From Elusimicrobiota bacterium (lineage in GTDB: Bacteria > Elusimicrobiota > Elusimicrobia > UBA1565 > UBA9628), in the NCBI GenBank assembly GCA_028868375.1, contig JAGWUP010000002.1:193015-257014 (forward strand): 64,000 bases of DNA, given 5' to 3'. Position numbers and translations under genes: made by a program. Of the stretch, positions 1 to 64,000 are shown piece by piece (the first letter of the stretch is position 1; each line of letters opens with the position of its first letter). The notes under the pieces were generated by a model. It was given only the letters and a program-made list of their open reading frames with translations, was not told where the DNA came from and made no database searches.

Positions 1-984
1 GCCCTCAAGCCCGCGCTCAAGCCGGCTACCCTCTACGTCGGCGGGGGCACGCCCTCCGAGCTCTCCGCCGAGCAGATCGAAAGCCTCTATGAGCGTCTGG
101 CGCGCGTGGCCGCGGCGCGCGATTTAATCGAGAGCACCTTCGAGGCCAGCCCGGAATCCCTCACGCGCGAGAAGCTTGAGGCGCTGCGCCGCCGCGGGGC
201 GACGCGCCTAAGCCTCGGCCTGCAGACCGCCGACGAAGGATTGCTGCGCGCCGTCGGCCGCCGGCACGGCCTGCGCCGCTTCGTGGAGGCCTACCGCGCC
301 GCCCGGGCGCTGGGCGGCTTGGCGATCTCCGTGGACCTGATGTACAACCTGCCCGGCCAGTCCGTGCGCTCCTGCCTGGACAGCCTCGACTTCGTTCTGG
401 CCCTGGAGCCGGACCATCTGTCCCTCTACGGCCTGCAGGTCGAGGACCGGACCCTGTTCGGCAGGCGCGCCGTCGTCGCCGACGAGGACGCCGGCCGCGA
501 GATGTTCGAGCGCAGCCTCGAGCGCCTGGCGGCCGCCGGCTTCGAGCATTACGAGATCTCGAATTTCGCCCGGCCGGGCCGCCAATCGCTGCACAACCGC
601 ATCTACTGGGAGGGCGGAGACTACCTGGGCCTGGGCTGCGGCGCCGCGAGCTTCTTGGGCGGCTGGCGCGGCGCCAACCGCGACCGCCTGATGGACTACC
701 TAAAGGAGGTCGAGGCCGGCCGCGACCCGGTCGCCGAAAGGGAGCGCTTGGCCGGCAAGGAGAAGCTCGGCGAGGCCTTCTTGCTCGGCTTGAGGCTCGT
801 CGGCGGCTTTAGGCCGACCGGCGAGATGAGGGCGGCCTTCGCCCCCGAGCTGGACAGCCTGCGGCGGCAGGGCTTGATCGCCGACGCCGAGGACGCCGTC
901 GCGCTGACGCGAGAGGGGGTCTTTTTAGGCAACAGGGTTTTTCGCGAGTTCGTGCCGCCGTTCGCCTCAGCGGGAGCGCCATAA
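1..984 (+). CDS. hemW: Radical SAM heme chaperone HemW / HemN-like coproporphyrinogen III oxidase family, 5'-truncated at the window edge
   Basis: The reading frame is open from base 1 (ALKPALKPATLYVGGGTPSEL...). The YVGGGTP motif and the C-terminal HemN_C-like region (NRIYWEGGDYLGLGCGAASF) are typical of HemW/HemN. The annotated ORF 106..984 is the in-frame continuation. Confidence 0.8.
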   Translation, partial: ALKPALKPATLYVGGGTPSELSAEQIESLYERLARVAAARDLIESTFEASPESLTREKLEALRRRGATRLSLGLQTADEGLLRAVGRRHGLRRFVEAYRAARALGGLAISVDLMYNLPGQSVRSCLDSLDFVLALEPDHLSLYGLQVEDRTLFGRRAVVADEDAGREMFERSLERLAAAGFEHYEISNFARPGRQSLHNRIYWEGGDYLGLGCGAASFLGGWRGANRDRLMDYLKEVEAGRDPVAERERLAGKEKLGEAFLLGLRLVGGFRPTGEMRAAFAPELDSLRRQGLIADAEDAVALTREGVFLGNRVFREFVPPFASAGAP

Positions 985-2294
985 TGAAAACCTTCGTCCT
1001 CGACACCAACGTCCTTCTCCACGATCCTTTGGCGCCCTTCTCCTTCCACGGCTCGCAGGTCGTGCTGCCCCTGACCGTCATCGAGGAGCTGGACACCTTC
1101 AAGCGCAACAACGACGAGCGCGGCCGCTCGGCCCGCCTGGTGGCGCGCAGGTTGGACGAGCTGCGCAAGAACAAGGGCAAGCTGTCGAACTGGGTGGAGC
1201 TAGAGCACGGCGGCAAGCTCAAGGTGGAGATCATGGTCTCCGACGGCCTGCCCAAGGCCTTCTCGGCACAGAGCAAGGACAACGAGATCTTAAGCTGCGC
1301 CCGCTACCTCAAGAGCCACGAGGAGCACGTCGTCTTCATCTCCAAGGACATCAACCTGCGCATCAAGGCCGAGGCGCTGGGCTTGGAGACGCAGGACTAC
1401 GAGAAGGCGAAGGTCGACGTCGAGGAGCTCTACCGCGGCTGGCGCGAGCTGCCGGCGGCCTCCGGCGAGATCGACCGCTTCTTCAAGGAGAAGCGCCTGG
1501 CCGTTCCCGCCCAGGAGCGGCCTCTCATCCCCAACGAGTTCGTCGTGCTCAAGAGCCCGAACGGCTCGCAGAGCGCCTTGACCCGCTTCGACGCGAAGGC
1601 CGGGGCCCTCTTGCCCCTGTCGAAATCCGACTCCGCTCCGTGGGGGATCAAGCCCTTGAACGTCGAGCAGAAGCTGGCGCTGGAGCTTCTTCTTAACAAG
1701 GACATCCAGCTGGTCACCATGGTCGGCGTGGCCGGCTCCGGCAAGACGCTGATGGCGCTGGCCACGGCGCTGCACCAGACGCTGGAGGAGAAGCACTACC
1801 GGCGCATCCTGGTCGGCCGCCCGGTCGTCGCCGTCGGCCACGATCTGGGATTTCTGCCCGGCACGAAGGAGGAGAAGCTGACCAACTGGATGGGGGCGAT
1901 CTACGACAACCTCTCCTACCTGCTGGAGCGCCCGAAGGGCTCTCTTGAGACCAGCGACATGGACATCCAGATGCTCATCGAGGAGGGCACGATCGAGATC
2001 GAGGCGGTGACCTACCTGCGCGGCCGCAGCCTGCCCAACCTGCTGATCATCATCGACGACGCGCAGAACCTGACGCCGCACGAGATCAAGACGATCATCT
2101 CCAGAGCCGGCATGGGGGCCAAGATCGTTTTGACCGGCGACCCCTACCAGATCGACAACTACTATCTCGACGCCTCCTCCAACGGCCTGACCTACCTGGT
2201 CGAGCGCTTCAAGGGCCAGGCCCTGTTCGGCCACCTGACCTTCACCAAGAGCGAGCGCAGCCCCCTGGCGGCGCTGGCCTCCGACCTCTTGTAG
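984..2294 (+). CDS. PhoH-like ATPase with N-terminal PIN domain (PhoH2/YlaK family)
   Basis: The N-terminus reads FVLDTNVLLHDP (PIN-like). A Walker A motif MVGVAGSGKT lies at mid-protein and a PhoH-type C-terminal region follows (GDPYQID). The ATG overlaps the hemW stop (ATAATG). Confidence 0.8.
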   Translation: MKTFVLDTNVLLHDPLAPFSFHGSQVVLPLTVIEELDTFKRNNDERGRSARLVARRLDELRKNKGKLSNWVELEHGGKLKVEIMVSDGLPKAFSAQSKDNEILSCARYLKSHEEHVVFISKDINLRIKAEALGLETQDYEKAKVDVEELYRGWRELPAASGEIDRFFKEKRLAVPAQERPLIPNEFVVLKSPNGSQSALTRFDAKAGALLPLSKSDSAPWGIKPLNVEQKLALELLLNKDIQLVTMVGVAGSGKTLMALATALHQTLEEKHYRRILVGRPVVAVGHDLGFLPGTKEEKLTNWMGAIYDNLSYLLERPKGSLETSDMDIQMLIEEGTIEIEAVTYLRGRSLPNLLIIIDDAQNLTPHEIKTIISRAGMGAKIVLTGDPYQIDNYYLDASSNGLTYLVERFKGQALFGHLTFTKSERSPLAALASDLL

Positions 2295-2296
2295 CG

Positions 2297-4978
2297 ATGG
2301 AGGCCAAGCTGGCGCTGGAGAAGGCCTACGACCCCAAGCCGGTCGAGGCCAAGTGGCTTGAGCGCTGGGGGAAGGCCGCGGCCGGCGCCTCGCGGCCCGT
2401 CGGGGAGCGCTCCAAGCGCTTCGCGCTGGTGCTGCCGCCGCCCAACGTCACCGGGGCGCTTCATCTGGGCCACGCCCTCAACGACACCCTGCAGGACGTG
2501 CTGGTCCGCTGGCGTCGGATGCGGGGGGAGGAGGCCTGCTGGGTGCCCGGCACGGACCACGGCGGCATCGCCACCCAGAACGTGATGGAGAAGCAGTTGA
2601 AGGCCGAGGGCATGACCCGCCGCCAGATGGGACGCGAGGCCTTCCTGGAGCGGACGCGGGGCTGGGCCGGAGACTGCAAGGCGACCATCCTCGGGCAGCT
2701 GCGCCGGCTGGGCTGCGCCCTCGACTGGGAGCGCGAGGCCTTCACGATGGACGAGCCGCGGGCACGGGCGGTTTTTGCGGCGTTCAAGGCGCTTTGGGAG
2801 GACGGCTTGATCTACCGCGGCGAGCGGATGGTCAACTGGTGCGTGCGCTGCGGCACGGCCCTCTCCGACATAGAGGTCGAGCACGAGCCGCGGCGCGGCT
2901 GCCTTTGGCATATCCGCTACGGCACCCTGGTCGTGGCGACGACCCGCCCGGAGACCCTGCTCGGCGACACGGCGGTGGCGGTCTCCCCCGAGGATTCCCG
3001 CTACGCGGCGCTGGTCGGCCGCCGGGTGCCGCTGCCGCTGACGGGGCGCGAGATCCCCGTGATCGCCGATGCGCACGTCGACGCCTCCTTCGGCAGCGGC
3101 GCGGTGAAGGTCACGCCGGCCCACGATCCCAACGACTTCGAGATCTGGCGGCGCCATCCCGAGATCGGCGCGCCCCTCCAGGTGATCGGCCCCGACGGCC
3201 GGATCGCCGCGGCCGGCGGCGCCTACGCCGGCTTGTCGCGCGAGAAGGCCCGCGAGAAGATCGTCGCGGACCTTGAGGCCCAGGGCCTGCTGGTCAAGAC
3301 GGAGGACTACCAGAACGCGGTCGGCGTCTGCTACCGCTGCGCCCAGGTCATCGAGCCGCTGCTCTCCTGGCAGTGGTTCGTGCGCATGGGAGAGTTGGCC
3401 GCCCCGGCCCTTGAGGCCGTCGAGAGCGGGCGCTTCGCGCTCCATCCCTCCTCCTGGGCCAAGCCGTACGCCGAGTGGCTCCGGAACATCCGCGACTGGT
3501 GCGTCTCGCGCCAGATCTGGTGGGGCCACCGCATTCCCGTCTGGTACTGCGCGGCCTGCAACAAGATCACTCCGCAGACGGACTTCGGCCAACTGGCCGA
3601 CGCCAAGGTCGTCGTCGCTCAGTCGCGGCCGGCCTCCTGCCAAAGCTGCGGCGGGGCCGACTTCGTCCAGGACCCCGACGTGCTCGACACCTGGTTTTCC
3701 TCCGCCCTCTGGCCGATGTCGGTGTTCGGCTGGCCGCAGAAGACCGCCGAGCTGGCCTTCTACTACCCGACCCAGGTCCTGGTCACCGGCTACGAGATCC
3801 TCTATCTGTGGGTGGCGCGCATGCAGATGATGGGGCTGCGCTTCATGGGCGAGGCGCCCTTCAAGGACGCGGTGATCCACGGCATCGTTCGCGACAAAAG
3901 CGGCAAGAAGATGTCCAAGTCGCTGGGCAACGTCGTCGATCCCCTGGCGATGATGGACAAGTACGGCACCGACGCCCTGCGCTTCTCGCTGATGGCCCAG
4001 GCGCACCCCGGCCGCGACATCCCATTTTCCGAGGACTCGATCACCGGCTCGCGCAATTTCGTCAACAAGCTGTGGAACTCGACCCGCTTCGTGCTGATGA
4101 ACCTGCCGGAGTCGGTCGAGCGGCCCTACGTCCTGGAAGACCTCGACGCCTCCCGCCTGGAGCTGGCCGACCGCTGGATCCTGTCCGAGCAGCAACGCGC
4201 CAGCCAAGCCGCCGGCGAGGCCCTCGAGCGCTACGACGTCGCCGCCGCGGCCGACGCCCTCTACGGCTTTCTCTGGGACGAATTCTGCGACTGGTACGTG
4301 GAGCTGGCCAAGATCCGCCTGCAGGGCGCCGACGGCCCCGACAAGGAGGCCGCGCGGACGATCCTCGTGAGCGTGCTCTCCCGGACCTTGAAGCTCCTGC
4401 ATCCCTTCATGCCCTACGTCACCGAGGAGCTCTTCGCGGCGCTCAAGCCCTACTCCGGGGAAAGCGCCGAACTGCTCCTGCGCTCGCTCGCCCCGCGGCC
4501 GGATACCGCGCGCCGCGATCCCGAGGCCCGCGCGGCGATGGGGCGCTTGATGGAGGCGGTGACGGCGCTCCGCTCCCTGCGCGCCCAGCTCAACGTCCCG
4601 CCGGGGCTGCGCCTGCGCGTCGTCGCCTCCTCCCTGGAGGGCTTGCCCCAGCCGCAGCGAGAGTATCTGCGCGCGCTGGCCCGCGTCGACAGCCTGGAGG
4701 AGGGGCCGCGGCCCGACAAGAGCGCCACCGCGGTCGCCGCCGCCGCCAGCTTCTTCGTGCCGCTGGAGGGCGTCATCGACTTCGCCCAAGAGGCCGCGCG
4801 ATTGCGCCGGGAGCTGGAGAAGGCGCGCCTGGAGCTGGCGAAGATCGCCCAGAAAGTCGACAACCCCGGCTTTCGCGCGCGCGCTCCGCGCTCCGAGGTG
4901 GAGCTGGCCCTCTCCCAGCGCTCCGCCGCCGACGAGCGCGTCGAGCGCCTCAGCCGGACCCTGGCGCTGTTGAGCTGA
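2297..4978 (+). CDS. valS: Valine--tRNA ligase
   Basis: Class I aaRS HIGH motif (PNVTGALHLGHAL), KMSKS motif (KMSKSLGNVVDP), an editing domain and a C-terminal coiled coil. Length of 893 aa is typical for ValS. Confidence 0.95.
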   Translation: MEAKLALEKAYDPKPVEAKWLERWGKAAAGASRPVGERSKRFALVLPPPNVTGALHLGHALNDTLQDVLVRWRRMRGEEACWVPGTDHGGIATQNVMEKQLKAEGMTRRQMGREAFLERTRGWAGDCKATILGQLRRLGCALDWEREAFTMDEPRARAVFAAFKALWEDGLIYRGERMVNWCVRCGTALSDIEVEHEPRRGCLWHIRYGTLVVATTRPETLLGDTAVAVSPEDSRYAALVGRRVPLPLTGREIPVIADAHVDASFGSGAVKVTPAHDPNDFEIWRRHPEIGAPLQVIGPDGRIAAAGGAYAGLSREKAREKIVADLEAQGLLVKTEDYQNAVGVCYRCAQVIEPLLSWQWFVRMGELAAPALEAVESGRFALHPSSWAKPYAEWLRNIRDWCVSRQIWWGHRIPVWYCAACNKITPQTDFGQLADAKVVVAQSRPASCQSCGGADFVQDPDVLDTWFSSALWPMSVFGWPQKTAELAFYYPTQVLVTGYEILYLWVARMQMMGLRFMGEAPFKDAVIHGIVRDKSGKKMSKSLGNVVDPLAMMDKYGTDALRFSLMAQAHPGRDIPFSEDSITGSRNFVNKLWNSTRFVLMNLPESVERPYVLEDLDASRLELADRWILSEQQRASQAAGEALERYDVAAAADALYGFLWDEFCDWYVELAKIRLQGADGPDKEAARTILVSVLSRTLKLLHPFMPYVTEELFAALKPYSGESAELLLRSLAPRPDTARRDPEARAAMGRLMEAVTALRSLRAQLNVPPGLRLRVVASSLEGLPQPQREYLRALARVDSLEEGPRPDKSATAVAAAASFFVPLEGVIDFAQEAARLRRELEKARLELAKIAQKVDNPGFRARAPRSEVELALSQRSAADERVERLSRTLALLS

Positions 4979-4998
4979 CCCCCGAGCCCAGGCGACCC
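4930..4998. repeat. Direct repeat copy 1: last ~69 bp of valS including the stop codon
   Basis: The sequence gacgagcgcgtcgagcgcctcagccggaccctggcgctgttgagctgacccccgagcccaggcgaccc recurs at 10188..10256 with 2 mismatches. Confidence 0.9.
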
Positions 4999-5081
4999 AT
5001 GGAATCGTAGGCCTTTTAGGCCATGCGCCTCTAGGTCCAATCCCCCTGGAGCCCGCCATCGGCGCCAACTACCCTTGAGGG

Positions 5082-8000
5082 ATGAAGGTTTCCCCGCGCA
5101 GGGGGCTGTGCGAAAGGGCATTGGCGTTGTTTCTCTGCCTGGCGCTGGCCTATGGCAGCTGGCCTTCCGGGGCCATCGCCGCGGTGGCTTTGCGGCAAGC
5201 GCCGCCAGTGGCGGGGCCCGAGCTCCCCTTCCTTGAGTTGTCCAGCCAGTTGGCGCGCATCGACGTCATCGCCGCGCAGCCGGCGCCGGGGACGCTGATC
5301 TCCTATCTGACCGACGCGATGCAAGCCTCCAGTCCCGCGCAGGCCGCCACGGCGCGCTTGATTTTCCAGGCCCTGAAACGGCCGGACCGAGTCCTGCCGC
5401 GCTTGCGCCGATCGGCGCTGTCCTCCGTCCAACCCCGGCAGGCCATTGCCGAGGTCGAGCGCCTCCAGGAGCTCGTGGAGTCCTATTACGGGAATAAGCG
5501 CGACAAGAGGGCGCTCGCGCAAGCGCTCTTTGCGGCGTCGCGCAAGCTGCGCGAGGCCGGCTTCGTGTTCGACAACCAGGCGCGCGCCGAGGCCGACAGC
5601 CCGGTCGCCGCTGTCGGTGGAGAGACCGCAGAACCCGGAGCGGCGCTCGAGCATCTTCAGCGCTACTATGCCGAGGCGCAGCGCGAGGAGACTCGTGCGC
5701 GGGCCGATCCGCCGTCTCGCACCCCTGTCGATGTCAGGATCGGAGGATTCGAGCCGAAAAATTTCACGAACAATAAAATCCCCATACTCCTAAAAGCGAT
5801 CGCGCAGGTGTATTTCGATATCCGGCACCTTTTTACCCTGGTCCTCGCCCTAGGCCACTACCGCGCGTTTTCGGGCATGACACAAGGCGTGATGACGCGC
5901 CTTTTCATCGACGGCGACAACTCGAAATACGTGCTTGGCTTTGAGCCCAGCCCGACGCCGAACGCCTGGGTCATTCCAGATCAGACCGTCGAAAGGACTC
6001 CCATCGGGGTCCACCTGGGCTTGCTGCCTTTCCTAGGCAACGAGGATGAGTATGCCGGCGTGCTGGCCCACGAGCTTACGCACCGCAACAAGCAACAAGG
6101 CAAGGCGCTCGCGGATGACCCCCGGATCGCGCGCGTTCTGGAATCCGTGGAGGGTTACGGCGATTTGGCCCCGAAGCAGCGCGAGGAGCTTCGCGCCGAC
6201 CTCGGCGGCGTCGACCGGCTGATCCGCGCGGGCTATAACCCCTGGGCGATGTACGACCGGGAGAAGCGCGTGGGCCGCTTCTTCTCGAAGTCGATGGATC
6301 TTTGGTTGACGCGCCAGATATTCAAGATATTCCATGGGCGGACCTTCGACTATATCGAGGCCCACCCGGCCAGCGAGATCCGCATGGCCGCGATCAAGGC
6401 GTATATCTTGGACCGGGGATTCCGCGAGGATCTCTCCGACGCCACCAAGCGCTACCAGCCGCTCTCTCCCGGTATTGTCTTGCTGCGCGAACGCATCCGC
6501 CTCCTCGCCTTTCCCTTCGTCTCGCCCTGGGTTTCCTACGGCATCATCGCCTATTGCGGGCTCATCGGCGCCCAGGGCATCCTGGGCTTGTTTCATCTTG
6601 CGGCGGCGAGCGCCATGGTTTCAAGGGCGCTCGGCGAGCTGGCCGGAGCTGTCCATGCGCTCTCGGGATCGGCACACCACTTTTTAGCGCCGGTTTCGGC
6701 TCTCATCAAAGCCGTGCTCTTTAAGACGCAGACGGTTATACGGGGGTTTACTTCTCATGTAATTTATCACGTGAGTCGTCAGGCGGGTCACTTTATAAGC
6801 CACGTCGTGTCGGATGTAATCGTATCGATGATGGGGATTGTCGTCGTTGCAGGTATCCCCTGCCTGCTCATTACCGTAAACTACCAAGAAGCCAAGGAAC
6901 ACGGCCTTTTGTACTTGCGATTCATGACCAGGCGGCTGACGAAGAGGGTCGAGCGTGGGGAAAAACGGGGGACGATCGAGCCGGAGAAGATTGCCCGCCT
7001 GCTCGCGATCAACACCACCCTTCTAAAGAAGATACCGGAGGCTTACAGACGGAGCGATTGGATGGTACGCCTTATAGGCGGCTTGAATGCCACGCGCCGT
7101 CGCGCCCTGCGCGCGCAGCAGGCCCTTCTCGAGCTTGCCGCGGCAAGGGTGTCGGAGCTGCCGGAGGATCAGCGGCCAAAGGCCCTGGCCAAATTCGAGG
7201 CGATCCTGGAGCGCATGCCCGCCTATGCGTACGCCGCAGGGGGAATCGCCTCCGCGACGGAGGGATTGCTCTCGGCCGGCGGGGAAGCTCGGGTTGACGA
7301 GGAAGCCACGGGCAGCGCGCAGCGCAGGCTGCGGCTGCTGCGACGCGTCCGCTCCTACGGCAGAGACGCCGATGCGGGCGCTGTCTTTAAGAGCGCCCAG
7401 GACCTGGCCCAAGAAGGCCTCTACGACCTGGCCAGGCGCCTGCTCAACGCCCACCGGACGCGCCTGCTGGCGCATATCTTCTCTCCCGCCGGCGATGACC
7501 CGGAGGGAGGCAGAGCCTTCGCGAAGCTGCACGAGGATGTCGCGTCGAGGACGGACTCGCACTTCGTTCATAAACGGCCGTTTTGGCCGAGGCTGTGGCG
7601 CAATTTCCCGTATTTGCGGGCGCGGATCAATCTCGCGGCGACCCCGATCGGCGGACGATTGTGGCTGGCCTCGCTTTCTCCCGAGGTCGCGCGCGCGGCG
7701 CCCGCGGCGTTTTCCGTCCTGTCTCCGGGAGCATGGCTGCAGCGTTTCGATCGTTGGGCGCTGCGGCGCTATCTCTCAAAACGGATCTCGTCGATCCGGC
7801 AGCTTTCCGAGTTCGTCGACGGCCTTAAGCGCGACAACATCCTGGTGGACAATCTCTCCACGGAGATCCAGGCTGTCATCGTGCGGCATCCGGAGTGGAT
7901 CGAGTCCGACGCTGACTTGAGCTATCTTATCGCCGACGAGGCGTTCTGGCCCAAATTCGGCGCCACGACGCCCGGGCCCCTCGAGGCGATGCTCGTCGCC

Positions 8001-10187
8001 TCCGTGAAGTCCTACGCCCAGCGCTTCCCGGACATCTGGAAATTCGATCCGGGTTCCTCAGAGAAGCTGCAGTCCTATTATCTCGCCGGGCTAAGGAAGC
8101 TGGGAGAATACCCCGGAACATGGGAGGGCCGCCGCCGGCTCTGGCGCCTGCTGGTCACGCGCGGCGTCACGAGCGCGACGGACGCCCTTTTTAGCGAGCT
8201 CTACCGGGAGGCTCCCGCGGGAAAGATTGGCGAGCTGGAGGAAGAAGCGCTGGGCGGGAGAATCTGGGAGCAGGGGCTTAAGGCCGGCATCGTCGAAAAC
8301 AGGATCAAGGCGACGCGGGACTACCGGCGGCTTCTGCTCTCTCGCTCTCCGACGGAGCGCGAGGCCTTGCTGCGCAAGCTCCTGGCCGCCGTGCAGGCGG
8401 AGTTTCCCGAACGCAGCGTCCAATACGTCGAGCTCTTGGAGCGGATGTCCCGAGAGATCGATTCCAGCCAGCAGGAGAGCCGCCTGATTCACGAGGCCAA
8501 GACGATCCGCAGCGGCGAGCGCTCCGAGGACTTCGGCCTGCGCGTCTTTTCCGAGCTCATCACGGAGGCCGTCGGTTGGAAGCGGCGCGAGCAGTGGGAC
8601 CTCGTGCTCTTCCTGCGCGGCGACATCCCGGCCACGCGCAAGATCCAGCGGGCCTTCCGCTCGATCGGTCCCGAGCGCGTGCGGCGCCTCTACGAGGTGA
8701 CGCCCGTGCTGGCGCGCGCCGGCATTCTGGATTCCTTCCTCGATTCTCCCAAGGGATTGTTGGCTAGCCTCGACATCGATCGCGGCTACGCCAAGGTGAT
8801 CATCGACCACGTCCTTCCCGGCGGCGATCCGGCCGCTCGCGAGGTGGCGCACCAGATTCTAGAGGGATTCCTCTACTCGCTTAAAAAAACCGGCAACGGC
8901 GCCCTCCAAAGCTACGTCCTGTCGTATCTCTTGGCCCTGCCGCCGGAAGGCTCCGCCTCGGTGGGCAAGGTCCTCAAAGGCGTGCTGGAGATCTTCGGGA
9001 CCACGGGCGTCAAGATCGGCCAGTTCCTGGCGGCATCGCAGCTTCTGCCGGAATCGGAGACCGCGGAGCTGCGCCAGCTGCAGGAGCACGCCAACGAGCC
9101 CGAGCGAGAGGAGGTGTACTCCGATTTGCGCGCGATCACGGGCAGGCCGCTTCCCTTCGCCCTCAAGGAGATCCTCGGCGCGGCATCGATCAAGTATGCC
9201 GTGCGCGGAGTCGAGACCGGCACGCAGCAGGAGTTGGCGCTCAAGGTCTTCCGATTGGAGGCCGTGGCGCATACCAGAGCGGAGTTCGAGCAGCTCGACG
9301 CGATGGCGCGCTACCTGCGTCGCCGCTTCGGCGCCCGTTACGGCGTGTTCATGGCCATCGTCAAGGCCGCGCGCAAAGCGGTGGAGAGGGAGCTCTCCGC
9401 CGAAGGCGAGATCGCCAACGGACGCCAGGCCGCGGAGACGGTTTACAGCGGCGCTTCGGACAAGGCGGTGGACGTCGCGGTTCCGCGAGAAGCGCTGCTT
9501 CATTCGCGCCTCATCGCCAGCGAATTCGCCCAGGGAACGTCCTTCTTCGACCTTGATCCCGCCTTGAGGCCGCTGGCCGCGGCGAAGATACTGTCCATGG
9601 AAGGAAACAATTTGTTCGGGGATGCTCCAGAGATCCACCTCGATCCGGACCGGCACGCCGGCAACTACCGCATCCAGGTCGTCGAGGAGCCGGCCGGGCC
9701 GAGGCTGCGGATTCGGCCCATCGACCACGGCCAGGGCCTCGCGCTGACGCGCGCCCGGCGCGAGCAGATATTCGAGCTCTTCGCCCTGGCGCAGATTCTC
9801 GCCCGCACCGGCTCGACGCGCTGGGGCGTGGACCGAATCTCTTCCGTCCTGGGGCTTGGGGAGGCGGCCAAGCGGCGGCTTGGCGGAAGCCTCGACGATT
9901 TTTTCACGGGAGAGGAACTGCGCCCGGTGGCGGCTTACTATTCGCTTCTCGCGGTTCTTGAGGAGTCCGGGCACGAGATGGACATCGTCTATTTCGATTT
10001 CGTGCGCGGCATCATCCAGCTCGGCCAATACGAACCCTTTGCCCCGCCTGGAACGCCGCTTCCCAGCGCGCGCCTCGAGGCGGAGACCCTCCGCCGCACC
10101 AAGAGGCTGGAGGCGTCCCTGCGGCTCTCGTGGCCGGAGAAAGCCCGTATTCTCGCCCGGCGGATTAGCGCCAGAAGCAACTGGTAG
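5082..10187 (+). CDS. Giant (1701 aa) secreted/membrane multidomain protein with an M48/M56-like Zn-metalloprotease module, a TM block and a C-terminal ABC1/UbiB-type atypical kinase-like domain
   Basis: Signal-peptide-like N-terminus (LALFLCLALAYGSWPSGAIAA). HExxH motif at HELTHRNKQ (nt ~6070) followed ~36 aa later by REELRADLGG...AGYNP (M48-type third ligand/ExxAD motif). Hydrophobic TM segments at ~6480-6900 (IVSMMGIVVVAGIPCLLITV). UbiB/ABC1 motifs at nt ~9000-9740: VKIGQFLAASQLLPE...LRQLQE, AASIKYAVRG...ALKVFR, HLDPDRHAGNYRI and IDHGQ. Confidence 0.6.
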   Translation: MKVSPRRGLCERALALFLCLALAYGSWPSGAIAAVALRQAPPVAGPELPFLELSSQLARIDVIAAQPAPGTLISYLTDAMQASSPAQAATARLIFQALKRPDRVLPRLRRSALSSVQPRQAIAEVERLQELVESYYGNKRDKRALAQALFAASRKLREAGFVFDNQARAEADSPVAAVGGETAEPGAALEHLQRYYAEAQREETRARADPPSRTPVDVRIGGFEPKNFTNNKIPILLKAIAQVYFDIRHLFTLVLALGHYRAFSGMTQGVMTRLFIDGDNSKYVLGFEPSPTPNAWVIPDQTVERTPIGVHLGLLPFLGNEDEYAGVLAHELTHRNKQQGKALADDPRIARVLESVEGYGDLAPKQREELRADLGGVDRLIRAGYNPWAMYDREKRVGRFFSKSMDLWLTRQIFKIFHGRTFDYIEAHPASEIRMAAIKAYILDRGFREDLSDATKRYQPLSPGIVLLRERIRLLAFPFVSPWVSYGIIAYCGLIGAQGILGLFHLAAASAMVSRALGELAGAVHALSGSAHHFLAPVSALIKAVLFKTQTVIRGFTSHVIYHVSRQAGHFISHVVSDVIVSMMGIVVVAGIPCLLITVNYQEAKEHGLLYLRFMTRRLTKRVERGEKRGTIEPEKIARLLAINTTLLKKIPEAYRRSDWMVRLIGGLNATRRRALRAQQALLELAAARVSELPEDQRPKALAKFEAILERMPAYAYAAGGIASATEGLLSAGGEARVDEEATGSAQRRLRLLRRVRSYGRDADAGAVFKSAQDLAQEGLYDLARRLLNAHRTRLLAHIFSPAGDDPEGGRAFAKLHEDVASRTDSHFVHKRPFWPRLWRNFPYLRARINLAATPIGGRLWLASLSPEVARAAPAAFSVLSPGAWLQRFDRWALRRYLSKRISSIRQLSEFVDGLKRDNILVDNLSTEIQAVIVRHPEWIESDADLSYLIADEAFWPKFGATTPGPLEAMLVASVKSYAQRFPDIWKFDPGSSEKLQSYYLAGLRKLGEYPGTWEGRRRLWRLLVTRGVTSATDALFSELYREAPAGKIGELEEEALGGRIWEQGLKAGIVENRIKATRDYRRLLLSRSPTEREALLRKLLAAVQAEFPERSVQYVELLERMSREIDSSQQESRLIHEAKTIRSGERSEDFGLRVFSELITEAVGWKRREQWDLVLFLRGDIPATRKIQRAFRSIGPERVRRLYEVTPVLARAGILDSFLDSPKGLLASLDIDRGYAKVIIDHVLPGGDPAAREVAHQILEGFLYSLKKTGNGALQSYVLSYLLALPPEGSASVGKVLKGVLEIFGTTGVKIGQFLAASQLLPESETAELRQLQEHANEPEREEVYSDLRAITGRPLPFALKEILGAASIKYAVRGVETGTQQELALKVFRLEAVAHTRAEFEQLDAMARYLRRRFGARYGVFMAIVKAARKAVERELSAEGEIANGRQAAETVYSGASDKAVDVAVPREALLHSRLIASEFAQGTSFFDLDPALRPLAAAKILSMEGNNLFGDAPEIHLDPDRHAGNYRIQVVEEPAGPRLRIRPIDHGQGLALTRARREQIFELFALAQILARTGSTRWGVDRISSVLGLGEAAKRRLGGSLDDFFTGEELRPVAAYYSLLAVLEESGHEMDIVYFDFVRGIIQLGQYEPFAPPGTPLPSARLEAETLRRTKRLEASLRLSWPEKARILARRISARSNW

Positions 10188-18618: not shown

Positions 18619-21213
18619 GGGCTGTAACGGGGTTGGCAGTCCCAGCTCTTGGCGAACGATGTCCTCGATGGCGGAACGCAGCTCGGGATTTTCCGCGGGC
18701 AGCAGGCGCTCCACGACCAGGGGATAGATCGCCTCGAGAAGCTCGCGGGAGGGATTGGCGATGAAATCCAGAGTCTGCTTGCGGCGCTCCTCCATCGGCA
18801 GCGGGGAGTCTGGTTTAAAGAAAGCTCCGAAGTCGCCGGCCGAGCGGCCGCGGCCGTCGGCGGTGACGAAGGCGTTCTCGCTATGGGCGTCTGTCATGTT
18901 GTCCCGGCTGCCGCTCCAGCCCGTCATGTGGGCCAGCATCATCGCCGCGGCGTTGCCGGCCAGGACGGTCGGCGCGGCCAGGTCCAGCGGCAAGGGCAGC
19001 CAGTCAACAAGTTTGCCGGTGTTTCTCAAGCGCTTGCCGTCCTCGTAGCGAAAGATCATCAGGCCCAGGGGATTGGATCTCGTAAAACGACGGAGGCGTC
19101 CGTAGAGGCGCAGAGTGCCCGTCCATTGCCCGAAAAAGAGGGGCTCGGGAGCCAGGCCGGGGCCCTCGCCCTGCGGGGCGTTTAGGAGCTCTTGGGCGAC
19201 TTCGAAGTGGGCCGGACTGATCCAGTCGCGGCCTTTCTCCTGGCCCGGCATCTTCAGCTCGACGGCGTAGCCGCCGGCGCCGGCCAATTGCATCCTGCGG
19301 AAGCTTTCGCTGACGGGATTGACCAGCAGCTTGCCGAGGGCGTATTGAAAGCCCTTGCGCTCGGACCAAGCCATCGTCGGCAGCGCGGAGGCGTTGGCGA
19401 GATTGTAGGGAACGGCCATGCGCAGGAAGCTCAGGGCGGTCAGGAAGACGGAGAGCCTGGCGCCGTGGCCCAAGATCAATGAGAGCTGGGGCAGTTGCCG
19501 CCACATTTGATCCTTCGCCCCGTGGCCCCAACGCTTCCGGCCCAGGGGTTTGAGCCCGCCGGAGCCGTTGGCCGAGGAGAGCAGGCGAGCAAGCCGTCCC
19601 CAGAGGGCGACCAGCGCCGAATTGACCCCCGCCCAATCCACTCCGAGGCTGACGGCCAGGCGCTTCAGCTCCTGCTCCGAGCCTTCCAGCACGATTCGCG
19701 CCAACCCGTCTAGGGCTTCGGAGCGCGCCTGCTCATCGACTTGCGGGACCATGGCCTGTAGCCGCAGCGACGGCAGCCAGATCTTGTGGATTTCCCCGGA
19801 TTGGCCAGGGACGGAATGGGCCAGATGGAGCCGGCCGGCCGGCTCCATGCCTAGGGCCACGGCCGGCTTGTCGCTGGCGAAGACCAGGCTCTTCTCCTCG
19901 CCGTCGCGGGGATCGACGAGCAACAATTTGTTGCCGGAAACGGCGATCAGCCTGCCGTCCGGGGAGAAGCCCAGCGGCCCGTAGCCGGACAGCGGCGCGG
20001 CCCTTTGGTAAATCCTCCGGCCGCTCTGTACGTCCCACAGGGAGAGAAGGCTCTTGCCGTTGTCATCGCTGGACAGCACCGCCAGGCGCCTGCCGTCGGC
20101 GGAGAAGACGGCATGGGTGGGCGACCACCAGTCGGAGCCATTTCTGTCAAACCCGGTTCTGAAAATCTGCCGGCCGTCCGCGTCATGGACGGCCAGGGTC
20201 TTCGAGTTCCAGTGGCTGGTGACGAGCGCGCGGCCGTCCGGGGAGATGGCCAGCGGGAAGCCGGGCAGGCTGCTTTGGCCCAGCAGTCTGCCGCCGGCGA
20301 GCTCCCAGGAGGCCAGGACGCTGTTGTCGTCGCTGTCGTAGGCGGCCAGCAGGCGGCCGTCGCCAGAAAAGCGCATGGCCATGGCGTCTTGAAAGCCCAT
20401 CACGCCCAACGTAGGCTCGGCAAGCCAGCGGATGGGGCCGCCGGGATTGTCGAGGTCGAGCAGCCCGACCTGGGAGGCCTCGTTGGACAGGGCCATCAGG
20501 ACGCCGTCCTCGCTGAACGCTCCGTTGCCGATCGCTGCCTCCTCGCCCGTCAGGTCGCGGAGAATCTTGTTCGACCTCGTGTCCCAGAGGGCGGTCCGTT
20601 CCTTGGACATCTCCAGCAGCAGCGAGCCGTCGGGCGAGAGGATGGTGCGCCCGCCGCCGCCGGACTTCGCGTCGATGAACGAGTCACTAGCTTCCCAGTG
20701 ATCCGCCAGCAGGGCGTCGAGCAGCGCGCCCTCGTGGGCCCGGCGCAGGTGGGCGAGGAAGGAGCGGATCAGGCGGGGCGCCTTGAGCGCCGATTGAGGG
20801 GCAAAGCCCAGGGCCCGCGCCTGCCCCCTGGTCAGCCGCGAGGCGGCGGCTCCGGACGTCAGCTCCCGGTGCAGAAGAAACTGGACCAGCTTGTCCTCGA
20901 CCCCGCGCCGCTGCAGGCGGGCGAATTTCTCCAGCTTCGCGTAGTCGCCGGGCTCGAGAGACGGGGCCCGGCTCAGAGTGATCCCCTGCTCCGCGATGGC
21001 GCCGGCGGCGGCGTCGAGATGGTAGCTCTGGACCTCGCTTAGGGCCGGCGGCAGGCTGGGGGCGACGGCCTCGGGCTGGGCCATCGCCTCCGGTTGGGCC
21101 AGCGCCGAGGACGGCGCCAGGCTTGCCAGAGCCAGGAAGCAGCAGAGAAGCAAGCGCGTCAGCACTGGAATATGATAGCGGCCGCTCAACGCGCGCGAGC
21201 GCCGGCTACTCAT
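18613..21213 (-). CDS. Secreted beta-propeller (WD40/TolB-like) repeat protein, 866 aa, with a C-terminal domain of unknown function
   Basis: Signal peptide (LLLCCFLALASLAPSSALA). Multiple SPDG/SxDG blade motifs (ILSPDGSLLL, AISPDGRALV, VFSADGRRLAV, GFSPDGRLIAV). The ~300-aa C-terminus has no recognisable motif. Confidence 0.6.
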   Translation of the reverse strand: MSSRRSRALSGRYHIPVLTRLLLCCFLALASLAPSSALAQPEAMAQPEAVAPSLPPALSEVQSYHLDAAAGAIAEQGITLSRAPSLEPGDYAKLEKFARLQRRGVEDKLVQFLLHRELTSGAAASRLTRGQARALGFAPQSALKAPRLIRSFLAHLRRAHEGALLDALLADHWEASDSFIDAKSGGGGRTILSPDGSLLLEMSKERTALWDTRSNKILRDLTGEEAAIGNGAFSEDGVLMALSNEASQVGLLDLDNPGGPIRWLAEPTLGVMGFQDAMAMRFSGDGRLLAAYDSDDNSVLASWELAGGRLLGQSSLPGFPLAISPDGRALVTSHWNSKTLAVHDADGRQIFRTGFDRNGSDWWSPTHAVFSADGRRLAVLSSDDNGKSLLSLWDVQSGRRIYQRAAPLSGYGPLGFSPDGRLIAVSGNKLLLVDPRDGEEKSLVFASDKPAVALGMEPAGRLHLAHSVPGQSGEIHKIWLPSLRLQAMVPQVDEQARSEALDGLARIVLEGSEQELKRLAVSLGVDWAGVNSALVALWGRLARLLSSANGSGGLKPLGRKRWGHGAKDQMWRQLPQLSLILGHGARLSVFLTALSFLRMAVPYNLANASALPTMAWSERKGFQYALGKLLVNPVSESFRRMQLAGAGGYAVELKMPGQEKGRDWISPAHFEVAQELLNAPQGEGPGLAPEPLFFGQWTGTLRLYGRLRRFTRSNPLGLMIFRYEDGKRLRNTGKLVDWLPLPLDLAAPTVLAGNAAAMMLAHMTGWSGSRDNMTDAHSENAFVTADGRGRSAGDFGAFFKPDSPLPMEERRKQTLDFIANPSRELLEAIYPLVVERLLPAENPELRSAIEDIVRQELGLPTPLQPE
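21178..21211. repeat. 34-bp perfect direct repeat, copy 2
   Basis: Identical to 18585..18618. It contains the TAG stop of the kinase gene and, in another frame, the first 11 codons (MSSRRSRALSG) of the beta-propeller gene. Confidence 0.9.
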
Positions 21214-23560
21214 GGGCCCTTGGTTTTGCGGCGGCTGAGCTTGCGTCTTTGTAGCCGTCGAAATGCAGGCGCTTCAGGATGTCCACAGCCGACTCTTTTA
21301 GCCTTCCCGTTTTGTGGGTGGCTATTCCCGTCAGCGTTTCAGGGCCGCCCGCTTCGGTGAAGAGCCGTTTTAATTCGCTCTCCGCCTGCTGCGGGCCGGC
21401 GCCGCCGCCGGCGATTTCCCGATGGATATCCCGCAGTATTCCGTCGAGAGCCTCCAACGCTTTCTCCCGGGTTCCGTTGTTCAGCTCGTCGTCCTGGGCG
21501 CGCTGGATTTGATGGGCCAGGCCCAGCAGCCATATGTGCCGCCGCGGGAGATCCTCCTTCGCCATGAGATACTTCAGCCAGCGAAAGAACGTCTCGTAGT
21601 CGTCGCCGTGGCCGCGCCAGGCCTGCAGGCCGGCCTCGAGGATCAGCGGCGAAAGCGGCGTTGCTCCCGGCTCCAAGCCTTCTTTGAGCTGCTCCGAGCG
21701 TCGCACCATCATCAGGACAAGCGTTTGGTAGACCGCTTTCGCGGCTTCCGGGTGCCAGGTCGTGAACTCGGCCAGCAGCAGCAGGTCGTCGAGGGTTTGC
21801 GGCGTGATCTCGCGGTGCCGGTAGAGGGAAATATAGTTGGCGAGCGCCGGGATGGGCGTGGTTCCATAGTCGGAGAGGAGCTTGTTGACGATGAAGCATA
21901 AGAGTTCGCGCAGCGAGGAGGCTTGCTGATCGTCGATCGTATGGCCGTGGCCCCAGAATGCGATCGCGGCCAGACTTTCTCTGTATACGGCGTCCAAGCC
22001 GTCAACGCGTTCCGGCTGTTTTGGAAGGCCCAGGTAGAAGTCCGCCATCTCGGCGCTAGTGCCGGGGTCCATCAGAGACTCAAGCCCTGATTTTCCGCGT
22101 CGCCGCATCCCCCAACGCCGCAGGGGCGCCAAATAGTTGGGCGCGGCCAGACCGGCCGACGTAGTTGTCAGGGCAAGACCATCGAAGAGAAATTTTAGAA
22201 GAGATGTAGATGATGGATCAACGTAACCCGAGAATAAGCAGCCCATCCAGACAACCACCCCGACAGCAGCACCGAGTCCAGCTTTACCACCTGATGTCCA
22301 ATGCATTTCGGAGGCCTTCTCCCGAAGTAGCGGCTTTCGTCGCGTGGCCGCTGGATTCTTTATGAACCCAAGCTGAATTGGACTCCCTAGAGCTGCCTGC
22401 GGCAAAATCGCAGTCCGCTCCAACGCTCGCTTGAACTCGCCGGCCGATTGAAAGCGCAGCTCGGGGCCAAGCCGCGTCGCTTTTTCGATGGCGGCTTGAA
22501 CCGCCGGGGAGACGCCGCGCATCGCCTTGGCGTCCGGCCTGCCAAACTGCGGCGGCGGCTCCAGTCCGGTCACCATCGTATACAGCAGCCAGCCCGCGCT
22601 ATAGACGTCGCTTCTTGCGTCGGTCTGGCTCTTGCCCCATTGCTCCGGCGCCGCGAAGCCCGGGGTGCCCAGCGCCACCGTGTCTGACTTCTGCCCGGGC
22701 TTTAATTTCCTGCCGGCCCCGAAATCGATCAGCTTAGCTCCGGACTCGCTTAAGATCACGTTGCCGGGCTTGAGGTCGCGATAGATCACGCCCACGCCTT
22801 TCCGGTGCATCGCTTCCAGGGTATCGAGCAGCGCGCTGATCACGCCGACGGCCTCGCCCTCGCCCATCCTGCCCCGATTAAGCCGCTGCTCCAGCGTCTG
22901 GCCGGGGAAATACTCTTCGACCAAGTACGGCGGCTCGTGCGATTGCTCGTATGCCCTGGGTTCCGGGATGTTGGGAACACCGGCTCGATTTAACTTTTGC
23001 AGCAACAGAAATTCGCCGCGAAGGGCGGCGCCGGCGTCTTCGGGGCTTATGCCGTTGCCAGTGTTGCCGAGGGCGAGCTTCAATGCATGGCTGCCGCCAT
23101 CGGGACCGTGGACCTTTAAGACGGTGGACATTCCGCCCGCGCCCAACAACTCGTCAACGACGAATTCTCCTATGCTATCGCCAGGCCGCGGGACCGCGCC
23201 ATGCCAATGAGAGACCTCCCCATCGACCAACCGCCGGACTTCCCTTGCGGGAGCGTCGGGGGATGGCCTCGCTGCTTGGAGGCGCGCCGAGCCTACGGCC
23301 GCGGGGAGAGCGGCCGGCGCCGGCGCCGGCAGCCCGGCTGCCGGCGTATAAGATAACGGCGCGGGCGGGAAAGGGACGCCGGGGCGATCGACGGCGCTGT
23401 CTTGCAAGCCCGGCATCCGTCCCGGCACGGAGACGATCGGCGCGTAGAGCGCGGCCGGGATCACGGGGCCTTCTTCCTCGATCGCGGCCAGCGCGGCCTG
23501 CGGCCAGATCAAGGCTAGGCAGAGGGCGGCGGCCAGCAGGCGGCGCAAGGAGGCCAGCAT
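21206..23560 (-). CDS. Hanks-type Ser/Thr protein kinase with N-terminal signal peptide, an internal TM segment and a large C-terminal domain
   Basis: Signal-peptide-like start (LLAAALCLALIWPQAALAA). Kinase motifs: GxGxxS-like (ELLGAGGMSTV), VAIK-like (HALKLAL), HRD (IYRDLKPGNVIL), DFG (LIDFGAGR) and APE (GTPGFAAPE). A hydrophobic TM segment follows (AGLGAAVGVVVWMGCLFSGYV), and then ~330 aa of uncharacterised domain. Confidence 0.8.
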   Translation of the reverse strand: MLASLRRLLAAALCLALIWPQAALAAIEEEGPVIPAALYAPIVSVPGRMPGLQDSAVDRPGVPFPPAPLSYTPAAGLPAPAPAALPAAVGSARLQAARPSPDAPAREVRRLVDGEVSHWHGAVPRPGDSIGEFVVDELLGAGGMSTVLKVHGPDGGSHALKLALGNTGNGISPEDAGAALRGEFLLLQKLNRAGVPNIPEPRAYEQSHEPPYLVEEYFPGQTLEQRLNRGRMGEGEAVGVISALLDTLEAMHRKGVGVIYRDLKPGNVILSESGAKLIDFGAGRKLKPGQKSDTVALGTPGFAAPEQWGKSQTDARSDVYSAGWLLYTMVTGLEPPPQFGRPDAKAMRGVSPAVQAAIEKATRLGPELRFQSAGEFKRALERTAILPQAALGSPIQLGFIKNPAATRRKPLLREKASEMHWTSGGKAGLGAAVGVVVWMGCLFSGYVDPSSTSLLKFLFDGLALTTTSAGLAAPNYLAPLRRWGMRRRGKSGLESLMDPGTSAEMADFYLGLPKQPERVDGLDAVYRESLAAIAFWGHGHTIDDQQASSLRELLCFIVNKLLSDYGTTPIPALANYISLYRHREITPQTLDDLLLLAEFTTWHPEAAKAVYQTLVLMMVRRSEQLKEGLEPGATPLSPLILEAGLQAWRGHGDDYETFFRWLKYLMAKEDLPRRHIWLLGLAHQIQRAQDDELNNGTREKALEALDGILRDIHREIAGGGAGPQQAESELKRLFTEAGGPETLTGIATHKTGRLKESAVDILKRLHFDGYKDASSAAAKPRAHE

Positions 23561-23629
23561 TTATTTAGTGTAGGCGAAGCCCGCCGCGATGTCATGGGCC
23601 GCAGGGCCCAGCGGCCTTAGGCCTTGGTC

Positions 23630-24259
23630 CTAGGACTTCGGGGGCTTGGCGACGGAGCTCGGGCGGGGCAATTCGAAGGCGTCGCCGGTGCGCGCGTACC
23701 AGGAGCCCTCCATGCGGCCGATGGCCTTGAGGTCCTGGTGGCGCGGCTGGCCGCCGTTCCAGAGGGCGTCGGCGATCGACAGATGGACGACCTTGCCGAT
23801 CACCAGATTCCCGGCCAGGGGGCCTTCGCCGATGGTGACGACCCGCAGCAGTTGGCACTCCATCTGCGCCGGCGATTCCTTGACGCGGGGGGGCCTGACC
23901 TTGACGCTGGGCAGCGGGGTCAGCCCGACCTTCTCGAACTCGCTGACCCCGTAGGGGTAGTCGGCGGAGCTTTGGTTGATCGCCGCGGCGTTGGCCTCGG
24001 TGGCGAGGTTGACGACGAATTGCCCGGTGGCGCGCGCGTTGACCAGGCTGTCCTTCTCCCTGCCGTCCCTGTTGTTGACCGGCGCGAAGCAAACGCTCAT
24101 CGGCTTGGCGGTGATCCCGGTAAAAAAGGAGAAGGGGGCGAGATTAGGAACGCCGTCGGGCGAGATGGTCGACACCCAGGCGATCGGGCGCGGCACGATC
24201 AGCGAGATCATCACCGCGTAGCGCTCGCGCAGCTCCAGCGCCTCGGGGTCAAGCTCCAT
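23630..24259 (-). CDS. Flavin reductase-like (FMN-binding split-barrel) domain protein
   Basis: The N-terminal region (VMISLIVPRPIAWVSTISPDGVPNLAPFSFF) is the typical flavin reductase like-domain signature. Confidence 0.7.
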   Translation of the reverse strand: MELDPEALELRERYAVMISLIVPRPIAWVSTISPDGVPNLAPFSFFTGITAKPMSVCFAPVNNRDGREKDSLVNARATGQFVVNLATEANAAAINQSSADYPYGVSEFEKVGLTPLPSVKVRPPRVKESPAQMECQLLRVVTIGEGPLAGNLVIGKVVHLSIADALWNGGQPRHQDLKAIGRMEGSWYARTGDAFELPRPSSVAKPPKS

Positions 24260-25529
24260 GGCGCCTCTTGGACCAGGAGAGCGGATAGCCGCCGTCGGCG
24301 ATCTTGAGGCCCTGGCCGGTGATTTGCAGGCTCTCGAAGAAGGTGTCGAGCATCACCGCCAGCTCCCGGGACATCTTGCCGCGCGCCTTAAGCGAGCGCT
24401 TGGCGGCCTCGCCCTGCGGGCTGTGCGGCAGGCCGGAGGGATGGAAGGTGATCGAGCCCGGCTCGATGACGCCTCTGCGCGCGCCGTAGTTCGCGTTGGA
24501 GAAGAACATCACCTCGTCGCAGTCGACGTTCTGGTGGGCGTAGGGGGCCGGCACGTTCGCGGGATGCCAGCCCTCGATCTGCGGGCGGAAGGTGCAGACG
24601 GCGAAGCCGTTGCGCGGGGCCTCGCCCGACTGGAAGGTCTGGCGCGTCGGCGGGGCGGTGTGGATCTCGCGCGAGATCGAGTGCTGGTCGGCGCTGTCGA
24701 AGGAGAAGGGATAAAGCGCCCCCTGCCAGCCGGCCAGGTCGAAGGGGTGGTGGCCCAGGGTCAGCCGGGTGACCCTGCCGCCGCCGTGCTTGACGAGCAC
24801 GGTGAAGCGCCCGGCCTCATCGCGCGCCGGGGGCAGCTGCGGCAGACCGATCTCGGTCTCCACGACCGGCGCCATCAGCGTCGCCTGCCCCTGGGCGTTG
24901 AGGTAATGGGGGGCGAAATGGATCGGCTGCAGCGACTCCACGATCAGGAAGAAGGCCGGCCCCTTGGCAAGCCGCCAGCGCGTCGTCGTGCCCTTGGGCA
25001 CGAGCAGGTAGAGGCCGGGGCGGAAGGGCAGGACGCCGTACTCCGTCTCCAGGCTGCCCCGGCCCTGCTGGACGAACAAGAGCTCGTGGGCCTCGCCGTT
25101 GCGGAAGAACTCGCCGGCGGGCGTGGAGCGGTCGGGGCGAGAGACGGAAATCGTCGTCGCGGGGCCGGCCAGCAGCGGGCGGCGCGCGCGCCAGAAATCG
25201 CCGCCGGCGGCCAGCCTGGCCGTCCTCAGATGGAAGGGCTGCAGCGGCAACTCCTGGGTCGGCTCCGCTCGCAGGTCGAAATCGGCCAGCCGCGGCGGCG
25301 CCACCTGCTCGGTGGGATAGCGCCGCAGGTGCATCTTGCGCGAATAGGCCCCGGAGAAGCCGTAGACGCCGTGGATCTCCTCCAGCGCCAGCAGTCCCGG
25401 CTTGGCGTGGAACTCGGTGTGGGGGACCTTCGGCACCTTGCCGCGCGTCGCGATCACCGCCATCGCGGCAGTATAGCTATTTTGCCGGTACCTCAAGCTG
25501 CCTCCGGTCTGCCCCGGCTGTGCTGCCAT
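24249..25529 (-). CDS. hmgA: Homogentisate 1,2-dioxygenase
   Basis: Length of 426 aa. Conserved HGD cupin regions (HELLFVQQGRGSLETEYGVLPF; NGFAVCTFRPQIEGWHPA; DEVMFFSNANYG...ITFHPSGLPHSP). It is adjacent to fah. Confidence 0.85.
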   Translation of the reverse strand: MAAQPGQTGGSLRYRQNSYTAAMAVIATRGKVPKVPHTEFHAKPGLLALEEIHGVYGFSGAYSRKMHLRRYPTEQVAPPRLADFDLRAEPTQELPLQPFHLRTARLAAGGDFWRARRPLLAGPATTISVSRPDRSTPAGEFFRNGEAHELLFVQQGRGSLETEYGVLPFRPGLYLLVPKGTTTRWRLAKGPAFFLIVESLQPIHFAPHYLNAQGQATLMAPVVETEIGLPQLPPARDEAGRFTVLVKHGGGRVTRLTLGHHPFDLAGWQGALYPFSFDSADQHSISREIHTAPPTRQTFQSGEAPRNGFAVCTFRPQIEGWHPANVPAPYAHQNVDCDEVMFFSNANYGARRGVIEPGSITFHPSGLPHSPQGEAAKRSLKARGKMSRELAVMLDTFFESLQITGQGLKIADGGYPLSWSKRRHGA

Positions 25530-25950
25530 GATTTCGCCGGTGAAAAGCCGACACGGTCGGGGCTTCAGCTAAGAAGCGCTGAGGTGGGTGACGGCGAGGA
25601 ATGCGGCGAGCGAGCACTGAGGACCTGCGTCACGATAATATGGTTATTTTGGACGGACGATTTTGGAGCGAGCCGAGGAGTGAGGAGCGAGCATAGCGAT
25701 CGCTATGTGAGCGACGAACGACGAAGGCGCAGCCCAAAATCGTCCGTCCCCTTCAGGGCGACCCGATTCCGGTCGATTTCATCGTTGCTCCTCGGTCACA
25801 TGGCCTGCGGCCATGCTCCCTCCTCGCGTCTTGAAATCGCCACGGACTCGGGTCGCCAAAATGACCATATTATCGTGACGCAGGTCCTTTGGGGCGCAGC
25901 GAAGCCGCGTCTGGAGCCGTCAGGACCCGCCGCAGCGCTTCTTAGCTGAG
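25520..25950. mobile_element. MITE-like palindromic element, family copy A (about 430 bp), between the fah stop and the hmgA start
   Basis: Nested inverted repeats: cagctaagaagcgctg (25566-81) pairs with cagcgcttcttagctg (25932-47); ggacctgcgtcacgataatatggt (25621-44) pairs with accatattatcgtgacgcaggtcc (25864-87); ggacggacgattttgg pairs with ccaaaatcgtccgtcc. The centre reads gagcatagcgatcgctatgtgagcgacgaacgacg. Related copies lie at 31000-31465 and 29037-29330. Confidence 0.55.
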
Positions 25951-25952
25951 GA

Positions 25953-26966
25953 TCAGTGGGGCCCGGAGTAGAGCAGCCGCCGCTGGGCTTTCGGCGCGCC
26001 GACGACCTGGCGCAGGGTGCCCAGTCGCTCGACCGTCAGCTCCAGGACGTCGCCGGGCTTGACCCAGCGCTCGAGATCGAGGCCGCAGCCCTTGTAGTAG
26101 GTGCCGCTGCCCAAGAGGTCGCCGGGATAGACCGTCTCCTCCTGCGAGACGTGCGAGAGCATCAAGGGAAAGCTCCAGCGGCGGCCCGTGGAGCTGGACT
26201 CGCTCCAGGGCTCCCCGTTGACCTTCAGGGTCATCTTAAGCCCCTCCGGCTCGGGCAATTCGTCGGCGGTCAGAAGGTAAGGGCCAAGCCCCGTGGCGAA
26301 GTCCTTGCCCTTGGCCGGGCCCATCCGGCAGACCATCTCGCTCTTCTGGATGTCGCGCGCCGAAAAATCGTTCAAGATCGTGTAGCCGGCGATGTGGCGC
26401 GCCGCCTGCTCGACGGAGAGGTCCCTGCCCTTCTTGCCGACGACGCAGCCGATCTCGAACTCGAAGTCGAAGCGGCGCGTGTAGCTGGGCCAGGGGACGG
26501 TGTCGCCGGGGCCGTAGATCTCGCGGTGGTTTCCTTTATAATAGACCGGCTGGTCGTACCACTGCGGCGCCAGCGGCTCGCCCCGGCGCTTGGCGCCCTG
26601 CAGGGCGTGCTCCTCGAAGGCGAAGAAATCGCGCAACGCCCTCGGGCGCGGCAAGGGGGCCAAGAGGCGCGCCTCGTCTTCCTTGTAAACCAGCCGCTCC
26701 CCGCGACTTCCCGCTTCAAGCCTTCCCCGGCGGACGTCCTCCAGCGCCTCGCGCGCCGCCTCGAGGGCCTCGCTTCCACCGTCCAGGAAGGCCAGCATCT
26801 CCGCCGGAAGCAGGGCGTCGGCCAGGCGCCGGGGCGCGGCCTTGCCCTGGGCGGCCAGGCGGGCGGCGCAGGCGAAGTTGAGGTCGACCATCCCGCCTTC
26901 AAGAAGGGCGCCCAGGCGCTCGAAGGGTCCCAAGGGCGTGCTGACCTCGAAGGTGACCAGCTTCAT
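25953..26966 (-). CDS. Fumarylacetoacetate hydrolase (FAH) family protein
   Basis: The FAH-fold C-terminal domain shows conserved acidic/metal-binding stretches (FAFEEHAL, GNHREIYGPGD, FDFEFEIGCVVGKKGRD, GYTILNDFSARDIQ). Confidence 0.8.
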   Translation of the reverse strand: MKLVTFEVSTPLGPFERLGALLEGGMVDLNFACAARLAAQGKAAPRRLADALLPAEMLAFLDGGSEALEAAREALEDVRRGRLEAGSRGERLVYKEDEARLLAPLPRPRALRDFFAFEEHALQGAKRRGEPLAPQWYDQPVYYKGNHREIYGPGDTVPWPSYTRRFDFEFEIGCVVGKKGRDLSVEQAARHIAGYTILNDFSARDIQKSEMVCRMGPAKGKDFATGLGPYLLTADELPEPEGLKMTLKVNGEPWSESSSTGRRWSFPLMLSHVSQEETVYPGDLLGSGTYYKGCGLDLERWVKPGDVLELTVERLGTLRQVVGAPKAQRRLLYSGPH

Positions 26967-27013
26967 GCCCCGCGATTATAGAATTACTTGCGGGCCGCGG
27001 CCAGGCCGCTCTG

Positions 27014-27751
27014 TTGCAAAGGGAGGCGGTCATGGATTACGAGCGCCGGCGCTCGAGCAGCCTGGACAAGGCGCTGGCCTCCTTTCCGTTCTCGAGGCTG
27101 CCGGAGGGGGAGATCCGACGGCTTCGCTCGGCCTTGCGCCCGGAGCGCTTTGGCGCCGGCGAGACGATCTTTCGCGAGGGAGAGCCGGCGGGCGGCTTTT
27201 GGGCTGTGCTGGAGGGGACGGTCCGCATCGTCGGCTTGTGCGGCGGCATGCGCCCCGTCGCTCTCGAGCGCCTGGGGCCGGGGCAGCTCTTCGGCCTTTA
27301 TTGCCGCGCCGGCGGCGGCGGCGAGTATCCTTGCACGGCCCTGGCCGAGCGGGAGGTCCTGGCGGCCCGAGTGCCGGATTCCGCCTACCAGCGCTGGCTC
27401 GGCGCCTATCCGGAGTTCGCGCGCGGCATCGTCGCGGCCTGCGCCGGACGGCTGGCGCGCATGAGGCGAGCCGCCGTCTCCGGGCGGGAGGGGGTCGAGC
27501 CGCGGCTGGCGCGCGCCCTGCTCTTGCGCTCGCGCGCGGACGGAGCGGTGGTGCGCATGACCAGGCGGGAGCTGGCCGGCGAGGTGGGCAGCGCCGTCGA
27601 GACGGTTTTCCGGGTGCTGGCGCGCTGGCGCCGGCGGGGGTGGCTTGCGACCGGACGCGGCCAAGTGCTGATCAAGAAGCCGGAGAAGCTGGCCCACGCG
27701 GCATGCCGCTATGATCGAGGTCATGGCGGCTCTTCGGGGACTTGCCTATAG
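27014..27751 (+). CDS. Crp/Fnr-family transcriptional regulator (cNMP-binding domain plus C-terminal HTH)
   Basis: A cNMP-binding beta-roll (GETIFREGEPAGGFWAVLEGTVRI) and a C-terminal HTH (MTRRELAGEVGSAVETVFRVLARW). The true start may be the ATG at 27032 (MDYERRR). Confidence 0.7.
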   Translation: MQREAVMDYERRRSSSLDKALASFPFSRLPEGEIRRLRSALRPERFGAGETIFREGEPAGGFWAVLEGTVRIVGLCGGMRPVALERLGPGQLFGLYCRAGGGGEYPCTALAEREVLAARVPDSAYQRWLGAYPEFARGIVAACAGRLARMRRAAVSGREGVEPRLARALLLRSRADGAVVRMTRRELAGEVGSAVETVFRVLARWRRRGWLATGRGQVLIKKPEKLAHAACRYDRGHGGSSGTCL

Positions 27752-28826
27752 TGAAAAGATGGCGGAAGATGCGGCGGCGCCATGCCGGCAGCGCGGCCTC
27801 GACGTCCTCTTCGGCAGGGCCTTGGCCCAGGCCCCCGACGGTTTTTGCGTCTCGCGCTCCGGGGTCTTGATCTACGCCAATCGGGCGGCCCAGAGGCTGC
27901 TCGGCTCTCCCGCCGAGCGGCTTTACGGCGGGCGGCTTCGCGAGGCGTTGTGCGCGCGGCTGGACTCCTTGGAATGCGCCGGCGAATGCCCGCTGCAGGC
28001 AGGCGACGGCGAGCGTCACGCGACGGCGTCGCGCGGGAAAGCCCCTGGCGGCGCGCTTGGCCGCGCAGGCCGGCGGGCGCTCAAGGTGCGCTGCCTAAGC
28101 CTCGAGGCCGAGGGGGACGGGCCCGGCCAGAAGCCCTGGACCCTGACCCTCATCGAGGAGACGAGCAAGGATGCCGAGAGGGAGCGGCGCAAGCGGTTGT
28201 GGCGCGGCGCGATCGCCGTGGATCTGCGCTCTCCCCTGAGCGCCGTCGCCTCGGCCCTGCGCCTGGCCGGCTCGCGGGAAAGCGAGGCCGCTTGCCGGCG
28301 CCTCCTGGCCGCGCTGAGCTTTTATCTGGACATCGGCGCCCTGCGGGCCGGAGCGCTGCCCCTGCGCCCGGAGGCGGTCGATCTACTCTTGGCCGCGCGC
28401 CGCTGCGTCTTGGCTTGCTCCGCCTGCGCCGCGCAGAAGGGCGTCGAGATCGGGCTGTCGGGAGAAGCGGGGCTGTCGGCCAGGGCCGATTCCGGGCTGC
28501 TTGCGCGCGTGATCGGCGGCTTGCTCGACAACGCCATTCGCTTTGCGCCCGCGGCGGGGACGGTCCGCCTCTCGGCGGGCCCCGCGCCCGGCTCGCGCGT
28601 GGCCTTGCGGGTGATCAACGAGGGGCGCGGCATGCCCTCCGGGGAGCTGGCCCGCATCTTCGAGCCCTGCGAGCGGGTGCCGCCGGCCCGCGTCGAGCGC
28701 TGGCGCAGCACCGGCCTGGCGTTGACGTTCTGCCGCGAGGCGGTCGGCCGGATGGGCGGCGAGGTGCTCGTCGAGTCCACGCCCGGCAGCCGGACGGCGT
28801 TCACGGTGCTGCTGCCGGCGGCCTGA
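27711..28826 (+). CDS. Sensor histidine kinase (PAS-like N-terminal region, degenerate HisKA, HATPase_c)
   Basis: A PAS-like region (FCVSRSGVLIYANRAAQRLLG). HATPase_c N/G-box regions (LLDNAIRFAPAAGTVRL; INEGRGMPSGELARIFEP; STGLALTFCREAV). The start is uncertain; an alternative ATG at 27759 avoids overlap with the Crp gene. Confidence 0.6.
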   Translation: MIEVMAALRGLAYSEKMAEDAAAPCRQRGLDVLFGRALAQAPDGFCVSRSGVLIYANRAAQRLLGSPAERLYGGRLREALCARLDSLECAGECPLQAGDGERHATASRGKAPGGALGRAGRRALKVRCLSLEAEGDGPGQKPWTLTLIEETSKDAERERRKRLWRGAIAVDLRSPLSAVASALRLAGSRESEAACRRLLAALSFYLDIGALRAGALPLRPEAVDLLLAARRCVLACSACAAQKGVEIGLSGEAGLSARADSGLLARVIGGLLDNAIRFAPAAGTVRLSAGPAPGSRVALRVINEGRGMPSGELARIFEPCERVPPARVERWRSTGLALTFCREAVGRMGGEVLVESTPGSRTAFTVLLPAA

Positions 28827-28860
28827 GCCGGCCGCTTCGTTGCAACAGATTCAAGAGCCA

Positions 28861-29030
28861 TGAACCTGTGCGTGGAGTGCCGCTGGTGCGAGTTGAGCGA
28901 GGATAAGCGCGGGCGTCTGCGCTACGTCTGCCGGCGCGAGGATGGGCGGGCGTTGGGCTGGGACGTCATACGCAAGAAGGCTTGTCCGAGCTTCTCGCAT
29001 CAGCTTCCCTCGGCGGTCTGGGGAGCCTAG
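28861..29030 (+). CDS. Possible small Cys-rich protein (56 aa, C-x2-C ... C ... C)
   Basis: An unannotated short ORF reading MNLCVECRWCELSEDKRGRLRYVCRREDGRALGWDVIRKKACPSF... There is no homology assessment. Confidence 0.25.
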
Positions 29031-29036
29031 CGGCTC

Positions 29037-29330
29037 CTAGTGTAGTGAATCATAAATCCCTTTGCATTTGGAGGCCCAATCCCGAGACGATTTCCAGGAG
29101 CGACGACCGAGAATAGCCGCAGCTATTTGAGGGAGAAGCGACGCAGAAATGGGCCGGGATTGGGCCTCCCCTGACTCTGAAGTCTTGATTGGGGAGGGGC
29201 AGCGCCATTTCGCCCGCCTGGCTTCGTTGCTCGTCGCTTGCATAGCTTAGGCTATGCGCGCTCCTCGCGCCTCGCCAGGCGCCAAACTGGCGCTGCCAAA
29301 TGCAAAGGGATTTATGATTCACTACACTAG
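29037..29330. mobile_element. MITE-like element (294 bp) with perfect 35-bp terminal inverted repeats
   Basis: The TIR ctagtgtagtgaatcataaatccctttgcatttgg (29037-71) pairs with ccaaatgcaaagggatttatgattcactacactag (29296-29330). The interior shares the family core (cgttgctcgtcgcttgcatagcttaggctatgcgcgctcctcgc, compared with cgtcgttcgtcgctcgcata... in the other copies). Confidence 0.6.
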
Positions 29331-30967
29331 AGCGAGCGCGACAGGAGGATCAGGGCCGCGCCGGCGAGAAGGACCAGCCACCACCAGGAAGGCCGCGGCT
29401 TGGCGGCCAAACCGCGCAGCCACAGCCACCAGGCTTGCCAGCGCGGCTGGTCGCGGTTGAACCGCCCCGGCGGGGGAGGCGTGCCGTGCTCGACGGCGGC
29501 GGGCAGGGCCCGAACCTGCTTGGGCGACAGGCCCATCTGGGAAGCCAGCGCCATGACCTGCTGGCGCTCCGCCATCGTCAGCTCGCGCCCGCTCATGCCG
29601 AGCATCCGCGCCACTTTTTCCTCGACGGCGGACATCGCGGGCGAGGCGTTCTGCGGCAGTTGATCCAGGGCGTCGGCGATCTGGGGGCCATCCGTGGAGC
29701 CGTCGTTGGAGGCGTCCTTGAGCATCTTCTGGATGTCGGCCAGCTCCTTTTTTTCCTCGTCGGTCAGCTCGTCGGAGCCGTTGTCCTGCTCGCCGCCCTG
29801 TGAGGCCTGTCCCGACTGCGCCGAGCCCTGAGCGCCGTGCAATCCCCCCGGCGCCAGATCCGTTCCCCCGGAGTCCTCGCCGGGCTGCGGCGCCATGCCG
29901 GAGGCGGTTCCGGCCGCGCCCGAGACCGCCGCCCCCGAGTAGGCGCCTCCTGCTGCGGCCCGGCCGGCGGGGGTCGCTGCGCCGGAAGCGTAGCCGCCTC
30001 GGCCTGCGGCATAGCGCTTGGCGCCGCGGCCGGCCGGAGAATAGCCCGTTGCCGAGGATGTTCTTGCTCCTCCGGGCATGGAGCCGTGGCCGCCGGCGCG
30101 GCGGCTGCCGCCGTTAAGCGCCCGGAAGGCCGCCGCTCCCGCGTTGGGGCCGGCCAGATTGTCCTGCTTCAAGCCGAAGCCGCGCTTGGCCTGATCGGCC
30201 GCCTCTCCGCCGAGAGCGGCTCCCTCGCCTCCGCCGGCCGGATGGCCGCTGACGCTGTCTCCGCCGCCGCCGGAATCGGTGGAGCCGCCCCCGTCGCTCG
30301 AGCCTCCCTCGTCCGCCGAGCCGCCCGCATCGGAGGGGGCGCCGGAGCCTCCCGTCCTCCCTGCGGCCGGAGTTCCGCCGGGCGAGACGGTCCGGTTGGC
30401 GGCCGGGGCCTTGTCCTTGGCGGCCGGAGGGGGAGCGGTTTCCGGCGGCCCGTTTTGTTGGCGGTCTAGGTAGGCCCTGGCGGCGCGGAGATTCCCCAGG
30501 TTTCTGTTGGCGATGTCATTCAGGTCGCCTGCATTAAAATTTTTGGCGCCGACCAGGGCATCCACGATGTTTTTCCTCTCTAAGCTGTCGGGCGGCAACG
30601 GCTTGGGCAGGGCCTGGGCCAGGTTAGGATATTGCGTGGCCAAGAGTTGGTATGTCTTGTTGTCTTGCGCGATCTGCTTCGGGGTGAGCGGCTGGTCGAA
30701 TGCTGCCGGTGGCGCGGGCTCGCCCGCTAGCTCATGCAGGAGCAGGTTGGTGACGGCCAGGCGGCGGTAGGTCAGCTCGTCGCCTGTAAGTAGAACCTGG
30801 TTTCCATCGGCATCGGTCCGGCTCTCGTAGAGGCCGCTGTCGTACTGGGGCAGGAATTGCTTGATTTCCGCCAGGAGCTTCTGTTGGGTGTCCGTCTCCG
30901 CCGCATGGGCCGAGGCGCCCAGCAAGGCGACCAAAAGCAGCGCCGCGCGCATGAGGATCCGCGTCAC
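29327..30967 (-). CDS. Secreted low-complexity Gly/Ser/Ala-rich protein with a C-terminal hydrophobic anchor (546 aa)
   Basis: Signal peptide (MRAALLLVALLGASAHA), an ordered N-terminal ~190 aa, then a long GGS/GSA-rich tract and a C-terminal W-rich TM segment (WQAWWLWLRGLAAKPRPSWWWLVLLAGAALILL). Confidence 0.5.
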   Translation of the reverse strand: MTRILMRAALLLVALLGASAHAAETDTQQKLLAEIKQFLPQYDSGLYESRTDADGNQVLLTGDELTYRRLAVTNLLLHELAGEPAPPAAFDQPLTPKQIAQDNKTYQLLATQYPNLAQALPKPLPPDSLERKNIVDALVGAKNFNAGDLNDIANRNLGNLRAARAYLDRQQNGPPETAPPPAAKDKAPAANRTVSPGGTPAAGRTGGSGAPSDAGGSADEGGSSDGGGSTDSGGGGDSVSGHPAGGGEGAALGGEAADQAKRGFGLKQDNLAGPNAGAAAFRALNGGSRRAGGHGSMPGGARTSSATGYSPAGRGAKRYAAGRGGYASGAATPAGRAAAGGAYSGAAVSGAAGTASGMAPQPGEDSGGTDLAPGGLHGAQGSAQSGQASQGGEQDNGSDELTDEEKKELADIQKMLKDASNDGSTDGPQIADALDQLPQNASPAMSAVEEKVARMLGMSGRELTMAERQQVMALASQMGLSPKQVRALPAAVEHGTPPPPGRFNRDQPRWQAWWLWLRGLAAKPRPSWWWLVLLAGAALILLSRSL

Positions 30968-30999
30968 AAGTTGAGTGTAGCGGCCTGGCGGGGAAATTC

Positions 31000-31465
31000 A
31001 AGCCCCGTCCATCTTCCCGATCCTCGGCTAAGAAGCGCAGGCGGCGGGTCCTGATGGCTGCGGACGCGGCTTCGCTGCGCCCCCGTAGGACCTGTGACAC
31101 GATTATATAGACGATTTGGAGGCATGAGCTTGAGGCGATTTCGAGGCGCGAGGAGGGAGCATGGCGATCGCCATGTGACCGACGAGCAACGAAGAAATCG
31201 ACCAAGATCATGCCTCTGCCCTACGCCCGGGCGATTTTGGGCTGCGCCTGCGTCGTTCGTCGCTCGCATACCGCTGCGGGTATGCTCGCTCCTCGCTCCT
31301 TGGCTCGCTCCAAAATCGCCTCGGCCAAATCGTCTATATAATCGCGTCACAGGTCCTCAGTGCTCGCTCGCCGCGTTCCTCGCCATCACCCACCGCAGCG
31401 CTTCTTCGCTGAAGCTCTGGCCGCGTCGACTTTTCACCGGTGAGGCGAGATCATGGCAGCGCAAT
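31000..31465. mobile_element. MITE-like palindromic element, family copy B (inverted relative to copy A), carrying a duplicated hmgA 5' fragment at its right end
   Basis: The terminal repeat cggctaagaagcgc (31025-38) pairs with gcgcttcttcgctgaag (31398-31414). Inner repeat: ggacctgtgacacgattatatagacgatttgg pairs with ccaaatcgtctatataatcgcgtcacaggtcc. The centre reads gcatggcgatcgccatgtgaccgacgagcaacg. The right flank cttttcaccggtgaggcgagatcATGGCAGCGCAATCGGGGCAG resembles the hmgA start region (ATGGCAGCACAGCCGGGGCAG at 25529) and is followed by a stop after 11 codons. Confidence 0.55.
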
Positions 31466-31488
31466 CGGGGCAGATCGACGGCATTTAG
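31453..31488 (+). pseudogene. Duplicated hmgA start fragment (MAAQSGQIDGI*)
   Basis: The first 7 codons match the hmgA N-terminus MAAQPGQ at 18 of 21 nt, and ~25 nt of upstream sequence is also shared (cttttcaccgg...atcATGGCAGC). Confidence 0.5.
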
Positions 31489-31504
31489 GGCGTCTTAATC
31501 AATA

Positions 31505-31568
31505 AGTGACACACTTCGCTGGGACGATTTTGGAGCGAGCCAAGGTGCGGCGAGCGACGCAGGTCCTT
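31505..31568. repeat. Fragment of the same MITE-like family
   Basis: gacgattttggagcgagccaaggtgcggcgagcgacgcaggtcc resembles the inner arm of copy A (gacgattttggagcgagccgaggagtgaggagcgagc ... ggacctgcgtc). Confidence 0.3.
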
Positions 31569-32385
31569 AGAGGCAGGAGCGCGCGGCCAGATGCGTCGGG
31601 TTGAGGTTCTCGGAGGCGTTGATCGGAGACCAGTAGATGCTCCCGCCGCCGCCGTCGCCGGCCGAAAACCCCGCGGCGCCGCCTCCGTCGAAGAGCACCG
31701 CGTCGGTGGCGCCGAGCCGGCGCATGAGCGCCGCCATCCCGGCCAGGGTGGCCCCGCGCGGCCTGAGGATGTCCCCGCTCAGGATCGACTGGGCCGACTG
31801 CGGCGCGCTGACGATCAGCAATTGCTGGCGGCCGTCGACCGTCCGCAGTCCCACGGCGGTGCGCGCGGCGGGGCGCGAAAGCATGTCCGGAGAAAAGCTT
31901 TCTCCGGGAGTCGAGCCCCGCGGCAGGTTGTCGGCGCTAAGGTCCTTGCCGTCGAGCAGAAGAATCGCTCCGCCGCCCAGATAAAGATCCATCGTCTCGA
32001 TCGCCTCGTCGTCGCGCGCGATCGCCAGAGTGCCTTTGCCGCGCAGCCGTCCCAGCGCCCAACGCCGGCCCAGGTCGACGACCCGGCCGTCGCCGGGGCG
32101 GAGGACTCGGTAGCGGGGATGGTACTCTCTTCCGTCGGAGGCCAGCACGTCGCCCATGGGCTGTCCTTGCCCGAAATAGGTGCCGTTGACGACGACTGTT
32201 CCCAGGCCGCGCGCTCGCCAGAAGCGCATCGGCTCATAGGAGACGATCAAATTGTCGGAGGGACGCTCGATGACGGCGAGAGCGTAATCCACGCCCCTGT
32301 CGTAGGCCTTTTCCCAGCACCGTTGGGGGCCTATGTCCGCGCGCGCCGCCAGCGCCCACGCCGCCGCCGCCATCCACTCGATCAT
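31567..32385 (-). CDS. Hypothetical protein, possibly phosphodiester glycosidase (DUF2233/NAGPA-like) family
   Basis: NGTYFGQG ... GGGAILLLDGKDL ... DGRQQLLIVSAPQS ... AVLFDGGGAAGF resembles the NAGPA-domain pattern (NGGFF...GGPxLLxDG...DGGGS). The assignment is by pattern only. Confidence 0.4.
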   Translation of the reverse strand: MIEWMAAAAWALAARADIGPQRCWEKAYDRGVDYALAVIERPSDNLIVSYEPMRFWRARGLGTVVVNGTYFGQGQPMGDVLASDGREYHPRYRVLRPGDGRVVDLGRRWALGRLRGKGTLAIARDDEAIETMDLYLGGGAILLLDGKDLSADNLPRGSTPGESFSPDMLSRPAARTAVGLRTVDGRQQLLIVSAPQSAQSILSGDILRPRGATLAGMAALMRRLGATDAVLFDGGGAAGFSAGDGGGGSIYWSPINASENLNPTHLAARSCL

Positions 32386-32511
32386 GCCCGCAGTTTACGG
32401 GTGCTCGGCGAGCGCGCCAATGCCCGAAGGACCTATTTAGTTGGCAGTCTTTAGACCCATGCTCTTCGATGTGGCCTTGCGCGATCCGAGTCGGGCAGCT
32501 ATGCTTGTCTC

Positions 32512-33009
32512 GTGAGCGCGAGATATCTCCTGGCTGCCTGTTTCCTGTTCTTGCGGGCTTCGGCCTTCGCCGCGCCGGGATGCCTTTTTCGCTTCAAGGG
32601 AAGTTACAGGGATTCCGGAACGCAGTTTGTCCCTGTTGTCATCGCCTTCCCGGGTTTTATTTGGATTGGGGGAATGACAGGTTCTCTTGATGCCGCGGAC
32701 CAGATTAAAGTTTCGCTCGATGTATTGCAAAAAGGTCGGGCCTGGAGGTGGAGCTACGCCGGGGATTTCAAGCCCTCCGTTTGGCCGCAGGCCGATTTGA
32801 GATGGAGAAGCAACAAAGACGACCCGAAATGCCAGGTGTCTGTCTGGCTTCTGAATCATTACGATCAGTATGGGTCGGTCGCCGCCGGGATTGGACAAAT
32901 CGTGAGCCATTGCAGCGAGCCTGGAAGCCGTTGCCGGGACAGTGTTCCTGAAGGAGTAAAACGCCACTTCCCCAACAAATTCCCGTGGGAGAAGTTCAGT
33001 CTTCCCTGA
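32512..33009 (+). CDS. Small secreted hypothetical protein (165 aa) in a locally low-GC segment
   Basis: Signal peptide (MSARYLLAACFLFLRASAFAAPG). GC is visibly lower at 32440-33010 than in the surroundings. The overlapping minus-strand ORF 32437..32967 has no signal or motif and is considered less likely. Confidence 0.4.
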   Translation: MSARYLLAACFLFLRASAFAAPGCLFRFKGSYRDSGTQFVPVVIAFPGFIWIGGMTGSLDAADQIKVSLDVLQKGRAWRWSYAGDFKPSVWPQADLRWRSNKDDPKCQVSVWLLNHYDQYGSVAAGIGQIVSHCSEPGSRCRDSVPEGVKRHFPNKFPWEKFSLP

Positions 33010-33054
33010 AATCCGTTCCCTTTCCGCGTGAGGGCGCAGGGCTGGGCCTCGAGG

Positions 33055-34023
33055 TCAGTACGAGGCCAAGGCGCCGGGGCGGGCGTAGCCGGCGACCCCG
33101 AAGCGCGTGCCCTTGGGGCGCAACAGGACCAAGTGCAGAGTGACGCCGGAGCGGCGGCCCGCCGCGCCGAGCAGCACGGCGCGCTGGCCGGGCCTGGTGC
33201 CGCCTCCGACGTAGAACTCGACGTGGGTGACGCCGTCGTTGGGAGGGCGCTCGCCGGGCCGCAGGATGTAGGAGTAGGTATTCTGAAAAAAGATCAGGTC
33301 CCCGGGGCGCGGATCGCGGGAGAAGGAGAGGCCGGCGGCGTCGGCGCGGGCCTGGTCGTATTGGCCGTCGGCGGTGTTCAGCCAGGTGGGGGCCTCGGAC
33401 ATCGTCTTGGTGAAGGTTCCGCAATTGAAGGTGTCGATGTTGTTGGGGTGGTAGAGATTGTAGCGGTCGCCGATGTGCTGGGCGGCGTTGTAGAGGGCGA
33501 GTAGGTACGGGTGAGCCAGGCGGGCGAAGAGGCCTTGGTAGCGGACCATGTCCTGGCGGCGCGCGTCGAGCAGCTTGGCGGTGTCGGGATCGACGGCGCG
33601 GATGTCGCCGGGCAGGGCGTAGATGGCCTTGAACAGGGCCAAGGCGGCGTAGATCTGCGGCAGGCTTTTCAGCTGCAGGCGGTGGTTCCAATCGGCCAGG
33701 ACCGCTTTCAACTCGGCCAGCCGCGGGTCCTTCATGGTCGCCGGGCTGAGATAGAAGCCGGCCAGGGACGCGGGCTCGCCGTGGACCGCCGGCGCGGGCA
33801 GGTCCGAGGTTTCTTCTTTAAGGACAGGATGGACGACGGGGAACTTGGGCGCCATCGCGCTGACGAGAGCGTCGACTCTTTCGGCCCGCGCCTTCACCGT
33901 GGCGGTGGAGACATCGCCCGCCTGCGCCAAGCGCGAAATCTCGGCCTGATAGGGGTGGGGCTGGGCGCAGACCCTTCCCGCCAACCCGACGGCCATCGCG
34001 ACGGCGAGGTTGAAGCTCTTCAT
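33055..34023 (-). CDS. Secreted papain-fold hydrolase, NlpC/P60-like (putative)
   Basis: Signal peptide from an internal ATG (MKSFNLAVAMAVGLAGRVCAQ). A Cys...His arrangement (FNCGTFTKTM ... GDLIFFQNTYSY ... THVEFYVGGG) resembles the C40 pattern (DCSG ... GDLvFF ... HVgIYiG). The ORF as listed extends to 34089. Confidence 0.4.
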   Translation of the reverse strand: MKSFNLAVAMAVGLAGRVCAQPHPYQAEISRLAQAGDVSTATVKARAERVDALVSAMAPKFPVVHPVLKEETSDLPAPAVHGEPASLAGFYLSPATMKDPRLAELKAVLADWNHRLQLKSLPQIYAALALFKAIYALPGDIRAVDPDTAKLLDARRQDMVRYQGLFARLAHPYLLALYNAAQHIGDRYNLYHPNNIDTFNCGTFTKTMSEAPTWLNTADGQYDQARADAAGLSFSRDPRPGDLIFFQNTYSYILRPGERPPNDGVTHVEFYVGGGTRPGQRAVLLGAAGRRSGVTLHLVLLRPKGTRFGVAGYARPGALASY

Positions 34024-34112
34024 GCCTTCAGGGTAGCGGAGGCGGGCCGCTCTCGGATGGGCCAAAGGTCCTATTTGCCGAATTTTCATCGTCCTGCTAA
34101 TTCTGCTACAGT

Positions 34113-34916
34113 GTGGCCGTGGACGAGGCGTATTTTCCCTTGCGGGATTGGCGCTTGTTCCGACTGGCCGGAGCGGACCGCAAGGACTTCCTGCACGGCC
34201 TGGTCACCAACGACGTCAAGGCCCTGGCGCCGGGCCGGGAGCTGCCCTGCTGCCTGCTCACGCCCAAGGGCCTGCTACAGGCCCATTTCTGGGTCTATGA
34301 ATGGAAGGAGGCGCTGCTCTTGGCCTGCCCTCCCGAGACCGCGGAGAGCTTGGCGGCCGTAATCCGCAAGCTCGAGGCGCTCAGCGACAGCCGCCTGTCG
34401 GAGGAGTCCGCTCGTTGGCTGGCCTACTGGCGCAGCCGGCCTTGGAAGGAAGGCAGCCTGCCGTTTTCGCCCCTGGGGCCCGGCGGCGCCCTGGTTTTGC
34501 TTGAGCCCGCTCTGCGCGCCGATTTCGAGGCCTGCGGCCGGCGGCTGCCGGACGCGGAATTCGAGCGGCTGCGCGTCGAGGCGGGCTGGCCGCGCTTCGG
34601 CGTCGACATGGACGGCGGGACCATCCCCCTGGAGGCCAGGCTGGAATCGGCGATCAGTTACACCAAGGGCTGCTACATGGGCCAGGAGACGATCTCCCGC
34701 ATCCGTCATCTAGGCCATGTCAACCGCCGGCTCTTCCGCCTGCGCTTCAAGGGCCCGGCGCCCAGGGCCGGCGCGCCGGTCAGCGCCGCGGGCCGCGAGG
34801 CGGGGCGCTTGACCAGCGCGGCCGGGCAGGCCGGCCTGGCGCTCCTGCGCTGCGACGCCGTCGCGCCCGGCTCCCGGGTCCTCTGCGACGGGCAGCCCGC
34901 CGTCGTGCTGGACTAA
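34113..34916 (+). CDS. ygfZ: YgfZ/CAF17-family folate-binding protein (GcvT-like)
   Basis: Signature motif ISYTKGCYMGQE (K-G-C-Y-x-G-Q-E) plus a GcvT-like N-terminal fold. Confidence 0.7.
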   Translation: MAVDEAYFPLRDWRLFRLAGADRKDFLHGLVTNDVKALAPGRELPCCLLTPKGLLQAHFWVYEWKEALLLACPPETAESLAAVIRKLEALSDSRLSEESARWLAYWRSRPWKEGSLPFSPLGPGGALVLLEPALRADFEACGRRLPDAEFERLRVEAGWPRFGVDMDGGTIPLEARLESAISYTKGCYMGQETISRIRHLGHVNRRLFRLRFKGPAPRAGAPVSAAGREAGRLTSAAGQAGLALLRCDAVAPGSRVLCDGQPAVVLD

Positions 34917-34994
34917 GCCCGCGTAGCGGGCTTGCGTCTGGCCGGATAGGGAAAGTGTGTCAGGCCATGACGGCCCGCGTAGCCGGCTTGAATC

Positions 34995-35975
34995 TCAAGG
35001 CAGGCACTTAAGCCACAGCGAGGAGACCAGCCGCCGGCGCAGGCTGGAGCGCTTGGTCCAGCGCGCGCCGGGCGGCAGGGCTGGCGGCGCCTCGGCGCGG
35101 CAGACCCGCGCCAGGATGCGGTGGCGCGTGATCACGTGGCGGGCGCTCTTAAGCGGGCCGCCCGCGGCCAAGCCCAGGTGCCGGGGCTCCGGCAGCCCCC
35201 AGTGGCCGGGCAGGAAGCGTTCCGTGGGGGAGCGCCGCCACAGCAGGACCTCGTCGCCGCGCGTAATCCACAGGAAAGTCCAGCGCAGCTCGAGCGGCGC
35301 GCGGCGCGGGCGCACGACGGGCAGGGCGTTTTGCAGGCCCCGGATTTTCGCGGCGCAGAGCGCTTGAAGCGGACAGGCGGGGCAGCGCGGGGCCTGCGGC
35401 AGGCAGACGGTGGCGCCCAGCTCCATCAAGGCCTGGTTCCAGTCGCCCGGGCGCCGGCGCTCGAGCAGAGCCTCGGCGCGCGCCCAAAGCTCGCGGACCA
35501 GCGCCGGGCTTTTGACGTCGCCGTTTAGGGCGAAGAAGCGGGCCAGGACTCGCGCCACGTTGCCGTCCAGCACCGGCAGCGGCCGCCCGTAGGCGATGGA
35601 GAGGACGGCCCCGGCGGTGTAGCGCCCGACGCCGGCAAGGCGCAGGGCCGCCTTCGCATCGTCCGGAAAGCGGCCGCCGTGCTCGGAGACGATCTGGCGC
35701 GCGGCGCGATGGAGGTTCTTGGCGCGCGAATAGTAGCCCAGCCCGGCCCAGGCCGAGAGCACCTCCGGCTCTCTGGCGGCGGCCAGGCTGTCGACGTCGG
35801 GGAAGCGCTTAAGAAAGCTCGAGAAGCGCGGCGCGGCGGCGGCCACGGTCGTCTGCTGCAGCATGACCTCGGAGATCCAGGTCCTGTAGGGCGTGACGTT
35901 GTAACGCCAGGGCAGCGGGCGCCGGCTGCGCTCGTACCAGGCCAGCAGCTTTCGCTGAAATGTCCGGACGTTCAC
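34995..35975 (-). CDS. mutY: A/G-specific adenine DNA glycosylase
   Basis: HhH-GPD motifs (VMLQQTTV; LAGVGRYTAGAVLSIAYG), the [4Fe-4S] cluster loop C-x6-C-x2-C-x5-C (CLPQAPRCPACPLQALC) and a C-terminal NUDIX-like domain. Confidence 0.85.
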   Translation of the reverse strand: MNVRTFQRKLLAWYERSRRPLPWRYNVTPYRTWISEVMLQQTTVAAAAPRFSSFLKRFPDVDSLAAAREPEVLSAWAGLGYYSRAKNLHRAARQIVSEHGGRFPDDAKAALRLAGVGRYTAGAVLSIAYGRPLPVLDGNVARVLARFFALNGDVKSPALVRELWARAEALLERRRPGDWNQALMELGATVCLPQAPRCPACPLQALCAAKIRGLQNALPVVRPRRAPLELRWTFLWITRGDEVLLWRRSPTERFLPGHWGLPEPRHLGLAAGGPLKSARHVITRHRILARVCRAEAPPALPPGARWTKRSSLRRRLVSSLWLKCLP

Positions 35976-36274
35976 TGGGACACGACCAGGTCGCAGCGCA
36001 CCTCGCGCACGCCGCCCAAGCTCCGCGTCGTTCGCTCGATGGCGCGGCGCTGTTTCCAGGAGGGCACGATTCCCGAGAGCGTCACGACGCCGTCCTGCAC
36101 GTCGATGGAGACGGTGCGAAGGTCCAGGCCGGGGTCGGCGGTCAGGCGCTGCTCCAAGCGGGTCCGGATGCCCGGATCGGAGCGGTCGGCTTCATCGATC
36201 GGGCGCGGAAAACAGGCTGCGGCGCCTGCGCCCAGCGCCAGCAGGAAGGCCAGCGCCTTGCGCCTGAGACTCAC
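35972..36274 (-). CDS. BON-domain lipoprotein (putative; start uncertain)
   Basis: C-terminal BON domain (RTVSIDVQDGVVTLSGIVPSWKQRRAIERTTRSLGGVREVRCDLVV) preceded by a lipoprotein-like signal (LRRKALAFLLALGAGAAAC). The ORF is open to 36514, but that would overlap rdgB. A GTG/TTG start near 36274 is assumed. Confidence 0.45.
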   Translation of the reverse strand: MSLRRKALAFLLALGAGAAACFPRPIDEADRSDPGIRTRLEQRLTADPGLDLRTVSIDVQDGVVTLSGIVPSWKQRRAIERTTRSLGGVREVRCDLVVSQ

Positions 36275-36308
36275 CGCGAAATGATACACTTTTGCCCGCC
36301 CACCGCCA

Positions 36309-38591
36309 ATGAACAGACTTCTCTTGGCCACGCGCAATCCCCACAAGGTCCGCGAAATCTCCCAGCTTTTGGCGTCGGCGCCCATCCTCGTCCTGCCCAA
36401 GCCGGACTCCCTGCCGGACACCGTCGAGGACGAGCCGACTCTGGAGGGCAACGCCGCCAAGAAGGCCCGCGAATGCGCCCGCGCCTGCGGGCTGTGGTCC
36501 TTGGCCGACGACACCGGGCTGGAGGTGGCGGCCCTGGGCGGCGCTCCGGGCGTGCGCTCGGCGCGCTACGCCGGGGAGGATTGCGATTTTTCCGCCAATA
36601 ACGCCAAGCTCCTGGAGGCCCTGCGCTCCAAACCCAGCCGCGCGGCGCGCTTCAGGACCGTGATGGCGCTCTGCGGCCCTTCGGGAGAGCCGGCGCTGGA
36701 AGAGGGCGTGCTGGAGGGCGAGATCGCGGAGGCTTGCCGCGGCGCCAACGGCTTCGGCTACGATCCGCTCTTCCTGATCCCGGAGCTGGGCCTGACCCTG
36801 GCCCAATTGGAGCCGGAGCGCAAGAACGCCCTAAGCCACCGCGGCAAGGCCCTGCGCGCCATCGTCCCCCGCATCCTGCGCGCCTTCGCCCTCTGCGCCT
36901 TGCTGCTGCTGGCCGTCCGTCCGGCCGGAGCCACGCGCACCGAGCCCGGGGAGCGGACGATCTGGGATGAGATCATGGCCTCCCAGGCGCAGCGGGAGCT
37001 GAGGCTGGGGGCCCAGTATCTCGACGAGAAGCAGTACGAGGCGGCCCTCGACGAGTTGCGGCGGGCCGTGGCGGCCAATCCGCAGGACCCGCAGGCCCAG
37101 ATGATGCTCGGCGTGGCTTATTACTGGACCGGCGACGTCGACCGCTCCATCGAGAGCTACCGCAAGAGCGTGGAGCTGGCGCCGCAGGACGCCCAGCCCT
37201 ACATGCTGCTCGGCATCTCCCTGGCCTACAAGGAGCGGATTGCGCAGGCTTACGCCGCCTTCAAGAAGGCGGCCGAGCTGGACTCCTCCCGCGCCGACAT
37301 CCAGATGAACCTGGGCTCCATCGAGGAGAGCATGAACCGCGCCCTCGACGCCCTCGAGCATTTCCGGCGCGCCGTGGAGCTCGCGCCCCACGAGGCCCTG
37401 TATCACTACCAGCTTGGGATGCTCTACCGCAGGCTGGGCCGCGACGCCGACGCCGCCGACTCGCTGCGCCGGGCCATCAAGGATTTCCCGGAGTTCGAGG
37501 ACGCCCTGCTGGCCTTGGGCTCCGTGGAGGAGCGCTCCGGCGAGCGCGCGGCCGCCATCCGGGATTTCGGCAAGGCCGTGGCGCTCAAGTCCAGGGATTC
37601 GGTGGCGCGCTTTAGGCTGGCGCGCCTGCTTCTGGAGGATGGGCGCTTGCGGCAGGCCCGCGCGGTGCTGGCCGACGCCTTCCACCTGACTCCTGAGGAG
37701 GGGGGAGCCGGGCTGCAGTTGTCGATCTCCTACGCCGGCGGCAGGAGCGCGGCCAAGGCGCCGGCCAAGAGCGCTCCGCCGCAGGAGGAGCGGGAGGCTC
37801 CCGCCGACGGGCCCTTGTCGGTGTTCCGGCGCAATCTCGAGCGCGTCCCGCTCGACCAGGGCGCGCTGATGCAAGTCGACGTCCTCTTCGTTCCCAAGGC
37901 GGAGCTGGTCCGCGGCGGCCCCGGCGAGTCGTCCTTAAGCCGCGCTCTCAAGCGCCAGTTGGGCCAGGATCTGCAGGTCCGGGCCGTGCGCCGCCAGTTC
38001 CATATCAATCCCGGCTCCTCGCTCGAGCGCCAGCGCCAGATCGACCGGGTGCTCAAGGAGCTGAAGGCCGTGATGGCGCAGGCCCCGGCGGGGGCCGACG
38101 TGCGGCTCGGCCTCAACCTCACGTTGACCCGCTCGGCGCAGACGGCGGCGGAAAGCGGCGGCGGGCCCGGCGGCCGGCCGCGCACGCCCCCCAAGGTCAG
38201 CTTCCAGCCGCGGCAGGTCGGCAACGATCTGGGCTTGTGGATCATCGGGACGGGCTGGATGCCCCTGGTCTCCGAGGTCCTGCCCGATATCGACGAGGAG
38301 TCCAGCCCGTCCGGCGGCAGCGACTGGTGGGTCGACACCGGCTTGGGCTACGCCGCCTTGGGAGACGGCCAGCGCGCCCTCGTCTCCTTCGAGCGGGCCA
38401 GCAAGCTGGATGAGCGCAACGAGGCGGCGTGGCTGGGGCTGGGAGTGGCCCACGTGATGCTGGGAGACGAGGCCTCCGCCGAGGCCGCCCTGGAGCGGGC
38501 GCTGCGCATCGATCCCAAGGCGCGAGCGGCTCGCGACGGCTTGAAGTGGCTGCGCCGGCCCTCGACCCGGCCCGCGGGAGCGGGGCGATGA
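36309..38591 (+). CDS. rdgB: dITP/XTP pyrophosphatase (RdgB/Ham1) domain fused in-frame to a TPR-repeat protein (760 aa)
   Basis: The N-terminal ~195 aa is a full RdgB (LLLATRNPHKVREI...FGYDPLF...SHRGKAL). A signal-peptide-like hydrophobic stretch follows (ILRAFALCALLLLAVRPAGA). Then ~8 TPR units follow (AQYLDEKQYEAALDELRRAVAANPQDPQAQMMLGVAYYWTGD...). There is no stop between the two parts. Confidence 0.6.
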   Translation: MNRLLLATRNPHKVREISQLLASAPILVLPKPDSLPDTVEDEPTLEGNAAKKARECARACGLWSLADDTGLEVAALGGAPGVRSARYAGEDCDFSANNAKLLEALRSKPSRAARFRTVMALCGPSGEPALEEGVLEGEIAEACRGANGFGYDPLFLIPELGLTLAQLEPERKNALSHRGKALRAIVPRILRAFALCALLLLAVRPAGATRTEPGERTIWDEIMASQAQRELRLGAQYLDEKQYEAALDELRRAVAANPQDPQAQMMLGVAYYWTGDVDRSIESYRKSVELAPQDAQPYMLLGISLAYKERIAQAYAAFKKAAELDSSRADIQMNLGSIEESMNRALDALEHFRRAVELAPHEALYHYQLGMLYRRLGRDADAADSLRRAIKDFPEFEDALLALGSVEERSGERAAAIRDFGKAVALKSRDSVARFRLARLLLEDGRLRQARAVLADAFHLTPEEGGAGLQLSISYAGGRSAAKAPAKSAPPQEEREAPADGPLSVFRRNLERVPLDQGALMQVDVLFVPKAELVRGGPGESSLSRALKRQLGQDLQVRAVRRQFHINPGSSLERQRQIDRVLKELKAVMAQAPAGADVRLGLNLTLTRSAQTAAESGGGPGGRPRTPPKVSFQPRQVGNDLGLWIIGTGWMPLVSEVLPDIDEESSPSGGSDWWVDTGLGYAALGDGQRALVSFERASKLDERNEAAWLGLGVAHVMLGDEASAEAALERALRIDPKARAARDGLKWLRRPSTRPAGAGR

Positions 38592-39961
38592 GCGATTCGG
38601 GACACATGGGCCAGTTCGTCCGGCGCGTCCATTTCGTCGGCATCGGCGGCGTCGGGATGAGCGGGATCGCAGAGGTGCTGCGCAACCTCGGCTACGAGGT
38701 GTCCGGCTCCGATCTTAAGGCCAGCGAGATCACCCGGCGCCTGGAGCGCTCCGGGGTGCGCGTGCATGTCGGCCACGCGGCCTCCCATGCCCGCTCGGCC
38801 CAGGTCCTCGTCGTCAGCTCGGCGGTCGCAGCCGGAAACCCGGAGGTCCTGTGGGCGCGCCGGCGCAACATCCCGGTGATCCTGCGCGCGCAGATGCTGG
38901 CGGAGCTGGGGCGCATGAAGAAGACGGTGACGGTGGCCGGCAGCCACGGCAAGACGACGACGACGGCCATGGCCGCCCTGGCCTTCCAGGCGGCGGGGGC
39001 GCGCCCGACCATGATCGTCGGCGGCAGGCTCAAGGACAGCGGCTCCGGAGCCCGCCTGGGTCTGGGCGATTTCCTCGTCGCCGAGGCGGACGAGTCGGAC
39101 GGCTCGTTTTTGTATTTGTCGCCGTTGGCGGCCGTCGTCACCAACGTCGACGACGACCATCTGGACTACCACGGCTCGCTGGCCAACCTCAAGCGCGCTT
39201 TCCTCCAGCACTTGGAGCGATTGCCGTTCTACGGCGCGGCGATCCTCTGCGCGGAGGATCCGGTCCTGGCCGCCTTGGCCGGCCGGGTCGGGCGGCCGGT
39301 CCTGACCTACGGCTTCGGCCCCCGCGCGGATTGGCGCGCCGCCGAGCTCGAGCTGTCCCGGGAGGGCTCGCGCTTTCTCGTCTTGCGGCAGGGCCGGCGC
39401 GACGCGCGCCTGCGCCTGCGGGTGCCGGGGCGCCACAACGTGCTCAACGCCCTGGGGGCCTTCGCGGCGGGGCGCTTCCTCGGCCTGGACGCGGCGGGCT
39501 TGGCCCGCGGCTTGTCGGAGTTTCGCGGCGTGGGGCGGCGGCTAGACCGCCTGGGCGTCGCCGGCGGAGTCGAGTTCATCGACGATTACGGCCATCATCC
39601 CACCGAGATCGCGGCGACCCTGGAGGCGATCTCTCGCCTCTGGAAGCCCCGGCGGCTGGTGGCCTTCTTCCAGCCGCACCGCTACACGCGCACCCGGCTT
39701 CTGGCCCGCAAGTTCGGGCCGGCCTTCCGCGCGGCGGACCTGGTGCTGGTGACCGATATCTATCCGGCCGGGGAGCGGCCGATCCCCGGGGTTTCCTCTC
39801 GGCTGATCCTGGACTCCTTGCGCCGCGCCGGCGTGCCCTGCGCTTCTCTGTCCGGGGCCGGGCAGGCGGAGGGTCTGCTGCGAGAAGGCGACGTGGCGCT
39901 CACCCTGGGGGCGGGAGATATCCGCGCCCTGGGCGAGGAATTGCTGCGCCGCCGCCGCTGA
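38588..39961 (+). CDS. murC: UDP-N-acetylmuramate--L-alanine ligase
   Basis: HFVGIGGVGMSGIA (nucleotide-binding), GSHGKTTTT (Mur ligase P-loop) and the DDYGHHPTEI C-terminal domain. The ATG overlaps the upstream stop (ATGA). The upstream ORF start at 38429 is out-of-context extension. Confidence 0.85.
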   Translation: MSDSGHMGQFVRRVHFVGIGGVGMSGIAEVLRNLGYEVSGSDLKASEITRRLERSGVRVHVGHAASHARSAQVLVVSSAVAAGNPEVLWARRRNIPVILRAQMLAELGRMKKTVTVAGSHGKTTTTAMAALAFQAAGARPTMIVGGRLKDSGSGARLGLGDFLVAEADESDGSFLYLSPLAAVVTNVDDDHLDYHGSLANLKRAFLQHLERLPFYGAAILCAEDPVLAALAGRVGRPVLTYGFGPRADWRAAELELSREGSRFLVLRQGRRDARLRLRVPGRHNVLNALGAFAAGRFLGLDAAGLARGLSEFRGVGRRLDRLGVAGGVEFIDDYGHHPTEIAATLEAISRLWKPRRLVAFFQPHRYTRTRLLARKFGPAFRAADLVLVTDIYPAGERPIPGVSSRLILDSLRRAGVPCASLSGAGQAEGLLREGDVALTLGAGDIRALGEELLRRRR

Positions 39962-40731
39962 TGGGCAACTCTGCCAGGCTCTCCCAGCATTTCCTGGAGG
40001 ACGAGGCCGCGCGGCAGGCCATCGTCGCCGCCGTCCGCCCGGCGGGGCGGCGGGTGCTCGAGATCGGCCCCGGCCGCGGAGCCTTGAGCGAGCCGCTGTT
40101 GGAGGGCGGCGCCGCGCTGACCGCCGTGGAGCTGGACGACAGGCTCTGCGAGGGATTGCGCCCGCTGCTGGGCCGGGGGCTGCGGCTGATCCACGCCGAT
40201 TTTTTGACGCTCGATTTGGGCCGCCTGGGCCAGGGCCCCTACGCCGTCGTCTCCAACCTGCCTTACGCGGTCGCCAGCCCCATCCTGCGCCGGCTCTTGG
40301 ATTGGAGCGGCTGGAGCGAGGCGGTGCTGATGTTCCAGAAGGAAGTGGCGCTTCGGGTGTGCGCCGCGCCCGGCGGGGCGGACTACGGCCTGCTGAGCCT
40401 GGCCGCGCAGATCAAGGCCGAGCCGGAATGGCTCTTCGAGCTGCCGCCCTCGGCGTTTCGCCCGCCGCCGCGCGTGACCTCCGGCGTGATCCGGCTGCGC
40501 CGCCGCGCCGAGCCGCTGGTTTCTTCCGAGGAAGAGCCGGGCTTCTTCCGGCTCGCCAGGGAGGCCTTCGCCCAGCGCCGCAAGATGGCGGCCTCCTCCT
40601 TGTCGCGGGCCTTGTCGCGGCCGCGCTCAGAGGTGGAACGCTTGCTGGAGGGCCGCGGCGTTTCCGCCCGCGCCAGGCCGCAGGACATCCCGCTGGCGGT
40701 TTGGATCGCGCTCTCGCGGGAGCGGCGGTGA
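39961..40731 (+). CDS. rsmA: 16S rRNA (adenine1518/1519-N6)-dimethyltransferase
   Basis: LSQHFLEDE, VLEIGPGRGALS (SAM-binding) and VVSNLPYAVASPIL motifs. The ATG overlaps the murC stop (TGATGG). Confidence 0.85.
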   Translation: MGNSARLSQHFLEDEAARQAIVAAVRPAGRRVLEIGPGRGALSEPLLEGGAALTAVELDDRLCEGLRPLLGRGLRLIHADFLTLDLGRLGQGPYAVVSNLPYAVASPILRRLLDWSGWSEAVLMFQKEVALRVCAAPGGADYGLLSLAAQIKAEPEWLFELPPSAFRPPPRVTSGVIRLRRRAEPLVSSEEEPGFFRLAREAFAQRRKMAASSLSRALSRPRSEVERLLEGRGVSARARPQDIPLAVWIALSRERR

Positions 40732-40738
40732 GGCGGCG

Positions 40739-42235
40739 GTGAGCGCGCGCCGCCGCCTGGCATTGCTCTGCGGCGCGGCCTTCCTCTATCTGCTTTGCCG
40801 GCACGCCTACTACGTCGGCTTCTTCAACGACGACGCCTTCTACATCATCGGGGCTCGCTCCCTGTTGAGCGGCCGCTACGCCGAGCTCAACGCCCCGCTG
40901 GCGCCTCCGCTGGTCAACTACCTGCCCGGCTTCTCGTTGCTGCTCTCTCCCGTGGCGGCCCTGGCCGGACGCGCCTTGTGGCCCTATCAAGCGGCGAGCG
41001 CGGCGCTGCTCTTGGCGGGGCTATGGTGGTTTTCCTCGCTCGCCTCGGCGCTCTGCCCCGAGGACGCTTGGGCCGCCCTGGCGCTGGCCGCCTTCACCCC
41101 GCTGGCCGTCAGCATGTCCTGGACCGTCCTGTCGGACGTGCCGATGCTGGCGGCGGCGATGGCCGCCTTGGCCTGGGCGCGGCGCCTCTGGCCGGAGGAG
41201 CGTCCCTCGCGCTGGCTGGGCTTGGCGGCCTTGGTCGGCTTTGCGGCGCTGCTGCGTCCCACCGGGGCGGCGCTGGCCCTTGCCTTCGCCCTGGCGCTGG
41301 CTTGCGAGCGGCGCTGGGCCTTGTCCGCCTTGAGCGCCTCCTGCGCCGCGGCTTGGCTGCTGCCGTTTCTAGCGCGCAACTACGCGCTGACCGGACATGC
41401 CCTGCTGTACGTCTCGGAGCTGGCCGCGCCGTACGCGGGCCATGGGCGCTGGAGCATTCTCGCGGGGACCGTCTTATTGAACCTCGCCTATTATCTCAGG
41501 CTGGTCTTCGAGACGATGCTCTTTCGCTGGCCCGTCGCCGCGGCCGCGGGCTCCCCGTTGACGGCGGCCACGGTCGGGCTGGGCTCGGTCGCCGCCGCGA
41601 CGGGCCTGAGCGCCGCGGGCTGGAAGGGGTGGGCCAAACTGCCGGCCCTGTTCTTGGTCCTGTTTTTGGCCGCCCATCTGGCCTGGAGCAAGCAGGCCGC
41701 GCGCTACCTGCTGCCGGTCCTGCCGCTGGCCTTCGCGTATTTTTTGCGCGGCGTCCGGGTTCTCGGCGCGCGCGCGGGCGCTTCCCGCGCGGCCGCGCCG
41801 GCCGCCGCCATCCTCGCCCTGCTCCTGATGCTGCCCACGGACCTGCGCGTGGCCGAGGCCTCCTGGAGGCGCGATTCTTCGGTGACGCGGCCGCCCGAGA
41901 GGACCATGGCCTGGGTCCGCGGCCATACCGCGCCCTCCGACGTCTTCGCCGTCGAGCTGGACGGGCGCTTCTATCTGCTGACGGGGCGGCGCGCGCTGCA
42001 TCTGCGCCGTCTCTCCGGTCCGCGGGCCTTCGCGCGCTGGCTGGCGTCTTCCGGCGCGCGCTACGTGGCGGTCTTTCCCGACGACTACGCCCTGGCCACC
42101 AAACGCGGCGACGCTTTCGACGATCCGCTGCCGGCCGCCGTGCTGCTGTCCTGGCTTTCCGATCCCGCGCGCTATCGGCTGGACTTCTCCGATCCGGCTG
42201 AGCGCTCGGCGATCTACGAGCGCCTCGGACGCTAG
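40739..42235 (+). CDS. Integral-membrane GT-C type glycosyltransferase (ArnT/PMT/GT39-83-like), putative
   Basis: Roughly 10-12 predicted TM helices, a YYVGFFNDDAFYI N-terminal loop with DD (a GT-C DxD-like loop) and a C-terminal soluble domain. Confidence 0.5.
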   Translation: MSARRRLALLCGAAFLYLLCRHAYYVGFFNDDAFYIIGARSLLSGRYAELNAPLAPPLVNYLPGFSLLLSPVAALAGRALWPYQAASAALLLAGLWWFSSLASALCPEDAWAALALAAFTPLAVSMSWTVLSDVPMLAAAMAALAWARRLWPEERPSRWLGLAALVGFAALLRPTGAALALAFALALACERRWALSALSASCAAAWLLPFLARNYALTGHALLYVSELAAPYAGHGRWSILAGTVLLNLAYYLRLVFETMLFRWPVAAAAGSPLTAATVGLGSVAAATGLSAAGWKGWAKLPALFLVLFLAAHLAWSKQAARYLLPVLPLAFAYFLRGVRVLGARAGASRAAAPAAAILALLLMLPTDLRVAEASWRRDSSVTRPPERTMAWVRGHTAPSDVFAVELDGRFYLLTGRRALHLRRLSGPRAFARWLASSGARYVAVFPDDYALATKRGDAFDDPLPAAVLLSWLSDPARYRLDFSDPAERSAIYERLGR

Positions 42236-42265
42236 CTGACGGCGCCTAACATCCGTCCGGGACGG

Positions 42266-42322
42266 CTCGTCGTTTATCGTCCGCCGGGCCCTCAGACGCC
42301 CCGTCAGACGATAAACGACGCG
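42266..42322. terminator. Bidirectional hairpin between convergent genes
   Basis: cgtcgtttatcgtc (42268-81) ... gacgataaacgacg (42309-22) form a 14-bp perfect inverted repeat with a GC-rich loop. It lies between the GT-C gene stop and the hybrid kinase stop. Confidence 0.45.
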
Positions 42323-42405
42323 CCGGTCTGTCCCGGTTCTGCTGTCACGGGTTCACCCGCCAGCGAAAAGTCGACGCCTTCCATGCGGCCGAGGATCGGG
42401 GCAGG

Positions 42406-43533
42406 CTAGATTGCTTGCGCGGTGCTCAGCGGCAGCGTGAAGTGGAAGCGCGAGCCCAGGCCTTGCTGGCTTTCGGCCCAGATGCGGCCGCCGTGCAGCT
42501 CGATCAAGCCCCGGCAGATCTCCAGGCCCAGGCCCAGGCCCTGATGGTCCTTGCGCGTCTCCGAGACCTGGTAGAAGCGCTCGAAGAGGTGCGGAAGGTC
42601 CTTGGCCGGTATGCCGCAGCCGGTGTCGGAGACGGTGAAGCAGACCGAGCCGTCCTGCTCCAGATCGCGCGCGGACAGCGTTATCCGCCCGCCGGCCGGC
42701 GTGAACTTCAGCGCGTTGCTGAAAAGGTTGGAGAGGACCTGCTGCACGCGCTGGGAATCGGCCAGGACGAGGGCGTCGGTGTCGCAGTCGAGACCCAGCT
42801 CGATCTTGCGGCGTCCGATCTCCAGGCGCGCGTTCTCTACGGCGGCATGGCAGAGCTTGGCCGCCGCCACCGGCTCCAGGCTCAGCTCGATCTTGTGGCC
42901 TTGCAGGCGGGCGGACTCGGAGAGCTCGTCGAGCAGGGAGTCGAGGCGCTCGGCGTTGCTGTGGATCGACTGGACGCTGCGGCGCACGTCCTCCGGCTTG
43001 CAGCGGTGGCCCTGATCGAGCAGAAAGGCGGAGTAGCCGTAGACCACGGCCAATGGGTTCTTGAGCTCGTGGGAAACGTTTTGAAGCATGCGGGAGCGGT
43101 GATGCAGCTGGTCTTGAAGCCGCTCCAGCTGGGAGGTCTTCTCGGCCAGCATCCGCGAGAGGCGGTAATGCTCCAGCGCGCGACGCGCCGCCGCCACCAG
43201 GGCCAGGCCCCGGCAGGGCTTGATCAAGTAGTCGTAGGCCCCGCCCTCGCGCACCGCCGCCAGCGCCGCCGCCTCGCAGCTCTGCCCGGCCAGCAGGATG
43301 CCGAGCGACCAGCGATCGAGGGAGCGCGCTTTTTCTAGGACGTCCAGCCCGGAGGCGGCCGGCAGGCGCAGGTCCGCCAGAACCACGGGAAAGCGCCCGG
43401 TGACCAGCTCGCGCGCCGCTTGCTCGGCGCTGCCGGCCGCGGAAGCCTCCAAGCCCGCTCCGCGCAGCGCGGCCGCGGCGGTCTTAAGGAACCGCTCGTC
43501 GTCGTCCACGATCAGGATCGTTCCGGCTTCCAT
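42406..43533 (-). CDS. Hybrid response-regulator receiver / histidine kinase (REC-HisKA-HATPase_c)
   Basis: REC domain (ILIVDDDERFL...VVLADLRLP...DYLIKP), HisKA H-box (SHELKNPLAVV) and HATPase N/G boxes (LSNLFSNALKFTPAGGRI; DTGCGIPAKDL; GLGLGLEICRGLIELHGGRIW). Confidence 0.75.
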   Translation of the reverse strand: MEAGTILIVDDDERFLKTAAAALRGAGLEASAAGSAEQAARELVTGRFPVVLADLRLPAASGLDVLEKARSLDRWSLGILLAGQSCEAAALAAVREGGAYDYLIKPCRGLALVAAARRALEHYRLSRMLAEKTSQLERLQDQLHHRSRMLQNVSHELKNPLAVVYGYSAFLLDQGHRCKPEDVRRSVQSIHSNAERLDSLLDELSESARLQGHKIELSLEPVAAAKLCHAAVENARLEIGRRKIELGLDCDTDALVLADSQRVQQVLSNLFSNALKFTPAGGRITLSARDLEQDGSVCFTVSDTGCGIPAKDLPHLFERFYQVSETRKDHQGLGLGLEICRGLIELHGGRIWAESQQGLGSRFHFTLPLSTAQAI

Positions 43534-43597
43534 GTTCCTAGTATGACTGAGATGGCAGAAATTATACAGAAACTTAGGACCTAGTGATACCCAGGAC

Positions 43598-44632
43598 TTA
43601 AGACCCAGCGTTGCGATCTTTTGGGAAAGCCAGGACGGCGCTAATGCCCCGCTCCGCTTGCTCGACGCCGATGGAGCGGCAGGAGTTCCATTCCGACGAG
43701 ACGATCCCTCCGCAGCAGGGCTCGCCCTTGAGCCGCCAGACGGCGTCGGTGTAGCGCGAGTAGAGGCCGAAGGTTCGCGCGCCGACGGCGTGGGCCAGGT
43801 GGGTCGTGCCCGTGATGTTGCAGATAAAGAGCCGCGCGCGGCGCAGCAGCGCGCCGGTCTGCTGGAGGGTGGCCGCCGGCAACAGCGGCGCCGGCGTCCG
43901 GCAGGCGCGCGCGATGGCCTCGACCTTGCCGCGCTCTCCGGGGCCGGCCAGCCAGCAGAGCCGCAGGTCCGCTCGCGCCGAAAGGCGATCGGCCAGGGCG
44001 ACGAATTTCTCCTCGGGCCAGCGGTTGTCGAACTTCTTGAAATTGCCGGGATGGATGATGATGAAAGCCCGGCCGGGCGGGGCTCCCAGCTCGCCCAGGG
44101 CCCGGTCGGCCCAGGCGGCGGCGGCGGCGCCGATTAAGACCCGCGGGCCGCGCACGCCGGCGGGGGAAGCGCCGAGAAACGCCGCCAGGCGCCGGTAGCG
44201 CTCGAGCATCGGCTCGTCCTCGCGCGGCGGGGCGATGGTCCTGGTGTAGGCTTGGCCCAACAGCCCGCCCTTGCGAAAGCCGACCTTGGCGTCGGCGCGC
44301 GAGAGGGCCATGAGGGCGGCCGCCGATTTGGAGGGGGCGGGGTTTAAGTCGACGACGGCCTGGGAGCGCCGGCGCAGAGCCAGCAGGGCTTGGAGGTTTC
44401 CGCGGGGATGGTGCCAGCGCTTAAGGTGGCGCGATGCGCCGGGTGTTACCATCCCCTGGAGCATCTCGTCGTCCAAGCCGGCGCAGGCCGCGCTGGCCAC
44501 CAGCCTGAAGCGGGCGAGCGGATAGCGCCGGGCCAGGGCGTCCATCAGGGCGGTCGCCATGAGGGCGTCGCCGATTCGCCCAAGCAGCAGGTAGGTCACC
44601 CAGGGGCTGCCCGGCCCCTGCTCGATCTCCAT
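43598..44632 (-). CDS. Glycosyltransferase family 9 (ADP-heptose:LPS heptosyltransferase-like)
   Basis: GT9 pattern: a YLLLGRIGD-type N-terminus and a C-terminal CNITGTTHLAHAVG (C-N-D-T/S-G-x-x-H-L-A-A-A-type motif). The start is assumed at the internal ATG (MEIEQ); the ORF is open to 44764. Confidence 0.65.
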   Translation of the reverse strand: MEIEQGPGSPWVTYLLLGRIGDALMATALMDALARRYPLARFRLVASAACAGLDDEMLQGMVTPGASRHLKRWHHPRGNLQALLALRRRSQAVVDLNPAPSKSAAALMALSRADAKVGFRKGGLLGQAYTRTIAPPREDEPMLERYRRLAAFLGASPAGVRGPRVLIGAAAAAWADRALGELGAPPGRAFIIIHPGNFKKFDNRWPEEKFVALADRLSARADLRLCWLAGPGERGKVEAIARACRTPAPLLPAATLQQTGALLRRARLFICNITGTTHLAHAVGARTFGLYSRYTDAVWRLKGEPCCGGIVSSEWNSCRSIGVEQAERGISAVLAFPKDRNAGS

Positions 44633-44680
44633 CGGCAAATGGTATAACATTGGCCAAGCAACCCCGGCTGGAGGAGCGAC

Positions 44681-45244
44681 ATGATCAGCACATCCGAATT
44701 CCACAACGGCCTCGTTTTCGAGGACGAGGGCCAGTTCTGGGAGATCCTGCAGTATCAGCATCACCGCAAGTCCCAGTCCGCCGCGGTCTACCGCACGACG
44801 TTGCGCTCCCTGCAGACCGGCAACGTCGTCGAGAGGTCCTACGCCTCCGGCACGAAGTTCCGCGAGGTGCCGGTGACCAAGCGCGAGAAGATCTACAGCT
44901 ATGACGAGGGCGCCAACGCAGTCTTCATGGACCAGGAGACCTACGATCAGGTCTCCTATCCCAAGGAAAAGCTGGGGGGGCAGGCGAAGTTCCTGCAGGA
45001 GAACATGGAGGTGCTGGGCGTCTACGTCGACGGCAAGCTGACCTCCATCGAGCTGCCGGCCAACGTCGTGCTCGAGGTGTCCTCGACGGTGCCCGGGGTC
45101 AAGGGCGACTCCGTTTCCAACATGACCAAGCCGGCGACGCTCTCGACCGGCCTGGAGATAGCGGTGCCTCTTTTCGTCAAGGAGGGCGACAAGATCCGGG
45201 TCGACACGCGCACCAGCCAGTACGTCGAGCGCGTCAAGGCCTGA
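44681..45244 (+). CDS. efp: Elongation factor P
   Basis: Length of 187 aa with the three-domain EF-P pattern (FHNGLVFEDEGQFWEIL ... KTSKV-like loop region ... C-terminal OB). It aligns along its length with E. coli EF-P from memory. Confidence 0.8.
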   Translation: MISTSEFHNGLVFEDEGQFWEILQYQHHRKSQSAAVYRTTLRSLQTGNVVERSYASGTKFREVPVTKREKIYSYDEGANAVFMDQETYDQVSYPKEKLGGQAKFLQENMEVLGVYVDGKLTSIELPANVVLEVSSTVPGVKGDSVSNMTKPATLSTGLEIAVPLFVKEGDKIRVDTRTSQYVERVKA

Positions 45245-45286
45245 CCCGCTGAAAAGTAGGGTCAGGCCTCGGATTTCAGCGGGAGC

Positions 45287-46003
45287 ATGATCAAGGCCGT
45301 CATCTTCGACATCGACAACACCCTGACCGACTTCATGAAGATGAAGCGGGCGGCGGTGGATTCGGCGGTGGAGGGGATGATCGACGCCGGGCTCAAGGTC
45401 GAGAAGACCGCGATGGTCGAGAAGATCTTCGACCTATACTGGAAAGAAGGCGTCGAGGACCAGAAGATATTCGACAAGGTCCTGGCCAAGGAGTTCGGCG
45501 GCATCGACTACAAGGTGCTGGCGGCCGCCATCATCGGCTACCGGCGCGCCAAGGCCGGGACGATGGCCCTCTATCCCCACGTCGGCTTGACCCTGGCCGA
45601 GCTGATGAAGATGGGCATCCGCATCGTGGTCGTCAGCGACGCGCCGCGCCTGGAGGTCTGGCTGCGCATCGTCAGCCTCGGCTTGCAGCACTCCTTCGAC
45701 CGCGTGATCACCTCCGAGGACACCGGCTTTAAGAAGCCCAACCCCGCCCCGTTTCGCAAGGCCCTGGAGGCGCTGGGCACCAAGCCGCGGGAGACGCTGA
45801 TGGTGGGCGACTGGGCGGAGCGGGACATGGCGGGGGCGAGGGCCTTGGGCATTCGCACCGCCTGGGCCAAGTACGGCGACACCTTCGACACCAAGGAGGC
45901 CGGCGCCGAGTTCGAGTTGGACGACATCTCACAACTGGTCGGGATCATCCGCTCCGAGAACGCCGGCAAGCCGCGGCGGGCCAAGGCGGCCGCGTCCCGG
46001 TGA
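45287..46003 (+). CDS. HAD-superfamily hydrolase
   Basis: Motif I VIFDIDNTL (DxD), motif II VVVSD, motif III K (FKKPNP) and motif IV MVGDWAERD. Confidence 0.7.
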   Translation: MIKAVIFDIDNTLTDFMKMKRAAVDSAVEGMIDAGLKVEKTAMVEKIFDLYWKEGVEDQKIFDKVLAKEFGGIDYKVLAAAIIGYRRAKAGTMALYPHVGLTLAELMKMGIRIVVVSDAPRLEVWLRIVSLGLQHSFDRVITSEDTGFKKPNPAPFRKALEALGTKPRETLMVGDWAERDMAGARALGIRTAWAKYGDTFDTKEAGAEFELDDISQLVGIIRSENAGKPRRAKAAASR

Positions 46004-47670
46004 GAAAGCTGCTGGCCGTCCTGGCCGCCGCGAGCCTCGCGGCCCAGCCCGCCCTCGCCTTCAAGATCGAGCGCCTGTCTCGTCCGTCCGTCGCCGGAGC
46101 CGCCGGGGCCGCCCCGATCGAGGTCGTGGCCGAGCAGATCCTGGTGAAGTTCGATCCCGCCGCGACCGGCTCTGAGCGTTCGGCCGCCCTGGCCGCCGTC
46201 CGCGGCAAGGTGTTGGGCCAGATTCTGGGCTGGACCATCGTCGAGCTTCCGTCCGGCGCCAGCGTCGTTGCCGCCCTGGCCGTCGCTCGGGGCATGCCGG
46301 GCGTGTCGGCGGCTTCCCCCAACCATGTCTTTCGGCCCCTGGCCGTGCCGAACGATCCCGCGGTGCCGTCGCAGTACTCCTTGCAGCAGGTCAACGCCTT
46401 CGCCGGCTGGGAGTACGAGCGCGGCTATTCCAACAAGGTCACCGTCGTCATCATCGACTCCGGCATCGACGCGACTCATCCGGACTTAAGCGGCAAGCTG
46501 GGCTGGACGGCGGCGAGCGCGGTCAAGCACCAGTCCGTCGACAACAACACCGGGGCGCTGACCGCCGAGGCTTCCCCGACCGCCAGCTGCCTGCACGGCA
46601 CGCAGGTGGCCAGCGTCGCCGCGGCCTCCACCGACAACTCACAGGGCATCGCCGGCATGTCCTGGGGGGCGCAGCTTTTGTCGCTGAAGGTGTTCAACAC
46701 GGCCGGCTGCAACGGGCCGACGCAGGAATGCGGTTGCGCCACCACCGACACCGCGATCGCCTCGGCGCTCGACTACGTCGCCAACACCGTGGCCGCCCCG
46801 GCCAACGCCGCCGCCGTGGGCAGGATCGTCGTCAACATGAGCCTGGGCGGCCCGGGGGCTTGCGGCGTCAACCCCCTGACCGAGACCGCGCTCAAGAACC
46901 TGCAGGCCAAGGGCGTGCCGGTGGCCATCGCCTCCGGCAACGCGCCCTTCTGCTCGGATCCGAATGCCGACGGCACCGGGGTCGACTCGCCGGCCAACTG
47001 CGCCGGCGTGGCGGCGCCGGACGGCATCATCCCGGTGGGGGCCACGGACGCCGCCGACGACGTCACCTCATACTCCTGCACCGGCCCGGAGCTGGCAAAG
47101 CACGGCCTGGTGGCTCCGGGGGACAGGGTGGCGGTGGACACGCCGGGCGGCGGAACGACCACCGATTCCGGGACCTCCTTCGCCGCGCCGCACGTGGCCG
47201 GCCTGGCGGCGCTGATGCTCTCGGCCAAGCCGGGGCTGACCACGGGCGACGTGGAGACCTCCCTGCGCGGGGGCGCCGACTCGATCGGCGGCGCCGCGGT
47301 GGCGGCGCTGGGCGCTCGGCCCTCCGGCAACGTCACCGGCGCGGGCCGCATGGACGCCTTCCGCTCCCTGCGCTTGGCCATCAAGGGCACCCTGGCGGAC
47401 TATCAGGGCGACCAGAAGGCCATCGCTTTCCCCAATCCTTTCCGGTTGTCGCAGACCGGCAGCGTCGCCTTCTCGGTGCCGCTGTCCCTGCAGGCGCCCG
47501 GCGCCACGATCAAGATCTACACGATGGACGGCGTGCTGGTGCGCACCTTGTCGGGCCTGACCTGGGACGCCAAGAACGACTCCGGCAGCCTTGTGGCCTC
47601 CGGCGTCTACATTTTCCTGCTGACCACCGACGCCGGCTCCACGCGGGGACGCCTCGCCGTGATCCGTTGA
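46000..47670 (+). CDS. Subtilisin-like serine protease (S8) with a C-terminal FlgD-Ig/T9SS-type sorting domain
   Basis: Signal peptide. Asp (VVIIDSGIDATHPDL), His (HGTQVASVAA) and Ser (GTSFAAPHVAGLAALM) catalytic motifs. The C-terminal ~80 aa (AFPNPFR ... IKIYTMDGVLVRTL ... ASGVYIFLLT) matches the Por/FlgD-Ig CTD pattern (YPNPF ... GVY). Confidence 0.8.
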   Translation: MRKLLAVLAAASLAAQPALAFKIERLSRPSVAGAAGAAPIEVVAEQILVKFDPAATGSERSAALAAVRGKVLGQILGWTIVELPSGASVVAALAVARGMPGVSAASPNHVFRPLAVPNDPAVPSQYSLQQVNAFAGWEYERGYSNKVTVVIIDSGIDATHPDLSGKLGWTAASAVKHQSVDNNTGALTAEASPTASCLHGTQVASVAAASTDNSQGIAGMSWGAQLLSLKVFNTAGCNGPTQECGCATTDTAIASALDYVANTVAAPANAAAVGRIVVNMSLGGPGACGVNPLTETALKNLQAKGVPVAIASGNAPFCSDPNADGTGVDSPANCAGVAAPDGIIPVGATDAADDVTSYSCTGPELAKHGLVAPGDRVAVDTPGGGTTTDSGTSFAAPHVAGLAALMLSAKPGLTTGDVETSLRGGADSIGGAAVAALGARPSGNVTGAGRMDAFRSLRLAIKGTLADYQGDQKAIAFPNPFRLSQTGSVAFSVPLSLQAPGATIKIYTMDGVLVRTLSGLTWDAKNDSGSLVASGVYIFLLTTDAGSTRGRLAVIR

Positions 47671-47765
47671 GGCGGGCGGGAGATTCGGCGGGAGGCGCTG
47701 GCGGTTGTGGCTTCGCTGCCCACTTATTACAATTGGTGACCGTGAAGGCACGCTTTACTTACACG

Positions 47766-48086
47766 ATGAGGGCGGATGAGGGGCGCTCGCGCGCGCGCGG
47801 GCTTTTGGGGCGCTCAGGCCTGGGCAGCGGGGAGGGCTTGCTCATCACCTTGGGCTTCGCCTCGCGCCTGGTGCCCTGCCCGACGATCCACACCCTGTTC
47901 ATGAAATTTCCGATAGACGCCCTGTTCTTGGACGGGCAGTGGCGCGCGGTGCACGTCGTCGAGAACATGCCGCCGTGGCGCTTCTCGGCCTGGGTGCCGA
48001 GCGCGCGCAGCGTCCTGGAGCTGCCGGCCGGAACCCTGCGCGGGACGGTCAGGGCGGGAGACCAAGTGGAGGTCCGCGCGGCGTGA
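47766..48086 (+). CDS. DUF192-family protein (putative)
   Basis: PIDALFLDGQWRAVHVVENMPPW...SVLELPAGT...GDQVEV matches the DUF192 pattern. The start is uncertain; a GTG at 47736 is also possible. Confidence 0.45.
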   Translation: MRADEGRSRARGLLGRSGLGSGEGLLITLGFASRLVPCPTIHTLFMKFPIDALFLDGQWRAVHVVENMPPWRFSAWVPSARSVLELPAGTLRGTVRAGDQVEVRAA

Positions 48087-49660
48087 GCGGCGAGGAAGAG
48101 CGGTTTAAGACCAGCAGCGGCATCGAGGTCGGGCGCTATTACGGACCCGACACCGTCCCGGCCGCCGATCCGGGAGAGCCCGGGAGCTTTCCCTTCACGC
48201 GCGGGGTCCAGAAGACGATGTACCGCGGCCGGTTGTGGACGATGCGCCAGTACGCCGGCTTCGGCACGGCGGAGGAGACCAACCGGCGCTTCCGCTGGCT
48301 GTTGGAGCAGGGGCAGACAGGCTTGTCGACGGCCTTCGACCTGCCCACCCAGATGGGCTTGGACGCGGACGATCCGCGCGCCGCCGGGGAGGTCGGGCGG
48401 GTCGGCGTGCACGTCGGCACGCTGGCGGACATGGAGACCCTGTTCGATTCGATTCCCCTGGAGCAGGTTTCCACCTCTCTTACGATCAACGCGACGGCCA
48501 TGGTGCTGCTGGCGCTCTACGTCGCCGTGGCCAAGCGGCGCGGCGTCGCCTTGGAGCAGCTTCGCGGCACGCTGCAGAACGACATCCTCAAGGAGTTCAT
48601 GGCGCGCGGCACCTATATCTTTCCGGTCAAGCCCAGCCTGCGCCTGGCCGCCGACACGATGGAATGGTCCCTGGGCCACCTGCCGCGCTTCAACCCGATC
48701 TCGATCTCCGGCTATCACATTCGCGAGGCCGGCAGCGACGCCGTCCAGGAGCTGGCCTTCACATTCGGCGACGCCGAGGCCTATTTGAAGGAGCTGCTTA
48801 GCCGCGGGCTGGCCATCGACGAGATCGGCCCCCGCCTGGCCTTCTTCTTCGGCTGCCACAACCATTTCCTGGAGGAGATCGCGAAGTTCCGGGCCGCCCG
48901 GCGCGTCTGGGCCCGCATCATGCGGGACGGTTTCGGCGCCCGGCAGCCGCGCTCGCAGACCCTGCGCTTCCACGTGCAGACCTGCGGCTCGACCTTGACC
49001 AGCCAGCAGCCCCGCAACAACGTCATCCGCGTGGCGCTGCAGGCGATGGCGGCGGTGCTGGGAGGCGCGCAGTCGCTGCACACCAACGCCTTCGACGAGG
49101 CCCTGGCCCTGCCCAGCGAGGAATCGGCGCGGCTGGCGCTGCGCACCCAGCAGATACTCGCCTGCGAGACGGGCGTGGCCGACACCGTCGATCCGGTCGG
49201 CGGCGCCTACGCGATCGAGAGCCTGACCGACGAGCTGGAGCGCCGCGTGGAGGAGAAGCTCTCCCGCATCCGCGCCGAGGGCGGCATGGTCGGCTTGATC
49301 GAGCGCGGCTTGCCGCAGGCCGAGATCCAGGAGAAGGCCTACGAGCATGCCCGCGGCGTGGAGTCCGGCCGGCGCGTCGTGGTGGGCGTCAACGCCTTCG
49401 CGCTCGAGGACGGCGCCGGCGGGGCGGCCGCTTCCTTGCGGGTCTCCCCGGAGCTGGAGGCGCGTCAGCTCGAGCGCTTGAAGGACTTCAAGGCGTCCAG
49501 GGACGGCCGCGCGGCCCGCTCGGCGCTCGACGCCTTGGCGGAGGCCGCCGGCTCCAAGGAGAATTTGTTTCCCTTGGTCTTGCGCTGCGTGGAAAAGGCC
49601 GCTACCCTGGGGGAGATTTGCGCGGTCTTGCGGAAGCGCTTCGGAGGTTATGGCGGTTAA
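48083..49660 (+). CDS. Methylmalonyl-CoA mutase family, catalytic (TIM-barrel) subunit without B12 domain
   Basis: [55 protein letters not shown] is the MCM substrate-binding barrel signature. The GTG start overlaps the upstream stop (GTGA). The B12-binding module is encoded separately at 52531. Confidence 0.8.
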
Positions 49661-51461
49661 AGGCTTGCGGCGGCACAAGACGGTGGCGGAGATACTATCC
49701 GGCAGAGGGCTCCTGAGCGAGGACCAGCTCAAGGAGGCGGACGCCAACGCCCGCAAGAACGGCAAGCCGCTGCAGCAGGCCGTCCTCGACGCCAATTTCG
49801 TCGGCAAGAGCGTATTGCTCAAGGCCCTCTCGGAGGAATGGCAGGTCAAGGCCGTCGACTTAGACCAGATGGAGATCGACGCCGAGATCGTCAAGATCAT
49901 TCCGGAGGCGGTGGCGCGGCGCCATCGCGCCGTGCCCTTCGCCAAGGAGGAGAGCACCCTCTTCGTCGCGATGGCGGACCCCCGCGACTTCTTCGTGTCC
50001 GAGGACCTCCAACTGCGCACCGGCCTCTCCATCCAGCCCTACCTGGCGATCCCGCAGGACGTGCGCTCGGCCATAGACGGGGCCTATGGAAACATGGCCG
50101 GGGAGGTGGTCCACAAGCTGATCCAGGACGTCGTCGACAAGCAGGCGGGGCCGGAGCTTGTCGTGGATTCCGGCGTCGAGCTGCGCCAGGAGCAGGAGAA
50201 GAAGGCGGAGATCACGGAGGTCGACGCCTCCGCGCCGGAGGTCGAGAAGATCGTCAACGCCGTCATCCTGGGCGCCCTCTCGATGAAGGCCTCCGACATC
50301 CACATCGAGCCCTTCGAGGATCCGGCGGGCAAGCTCTCGAAGATACTCCTGCGCTACCGCGTCGACGGCCAATTGGTTCCCGGGCCCTTCACCGTGCCGT
50401 GGTCCTACCGGCACGCGGTCTCGGCCAAGATCAAGATCATGACCAACTCGATGAACATCACCGAGCGCAGGGTTCCGCAGTCGGGCCGCATCCAGCTGCT
50501 GGCGCAGGGCGATCCGATCGAGTTTCGCGTCGAGATGGTGCCGACCGTCTACGGCGAGTCCTGCGTGATGCGCATCCTCGACCGCAAGAGCGTCCAGGTC
50601 GACATCATGAAGATGGGATTCTTGAAGGACACCCTCGACAAATTCCTGAGCCTGCTCAAGGGAATCGGCGGCAAGAAGAACTTCGGCTTGATCCTGGTCT
50701 GCGGTCCCACCGGCTCGGGCAAGTCCACGACCCTCTACGCGGCCCTCAACCACGTCAATCGGCCGGACATCAAGATCCTGACCGCGGAGAACCCGGTCGA
50801 GTACAATCTCGACGGCATCGTGCAGGTTCCGGTCAACCCGGACCTGAAGCTGGGGGAGGGCAAGAAGTTCGATTTCGCCACCGCCCTGCGCTCCTTTTTG
50901 CGGCTGGACCCGGACGTCATCATGGTCGGCGAGATCCGCGACGAGGAGACGGCCCATATCGCGATGGAGGCGGCGATGACGGGGCATTTGGTCTTCTCGA
51001 CCCTGCACACCAACGACTCCAGCTCCGCGATCTCGCGCCTGGCGGACATGGGGCTGCCGGCCTTCATGGTGGCCACCACGGTCAAGGCGGTCCTGGCCCA
51101 GCGCCTCTCGCGCCGCCTCTGCGCCGACTGCAAGATCGCGCACGACCCGACGCCGGAGGAGGTGCAGATCTTCAAGCTCAACGGCGTCTCCCTGCCCTCC
51201 GCCCAGAAGATCTACGGCCCTCCGCCAGACGGCGGCTCCTGCGCGGGCTGCAAGGGCTTGGGCTTCCGCGGGAGGGTGGGCCTGCACGAGCTGCTGGTGA
51301 TGAGCGATGCGCTGCGCGGCCTCTGCCTTAAGGACGTCGCGGCAGACCCGCTGCGCGAGCAGGCGCGCAAGGAAGGGCTGCGCTTGATCGTCCAGGACGG
51401 GCTTGAGAAGGTCAAGCTCGGATTGACGACCGTGCGCGAGGTCCTGGGGGGAACGGAATGA
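49650..51461 (+). CDS. pilB: Type IV pilus assembly / T2SS ATPase (PilB/GspE family) with an MshEN-like N-terminal domain
   Basis: Walker A (LVCGPTGSGKSTTL), Asp/His boxes (VGEIRDEETAHIAMEAAMTGHLVFSTLHTN) and a tetracysteine motif (CADCK...CAGCKGLGFRGR). The N-terminal GSPII_E_N reads LSGRGLLSEDQLKEA ... AVLDANFVGKSVLLKAL. Confidence 0.8.
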   Translation: MAVKGLRRHKTVAEILSGRGLLSEDQLKEADANARKNGKPLQQAVLDANFVGKSVLLKALSEEWQVKAVDLDQMEIDAEIVKIIPEAVARRHRAVPFAKEESTLFVAMADPRDFFVSEDLQLRTGLSIQPYLAIPQDVRSAIDGAYGNMAGEVVHKLIQDVVDKQAGPELVVDSGVELRQEQEKKAEITEVDASAPEVEKIVNAVILGALSMKASDIHIEPFEDPAGKLSKILLRYRVDGQLVPGPFTVPWSYRHAVSAKIKIMTNSMNITERRVPQSGRIQLLAQGDPIEFRVEMVPTVYGESCVMRILDRKSVQVDIMKMGFLKDTLDKFLSLLKGIGGKKNFGLILVCGPTGSGKSTTLYAALNHVNRPDIKILTAENPVEYNLDGIVQVPVNPDLKLGEGKKFDFATALRSFLRLDPDVIMVGEIRDEETAHIAMEAAMTGHLVFSTLHTNDSSSAISRLADMGLPAFMVATTVKAVLAQRLSRRLCADCKIAHDPTPEEVQIFKLNGVSLPSAQKIYGPPPDGGSCAGCKGLGFRGRVGLHELLVMSDALRGLCLKDVAADPLREQARKEGLRLIVQDGLEKVKLGLTTVREVLGGTE

Positions 51462-52537
51462 GCGCCGGAACGCTGGACGCGGCGATGGCCTTGGAGCTGT
51501 TCTCCATCGCCAACTCGCTTAACTCGACGCGCGATCTCGACTATCTGCTGCAGAAAATCGGAGCGGCGGCGGAAAGGCTGCTGGACTCCGAGGCCAGCGC
51601 GATCATGCTGGTCACCGACGACAAGAAGAATTTGTTCTTCCGGGCCGCTTCCGGCGACAAGGCCGGGGCCTTGAAGACCATGACCTTGCCGATCGGCCAG
51701 GGCATCGCCGGCTGGGTGGCCGAACGCCGACAGCCGGAGCTCGTCAACGACGCCAAGAACGATCCCCGTTTCACGGGGAAGTTCGATCGGGCCTCCGGCT
51801 TCGTCACGCGCTCCTTGTTGTGCGTGCCGATGATCTTCCGAGACGAGCTGGTGGGAGTCGTCGAGGTGCTCAACCGGCGCGGCGGTCCCTACGGCCCGGA
51901 GCACGTCCAGCTGTTGACGACCCTGGCCGGCCTGGCGTCGGTGGCCGTCACCAACACCAAGATCATCCAGGAGCAGAAGAACTTCTTTTCCCACGTGATG
52001 GAGCTCTTGACCAGCGTGATCGAAACGTCCCGGCCGCATATGGAGGAGCACCCCACGCGCTCGGCCAAGCTCGCCTGCGCCGTCGGCCGCCTGCTGGAGG
52101 TCGACGAGTACGAGTACCGGATGCTCTATTACGCCGGCATTCTGCACGACATCGGCTACACCGCCTTCAAGAACCTGAGGGTGTTGGCCGAGCTCGGCGT
52201 GGGCAGCCCGACGGACGAGATGCATCCAGTCATCTCGGCCAAGCTGCTGGAAGGCATCAAGATGCTCGAGGGGGCCATCCCCATCATCCGGCATCACCAC
52301 GAGCGCTTCGACGGCGGGGGCTATCCGTCCAAGCTGAAGGGCGATGCGATTCCGCTGGGAGCGCGCATCCTGGCCGGGGTCGAGGCGGTCGAGGAGCTGC
52401 GGATGGCGGGCCTCAAGGACGAGGAGCTTTGGCGGCGAGCCCTCGCTGAGCTGCGCGCCGGCTCCGGCTCCCGCTTCGACCCGAATGTCGTCGAGGCCCT
52501 CGCCGCGATCGCCGAGCATCCGGAGGGAACATGGTAG
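51458..52537 (+). CDS. GAF-domain HD-GYP phosphodiesterase (putative c-di-GMP PDE)
   Basis: An N-terminal GAF domain ([29 protein letters not shown]) and a C-terminal HD-GYP domain ([10 protein letters not shown] ... [18 protein letters not shown]). The ATG overlaps the pilB stop (ATGA). Confidence 0.75.
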
Positions 52538-52953
52538 GCAATCCGCGAAGGCCGCTGCGCGTGCTCATCGCCAAGCCGGGGCTGGACGGGCACGATCGAG
52601 GGGCGAAGGTCATCGTCCGCGCGCTGCGCGACGCCGGCTTCGAGGTCATCTACACCGGCATCCGCCAGACGCCGGACATGATCGCGGCCACGGCCTTGCA
52701 GGAGGACGTCGACGCCGTCGGCTTGTCGCTGTTGTCCGGCGCGCACATGACGCTGTTTCCGCAGATCGTGGAGGGGTTGCGCCGGAGGGGCCTGGGCTCG
52801 GTCCTGGTGTTCGGCGGAGGAATCATCCCGGACGAGGACGTGCCGCGCCTGCAAGCCGCGGGAGTGGACCGAGTCTTCGGGCCGGGCACGCCCCTGCGCT
52901 CCATCGCCGAGTATCTCAAGGAGAAGCTTGCCTCCAAGACAGTCGCCCGATAG
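52531..52953 (+). CDS. Methylmalonyl-CoA mutase B12-binding subunit
   Basis: Cobalamin-binding motif DxHxxG (LDGHDRGAK) and a Rossmann-like fold ([33 protein letters not shown] ... [13 protein letters not shown]). Confidence 0.75.
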
Positions 52954-53890
52954 CTCCCCCGCAGAGGACTTGGCCCGGCTGGTCTTGTCCGGCGATACCG
53001 GGGCGCTGGCCCGCTCCCTGTCCCTGATCATCGACGAGTCCGGCGAGGCGGACGTCCTTATCCGCAGCTTCTTTCCTAAATCCGGGAGCGCCCAAAAGAT
53101 CGGCATTTGCGGCCCGCCCGGAGCCGGCAAGTCCACCCTGACCGGCCGCCTGGTCGCCTTATATAGGAAGGCGGGCTTGAAGGTCGGAGTCCTGGCCGTC
53201 GATCCCTCCTCGCCGATCTCCGGCGGGGCGTTTTTAGGGGATCGCCTGCGCATCCAGGACCATGCCACGGATTCGGGCGTCTTCATCCGCTCCCTGGCCA
53301 CGCGCGGCATGGTCGGCGGCGTCTCGCACACGATCTTCGGCGCGATCCACGCCCTGGAGGCCTGGGGCTGCGACCGCATCGTCGTGGAGACGGTGGGCAC
53401 CGGCCAGGACGAGGTGGTCATCGCCCGCGTCGCCGACACGGTCGTCTACGTGACCACCCCGACGATGGGCGACGAAATACAAGCGATGAAGGCCGGGGTC
53501 ATGGAGGTCGCCGATCTCTTCGTCGTCAACAAGGCGGACTTGTCCGGAGCGCACAAGGCCATTTCCGATCTTAAGACCGCCCTGGGCCTGGGCCGCGAGG
53601 CAGGCTGCGGCGGCTGGCAGACGCCGGTGCTGGGGATTTCCGCGTTGAGCGGCCAGGGCCTGCCGGAATTGCTCGCCGGCCTTGACGAGCACGCGCGCCA
53701 CCTGCGGGACAGCGGCGAGGGCCGGGAGAGGCTGAAGCGGCAGTACCGAGAGGAGGTGTCGCTGTATGTCTCCCGGCGCGTCTATCAAGACGCCTTAAGC
53801 CAGATGGATTCCCACTTAGACGAGCTGGTCGACCACAAATCGGATCCTCCCAGCGTCGCCGCCCGGATGCTTCGGGGTGGCGCAAACTGA
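52928..53890 (+). CDS. meaB: Methylmalonyl-CoA mutase-associated GTPase MeaB/ArgK
   Basis: P-loop [13 protein letters not shown], a switch region, NKAD (VVNKADL) and SALSGQG (G5). The start is uncertain and could lie slightly downstream. Confidence 0.8.
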
Positions 53891-53896
53891 AAAAAC

Positions 53897-54337
53897 ATGC
53901 CTGACCCCAAATTTCAGTTTCAAGTGGACCACGTCGGGGTGGCGGTGAGGAGCATCGAGGAGGCGCTTCCTTTTTATAGGAAGGCGCTGGGGCTGGAGGC
54001 GGGACACCGCGAGGAGGTGGCCTCCCAGGGGGTGCGCGTGGCCTTTCTCCAGGCCGGCCAGGCCTCCATCGAGCTGCTGGAGCCGATCGGAGAGGAGGGG
54101 CCGGTGGCCAAGTTCCTGAGGCTGCGCGGCCCGGGCCTCCACCATGTCGCCTTCCGCGCCGGCGAGCTCGCCGCCCAGATGGAGCGGCTGCGCCGCGCCG
54201 GCCTGCCGCCCATCGAGTCCGCGCCGCGGCCCGGGGCGCGGGGACACCAGGTCTGCTTCCTGCCGCCCAGGCAGGCGGCGGGGGTCTTGGTCGAGCTGGT
54301 CTCTGGCGGCCCGGGCTCCTTGCCGTCGTCCCGATAG
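53897..54337 (+). CDS. Methylmalonyl-CoA epimerase (VOC family)
   Basis: VDHVGVAV...LEPIGEEGPVAKFL...GLHHVAF match the metal ligands typical of MCE (H, E, H, E positions). Confidence 0.7.
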   Translation: MPDPKFQFQVDHVGVAVRSIEEALPFYRKALGLEAGHREEVASQGVRVAFLQAGQASIELLEPIGEEGPVAKFLRLRGPGLHHVAFRAGELAAQMERLRRAGLPPIESAPRPGARGHQVCFLPPRQAAGVLVELVSGGPGSLPSSR

Positions 54338-54385
54338 GCTTTTAGCTGTTTTTGCCGCCTTCTTCTATTCTAAAATCCGGGCAAG

Positions 54386-55963
54386 ATGGCAGAGCCAGCG
54401 CGTCCCCATAAGCCCCGCCTTTCCTCGAAGGCCGAGGCCTTGCGCCGGCGCCGGGAGCGCGCGATGGCCGGCGGCGGAGCCGAGAAGGAGAAGGCCCAGC
54501 GCGCGGCCGGCAAGCTGACGGCGCGCGAGCGCCTGGATTTGCTGCTGGACGAGGGCACCTTCGAGGAGCTCGACCTGCTGGTCGAGAAGCGCTGCCGCGA
54601 CTTCGGCCTGGACCAGAAATACCTCGCCGCCGACGGGGTGGTGGCGGGCTTCGGCCGCGTCAACGGCCGCGACGTCTGCGTCTACTCCCAGGACTTCACG
54701 GTGATGGGAGGCTCCCTGGGCCTGGCCCATGCCCACAAGATCTGCAAGGCGATGGACTTAGCGCTGGAGGCCGGCGTGCCGGTGATCGGCCTGTGCGACT
54801 CCGGCGGGGCGCGCATCCAGGAAGGAGTGGAGTCCCTGGGCGGCTACGCCGAGATCTTCTATCGGAACGTCCAGGCCTCCGGGGCCATCCCCCAGATCTC
54901 GGCCATCCTGGGGCCGTGCGCCGGCGGCGCGGTCTATTCGCCGGCGCTGACCGATTTCGTCTACATGATCGAGGGCAGCAGCCACATGTTCATCACCGGG
55001 CCCGATGTCGTGCGCAACGCCACCGGGGAGACCTGCGACTTCGAGTCCCTGGGCGGGGCCGCGACGCACAGCGTGCGCTCCGGGGTCTGCCATTTCGTCG
55101 CCGGCAGCGAGCACGACTGCTTCCGCCAGATCCGAGAGCTGCTCGAGTACCTGCCGCAGAACTGCCGCGAGAAGCCGGCCGCCGTGATGGCCTCGGACGA
55201 TCCCGGGCGCAAGAGCGAGCTGTTGGGGCGCGTGGCCGAGATGGACGCGCGCAAGTCCTACAAGATCCACGAGGTCATCTGGGAATTGGCCGACGGGCAT
55301 CAGTTCCTGGAGGTGCACAAGCGCTTCGCCCGCAACCTCGTCGTCGGCTTCATCCGCCTGGGCGGAGAGTCCGTGGGCGTGGTCGCCAACAACCCCTCCG
55401 TGCTCTCCGGCGCGCTCGACATCTCGGCCAGCGAGAAGGGGGCGCGCTTCGTGCGCTTCTGCGACGCCTTCAATATCCCGCTTTTGACCTTGGTCGACGT
55501 CCCGGGCTATTGGCCGGGGATGGAGCAGGAGTACAACGGCATCATCCGCAAGGGCGCCAAGCTCCTCTACGCCTACTGCCAGGCCACGGTGCCCAAGGTG
55601 ACGGTCGTGCTGCGCAAGGCCTACGGCGGCGCCTACGACGTGATGAGCTCCAAGCACATCCGCGGCGACCTCAACTACGCCTGGCCCTGCGCGGAGATCG
55701 CGGTGATGGGGCCGCAGGGAGCCGTCGACATCCTCTTTCGCCGGGAGCTCAAGGCCGCCGGCAATCAGCAGCGCCGGCGCCAGGAGCTCGTCGATTCCTA
55801 CGCCAAGCAATTCGCCTCGCCCTACCAGGCGGCGCAGCGCGGCTACGTCGACGAGGTCATACCGGCGGAGGAGACGCGGCCGAAGGTCGTCAAGGCCTTC
55901 CGTTTCCTCAAGAACAAGAAGGTCGTCGGCGTCGCCAAGAAGCATGGGAACATACCGCTTTAG
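54386..55963 (+). CDS. pccB: Propionyl-CoA carboxylase beta chain / methylmalonyl-CoA carboxyltransferase (AccD-family)
   Basis: Carboxyltransferase N and C halves (GKLTARERLDLLLDEGTFEEL ... FTVMGGSLG ... GYWPGMEQEYNGIIRKGAKLLYAY). The protein is 525 aa. Confidence 0.85.
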   Translation: MAEPARPHKPRLSSKAEALRRRRERAMAGGGAEKEKAQRAAGKLTARERLDLLLDEGTFEELDLLVEKRCRDFGLDQKYLAADGVVAGFGRVNGRDVCVYSQDFTVMGGSLGLAHAHKICKAMDLALEAGVPVIGLCDSGGARIQEGVESLGGYAEIFYRNVQASGAIPQISAILGPCAGGAVYSPALTDFVYMIEGSSHMFITGPDVVRNATGETCDFESLGGAATHSVRSGVCHFVAGSEHDCFRQIRELLEYLPQNCREKPAAVMASDDPGRKSELLGRVAEMDARKSYKIHEVIWELADGHQFLEVHKRFARNLVVGFIRLGGESVGVVANNPSVLSGALDISASEKGARFVRFCDAFNIPLLTLVDVPGYWPGMEQEYNGIIRKGAKLLYAYCQATVPKVTVVLRKAYGGAYDVMSSKHIRGDLNYAWPCAEIAVMGPQGAVDILFRRELKAAGNQQRRRQELVDSYAKQFASPYQAAQRGYVDEVIPAEETRPKVVKAFRFLKNKKVVGVAKKHGNIPL

Positions 55964-55975
55964 CATGGGGGGACT

Positions 55976-56905
55976 GTGAGAAAAAAAGTAACCGTCGTGG
56001 GGGCCGGCAACGTGGGGGCCACGCTGGCGCAGCGCTTGGCCGAGATGGAGATGTGCGACGTCGTCGTCGTCGACATCCCGCAGGTGGAGGGGATGCCGGC
56101 CGGCAAGGCCCTGGACCTCATGGAGTCCGGCCCGATTCTTGGGTATGATTCGCGCGTGAGCGGAACGACGTCCTACGAGGCGACGGCCGGCTCCGACGTG
56201 GTCGTGATCACGGCCGGCATCCCGCGCAAGCCGGGCATGAGCCGGGACGATCTTTTAAAGACCAACGCGGGCATCGTCAAGTCCGTCACCGAGAACGTCG
56301 TCCGCTTCTCGCCCGACAGCGTCCTGATCATCGTCAGCAATCCGCTCGACGCGATGTGCCTGGTGGCGCTCAAGACCTCCAAGTTTCCGAAGCACCGGGT
56401 GCTGGGCATGGCCGGGATACTCGACAGCTCGCGGATGCGTTCCTTCATCTGCGAGGCGCTGGAGGTCTCGGTGGAGAACGTGCACGCCATGGTCTTGGGC
56501 GGCCACGGCGACACCATGGTGCCGCTGCCGCGCTTCTCCACGGTCAACGGCATCCCGATCACGGAGCTCCTGCCCCAGGACAAGATCGCGGCGATCAACC
56601 AGCGCACGCGCGACGGGGGTGCTGAGATCGTCAAGCTGCTTAAGACCGGCTCCGCCTTCTACGCCCCTTCCGCCTCGGCGGCCGAGATGGTCGAGGCCGT
56701 CCTGAAGGACAAGAAGAAGATACTGCCCTGCGCGGCGTATCTGGAGGGCGAGTACGGCGTCGACGGCGTCTTCGTCGGCGTGCCCTGCAAGCTGGGCGCG
56801 CGAGGCTTGGAGCAGATCGTCCAGCTCAACCTCTCCGCCGAGGAGCGCGCCCAACTGCTCAAGTCCGCGACGGCGGTCAAGCAGTTGGCGGCGGCGTTGA
56901 AGTAG
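55976..56905 (+). CDS. mdh: Malate dehydrogenase (LDH-like MDH)
   Basis: [11 protein letters not shown] (NAD binding), [16 protein letters not shown] (substrate Arg) and the catalytic His region (GGHGDTMVP). Confidence 0.85.
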
Positions 56906-56923
56906 GTCTAGGACCTAACGAGC

Positions 56924-57682
56924 GTGCTGCTGGCCGTCGACGTCGGCAACACCAACGTCACCGTCGGCGCCTTCGCGGGCCAAAGCCTGCGGGCGCGCTG
57001 GCGGATGCGGACCGACCCGCAGGCCGATGCCGGGGCGCTCGGCCGCGCGCTGGCCCGCGCGGCGCGCCGGCGCGGCGCGCGCGTGGAGGCCTGCGTCTAC
57101 GGCAGCGTCGTTCCCTCCCTCGATAAAGCCCTGGAGCGGGCGGTCCGCACGAGTTTCGGGGTGGCCGCCGTCGCGGTCACCCCGCGCTCGCCCCTGGGCA
57201 TCCGCCTGCGCGTGCGAGAGCCCCTGCGAGTGGGAGCGGACCGCCTCCTCAACGCCCTGGCGGCCCATCGGCGCGCGCGGGGCGCTGCGGCCGTCGTCGT
57301 GGATTTCGGGACGGCGACGACCTTCGACTGCGTCGCCGCCGGAGGCGATTATTTGGGCGGGGCGATCCTGCCGGGCCCTCGGCTGGCGGCGGAGGCCTTG
57401 CATGAGCGCACCGCCAAGCTTCCGCTGGTGGCGATGGCCAGGCCGCGCCGCGTCGTCGGCAAGGACACGGTGGAGTGCATCCGGGCGGGGCTCTACTGGG
57501 GCTACTTGGGCGCCATCGAGAAGGTGCTGGCGCTGACGCTGCGCGAGCTTGGGGGCAGGCCCAGGCTTTTCGCCACGGGGGGACTGGCTTCCTTATTTCG
57601 AAGGGATTTGCCAGAATCAATGCTGCCGGCGCCGGACCTGACTTTGGAGGGGCTGCGGATCGCGCATGAGCGTCTGCGCTAG
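56924..57682 (+). CDS. coaX: Type III pantothenate kinase
   Basis: LLAVDVGNTNVTVG (ASKHA fold N-terminus), VVDFGTATTFD and the GGLASLF C-terminal motifs. Probable GTG start. Confidence 0.8.
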   Translation: MLLAVDVGNTNVTVGAFAGQSLRARWRMRTDPQADAGALGRALARAARRRGARVEACVYGSVVPSLDKALERAVRTSFGVAAVAVTPRSPLGIRLRVREPLRVGADRLLNALAAHRRARGAAAVVVDFGTATTFDCVAAGGDYLGGAILPGPRLAAEALHERTAKLPLVAMARPRRVVGKDTVECIRAGLYWGYLGAIEKVLALTLRELGGRPRLFATGGLASLFRRDLPESMLPAPDLTLEGLRIAHERLR

Positions 57683-57685
57683 GAC

Positions 57686-58432
57686 ATGAAAAAATTCTTT
57701 GCCGTTTCGATTCTGGCGCTGGGGCTTGCGGCGGGGGCGCCTTTCGTAGCGCCGGCCCTTGCGGACCAGTACGGAGGCTTCCAGCAGTTCGCCGACGCGG
57801 GCTCGATCAAGCCGTTCGCGCGCGATCTGGGAGGCATCCTGGGCTCGGCCACCTTCCACTCCGGGCGCAGCCTGGGATTCTCCGGCTTCGACGCCGGCAT
57901 CCGGGGAGGGATGCAGTTCCGGCCGGACGCCAACGACCGCATCCTGCGCAACAACGCCGTCCACGTCTTCGGCCTGCCGTGGGTGCAGGCGGAGGTCGGC
58001 ATGCCCTTCAAGATCGACGGCTTCATCCGCGGGATCAGCTACCAAGGCCTGACGATCGCGGGGGGAGGCCTGCGCTACGGGCTGCTCAAGACCAGCGACA
58101 AGCCGTGGGCGCCGCAAGTGTTGATCTCCGGGGTCGGGCACTCCGTCGTCCACCAATTCTTCTCGGCCAGCCATTTCGGCGCCAGCTTGGTCGCCTCCAT
58201 GGGCGTGCCGTCCTTCACGCCCTACATCGGGGCCGGCTTCGACCGCACCCGCGTGGTCGTGCGCTCCTCCACCGTCGATCCGTCGCTCGACGGCACGACG
58301 GTCCAGACGCTGGAGAGCCGCTTCACGGCCGGGATGTCTCTGCGCCCCTGGCCCTTCTTTTACGTGAATCTGGCCGCCATCCTCGTCCACGGCTTGCCGG
58401 GGGCGGAGGGCGGCCTGGGCCTGCACTTTTGA
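57686..58432 (+). CDS. Outer-membrane beta-barrel protein (porin-like, putative)
   Basis: Signal peptide (MKKFFAVSILALGLAAGAPFVAPALA), alternating amphipathic beta strands and a C-terminal aromatic residue (..GLGLHF). Confidence 0.5.
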   Translation: MKKFFAVSILALGLAAGAPFVAPALADQYGGFQQFADAGSIKPFARDLGGILGSATFHSGRSLGFSGFDAGIRGGMQFRPDANDRILRNNAVHVFGLPWVQAEVGMPFKIDGFIRGISYQGLTIAGGGLRYGLLKTSDKPWAPQVLISGVGHSVVHQFFSASHFGASLVASMGVPSFTPYIGAGFDRTRVVVRSSTVDPSLDGTTVQTLESRFTAGMSLRPWPFFYVNLAAILVHGLPGAEGGLGLHF

Positions 58433-59376
58433 GCGCTCCCCGCGACGCCGGCCTCGACCTCGTCTTGGACGAGCTCTTCGATTTGACCTTGTACCAGGAG
58501 CTGGCCAAGACCTCCAGCGGTCCCCTGCGCGAAGTGCTCTCCGATTTGATTCCGGTGGAGACCCGGCATCTCTCCTTCTGGAAGTCGTTCTTCAAGATCG
58601 AGCGCTCCGAGCTGGACTGGCCGCGGCGCCTGAAGCTGCGGGCGTTGCTGCTCACGGCGCGCCTGCTGGGGCCGGTCGGCACGCATCTGACCCTGGAAGC
58701 CATCGAGATCTACGGCATCCGGAAATATCTGGCCCTCTGGCAGCGCTACCGAGACACCGAGCTCGGCGAAGCGGTCCGGGGCGTCCTGTCCGACGAGTTC
58801 GGGCATGAGGACGAGATCGTCTCGCGCGCGGGCGCGCGCCGCGTCGATCCAGAGCGCGTGCGCAGCGTCTTTCTAGGCTTCAACGACGGCTTAGTCGAGA
58901 TCCTGGGCGCCGTCTCCGGGTTCTTCGCGGCGCTGGGCAACGCCCGCCTCGTGCTGCTGGCCGGCGTCAGCGTCGCCGCCGCCGGCGCCTTTTCCATGGG
59001 CAGCGGCGCCTACGCCGCCGCCAGCTCCGAGGACGAGGTCGAGCGTCTGGAGCGGGGCCGCCGCGAGTTTTTGGGCAAAGAGCCCGGCTCCGCCGGCGGG
59101 GCCTCTCCCGCCGCCATCGGCTGGCTGGTCGCAGCCTTCTACTTGCTGGGCGCCCTGGTGCCGCTCTTGCCGGTGGCCTTCGGCGCCAGCACCCTGCTGG
59201 CCCCTGTCCTGGCCGGCGCGGTCTTCAGCGTGCTCGTCTCCCTGGTGCTGTCCTTTCTCTCCGGCATGAACGCGCGCCGCCGCATCCTCCTCAACCTCGC
59301 CATGGTCGCTTGCGCCGTCGCCTGCTCCTTCGCGGTGGGCTGCGCGGCGCGCCGGCTTTTCGGCCTGGCCTTCTAG
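58429..59376 (+). CDS. VIT1/CCC1-family membrane protein with an N-terminal ferritin-like domain (putative iron/manganese transporter)
   Basis: An N-terminal ferritin/rubrerythrin-like ExxH pair (LYQELAKT ... ETRHLSFWKSF ... DEFGHEDEI) is followed by the VIT-type TM region (GFNDGLVEILGAVSGF ...). A TTG start overlaps the upstream stop. The listed ORF 57979.. is the out-of-frame extension. Confidence 0.55.
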   Translation: MSAPRDAGLDLVLDELFDLTLYQELAKTSSGPLREVLSDLIPVETRHLSFWKSFFKIERSELDWPRRLKLRALLLTARLLGPVGTHLTLEAIEIYGIRKYLALWQRYRDTELGEAVRGVLSDEFGHEDEIVSRAGARRVDPERVRSVFLGFNDGLVEILGAVSGFFAALGNARLVLLAGVSVAAAGAFSMGSGAYAAASSEDEVERLERGRREFLGKEPGSAGGASPAAIGWLVAAFYLLGALVPLLPVAFGASTLLAPVLAGAVFSVLVSLVLSFLSGMNARRRILLNLAMVACAVACSFAVGCAARRLFGLAF

Positions 59377-59398
59377 GCCGGCGTCAGCCGGGGTGCTT

Positions 59399-59872
59399 CT
59401 AGCTTCTGTAGGAGCCCTTGAAGCTTTTCTCGGCCTCGCGGGCGGTGGCGCGCTTCTTGAGGTCCTCGCGGCGGTCCGGTCCCTTCTTGCCGCGCGCCAA
59501 GCCCAGCAGCACCTTGGCCCAGCCGCGACGAAAGTAGACCTCCAGGGGGACCAAGGTCAGGCCCTTGCCCTGCAGGCGGCCGGACAGGCGATCTAACTCG
59601 CGGCGGTGCATCAGCAGCCGGCGCGAGCGCCGCGGATCCGGGGGGGAGACGGTGGCGAATTGGTAGGGGGGGATGTAGAAGTTGAACAGGGAGAGCTGCC
59701 CTCCATCCAGGCGCCCGAAGCAGCCGTCCAGGGAGGCGCGGCCGCCGCGCAGGGACTTGACCTCGCTGCCCAAAAGGCTCAAGCCCGCCTCGTAGGTCTC
59801 CAGTATCTCGTAGATGGCGCGGGCCTTCCGGTGGGTGGCGACGACGCGCTTGTCGTCGGACTTCGTTTTCAT
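59399..59872 (-). CDS. smpB: SsrA-binding protein
   Basis: Full-length SmpB pattern (ATHRKARAIYEILETYEAGLSLLGSEVKSLR ... GKGLTLVPLEVYF ... KKGPDRREDLKKR). Confidence 0.85.
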   Translation of the reverse strand: MKTKSDDKRVVATHRKARAIYEILETYEAGLSLLGSEVKSLRGGRASLDGCFGRLDGGQLSLFNFYIPPYQFATVSPPDPRRSRRLLMHRRELDRLSGRLQGKGLTLVPLEVYFRRGWAKVLLGLARGKKGPDRREDLKKRATAREAEKSFKGSYRS

Positions 59873-59910
59873 GTAGAATGCCCATTATAGCACTGCCGCG
59901 TTCCGATCGG

Positions 59911-59998
59911 TGGGCAGGTGGCGGAATTGGCAGACGCGCACGGCTCAGGACCGTGTGGCCGCAAGGCCTTGGGGGTTCAAGTCCCCCCTTGCCCACCA
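59911..59998 (+). tRNA. tRNA-Leu (anticodon CAG), long variable arm
   Basis: tgggcaggtggcggaattggcagacgcgcacggctCAGgaccgtgtggccgcaaggccttgggggttcaagtccccccttgcccacca. It has D-loop GGAATTGG, a long variable arm and T-loop GGTTCAAGTCC. The acceptor 5' strand tgggcag pairs with ttgccca. Confidence 0.8.
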
Positions 59999-60034
59999 AT
60001 CGGAACGCGCGCTCCCGGGGCGCCCATAAAGACC

Positions 60035-60063
60035 TTGACAGCCCCGACCCAACGGTCTATACT
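60035..60063 (+). promoter_or_regulatory. Sigma70-like promoter upstream of the first pilin gene
   Basis: TTGACA (60035-40), a 17-nt spacer, then TATACT (60058-63), about 95 nt upstream of the pilin ATG. A weak sigma54-like element (tggccgcatactgctt, ~60097-60113) is also present but off by one in spacing. Confidence 0.4.
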
Positions 60064-60157
60064 TGCGGCGATGGGTGTTCTCTCGCGCCATGCCATGGTG
60101 GCCGCATACTGCTTATTTACCCTTCATCATTCATAGCGTGCCGAAAGGGGGTATAGC

Positions 60158-60595
60158 ATGAGAGGACTCACCAGCAGGAAGCGCACTTCGGGCTTCACGC
60201 TCATCGAGTTGATGATCGTGGTTGCCATCATAGGTATCTTGGCGGCTATCGCCATACCGAAGTTCGCCAGCCTCATCCGCAAATCGAACGAGGGAGCGTC
60301 GAAGGGCAACCTCGGGTCCATCCGTGGAGCGTTGAGCATCTACTACGGAGACCTCGAGGGACAGTATCCCAGCGACATGACTTCCTTGACGATCAACGGC
60401 AAGTACCTGACCGCGATACCGAACGCGAAGGCTCCGAACTACCATCCGGACTCTTCCGCGGTCACGAACCAGACGACATCGGACGACGGCGGCGGCTGGT
60501 CCTACAACAACACGACCGGCGACTCCAACATGGGGACGGTGTGGGTCAACTGCACGCACACCGACACCAAGGGGAGCGTCTGGACGACGTACTAA
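60158..60595 (+). CDS. pilA: Type IV pilin (PilA-like) paralog 1
   Basis: Class III signal and N-methylation motif (RKRTSGFTLIELMIVVAIIGILAAIAIPKF) with a conserved E5. The C-terminus reads VWVNCTHTDTKGSVWTTY. Lower GC than the surroundings. Confidence 0.8.
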   Translation: MRGLTSRKRTSGFTLIELMIVVAIIGILAAIAIPKFASLIRKSNEGASKGNLGSIRGALSIYYGDLEGQYPSDMTSLTINGKYLTAIPNAKAPNYHPDSSAVTNQTTSDDGGGWSYNNTTGDSNMGTVWVNCTHTDTKGSVWTTY

Positions 60596-60626
60596 GCTAA
60601 TCGGGTCCTATCGGGCCCGGACGACC

Positions 60627-60658
60627 GGGGCCCCCTGGCGACAGGGGGCCCCTTTTTG
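60627..60658 (+). terminator. Rho-independent terminator between the two pilin genes
   Basis: ggggccccc-tggcgaca-gggggcccc followed by ttttt (60653-57). Confidence 0.6.
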
Positions 60659-60665
60659 GGCAGCG

Positions 60666-61088
60666 ATGGAAAGCCACGCCGAGGGGTTTACGCTGGTCGA
60701 ACTGATGATCGTCGTCGTGATCATCACGCTGCTGGCCACCATCGCCATCCCGAAGTTCGCCACCCTGGTGCGCAAGGCCAACGAGGGCGCCTCCAAGGGC
60801 AGCTTGGGGAGCATTCGCGGAGCGCTGTCCATCTACTACAGCGACATGGAGGGCGTCTATCCCAGCGACCTGACCTCCTTGACGATTGAGGCGAAATACA
60901 TGCAGGCGATCCCCCTGAGCAAGACTCCCTCCTATCATTGGGACAGCTCCAGCGTCGTCAACGGCGCCGTTTCCACGGACGCCGGAGGCTGGCTTTACGA
61001 CAACATCCAGGCAGACGCCGCCGACGGCAGCGTCTGGGTCAACTGCACCCATACCGACACCAAGGGCAGCGTTTGGACGAGCTATTGA
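60666..61088 (+). CDS. Type IV pilin paralog 2
   Basis: HAEGFTLVELMIVVVIITLLATIAIPKF at the N-terminus. The C-terminus (VWVNCTHTDTKGSVWTSY) is near-identical to paralog 1, and the middle has diverged. Confidence 0.8.
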   Translation: MESHAEGFTLVELMIVVVIITLLATIAIPKFATLVRKANEGASKGSLGSIRGALSIYYSDMEGVYPSDLTSLTIEAKYMQAIPLSKTPSYHWDSSSVVNGAVSTDAGGWLYDNIQADAADGSVWVNCTHTDTKGSVWTSY

Positions 61089-61885
61089 TGCCGTCCTGGA
61101 TCGCGTCGGCGCTGGCGGCTTGGCTGGGCGCGGTCTTGGGCAGCTTCGCCAACGTCCTCATCCATCGCCTTCCGGAGGATGAGTCGATCCTCTGGCCGCC
61201 CTCGCGCTGTCCCCGCTGCCGCGCCTCGATTTCTTGGCGCGACAATATTCCGCTCTTAAGCTGGCTGTTGCTGCGCGGCCGCTGCCGCCGCTGCCGCGGC
61301 GCCATCTCGCCGCTCTATCCGGCCGTGGAGCTGGTCGTAGCGCTGCTGGGCTGGGGTCTGTGGCGGCGCTGGCAAGCCCATCCCTACTGGGCCGGCGCAA
61401 GCCTATTGGCCGCCTGCGACCTGGTCGCCGTCGCCGCCATCGACTGGAAGCATTTCATCATCCCGGACGAGCTTTCCCTGGGATTGCTGGTGCTGGGCCT
61501 CTGCGTCGCGCCCCTCAACCCGATCTTCGCGCAGCCGTCGTGGTGGAAGCCCTTCCTGTTCTCCGTCCGTGGAGCCGCGATCGGCTTTGCCCTGTGCTAT
61601 GGGGCGGCGGCCGTCGGCTCCGCCCTCTTCGGCAAGGAGGCGATGGGCGGCGGCGACGTCAAGCTCCTGGCCGCCATCGGAGCCTGGTCGGGGGGGCTAG
61701 GAGCTTTCGACTGCCTGCTGGTGGGCTCGCTTCTGGGCTCCATCTACGGCTTGAGCCTGCTGGCCGCGGGCCGCTTGCGGCGCTCCGATCCCATTCCCTT
61801 CGGCCCTTTTTTGGTCGCCGCGGCCCTGCTCAACCTCTTCCTCATCCTGCCGCTGGGCTTCCCGCTGGTGCCGATCGCCTCGTAG
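61088..61885 (+). CDS. pilD: Prepilin peptidase (A24 family)
   Basis: N-terminal zinc-binding C-x2-C ... C-x2-C (CPRCRASI ... CRRCRGAI), the conserved Asp in the GGGDVKLLAAIGAW motif and multiple TM helices. The ATG overlaps the pilin stop (TGATG). Confidence 0.8.
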   Translation: MPSWIASALAAWLGAVLGSFANVLIHRLPEDESILWPPSRCPRCRASISWRDNIPLLSWLLLRGRCRRCRGAISPLYPAVELVVALLGWGLWRRWQAHPYWAGASLLAACDLVAVAAIDWKHFIIPDELSLGLLVLGLCVAPLNPIFAQPSWWKPFLFSVRGAAIGFALCYGAAAVGSALFGKEAMGGGDVKLLAAIGAWSGGLGAFDCLLVGSLLGSIYGLSLLAAGRLRRSDPIPFGPFLVAAALLNLFLILPLGFPLVPIAS

Positions 61886-63288
61886 AGAAGGCTGCCGTCG
61901 AAACGCCCGCGCTCCACGAGGCCGTAGGACGCCAAGCGCCGGCGCCAAGCCTCGTCCAAGACGCGCGCCGGAACGAATATCCGCTGACCGGAGGCCCTAA
62001 GCTCGTCCAACTCGGCGGGAAGGGCTTGCGGGCGCGGTTCCCAATAGAAGAGGTTCAGCGGCTTGCGGTGGGCGAAGTAAGGGACGTAGACCTGGTCGTT
62101 GCCGGTGACGACGACCCAAGCGTCGGGCGGGACCTGTCCCTTGAGCCAAAGGGCTTCCCGGTACTCGGGATTGGAGGACGGCTTGGTCTTCGGCAGAATT
62201 CCGGAGATGCCGTTGACCAGGCCCAGAGCCGCGGCCAGCGCCGCCCCCGCCCAGGGCGCGGACTCGAAGGCGACGGCGGCCAGAAACCAAAGCGGGAGCA
62301 GGTCGCTGAGGCGATAGACCATGGTGAACGGCTCCCAGGAAAGATAGAGGGCGGCGTAGCCGGCCAGCCAGAGCAGGCAGAGGCGCGTTTGTACGGCGCG
62401 AGCGCCGCGGCGAGCGCGCCAGGCGCCGAGCGCGGCGGCGCCCAGCAGGCCCAGGCCCAGGGCCAGAGCGGCCCAGCCTTGCGGCCCGGCCAGCGGGGAG
62501 AAGTCGGAGACGATGCGGGCGCTCATCGCGGCCCATTGGCGCAGGCCGGCCCAGCTGTAATAGCGGCCGTGCCAGGCGAAGGCGCGCCGATGGTTGAGAG
62601 CGGCGCTGCCCAATAGCCACAGCTTAAGCTGTCTCCAGGAGTCCGGCTTGACGCAGAAGGCCGCGGCCAGGGCGTAGGCGCAGCCCAGGGTGGCCGCGGC
62701 GCAGGCGGCCCAGCGCCGCAGGGCCCGGGCGCGCTCCCGGCCCGCGGCGCGCCAGAGGGCGTAGGCCGCCGCCGGGGCCGCCATCAGATGGCCCGCATGG
62801 CCCAGCATCGCCAAGCCCTGCAGCATTCCCAGCCGCCCGGGGCGGGGACGGTCGCAGAGCAATTCGCCCAGAAACCAGGCCATCGCCAAGAGGCCCAACA
62901 GATAGACCTGGGCCTCCAGGCTCCACAGCCAAAAGCCGTATGAGAAAGACAGGCCGGCCGCGGCCGCCAGGGCCGCCGGCCTGCGAACCTCGGCGCGGCG
63001 CAAGGCCAGAAAGAAGGAGCCGGCGGTCGCCGCCCCCAGCAGAGAGTCCAAGACCTGGAGGCTCAACAGCGCCGGGCCGCGGTAGCCCAAGAGCGTCCAC
63101 AGCTTGAAGAAGCCCCAGCCCAGCACGCCGTAGGCCAGGTGGTTGCCGTGGACCAAGTGCCTTAAGTCGCCCAGCTCGACCGCGATCGCGCAGGCCACGC
63201 CGTCGAAGTTGTAGAAGTAGGAGTGAAAGCACAGATAGAACAGCGCGGCGGCCGCGGCCAAGAGCGCGGCCAGGCGGCGGTCGCTCAT
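61744..63288 (-). CDS. Polytopic membrane protein (possible GT-C / O-antigen-ligase-like), hypothetical
   Basis: Roughly 10-12 hydrophobic helices and a C-terminal soluble ~150 aa. The 3' end overlaps convergent pilD by ~140 bp. Confidence 0.45.
   Translation of the reverse strand: MSDRRLAALLAAAAALFYLCFHSYFYNFDGVACAIAVELGDLRHLVHGNHLAYGVLGWGFFKLWTLLGYRGPALLSLQVLDSLLGAATAGSFFLALRRAEVRRPAALAAAAGLSFSYGFWLWSLEAQVYLLGLLAMAWFLGELLCDRPRPGRLGMLQGLAMLGHAGHLMAAPAAAYALWRAAGRERARALRRWAACAAATLGCAYALAAAFCVKPDSWRQLKLWLLGSAALNHRRAFAWHGRYYSWAGLRQWAAMSARIVSDFSPLAGPQGWAALALGLGLLGAAALGAWRARRGARAVQTRLCLLWLAGYAALYLSWEPFTMVYRLSDLLPLWFLAAVAFESAPWAGAALAAALGLVNGISGILPKTKPSSNPEYREALWLKGQVPPDAWVVVTGNDQVYVPYFAHRKPLNLFYWEPRPQALPAELDELRASGQRIFVPARVLDEAWRRRLASYGLVERGRFDGSLLYEAIGTSGKPSGRMRKRLSRAAATKKGPKGMGSERRKRPAASRLKP

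Positions 63289-64000: not shown

Follow-up and report, generated by a model that had tools for sequence, protein, structure and literature searches.

A non-coding mosaic palindromic repeat between an FAH gene and an hmgA-like gene of an Elusimicrobiota bacterium, and its probable part in a misread gene start

Described palindromic repeats and the elements of this window

REP systems have a cognate RAYT gene (Y1 HUH; TnpA-REP) in the genome, usually flanked by REPs. The REP itself is an imperfect palindrome of 30–40 nt with a conserved GTAG 5' of its foot, and BIMEs are mosaics in which palindromic units are combined in varying ways with non-palindromic linker or flank motifs (PMC3333891). REPINs are extragenic, inverted doublets that form hairpins in single-stranded DNA or mRNA and in which compensatory changes are common; once excised, the REPIN is an asymmetric entity that bears a 5' tail (PMC3116915).

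Among described systems, these are the closest to the elements that we analysed in a window of 64,000 nt from an Elusimicrobiota bacterium. The window elements resemble all three in being non-coding and extragenic and in having no target duplications. As in REPINs, their units stand in inverted doublets that form hairpins with compensatory changes, and the entity is asymmetric and carries a tail. As in BIMEs, their parts are mosaic: a tail and terminus occur with a palindrome (P) in two copies, A and B, and without it at 42321–42402, and the core of the palindrome occurs without the tail in a further copy, C, and at one locus outside the window (L192). However, we do not claim membership of REP, BIME or REPIN, because the unit is ~112 nt rather than 30–40 nt long, because GTAG is not conserved at its foot (the foot-flanking columns are variable in 89 aligned units, and of the four outer-stem arms in A and B only one has GTAG ahead of it), because the conserved part is a ~60-nt G·A-rich core at the tip and not the foot, and because neither a RAYT gene nor another transposase candidate is seen among the genes annotated between window positions 15953 and 49698. 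The window elements also differ from REPs in being Y-shaped and nested.

Bacterial MITEs (Correia/NEMIS, ERIC/IRU, RUP, Nezha) are non-coding, intergenic, palindromic elements of 100–450 bp, which can separate co-transcribed genes and supply expression signals, and whose copies have conserved terminal inverted repeats and flanking target duplications. The window elements are likewise small, non-coding, intergenic and palindromic. In contrast to MITEs, however, they share no conserved terminal repeats, the terminal stems of A/B and C being wholly unlike despite a conserved internal core, and the blocks have no flanking direct repeats at 25499/25957, 31016/31483 or 29037/29330. A possible CTTAG direct repeat was seen at one locus outside the window only (L090).

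A long stem with two internal hairpins is also the plan of parvovirus/AAV inverted terminal repeats and of Streptomyces linear-replicon telomeres, both of which function as single-stranded DNA and have tips stabilised by sheared purine-purine pairs. These are terminal structures of linear replicons, with a role in replication, whereas the window elements are internal to the chromosome, occur in several copies and have much larger arms; the likeness is architectural only.

The initial annotation had read the right flank of copy B as duplicated hmgA sequence, upstream region and first codons together. Our best explanation, to which we give a probability of roughly 0.78, is instead that B, like A, is a diverged copy of a non-coding mosaic repeat, in which a repeat R is interrupted by P, and that the hmgA-like stretch is the tail of R. 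The repeats in question are the following.

25499–25957, minus strand: copy A, composite repeat occupying the spacer between the FAH and hmgA genes; delimited by alignment with B, missing in relatives
29037–29330, no strand assigned: copy C, a 35-bp perfect outer stem with two convergent units; no outer layers, no tail
31016–31483, plus strand: copy B, composite repeat (R interrupted by P), the inverted homologue of copy A
31512–31566, plus strand: degenerate fragment F, a unit start joined to an outer-stem end, abutting the stop codon of a phosphodiester-glycosidase (NAGPA-like) gene
42321–42402, plus strand: solo repeat R (tail plus CCGAGGATCGGG terminus), no palindrome

The palindrome and its hairpin units, in the window and beyond

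Copies A and B lie 5 kb apart in inverted orientation and form a block of ~460 bp that is ~80% identical between them. When the reverse complement of 25499–25954 is aligned with 31019–31483, the reverse-complement comparison that the initial annotation had called for, identity is 80.4% over 469 columns (MAFFT alignment; blastn E=9e-117). Identity within the block is 73–89% per segment (left and right outer layers 84.5% and 89%, outer-stem arms 79% and 73%, hairpin units 75.5% and 83%), and it falls immediately on both sides to ~32% outside 31016–31483 and 25957–25499. An origin of the 5-kb A–B segment as a composite transposon or by inversion was considered and rejected: an inversion does not duplicate its flanks, and FAH is an original member of the hmgA operon.

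P is a nested palindrome of 385 nt that interrupts R in both copies. Its layers are an outermost inverted repeat of 23–25 nt, a 33-bp outer stem with an AT-rich patch and two internal hairpins of ~100–112 nt; in copy B they are placed as follows.

31016–31038, no strand assigned: left terminus and outermost inverted-repeat arm (CCCGATCCTCGGCTAAGAAGCGC), pairing with 31398–31420
31087–31119, no strand assigned: left arm of the 33-bp AT-containing outer stem, 97% complementary to its partner
31112–31223, plus strand: G·A-rich rod hairpin unit U1, purine-rich strand plus, CM score 116.7 bits
31219–31331, minus strand: G·A-rich rod hairpin unit U2, purine-rich strand minus, CM score 101 bits
31325–31357, no strand assigned: right arm of the outer stem, 97% complementary
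31398–31420, no strand assigned: right outermost inverted-repeat arm, 23 nt, 78% complementary

On the strand read, the first hairpin of P is purine-rich and the second pyrimidine-rich, and P therefore holds two convergent copies of one unit. Both strands of P fold into the same Y shape (z -15.5 and -14.6). By predicted pairing, the core of the unit forms a rod of alternating G-C pairs and possible tandem G·A/A·G pairs (5'-CGAG/5'-CGAG), with a tip helix CAUASC...GSUAUG, and only the purine-rich strand can form it. The CM finds six units in the 64-kb window and nothing else except one weak fragment, at F (31512–31593, E=0.1). Among the six, compensatory double changes affect 20 of the 30 predicted pairs. 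Copy C, whose outer and hairpin stems are unrelated in sequence to those of A and B, has conserved unit cores. The outer-stem arms of A and B differ at seven and nine positions, yet each copy is still complementary at 32 of 33; all seven differences of the left arm of B from that of A are mirrored in its partner arm. The arms therefore co-evolve, presumably through selection for pairing or arm-to-arm correction.

The unit is widespread outside the window. At least 120 metagenome contigs, and one viral contig, contain a match to a 22-nt degenerate pattern taken from the core's 5' strand, and the family is abundant in soil and groundwater metagenomes. Among the matches listed, contigs with the unit span 46–76% GC and many of the pattern matches sit at contig ends. 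The unit CM gives 129 matches at E<1e-3 among the loci listed. In an alignment of 89 units the paired cells amount to 92.6%, and changes occur on both sides at 27 of 30 pairs, counts somewhat inflated by an alignment fitted to the model. The covariation score of these units is 0.543, against 0.139 after shuffling (0 of 500 reach the observed value) and below 0.1 with slid partners, and most positions of the 3' strand of the core, which lay outside the search pattern, are at least 88% conserved. Plus/minus doublets make up 13 of 75 elements among the matches listed, and all three window elements are of this kind; a further stem of ~27–42 nt underlies 10 of these doublets and roughly one in three singles. 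Among the matches listed, the locus closest to the A/B core is L192, which is 72% identical and has the outer stem and both units, without the outer layers and without the tail.

No neighbouring protein family recurs across 121 loci (the largest cluster reaches 11 of 121); several ORFs in the top neighbour clusters overlap hairpin units. A distant blastn search of a plasmid collection found no match to the elements, a literature search on the core sequence found no paper, and one on Elusimicrobia and palindromic repeats found nothing relevant.

Structure this well conserved raises the question of whether the units are first and foremost structured RNAs (stabilisers between cistrons or in 3' UTRs, sites of processing or protein binding, or convergently transcribed small RNAs) that became numerous by recruitment rather than by transposition. 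The strong covariation is what such RNAs would show, as is a strand-specific, purine-rich core that pairs through G·A on one strand only; the window copies are all intergenic, one of them between convergent genes; and REP elements have been described as acting at the RNA level too. Against this, no intrinsic-terminator signature (G+C-rich hairpin followed by a T run) is found at the elements in 25300–31700; Rfam gives no family at gathering score in the window except one tRNA and, up to E=10, nothing overlapping an element in 25400–31700; and downstream of genes single units do not favour the sense strand (of their 5'-side neighbours 18 are antisense and 6 sense, by a crude codon-position GC test). 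The elements are also missing from 1.2 Mb of relatives' hmgA loci (blastn and CM), yet contigs of 46–76% GC carry the unit, and such patchy occurrence fits the spread of DNA better than it fits a conserved RNA gene. We therefore regard recruitment as RNA as possible but doubtful as the main explanation of the units, although an RNA-level role could coexist with mobility.

The tail, the hmgA start and the split gene pair

The features on which the reading of the tail turns are these.

24249–25463, minus strand: hmgA-like dioxygenase gene of 404 aa, its start set at Met23 by comparison; placed by orthologue N-termini, Pfam HgmA_N/HgmA_C and a 404-aa call on identical DNA
25499–25556, minus strand: tail of copy A, carrying the ATG of the longest ORF (25527–25529)
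25953–26966, minus strand: FAA-hydrolase (FAH) gene, with a stop codon that falls within the copy A terminus
31421–31483, plus strand: non-palindromic tail of copy B, taken earlier for hmgA upstream sequence and start; 78% identical to 25556–25499
31453–31488, plus strand: 11-codon ORF (MAAQSGQIDGI, then stop) within the tail of B; fortuitous, its frame not conserved in the three tails
42258–42325, no strand assigned: simple hairpin with an AT-containing stem (z=-4.65), adjoining the solo R between convergent genes

Much of what the initial annotation observed at the right flank of B is sound. The similarity of B to A does extend beyond the outermost inverted repeat: 49 of the 63 columns between 31421–31483 and 25556–25499 are identical (78%), and the 63-nt tail of A as a lone query to blastn finds the tail of B in the window at E=2.4e-9, which rules out both a chance match and a similarity confined to the palindrome. 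The pseudo-ORF lies where it was placed, and its first seven codons match 18 of 21 nt of a counterpart in A that reads MAAQPGQTGGS.... What does not hold is the identification of this stretch with hmgA, for which the start of the gene is decisive.

On the evidence of comparison with ~40 orthologues, HmgA begins at Met23, the gene being 24249–25463. The close orthologues all begin M[AS][LV]I..RG.VP..PHTEF, which corresponds to the window protein from Met23 (MAVIATRGKVPKVPHTEF); the source organism is related to Elusimicrobiota metagenome-assembled genomes, and the best HmgA match is 72% identical. With the longer ORF as query, the match begins at residue 22–23 in most of 80 related loci, and with the 404-aa version the relatives' alignments begin at residue 1. 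On identical DNA (JAGWKZ010000007.1, GCA_028865065.1, corresponding to window 15953–31194) the gene is annotated as 404 aa, and an exact look-up of the 426-aa longest-ORF version gave no record. The Met23 ATG is 25461–25463, and the similarity between A and B stops at 25499, 36 nt upstream of it. The longest-ORF start, 22 codons ahead of Met23, falls in the tail because the ATG in the tail of copy A is in frame with hmgA and no stop intervenes over those 22 codons.

The surroundings of hmgA lead to the same place. In ~40 relatives FAH stands in a compact operon with hmgA and a flavin-reductase gene; FAH and hmgA are there 2–30 nt apart or overlap (ATGA), and the relatives' hmgA has an AGGAG SD site 6–9 nt before its ATG. 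The window spacer between the two genes is 489 nt, and FAH is conserved as far as ...LLYS and then reads GPH-stop. Since the gap in relatives is 2–30 nt, the whole 489-nt spacer is inserted DNA, and none of it is therefore ancestral hmgA upstream sequence; nor does an HMM of the tail find a match in the relatives' loci or the metagenome loci, so that an ancestral link of the stretch to the hmgA locus falls away. A 665-nt FAH–hmgA gap in one relative (L014) was considered as a possible element and holds an extra nitroreductase-like gene instead. One element, then, splits an otherwise tightly coupled FAH–hmgA pair.

The tail also occurs where there is no hmgA. A weak blastn match of the A region at 42323–42375 pointed to a third tail, and an HMM built from the tails of A and B only finds 42321–42377 at E=1.5e-6 (the next match has E=1.5). 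Tail-only blastn reaches this copy at E 2e-5 to 5e-5, and a 16-nt tail pattern has three matches in the window against 0.32 expected. In a three-way alignment, some variable sites of the solo copy read as in A, others as in B. Twelve nucleotides past its tail stands CCGAGGATCGGG, an exact 13-nt reverse-complement match to the opposite terminus of B (31016–31028 against 42389–42401) and a near match to that of A, at the expected spacing from the tail. R is thus composed of an unstructured tail of 57–63 nt (no significant fold, z=-0.15), a spacer of ~12 nt and the CCGAGGATCGGG terminus. The genes on either side of the solo copy, a PMT_2-family (glycosyltransferase-like) gene and a response-regulator/histidine-kinase gene, converge on it with their 3' ends, and the copy is contiguous in two other assemblies. 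Integron attC-like R boxes, looked for by eye at the adjoining 42258 hairpin and at L090, were unconvincing. Three copies of the tail are known, A, B and 42321–42402, all within the window. The indels among them are of 5 nt and 1 nt, not multiples of three, and therefore no reading frame is conserved.

Since the insertion separated hmgA from its ancestral SD site and from the FAH overlap, the tail might be conserved for its function, as a cis element (outward promoter, SD site or leader) that now drives hmgA. The tail of A ends in GGAGG, 4 nt before an in-frame TTG (25494–25496), and a TATACT box stands 6 nt before the Met23 ATG. However, GGAGG is present in copy A only, the TATACT box lies outside the shared sequence, a consensus scan shows no sigma-70-like promoter there, and the tails of B and of 42321–42402 face the 3' ends of convergent genes, where they have no target. 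We consider conservation of the tail by such a function unlikely.

Very unlikely is the earlier proposal that hmgA sequence proper, upstream and 5' coding, was copied along with the element by segmental duplication or recombination and left a pseudo-start at B. Its strength was the 63 nt common to A and B beyond the palindrome, with their ATG and 18 of 21 identical bases; yet this common sequence lies wholly upstream of the conserved HmgA start and contains no pseudogene fragment of hmgA, relatives lack any such upstream region, a third copy sits between unrelated genes, and the indels among the copies disregard the reading frame.

A chimeric assembly, against which the initial annotation had warned, is a concern that independent contigs and mirrored arms largely answer, a 109-nt bridge (31195–31303) being present in the window's own assembly only. 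Contig JAGWKZ010000007.1 (GCA_028865065.1) starts at window position 31194 and JAGWKZ010000016.1 ends at 31304, both inside B, and other assemblies break at 25809, 25882, 29064, 29185 and 31516; copies A and C are fully spanned by JAGWKZ010000007.1. These breaks more probably reflect the poor assembly of long hairpins or repeats. That B or its tail junction is a chimeric join of two repeat-ended contigs, as the contig ends and the unique bridge could suggest, we consider very unlikely, given that the independent contig JAGWKZ010000016.1 carries the right arm and tail of B contiguously (31304–31488), that the outer-stem arms of B, on two different contigs, are complementary at 32 of 33 positions and share B-specific compensated changes, that the stems of both hairpin units of B pair across the break points, and that the bridge is 83% identical to copy A, like the rest of the block.

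Proposed origin and meaning

The reading of B as a copy of a mosaic repeat suggests how the locus may have arisen. P would have entered a copy of R once, and R and P together would then have been copied as a block, giving A and B. The R parts of A and B are 78% identical, a divergence like that of P (~80%), and each is 72–74% identical to the solo copy; R parts as diverged as P, and nearer each other than either is to the solo copy, agree with P having entered once and the block having then been copied. Such copying is formally a small segmental duplication. To this extent the initial annotation, which had argued for segmental duplication or recombination rather than clean transposition, was right: the copied unit exceeds the palindrome, having an asymmetric arm of 63 nt, and is an R plus P block. 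It was not right that hmgA sequence was carried along. Its further statement that the element family has remodelled the locus stands, with three full elements (A, B and C) and one degenerate fragment within 6 kb and the FAH–hmgA pair split.

We infer that the family is mobile. By analogy with REPINs, the elements may have spread as non-autonomous DNA through a single-stranded hairpin, acted on by a factor encoded elsewhere, and their stem arms may be kept complementary by selection or by arm-to-arm correction. More tentatively, the G·A-rod hairpin of ~112 nt could represent an undescribed, widespread class of structured single-stranded DNA or RNA with a trans-acting partner, which forms nested Y elements, enters or is carried by host repeats such as R, spreads across lineages of 46–76% GC, splits operons and breaks short-read assemblies; we hold this broader picture to be possible rather than probable.

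What is worth attention at this locus is the unannotated G·A-rod hairpin family and the split of FAH from hmgA; the pseudo-ORF is fortuitous. For annotation, the case is one in which a longest-ORF start inside an inserted repeat produced both a false gene start and a false pseudogene, an error that comparative starts avoid. Independent short-read assemblies end inside these elements, and with a model of the family, gaps in metagenome-assembled genomes would be easier to explain and to close. With its strong covariation and its absence from Rfam, the hairpin family merits a place in repeat and RNA libraries. For the organism, the repeat has split FAH and hmgA, a conserved and translationally coupled pair in the homogentisate pathway, and has cost hmgA its ancestral ribosome-binding site. 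The insertion would have taken hmgA away from its ancestral SD site and from coupling to FAH, and hmgA may now rely on signals in the inserted DNA; its expression here offers a case in which the rewiring of an operon by a repeat can be tested.

Surroundings of the palindromic elements

The sequence at 31484–31566, which separates the tail of copy B (31016–31483; the tail is the non-palindromic arm of its short repeat) from the NAGPA-like gene's stop codon, is a patchwork of degenerate element pieces. The piece adjoining the tail, GATTAAGACGCC, is similar to GATAAACGACGC, which forms one arm of a hairpin at 42258–42325 that itself adjoins the solo tail. Element C (29037–29330), which has the same architecture without the tail, begins 5 nt past the end of the following reading frame:

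28861–29031: 56-aa cysteine-rich ORF beginning MNLCVECRWCELSEDKRGRLRYVCRRED, a gene call in the public annotation

Comparison with three independent short-read assemblies (GCA_028865065.1, GCA_028870695.1 and Logan SRR32006850) placed contig ends within the palindromic elements, at window positions 25809, 25882, 29064, 29185, 31194, 31304 and 31516. Similarly, among the metagenome matches listed for the hairpin-unit core pattern (the unit being the ~112-nt G·A-rich hairpin within the palindrome), many lie at contig ends.

Neighbours of the hairpin unit and a 34-nt direct repeat

For single units at the metagenome loci carrying this core pattern (L086–L205), with the purine-rich strand taken as plus, the coding strand of the neighbours was assigned by a codon-position GC test, which is a crude method. 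Of the 5′-side neighbours, 18 were encoded on the minus strand and six on the plus strand. By the same test, the 3′-side neighbours of single units at these loci showed no strand bias. The core pattern also occurs near the end of one contig of a viral collection (IMG/VR, IMGVR_UViG_3300031576_000466), at 616–637 of locus L206, in which the covariance model of the unit gave no match at E < 1e-3.

The window also holds a further repeated sequence:

18585–18618 and 21178–21211: 34-nt exact direct repeat, GCGGCCGCTCAACGCGCGCGAGCGCCGGCTACTC

At both sites it spans the stop codon of a minus-strand gene, together with 28 nt downstream; the two genes encode an 850-aa WD40 protein and a 784-aa kinase. 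Since the sequence is high in G+C and palindromic in part, it could represent either a further small repeat or a terminator common to both genes.

The hmgA upstream sequence and the FAH–hmgA junction

Homologues approximately 60% identical to the window HmgA occur at seven loci (L032, L035, L037, L041, L046, L050 and L055) whose contigs carry the label Thermoplasmata or Methanobacteriota archaeon. At these loci, the FAH-like gene is only ~35% identical and lies downstream of hmgA. These homologues could reflect horizontal transfer or mis-binning.

In the window, copy A (25499–25957) fills the spacer between hmgA and the upstream FAA-hydrolase gene (FAH), leaving a short interval:

25464–25498: 35 nt separating the shared tail from the Met23 ATG of hmgA

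Two features lie in this interval: a short AT-rich palindrome, GGCAAAATAGCTATACTGCC, and, 6 nt upstream of the ATG, a TATACT box. The copy A tail ends in GGAGG, followed 4 nt later by an in-frame TTG (25494–25496). The palindrome, box and GGAGG/TTG pair might serve hmgA as replacement expression signals now that the ancestral SD site is lost. In a relative with 71% HmgA identity (L014), a gene for a 198-aa nitroreductase-like protein lies between FAH and hmgA (L014 1240–1900), and thus the junction has been opened at least twice within the group.

What the first reader, a model, noticed from the sequence alone, without database searches (positions are those of the whole stretch)
48083..53890. 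PilB-like ATPase and GAF-HD-GYP phosphodiesterase translationally coupled inside a methylmalonyl-CoA mutase operon
The gene order is mcm catalytic subunit, pilB, GAF-HD-GYP, mcm B12 subunit, meaB, with 4-, 11-, 4- and 7-nt start/stop overlaps. The two mutase subunits are therefore separated by a c-di-GMP-type module: the PilB N-domain shows MshEN-like c-di-GMP-binding repeats (LSGRGLLSEDQLKEA / AVLDANFVGKSVLLKAL), and HD-GYP degrades c-di-GMP. Coupling pilus-motor and second-messenger genes to propionate/methylmalonyl-CoA metabolism is unexpected. It may link motility to carbon source.
Basis: partly seen in the sequence, partly recalled or inferred. Interest (0 to 1): 0.55.

Follow-up and report, generated by a model that had tools for sequence, protein, structure and literature searches.

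The report
Pilus ATPase pair inside mutase operon
In many uncultured Elusimicrobia, a pilus-assembly ATPase and its GAF-HD-GYP partner gene sit between the two subunit genes of methylmalonyl-CoA mutase; the order is real and old, but the proposed c-di-GMP and carbon-source link is not supported.

Summary
The gene order and the 4-, 11-, 4- and 7-nt overlaps are real. The window comes from a high-GC Elusimicrobia MAG.

- **Conservation.** 41 of 80 species-level Elusimicrobiota loci show mcmA-pilB-GAF/HD-GYP-mcmB, and 9 truncated loci are compatible. The 11-nt mcmA/pilB overlap is kept in 40 of 44 loci. This is not a recent insertion.
- **Inherited unit.** The stable unit is (DUF192-)PilB-GAF/HD-GYP. 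It lies on a phylum-wide backbone: EF-P-HAD-S8 protease-DUF192-PilB...SmpB-pilin-PilD.
  - It persists in at least five clades that have no mcm genes at this locus.
  - It is duplicated as a pair next to a Ser/Thr kinase.
- **PilB N-domain.** It has the MshEN fold, but the polar and glycine determinants of both c-di-GMP motifs are lost. It scores 23-27 bits on NCBIfam's motif model (cut-off 38). Known binders score 56-85, and a proven non-binder scores 48.
- **HD-GYP domain.** It resembles PmGH but is atypical: the D183 and K225 equivalents are replaced. In a crown clade of 22 species it has lost five metal ligands yet stays conserved.
- **Mutase.** It is a true methylmalonyl-CoA mutase (Tyr/Arg specificity residues).

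Most likely two unrelated modules are interleaved in one compact operon, with the GAF protein acting as a cNMP-responsive partner of PilB. Interest is moderate to low.

The parts
44681..45244 (+). EF-P; first gene of the co-directional array and part of the phylum-wide backbone
   Evidence: Pfam EFP_N/EFP/Elong-fact-P_C. Same position in L079 and L082.
45287..46003 (+). HAD-family hydrolase; overlaps the next gene by 4 nt
   Evidence: ORF list. HAD Pfam hits in the syntenic genes of L079 and L082.
46000..47670 (+). Subtilisin-like S8 protease with an N-terminal prodomain and a C-terminal FlgD-Ig-like region; conserved upstream neighbour
   Evidence: Pfam Peptidase_S8 4e-37. Found upstream in most of the 80 loci.
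47742..48086 (+). DUF192 protein (start uncertain: 47733/47742/47766). Conserved gene immediately upstream of PilB, or of mcmA where present, across the phylum.
   Evidence: Pfam DUF192 7.7e-15. Sequence read. Present in 65 of 80 loci.
48083..49660 (+). mcmA: substrate-binding (large) subunit of a split methylmalonyl-CoA mutase
   Evidence: Pfam MM_CoA_mutase 4e-208. TIGR00641 699 bits, above the 304 cut-off. RQ-Y-AGF and FMA-R-GTY match the MCM Tyr/Arg pair; HcmA has Ile/Gln at these positions.
49650..51461 (+). PilB/GspE-family assembly ATPase, 603 aa. N-terminal MshEN-fold domain (residues ~1-150) with degenerate c-di-GMP motifs. ATPase domain spans residues 197-599.
   Evidence: Pfam T2SSE 3e-108 and MshEN 1e-20. 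PilB equivalog 523 bits (cut-off 676) and GspE 471 (cut-off 630). PDB hits PilF, M. xanthus PilB and MshE. Walker A/B, Asp box, His box and 4 Cys are invariant in 81 sequences.
51458..52537 (+). GAF-HD-GYP protein (PmGH-like architecture), 359 aa. GAF spans residues 24-164 and HD-GYP residues 183-344.
   Evidence: Pfam GAF_2 and HD_5. Best PDB hit is 4MCW PmGH, E 5e-27 over residues 16-344. The GAF is nearest to the cAMP-binding GAFs 5W10 and 1YKD. Residue table.
52531..52953 (+). mcmB: B12-binding small subunit (DxHxxG = DGHDRG)
   Evidence: Pfam B12-binding 1.5e-25. TIGR00640 173 bits, above the 57 cut-off. Motif read from the translation.
52928..53890 (+). meaB G-protein chaperone of the mutase (start codon uncertain)
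   Evidence: Pfam MeaB 7.7e-83. TIGR00750 295 bits, above the 241 cut-off. P-loop GPPGAGKST. Junction read.
53897..54337 (+). Methylmalonyl-CoA epimerase
   Evidence: TIGR03081 132 bits, above the 115 cut-off.
54386..55963 (+). Acyl-CoA carboxyltransferase (MmdA/PccB-like)
   Evidence: Pfam Carboxyl_trans 2e-181. TIGR01117 732 bits, below the 999 cut-off.
55976..56905 (+). Malate dehydrogenase
   Evidence: Pfam Ldh_1_N and Ldh_1_C.
56924..57682 (+). Type III pantothenate kinase; continues the co-directional array
   Evidence: Pfam Pan_kinase 4e-65.
60137..60595 (+). Prepilin-type protein with an N-terminal methylation motif. It has its own strong promoter-like site (60035-60063) and terminator (60627-60652).
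   Evidence: Pfam N_methyl 8e-10. Promoter and terminator.
60890..61885 (+). Prepilin peptidase PilD
   Evidence: Pfam A24_N_bact and Peptidase_A24. Syntenic PilD lies downstream of PilB in L078 and L079.

Best explanation
Two functionally independent modules are interleaved in one compact, probably co-transcribed gene array in a large clade of free-living Elusimicrobiota.

**Module 1** is the methylmalonyl-CoA (succinate<->propionate) pathway. It comprises a split, archaeal-type mutase (mcmA plus B12-binding mcmB), the MeaB chaperone, an epimerase, a carboxyltransferase and Mdh.

**Module 2** is the phylum's conserved PilB-type assembly ATPase of the type IV filament machinery, paired with a PmGH-like GAF-HD-GYP protein.
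- PilB sits on an old backbone: EF-P-HAD-S8 protease-DUF192-PilB...SmpB-pilin-PilD.
- The mcm genes lie on both sides of the PilB-GAF/HD-GYP pair, and they are present or absent together.

**Proposed mechanism (inferred)**
- The GAF domain senses a small ligand, most likely cAMP or cGMP.
- The HD-GYP protein then modulates PilB.
- It may do so by local cyclic-dinucleotide hydrolysis in lineages such as this window, which keep the His/Asp ligands.
- More generally it may act by direct protein contact, since a 22-species clade keeps the gene with a dead active site.
- PilB itself is unlikely to be a canonical MshEN-type c-di-GMP receptor.
- Co-expression with the mutase genes is a consequence of operon history, not of a biochemical link.

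**Shown versus inferred**
- Shown: gene identities, motif states, synteny and overlaps.
- Inferred: ligand, protein contact, and absence of a metabolic link.
For: **Gene identities.**

**Backbone.** It is conserved out to the E. minutum-like loci L078 and L079, which have no mcm genes and no GAF-HD-GYP. A pilin gene and PilD lie 8.7-9.4 kb downstream in the window.

**mcmA and mcmB co-occur.** 41 loci have both and 24 have neither. Where the contig is long enough to judge, none has only one.

**The pair persists without mcm.**
- The PilB NJ tree shows at least five mcm-less clades nested among mcm-flanked ones.
- In several of these, GAF-HD-GYP abuts pccB directly.

**The pair is duplicated as a unit.** In three MAGs the second copy sits beside a Ser/Thr kinase and small cyclase-like genes, not beside mcm.

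**PilB is an active-type ATPase.** All ATPase motifs are invariant in 81 sequences.

**The MshEN motifs are degenerate** across the whole family.

**The HD-GYP domain.**
- The window keeps the equivalents of H189, H221, D222, H250, H276 and H277.
- 22 orthologues have H189Y, D222K, H250L, H277K and D305V. They are still intact ORFs, 78% identical to each other in this domain, and keep the GYP loop.

**GAF ligand precedents.**
- The nearest GAF structures are cAMP- or cGMP-binding: Lcd1 5W10, CyaB2 1YKD and PDE2/5.
- Tlr0485 is a cAMP-activated GAF-HD-GYP.

**Overlaps are the norm in this array.** 4-nt overlaps also join unrelated genes (HAD/S8 and DUF192/mcmA), so overlap is not a sign of shared function.

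**No internal regulatory element.** There is no riboswitch, and terminator-like sites are not above chance.

**Wider association.** 5 of 80 distant GAF/HD-GYP loci from metagenomes also have a PilB-family gene within a few kb, three of them immediately adjacent. My rough expectation by chance is about 0.5.
Against: - The interleaved order and even the exact 11-nt overlap have been kept over a divergence of PilB down to ~63-67% identity. No genome brings mcmA next to mcmB. Selection for co-expression could explain this.
- No transcript data are available.
- No binding or activity data are available. A degenerate MshEN motif could still bind a nucleotide: PilF GSPII-B and -C tolerate K, L or P at motif position 1.
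- The tree is a single-protein NJ tree with a midpoint root and no support values, so the number and direction of gain or loss events is uncertain.
- I could not survey whole genomes for GGDEF, EAL or PilZ genes, or for a second PilB.
Confidence: 0.55

Rival explanations
1. The interleaving is functional: pilus activity and second-messenger turnover are deliberately co-regulated with methylmalonyl-CoA/propionate metabolism, for example by coupling surface behaviour to carbon source or to B12 availability.
For: - The interleaved order is conserved in 41 complete and 9 partial loci.
- The junction overlaps are conserved: -11 nt in 40/44 loci for mcmA->pilB, and an overlap in 36/45 for GAF->mcmB.
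- There is no internal terminator above chance and no separate riboswitch.
Against: - PilB-GAF/HD-GYP persists after the mcm genes are lost in several nested clades, and it is duplicated without them.
- Basal gut-type lineages have DUF192-PilB with no mcm genes.
- The same array also contains EF-P, a protease, Mdh and pantothenate kinase with equally tight junctions.
- No biochemical connection between these families is known (my knowledge; none found).
Confidence: 0.15
2. A canonical local c-di-GMP circuit. The HD-GYP enzyme lowers c-di-GMP, which the MshEN domain of PilB senses directly, as in V. cholerae MshE or M. xanthus PilB.
For: - The N-domain has the MshEN fold (Pfam 1e-20; 5HTL E 2e-15), with the correct 24+5+24 register, most hydrophobic positions and an N-terminal basic patch.
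- The window's HD-GYP keeps six His/Asp ligands and the GYP motif.
- Position-1 substitutions are tolerated in PilF.
Against: - All six Arg/Gly/Gln determinants are replaced, as are G47 and L29.
- The NF053729 score is 23-27 bits against a 38 cut-off, below even the proven non-binder GSPII-A at 48.
- The degeneracy is shared by all 80 orthologues.
- The equivalents of D183 and K225, essential in PmGH, are R and Y.
- 22 orthologues have dead active sites.
- No GGDEF, EAL or PilZ gene is seen in the 64-kb window.
Confidence: 0.1
3. The ATPase is not a motility-pilus motor. It powers a T2SS-like pseudopilus or another type IV filament used for secretion, for example of the conserved upstream S8 protease. 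The 'motility' framing would then be wrong, whatever the regulator does.
For: - The protein scores below the equivalog cut-offs of both PilB (523 vs 676) and GspE (471 vs 630).
- S8 protease-DUF192-PilB is a conserved triad across the phylum.
- No pilT, pilC or pilMNOQ genes lie in the window.
Against: - Its best structural and sequence relatives are T4aP PilB, PilF and MshE rather than GspE/EpsE.
- A prepilin gene and PilD are nearby, but both fit either system.
- The system type cannot be resolved without whole genomes.
Confidence: 0.2

Closest known systems
MshE / PilB / PilF assembly ATPases with an MshEN (GSPII, T2SSE_N) c-di-GMP receptor domain (V. cholerae MshE 5HTL; M. xanthus PilB; T. 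thermophilus PilF)
   Same: Same two-part architecture: an MshEN-fold N-domain plus a T2SSE ATPase with Walker A/B, Asp and His boxes and a tetracysteine motif. The register of the two 24-residue helical hairpins with a 5-residue spacer is also the same.
   Different: The Arg, Gly and Gln determinants are lost in both motifs. The motif model scores below its cut-off and below a proven non-binder. The protein scores below the PilB and GspE equivalog cut-offs.
PmGH family of GAF-HD-GYP phosphodiesterases (Persephonella marina PmGH 4MCW; cAMP-activated Tlr0485 of Thermosynechococcus)
   Same: Same GAF + HD-GYP architecture and length, aligned end to end with PmGH (E 5e-27). HD, H250, HH and GYP are retained in the window. 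The GAF is closest to cNMP-binding GAFs.
   Different: Substitutions relative to PmGH are D183->R, K225->Y, E185->H (variable in the family), D305->E and D308->E. The R314/K317 'RPYK' element is absent. A 22-species clade has HD->HK and three further ligand losses. The gene is always partnered with PilB.
FimX-PilZ-PilB of Xanthomonas, and RpfG (HD-GYP) acting through protein contacts
   Same: This is a precedent for a degenerate c-di-GMP-turnover domain protein regulating PilB by protein-protein interaction, and for the GYP loop serving in partner binding rather than catalysis. In the dead clade here the GYP loop is conserved.
   Different: The domains differ (EAL/GGDEF and PilZ versus GAF-HD-GYP). 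No PilZ adaptor is seen here. The interaction is only inferred.
Split (archaeal-type) methylmalonyl-CoA mutase with MeaB; HcmAB and IcmAB are the sequence-closest split mutases with structures
   Same: Separate large and B12-binding subunits plus a MeaB G-protein. The best PDB hit is the split HcmA, 4R3U. TIGR00641, TIGR00640 and TIGR00750 all score above their cut-offs.
   Different: The specificity residues are MCM-type (Tyr/Arg), not Hcm (Ile, Asp / Gln) or Icm. The two subunit genes are separated by two unrelated genes.

Membership tests
MshEN-type c-di-GMP receptor | T2SSE_N/MshEN fold at the N-terminus of a secretion ATPase | tested here: met
   Pfam PF05157 E 1e-20. 5HTL E 2e-15, and M. 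xanthus PilB and PilF N-domains E 1e-19 to 1e-23.
MshEN-type c-di-GMP receptor | [quoted passage not shown] | tested here: not met
   The spacing is kept. Motif I (residues 11-34) matches 6 of 11 key positions and motif II (residues 40-63) matches 7 of 11. None of the six R/G/Q positions matches. The same holds in 80 orthologues.
MshEN-type c-di-GMP receptor | Score at or above the curated cut-off of NCBIfam NF053729 (c-di-GMP_motif, 38 bits) | tested here: not met
   Window 22.9 bits (full length) and 26.9 bits (N-terminal fragment). MshE 85, Geobacter PilB 64.6, PilF GSPII-B 61.8, GSPII-C 60.5, M. xanthus PilB 56.1, non-binder GSPII-A 48.4.
MshEN-type c-di-GMP receptor | Measured c-di-GMP binding | not testable with these tools
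   Needs ITC or DRaCALA on residues 1-150.
PilB/GspE secretion ATPase superfamily | Walker A, Asp box, Walker B, His box and tetracysteine Zn motif | tested here: met
   GPTGSGKST, ENPVE, DPDVIMVGEIRD, TGHLVFSTLHTN and CxxC...CxxC, all invariant or nearly invariant in 81 sequences. Pfam T2SSE 3e-108.
Type IV-A pilus PilB (equivalog TIGR02538) or T2SS GspE (TIGR02533) | Score above the equivalog cut-off | tested here: not met
   PilB 523 bits against 676; GspE 471 bits against 630. The subfamily is therefore unresolved.
HD-GYP c-di-GMP phosphodiesterase | HD motif, the further His/Asp metal ligands (PmGH H189, H250, H276, H277, D305) and HHExxDGxGYP | tested here: met
   The window has the H189, HD, H250 and HH equivalents, [12 protein letters not shown], and D305->E. 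This is not met in the 22 orthologues with Y/K/L/K/V at five ligand positions.
HD-GYP c-di-GMP phosphodiesterase | Catalytically essential D183 and K225 (the HDIGK lysine), and substrate-contacting R314/K317 of PmGH | tested here: not met
   D183->R, K225->Y (Y in 61 of 66 family members), and no RPYK element.
HD-GYP c-di-GMP phosphodiesterase | Measured hydrolysis of c-di-GMP | not testable with these tools
   Needs an enzyme assay with Fe or Mn.
PmGH family (GAF-HD-GYP architecture) | An N-terminal GAF directly fused to a C-terminal HD-GYP, about 360 aa | tested here: met
   Pfam GAF_2 at residues 24-164 and HD_5 at 183-344. End-to-end alignment to 4MCW. The family is named.
Methylmalonyl-CoA mutase (as opposed to Icm, Hcm or Ecm) | Substrate-carboxylate residues Tyr (RQYAGF) and Arg (FMxRxTY); B12-binding DxHxxG; MeaB partner | tested here: met
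   Tyr and Arg are present, as in human MUT, whereas HcmA has Ile and Gln. DGHDRG is in mcmB. MeaB TIGR00750 scores above its cut-off. The assignment of these residues to specificity is from my knowledge of the family.
Single operon / translational coupling | Overlapping stop and start codons, no internal terminators, and one transcript | tested here: inconclusive
   The overlaps are confirmed and conserved. Terminator-like sites are not above the shuffle expectation. Transcript evidence is not obtainable here.

The most novel reading that the evidence does not exclude
The GAF-HD-GYP protein is primarily a non-catalytic, ligand-gated adaptor that binds the degenerate MshEN domain of PilB and switches filament assembly. 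Its fixed position inside the mutase operon makes pilus or secretion activity track expression of the propionate/succinate pathway. This would be a new way of wiring type IV filament control to central metabolism, independent of c-di-GMP binding by PilB.
Probability: 0.12. Interest if true: 0.6.

Novelty: new variant of a known kind. Interest (0 to 1): 0.35.

Why it matters
Elusimicrobia are almost entirely uncultured, and how they regulate their type IV filaments is unknown.

This locus defines a phylum-specific, strongly conserved PilB + GAF-HD-GYP gene pair. In it, both supposed c-di-GMP elements are atypical: the receptor motif in PilB, and the catalytic site of the HD-GYP domain. In one large clade the HD-GYP site is plainly inactive.

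That makes the pair a natural test case for non-enzymatic, contact-based control of a pilus ATPase by an HD-GYP protein.

It is also a caution against reading function from 'MshEN' and 'HD-GYP' domain labels, or from overlapping genes in compact operons.

The metabolic link that made the finding attractive is not supported.

Tried and rejected
- **Context look-up for the window's own PilB (P0001):** not on record. I used the orthologues P0007 and P0120 instead.
- **Sigma-70 promoter and terminator scan of 44-62 kb:** terminator-like sites are at the chance level. The only strong signals flank the pilin gene, so the scan is uninformative for the operon question.
- **Rfam scan of the whole window:** found only a tRNA-Leu. 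There is no cobalamin riboswitch or other riboswitch.
- **tblastn for GGDEF, EAL and PilZ:** There were no hits. This is a weak test, because all the loci are the same neighbourhood.
- **Metagenome scan with a GAF-HD-GYP alignment:** It gave only a rough enrichment of PilB-family neighbours, 5 of 80.
- **Literature searches:** I searched for DUF192, Elusimicrobia pili and the groundwater Elusimicrobia paper. None describes this arrangement or gives DUF192 a function.
- **Mutase substrate:** I considered that the mutase might be an Hcm- or Icm-type enzyme, because the best PDB hit is HcmA. I rejected this on the specificity residues.
- **Assembly chimera:** I considered this and rejected it because of 50 independent concordant assemblies.


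Full report
**What is there**

The window is from a high-GC (~68%) Elusimicrobia MAG. The PilB-like protein is 100% identical to an NCBI 'Elusimicrobia bacterium' protein, and its 120 best relatives are all Elusimicrobiota.

On the + strand, 15 co-directional genes run from 44.7 to 59.4 kb:

| Gene | Coordinates |
|---|---|
| EF-P | 44681-45244 |
| HAD hydrolase | 45287-46003 |
| S8 protease | 46000-47670 |
| DUF192 | ~47742-48086 |
| mcmA | 48083-49660 |
| PilB/GspE-like ATPase | 49650-51461 |
| GAF-HD-GYP | 51458-52537 |
| mcmB (B12-binding) | 52531-52953 |
| meaB | 52928?-53890 |
| methylmalonyl-CoA epimerase | 53897-54337 |
| carboxyltransferase | 54386-55963 |
| malate dehydrogenase | 55976-56905 |
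| pantothenate kinase | 56924-57682 |
| DUF6588-like gene | 57686-58432 |
| VIT1-family gene | within 57979-59376 |

- DUF192/mcmA: GTGA, 4-nt overlap.
- mcmA/pilB: 11-nt overlap.
- pilB/GAF: ATGA, 4-nt overlap.
- GAF/mcmB: 7-nt overlap.

The meaB start is ambiguous.

**Is it conserved?**

A scan of one genome per GTDB species returned 80 loci, all Elusimicrobiota, with PilB at 61-80% identity. I mapped the window's proteins onto them.

| Locus state | Number of loci |
|---|---|
| mcmA-pilB-GAF/HD-GYP-mcmB, complete (L007 counted after allowing for a masked N run) | 41 |
| Truncated contigs compatible with that order | 9 |
| PilB without mcm genes | 24 |
| mcmA without mcmB, or the reverse | 0 |

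The overlaps themselves are conserved:
- mcmA->pilB is exactly -11 nt in 40 of 44 loci.
- DUF192->mcmA is -4 nt in 30 of 40.
- GAF->mcmB overlaps in 36 of 45.

So the arrangement is old and is not a recent insertion.

**What is the stable unit?**

The unit that persists is not the mutase operon. It is (S8 protease-)DUF192-PilB, usually followed by GAF-HD-GYP.
- The E. minutum-like loci L078 and L079 have EF-P-HAD-S8-DUF192-PilB followed by unrelated genes, then SmpB and PilD. They have no mcm genes and no GAF-HD-GYP.
- The window shows the same backbone, with SmpB (59399-59884, - strand), a prepilin gene (60137-60595) and PilD (60890-61885).
- An NJ tree of the 81 PilB sequences shows at least five mcm-less clades nested among mcm-flanked ones. 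Examples are L001/L016, L042/44/46/51, L028, L045/L068 and L065/L075.
- In several of these clades GAF-HD-GYP abuts the carboxyltransferase gene with a 1-6 nt gap.
- Three MAGs carry a second PilB-GAF/HD-GYP pair. That copy sits beside a Ser/Thr kinase and small cyclase-like genes, not beside mcm.

PilB and the GAF protein are therefore inherited and duplicated as a pair, and they do not need the mutase genes. The tree has no support values and is midpoint-rooted, so the direction of events (flanking gain or repeated loss) is inferred, not shown.

**The PilB-like ATPase**

- Pfam gives T2SSE (3e-108) and MshEN (1e-20).
- Walker A, Asp box, Walker B, His box and the four Zn cysteines are invariant across 81 sequences. 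It is an active-type ATPase under strong constraint.
- It scores below the equivalog cut-offs of both PilB (523 vs 676 bits) and GspE (471 vs 630 bits). 'Type IV filament assembly ATPase' is therefore the safe label.

The N-domain aligns to V. cholerae MshE (5HTL), M. xanthus PilB and T. thermophilus PilF. The published motif is RLGxx(L/V/I)(L/V/I)xxG(L/V/I)(L/V/I)xxxxLxxxLxxQ, twice, with a 5-residue spacer. The window keeps the register and most hydrophobic positions but changes the determinants:

| Motif | Window residues | Key positions matched | Substitutions |
|---|---|---|---|
| I | 11-34 | 6 of 11 | R9->T, G11->A, L29->D/A, Q32->A/R |
| II | 40-63 | 7 of 11 | R38->P, G40->Q, G47->N, Q61->E |

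In MshE, the Gly backbone amides and the Gln side chains make the only polar contacts with c-di-GMP. Any single hydrophobic substitution costs more than 10-fold in affinity.

Position 1 is tolerant: PilF has K, L or P there. However, PilF GSPII-A, which has one good and one 45%-matching motif, does not bind.

I calibrated NCBIfam's c-di-GMP-motif model, which has a 38-bit cut-off:

| Sequence | Score (bits) |
|---|---|
| V. cholerae MshE | 85 |
| Geobacter PilB | 64.6 |
| PilF GSPII-B | 61.8 |
| PilF GSPII-C | 60.5 |
| M. xanthus PilB | 56.1 |
| PilF GSPII-A (non-binder) | 48.4 |
| Window | 22.9-26.9 |
| Orthologues | 0-25 |

All 80 orthologues share the degenerate consensus.

**The GAF-HD-GYP protein**

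Its best solved relative is PmGH (4MCW), the founding GAF-HD-GYP phosphodiesterase. The two align end to end (E 5e-27), and the family is recognised in the literature.

Compared with PmGH's mutational map, the window protein looks like this:
- It keeps the equivalents of H189, H221, D222, H250, H276 and H277, plus [11 protein letters not shown].
- It has E185->H, D305->E and D308->E.
- It replaces the two residues whose alanine mutants are inactive in PmGH: D183->R and K225->Y.
- It lacks the R314/K317 element.
- 'HDIGY' in place of 'HDIGK' is a family trait, with Y in 61 of 66 members.

A crown clade of 22 species, all with the mcm-flanked order, has H189Y, D222K, H250L, H277K and D305V. That is a dead metal site. 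Yet the ORFs are intact, 78% identical to each other in this domain, and keep the GYP loop. This argues for a role that does not depend on catalysis.

In RpfG, the GYP loop is needed for partner binding and not for hydrolysis (cited). Degenerate turnover domains regulate PilB by contact in the FimX-PilZ-PilB system.

The GAF domain is closest to cNMP-binding GAFs: Lcd1 5W10 (cAMP), CyaB2 1YKD and PDE2/5/10. Tlr0485 is a cAMP-activated GAF-HD-GYP. A class III cyclase-domain gene overlaps the start of the paralogous PilB in L048/L081. A cNMP ligand is thus a reasonable inference, but an untested one.

**The mutase**

The best PDB hit is the split 2-hydroxyisobutyryl-CoA mutase HcmA. However, the window protein has Tyr in RQYAGF, Ala where HcmA has Asp117, and Arg in FMARGTY, as in human and P. 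shermanii MCM. With DGHDRG in mcmB, MeaB and the epimerase above their curated cut-offs, and a carboxyltransferase and Mdh alongside, this is a methylmalonyl-CoA (succinate<->propionate) pathway cluster.

**Operon question**

There is no riboswitch. Terminator-like hairpins are at the chance level, and the only strong promoter/terminator pair brackets the pilin gene.

The array also contains EF-P, a protease, Mdh and pantothenate kinase, with equally tight junctions. HAD and S8 also overlap by 4 nt. Overlap here reflects compact packing, not shared function. Transcript evidence is not obtainable with these tools.

**Wider context**

Among 80 distant GAF/HD-GYP loci from metagenomes (24-43% identity), five have a PilB-family gene within a few kb, three of them immediately downstream. 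By my rough estimate about 0.5 would be expected by chance. This hints at a more general HD-GYP/PilB association.

I found no paper describing this arrangement.

**Verdict**

The mechanistic reading, a c-di-GMP module linking pili to propionate metabolism, is mostly unsupported.

The best explanation (confidence ~0.55) is that two independent modules are interleaved in a compact operon. One is a bona fide split MCM pathway. The other is a phylum-specific PilB + GAF-HD-GYP regulatory pair, whose coupling more likely works through ligand-gated protein contact than through c-di-GMP binding by PilB.

It is a new variant of known kinds and of moderate-to-low interest.

Noticed in passing
window 5082-10187 (+) and 10331-17812 (+): Two adjacent giant ORFs of 1701 and 2493 aa with high coding-type GC3. 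They have essentially no recognisable domains: one faint Peptidase_M48 hit in the first and none in the second.
   Followed up: partly
L048/L081 9484-14609; also L039, L041, L066: The second PilB-GAF/HD-GYP copy in some MAGs is flanked by a 175-aa class III nucleotidyl-cyclase-domain gene (overlapping the PilB start), a 424-aa Ser/Thr kinase and a 153-aa cyclase-like gene. The kinase and the 153-aa gene are conserved in all four paralogue loci.
   Followed up: partly
22 loci: L004, L006, L007, L010, L011, L014, L015, L017-L019, L021-L027, L029-L031, L035, L040 (GAF-HD-GYP gene): In this clade the HD motif is HK and four further metal ligands are replaced (Y, L, K, V). The gene nevertheless stays intact, conserved and in the same operon position.
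   Followed up: yes
window 60035-60652: The prepilin gene has the only near-consensus sigma-70-like promoter (11/12 matches) and the only strong intrinsic terminator in the 18 kb scanned. A tRNA-Leu(CAG) lies just upstream at 59912-59998.
   Followed up: no
window 47742-48086 and 65 of the 80 loci: A DUF192 gene is almost always the gene immediately upstream of PilB, or of mcmA where present, across the phylum. No function for DUF192 was found in the literature searched.
   Followed up: partly
window 21206-23560 (-), 18613-21273 (-), 42406-44133 (-): Other signalling genes in the window are a 784-aa Ser/Thr kinase next to a beta-propeller protein, and a hybrid histidine kinase with a receiver domain. 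No GGDEF, EAL or PilZ domain was seen in any ORF scanned.
   Followed up: no
L117 6001-9023, L123 1090-3986, L126 6001-8298: Distant (27-28% identical) HD-GYP proteins from unrelated metagenomes are followed about 500 nt downstream by a PilB-family ATPase (30-38% identical). The gene order is opposite to that in Elusimicrobia.
   Followed up: no
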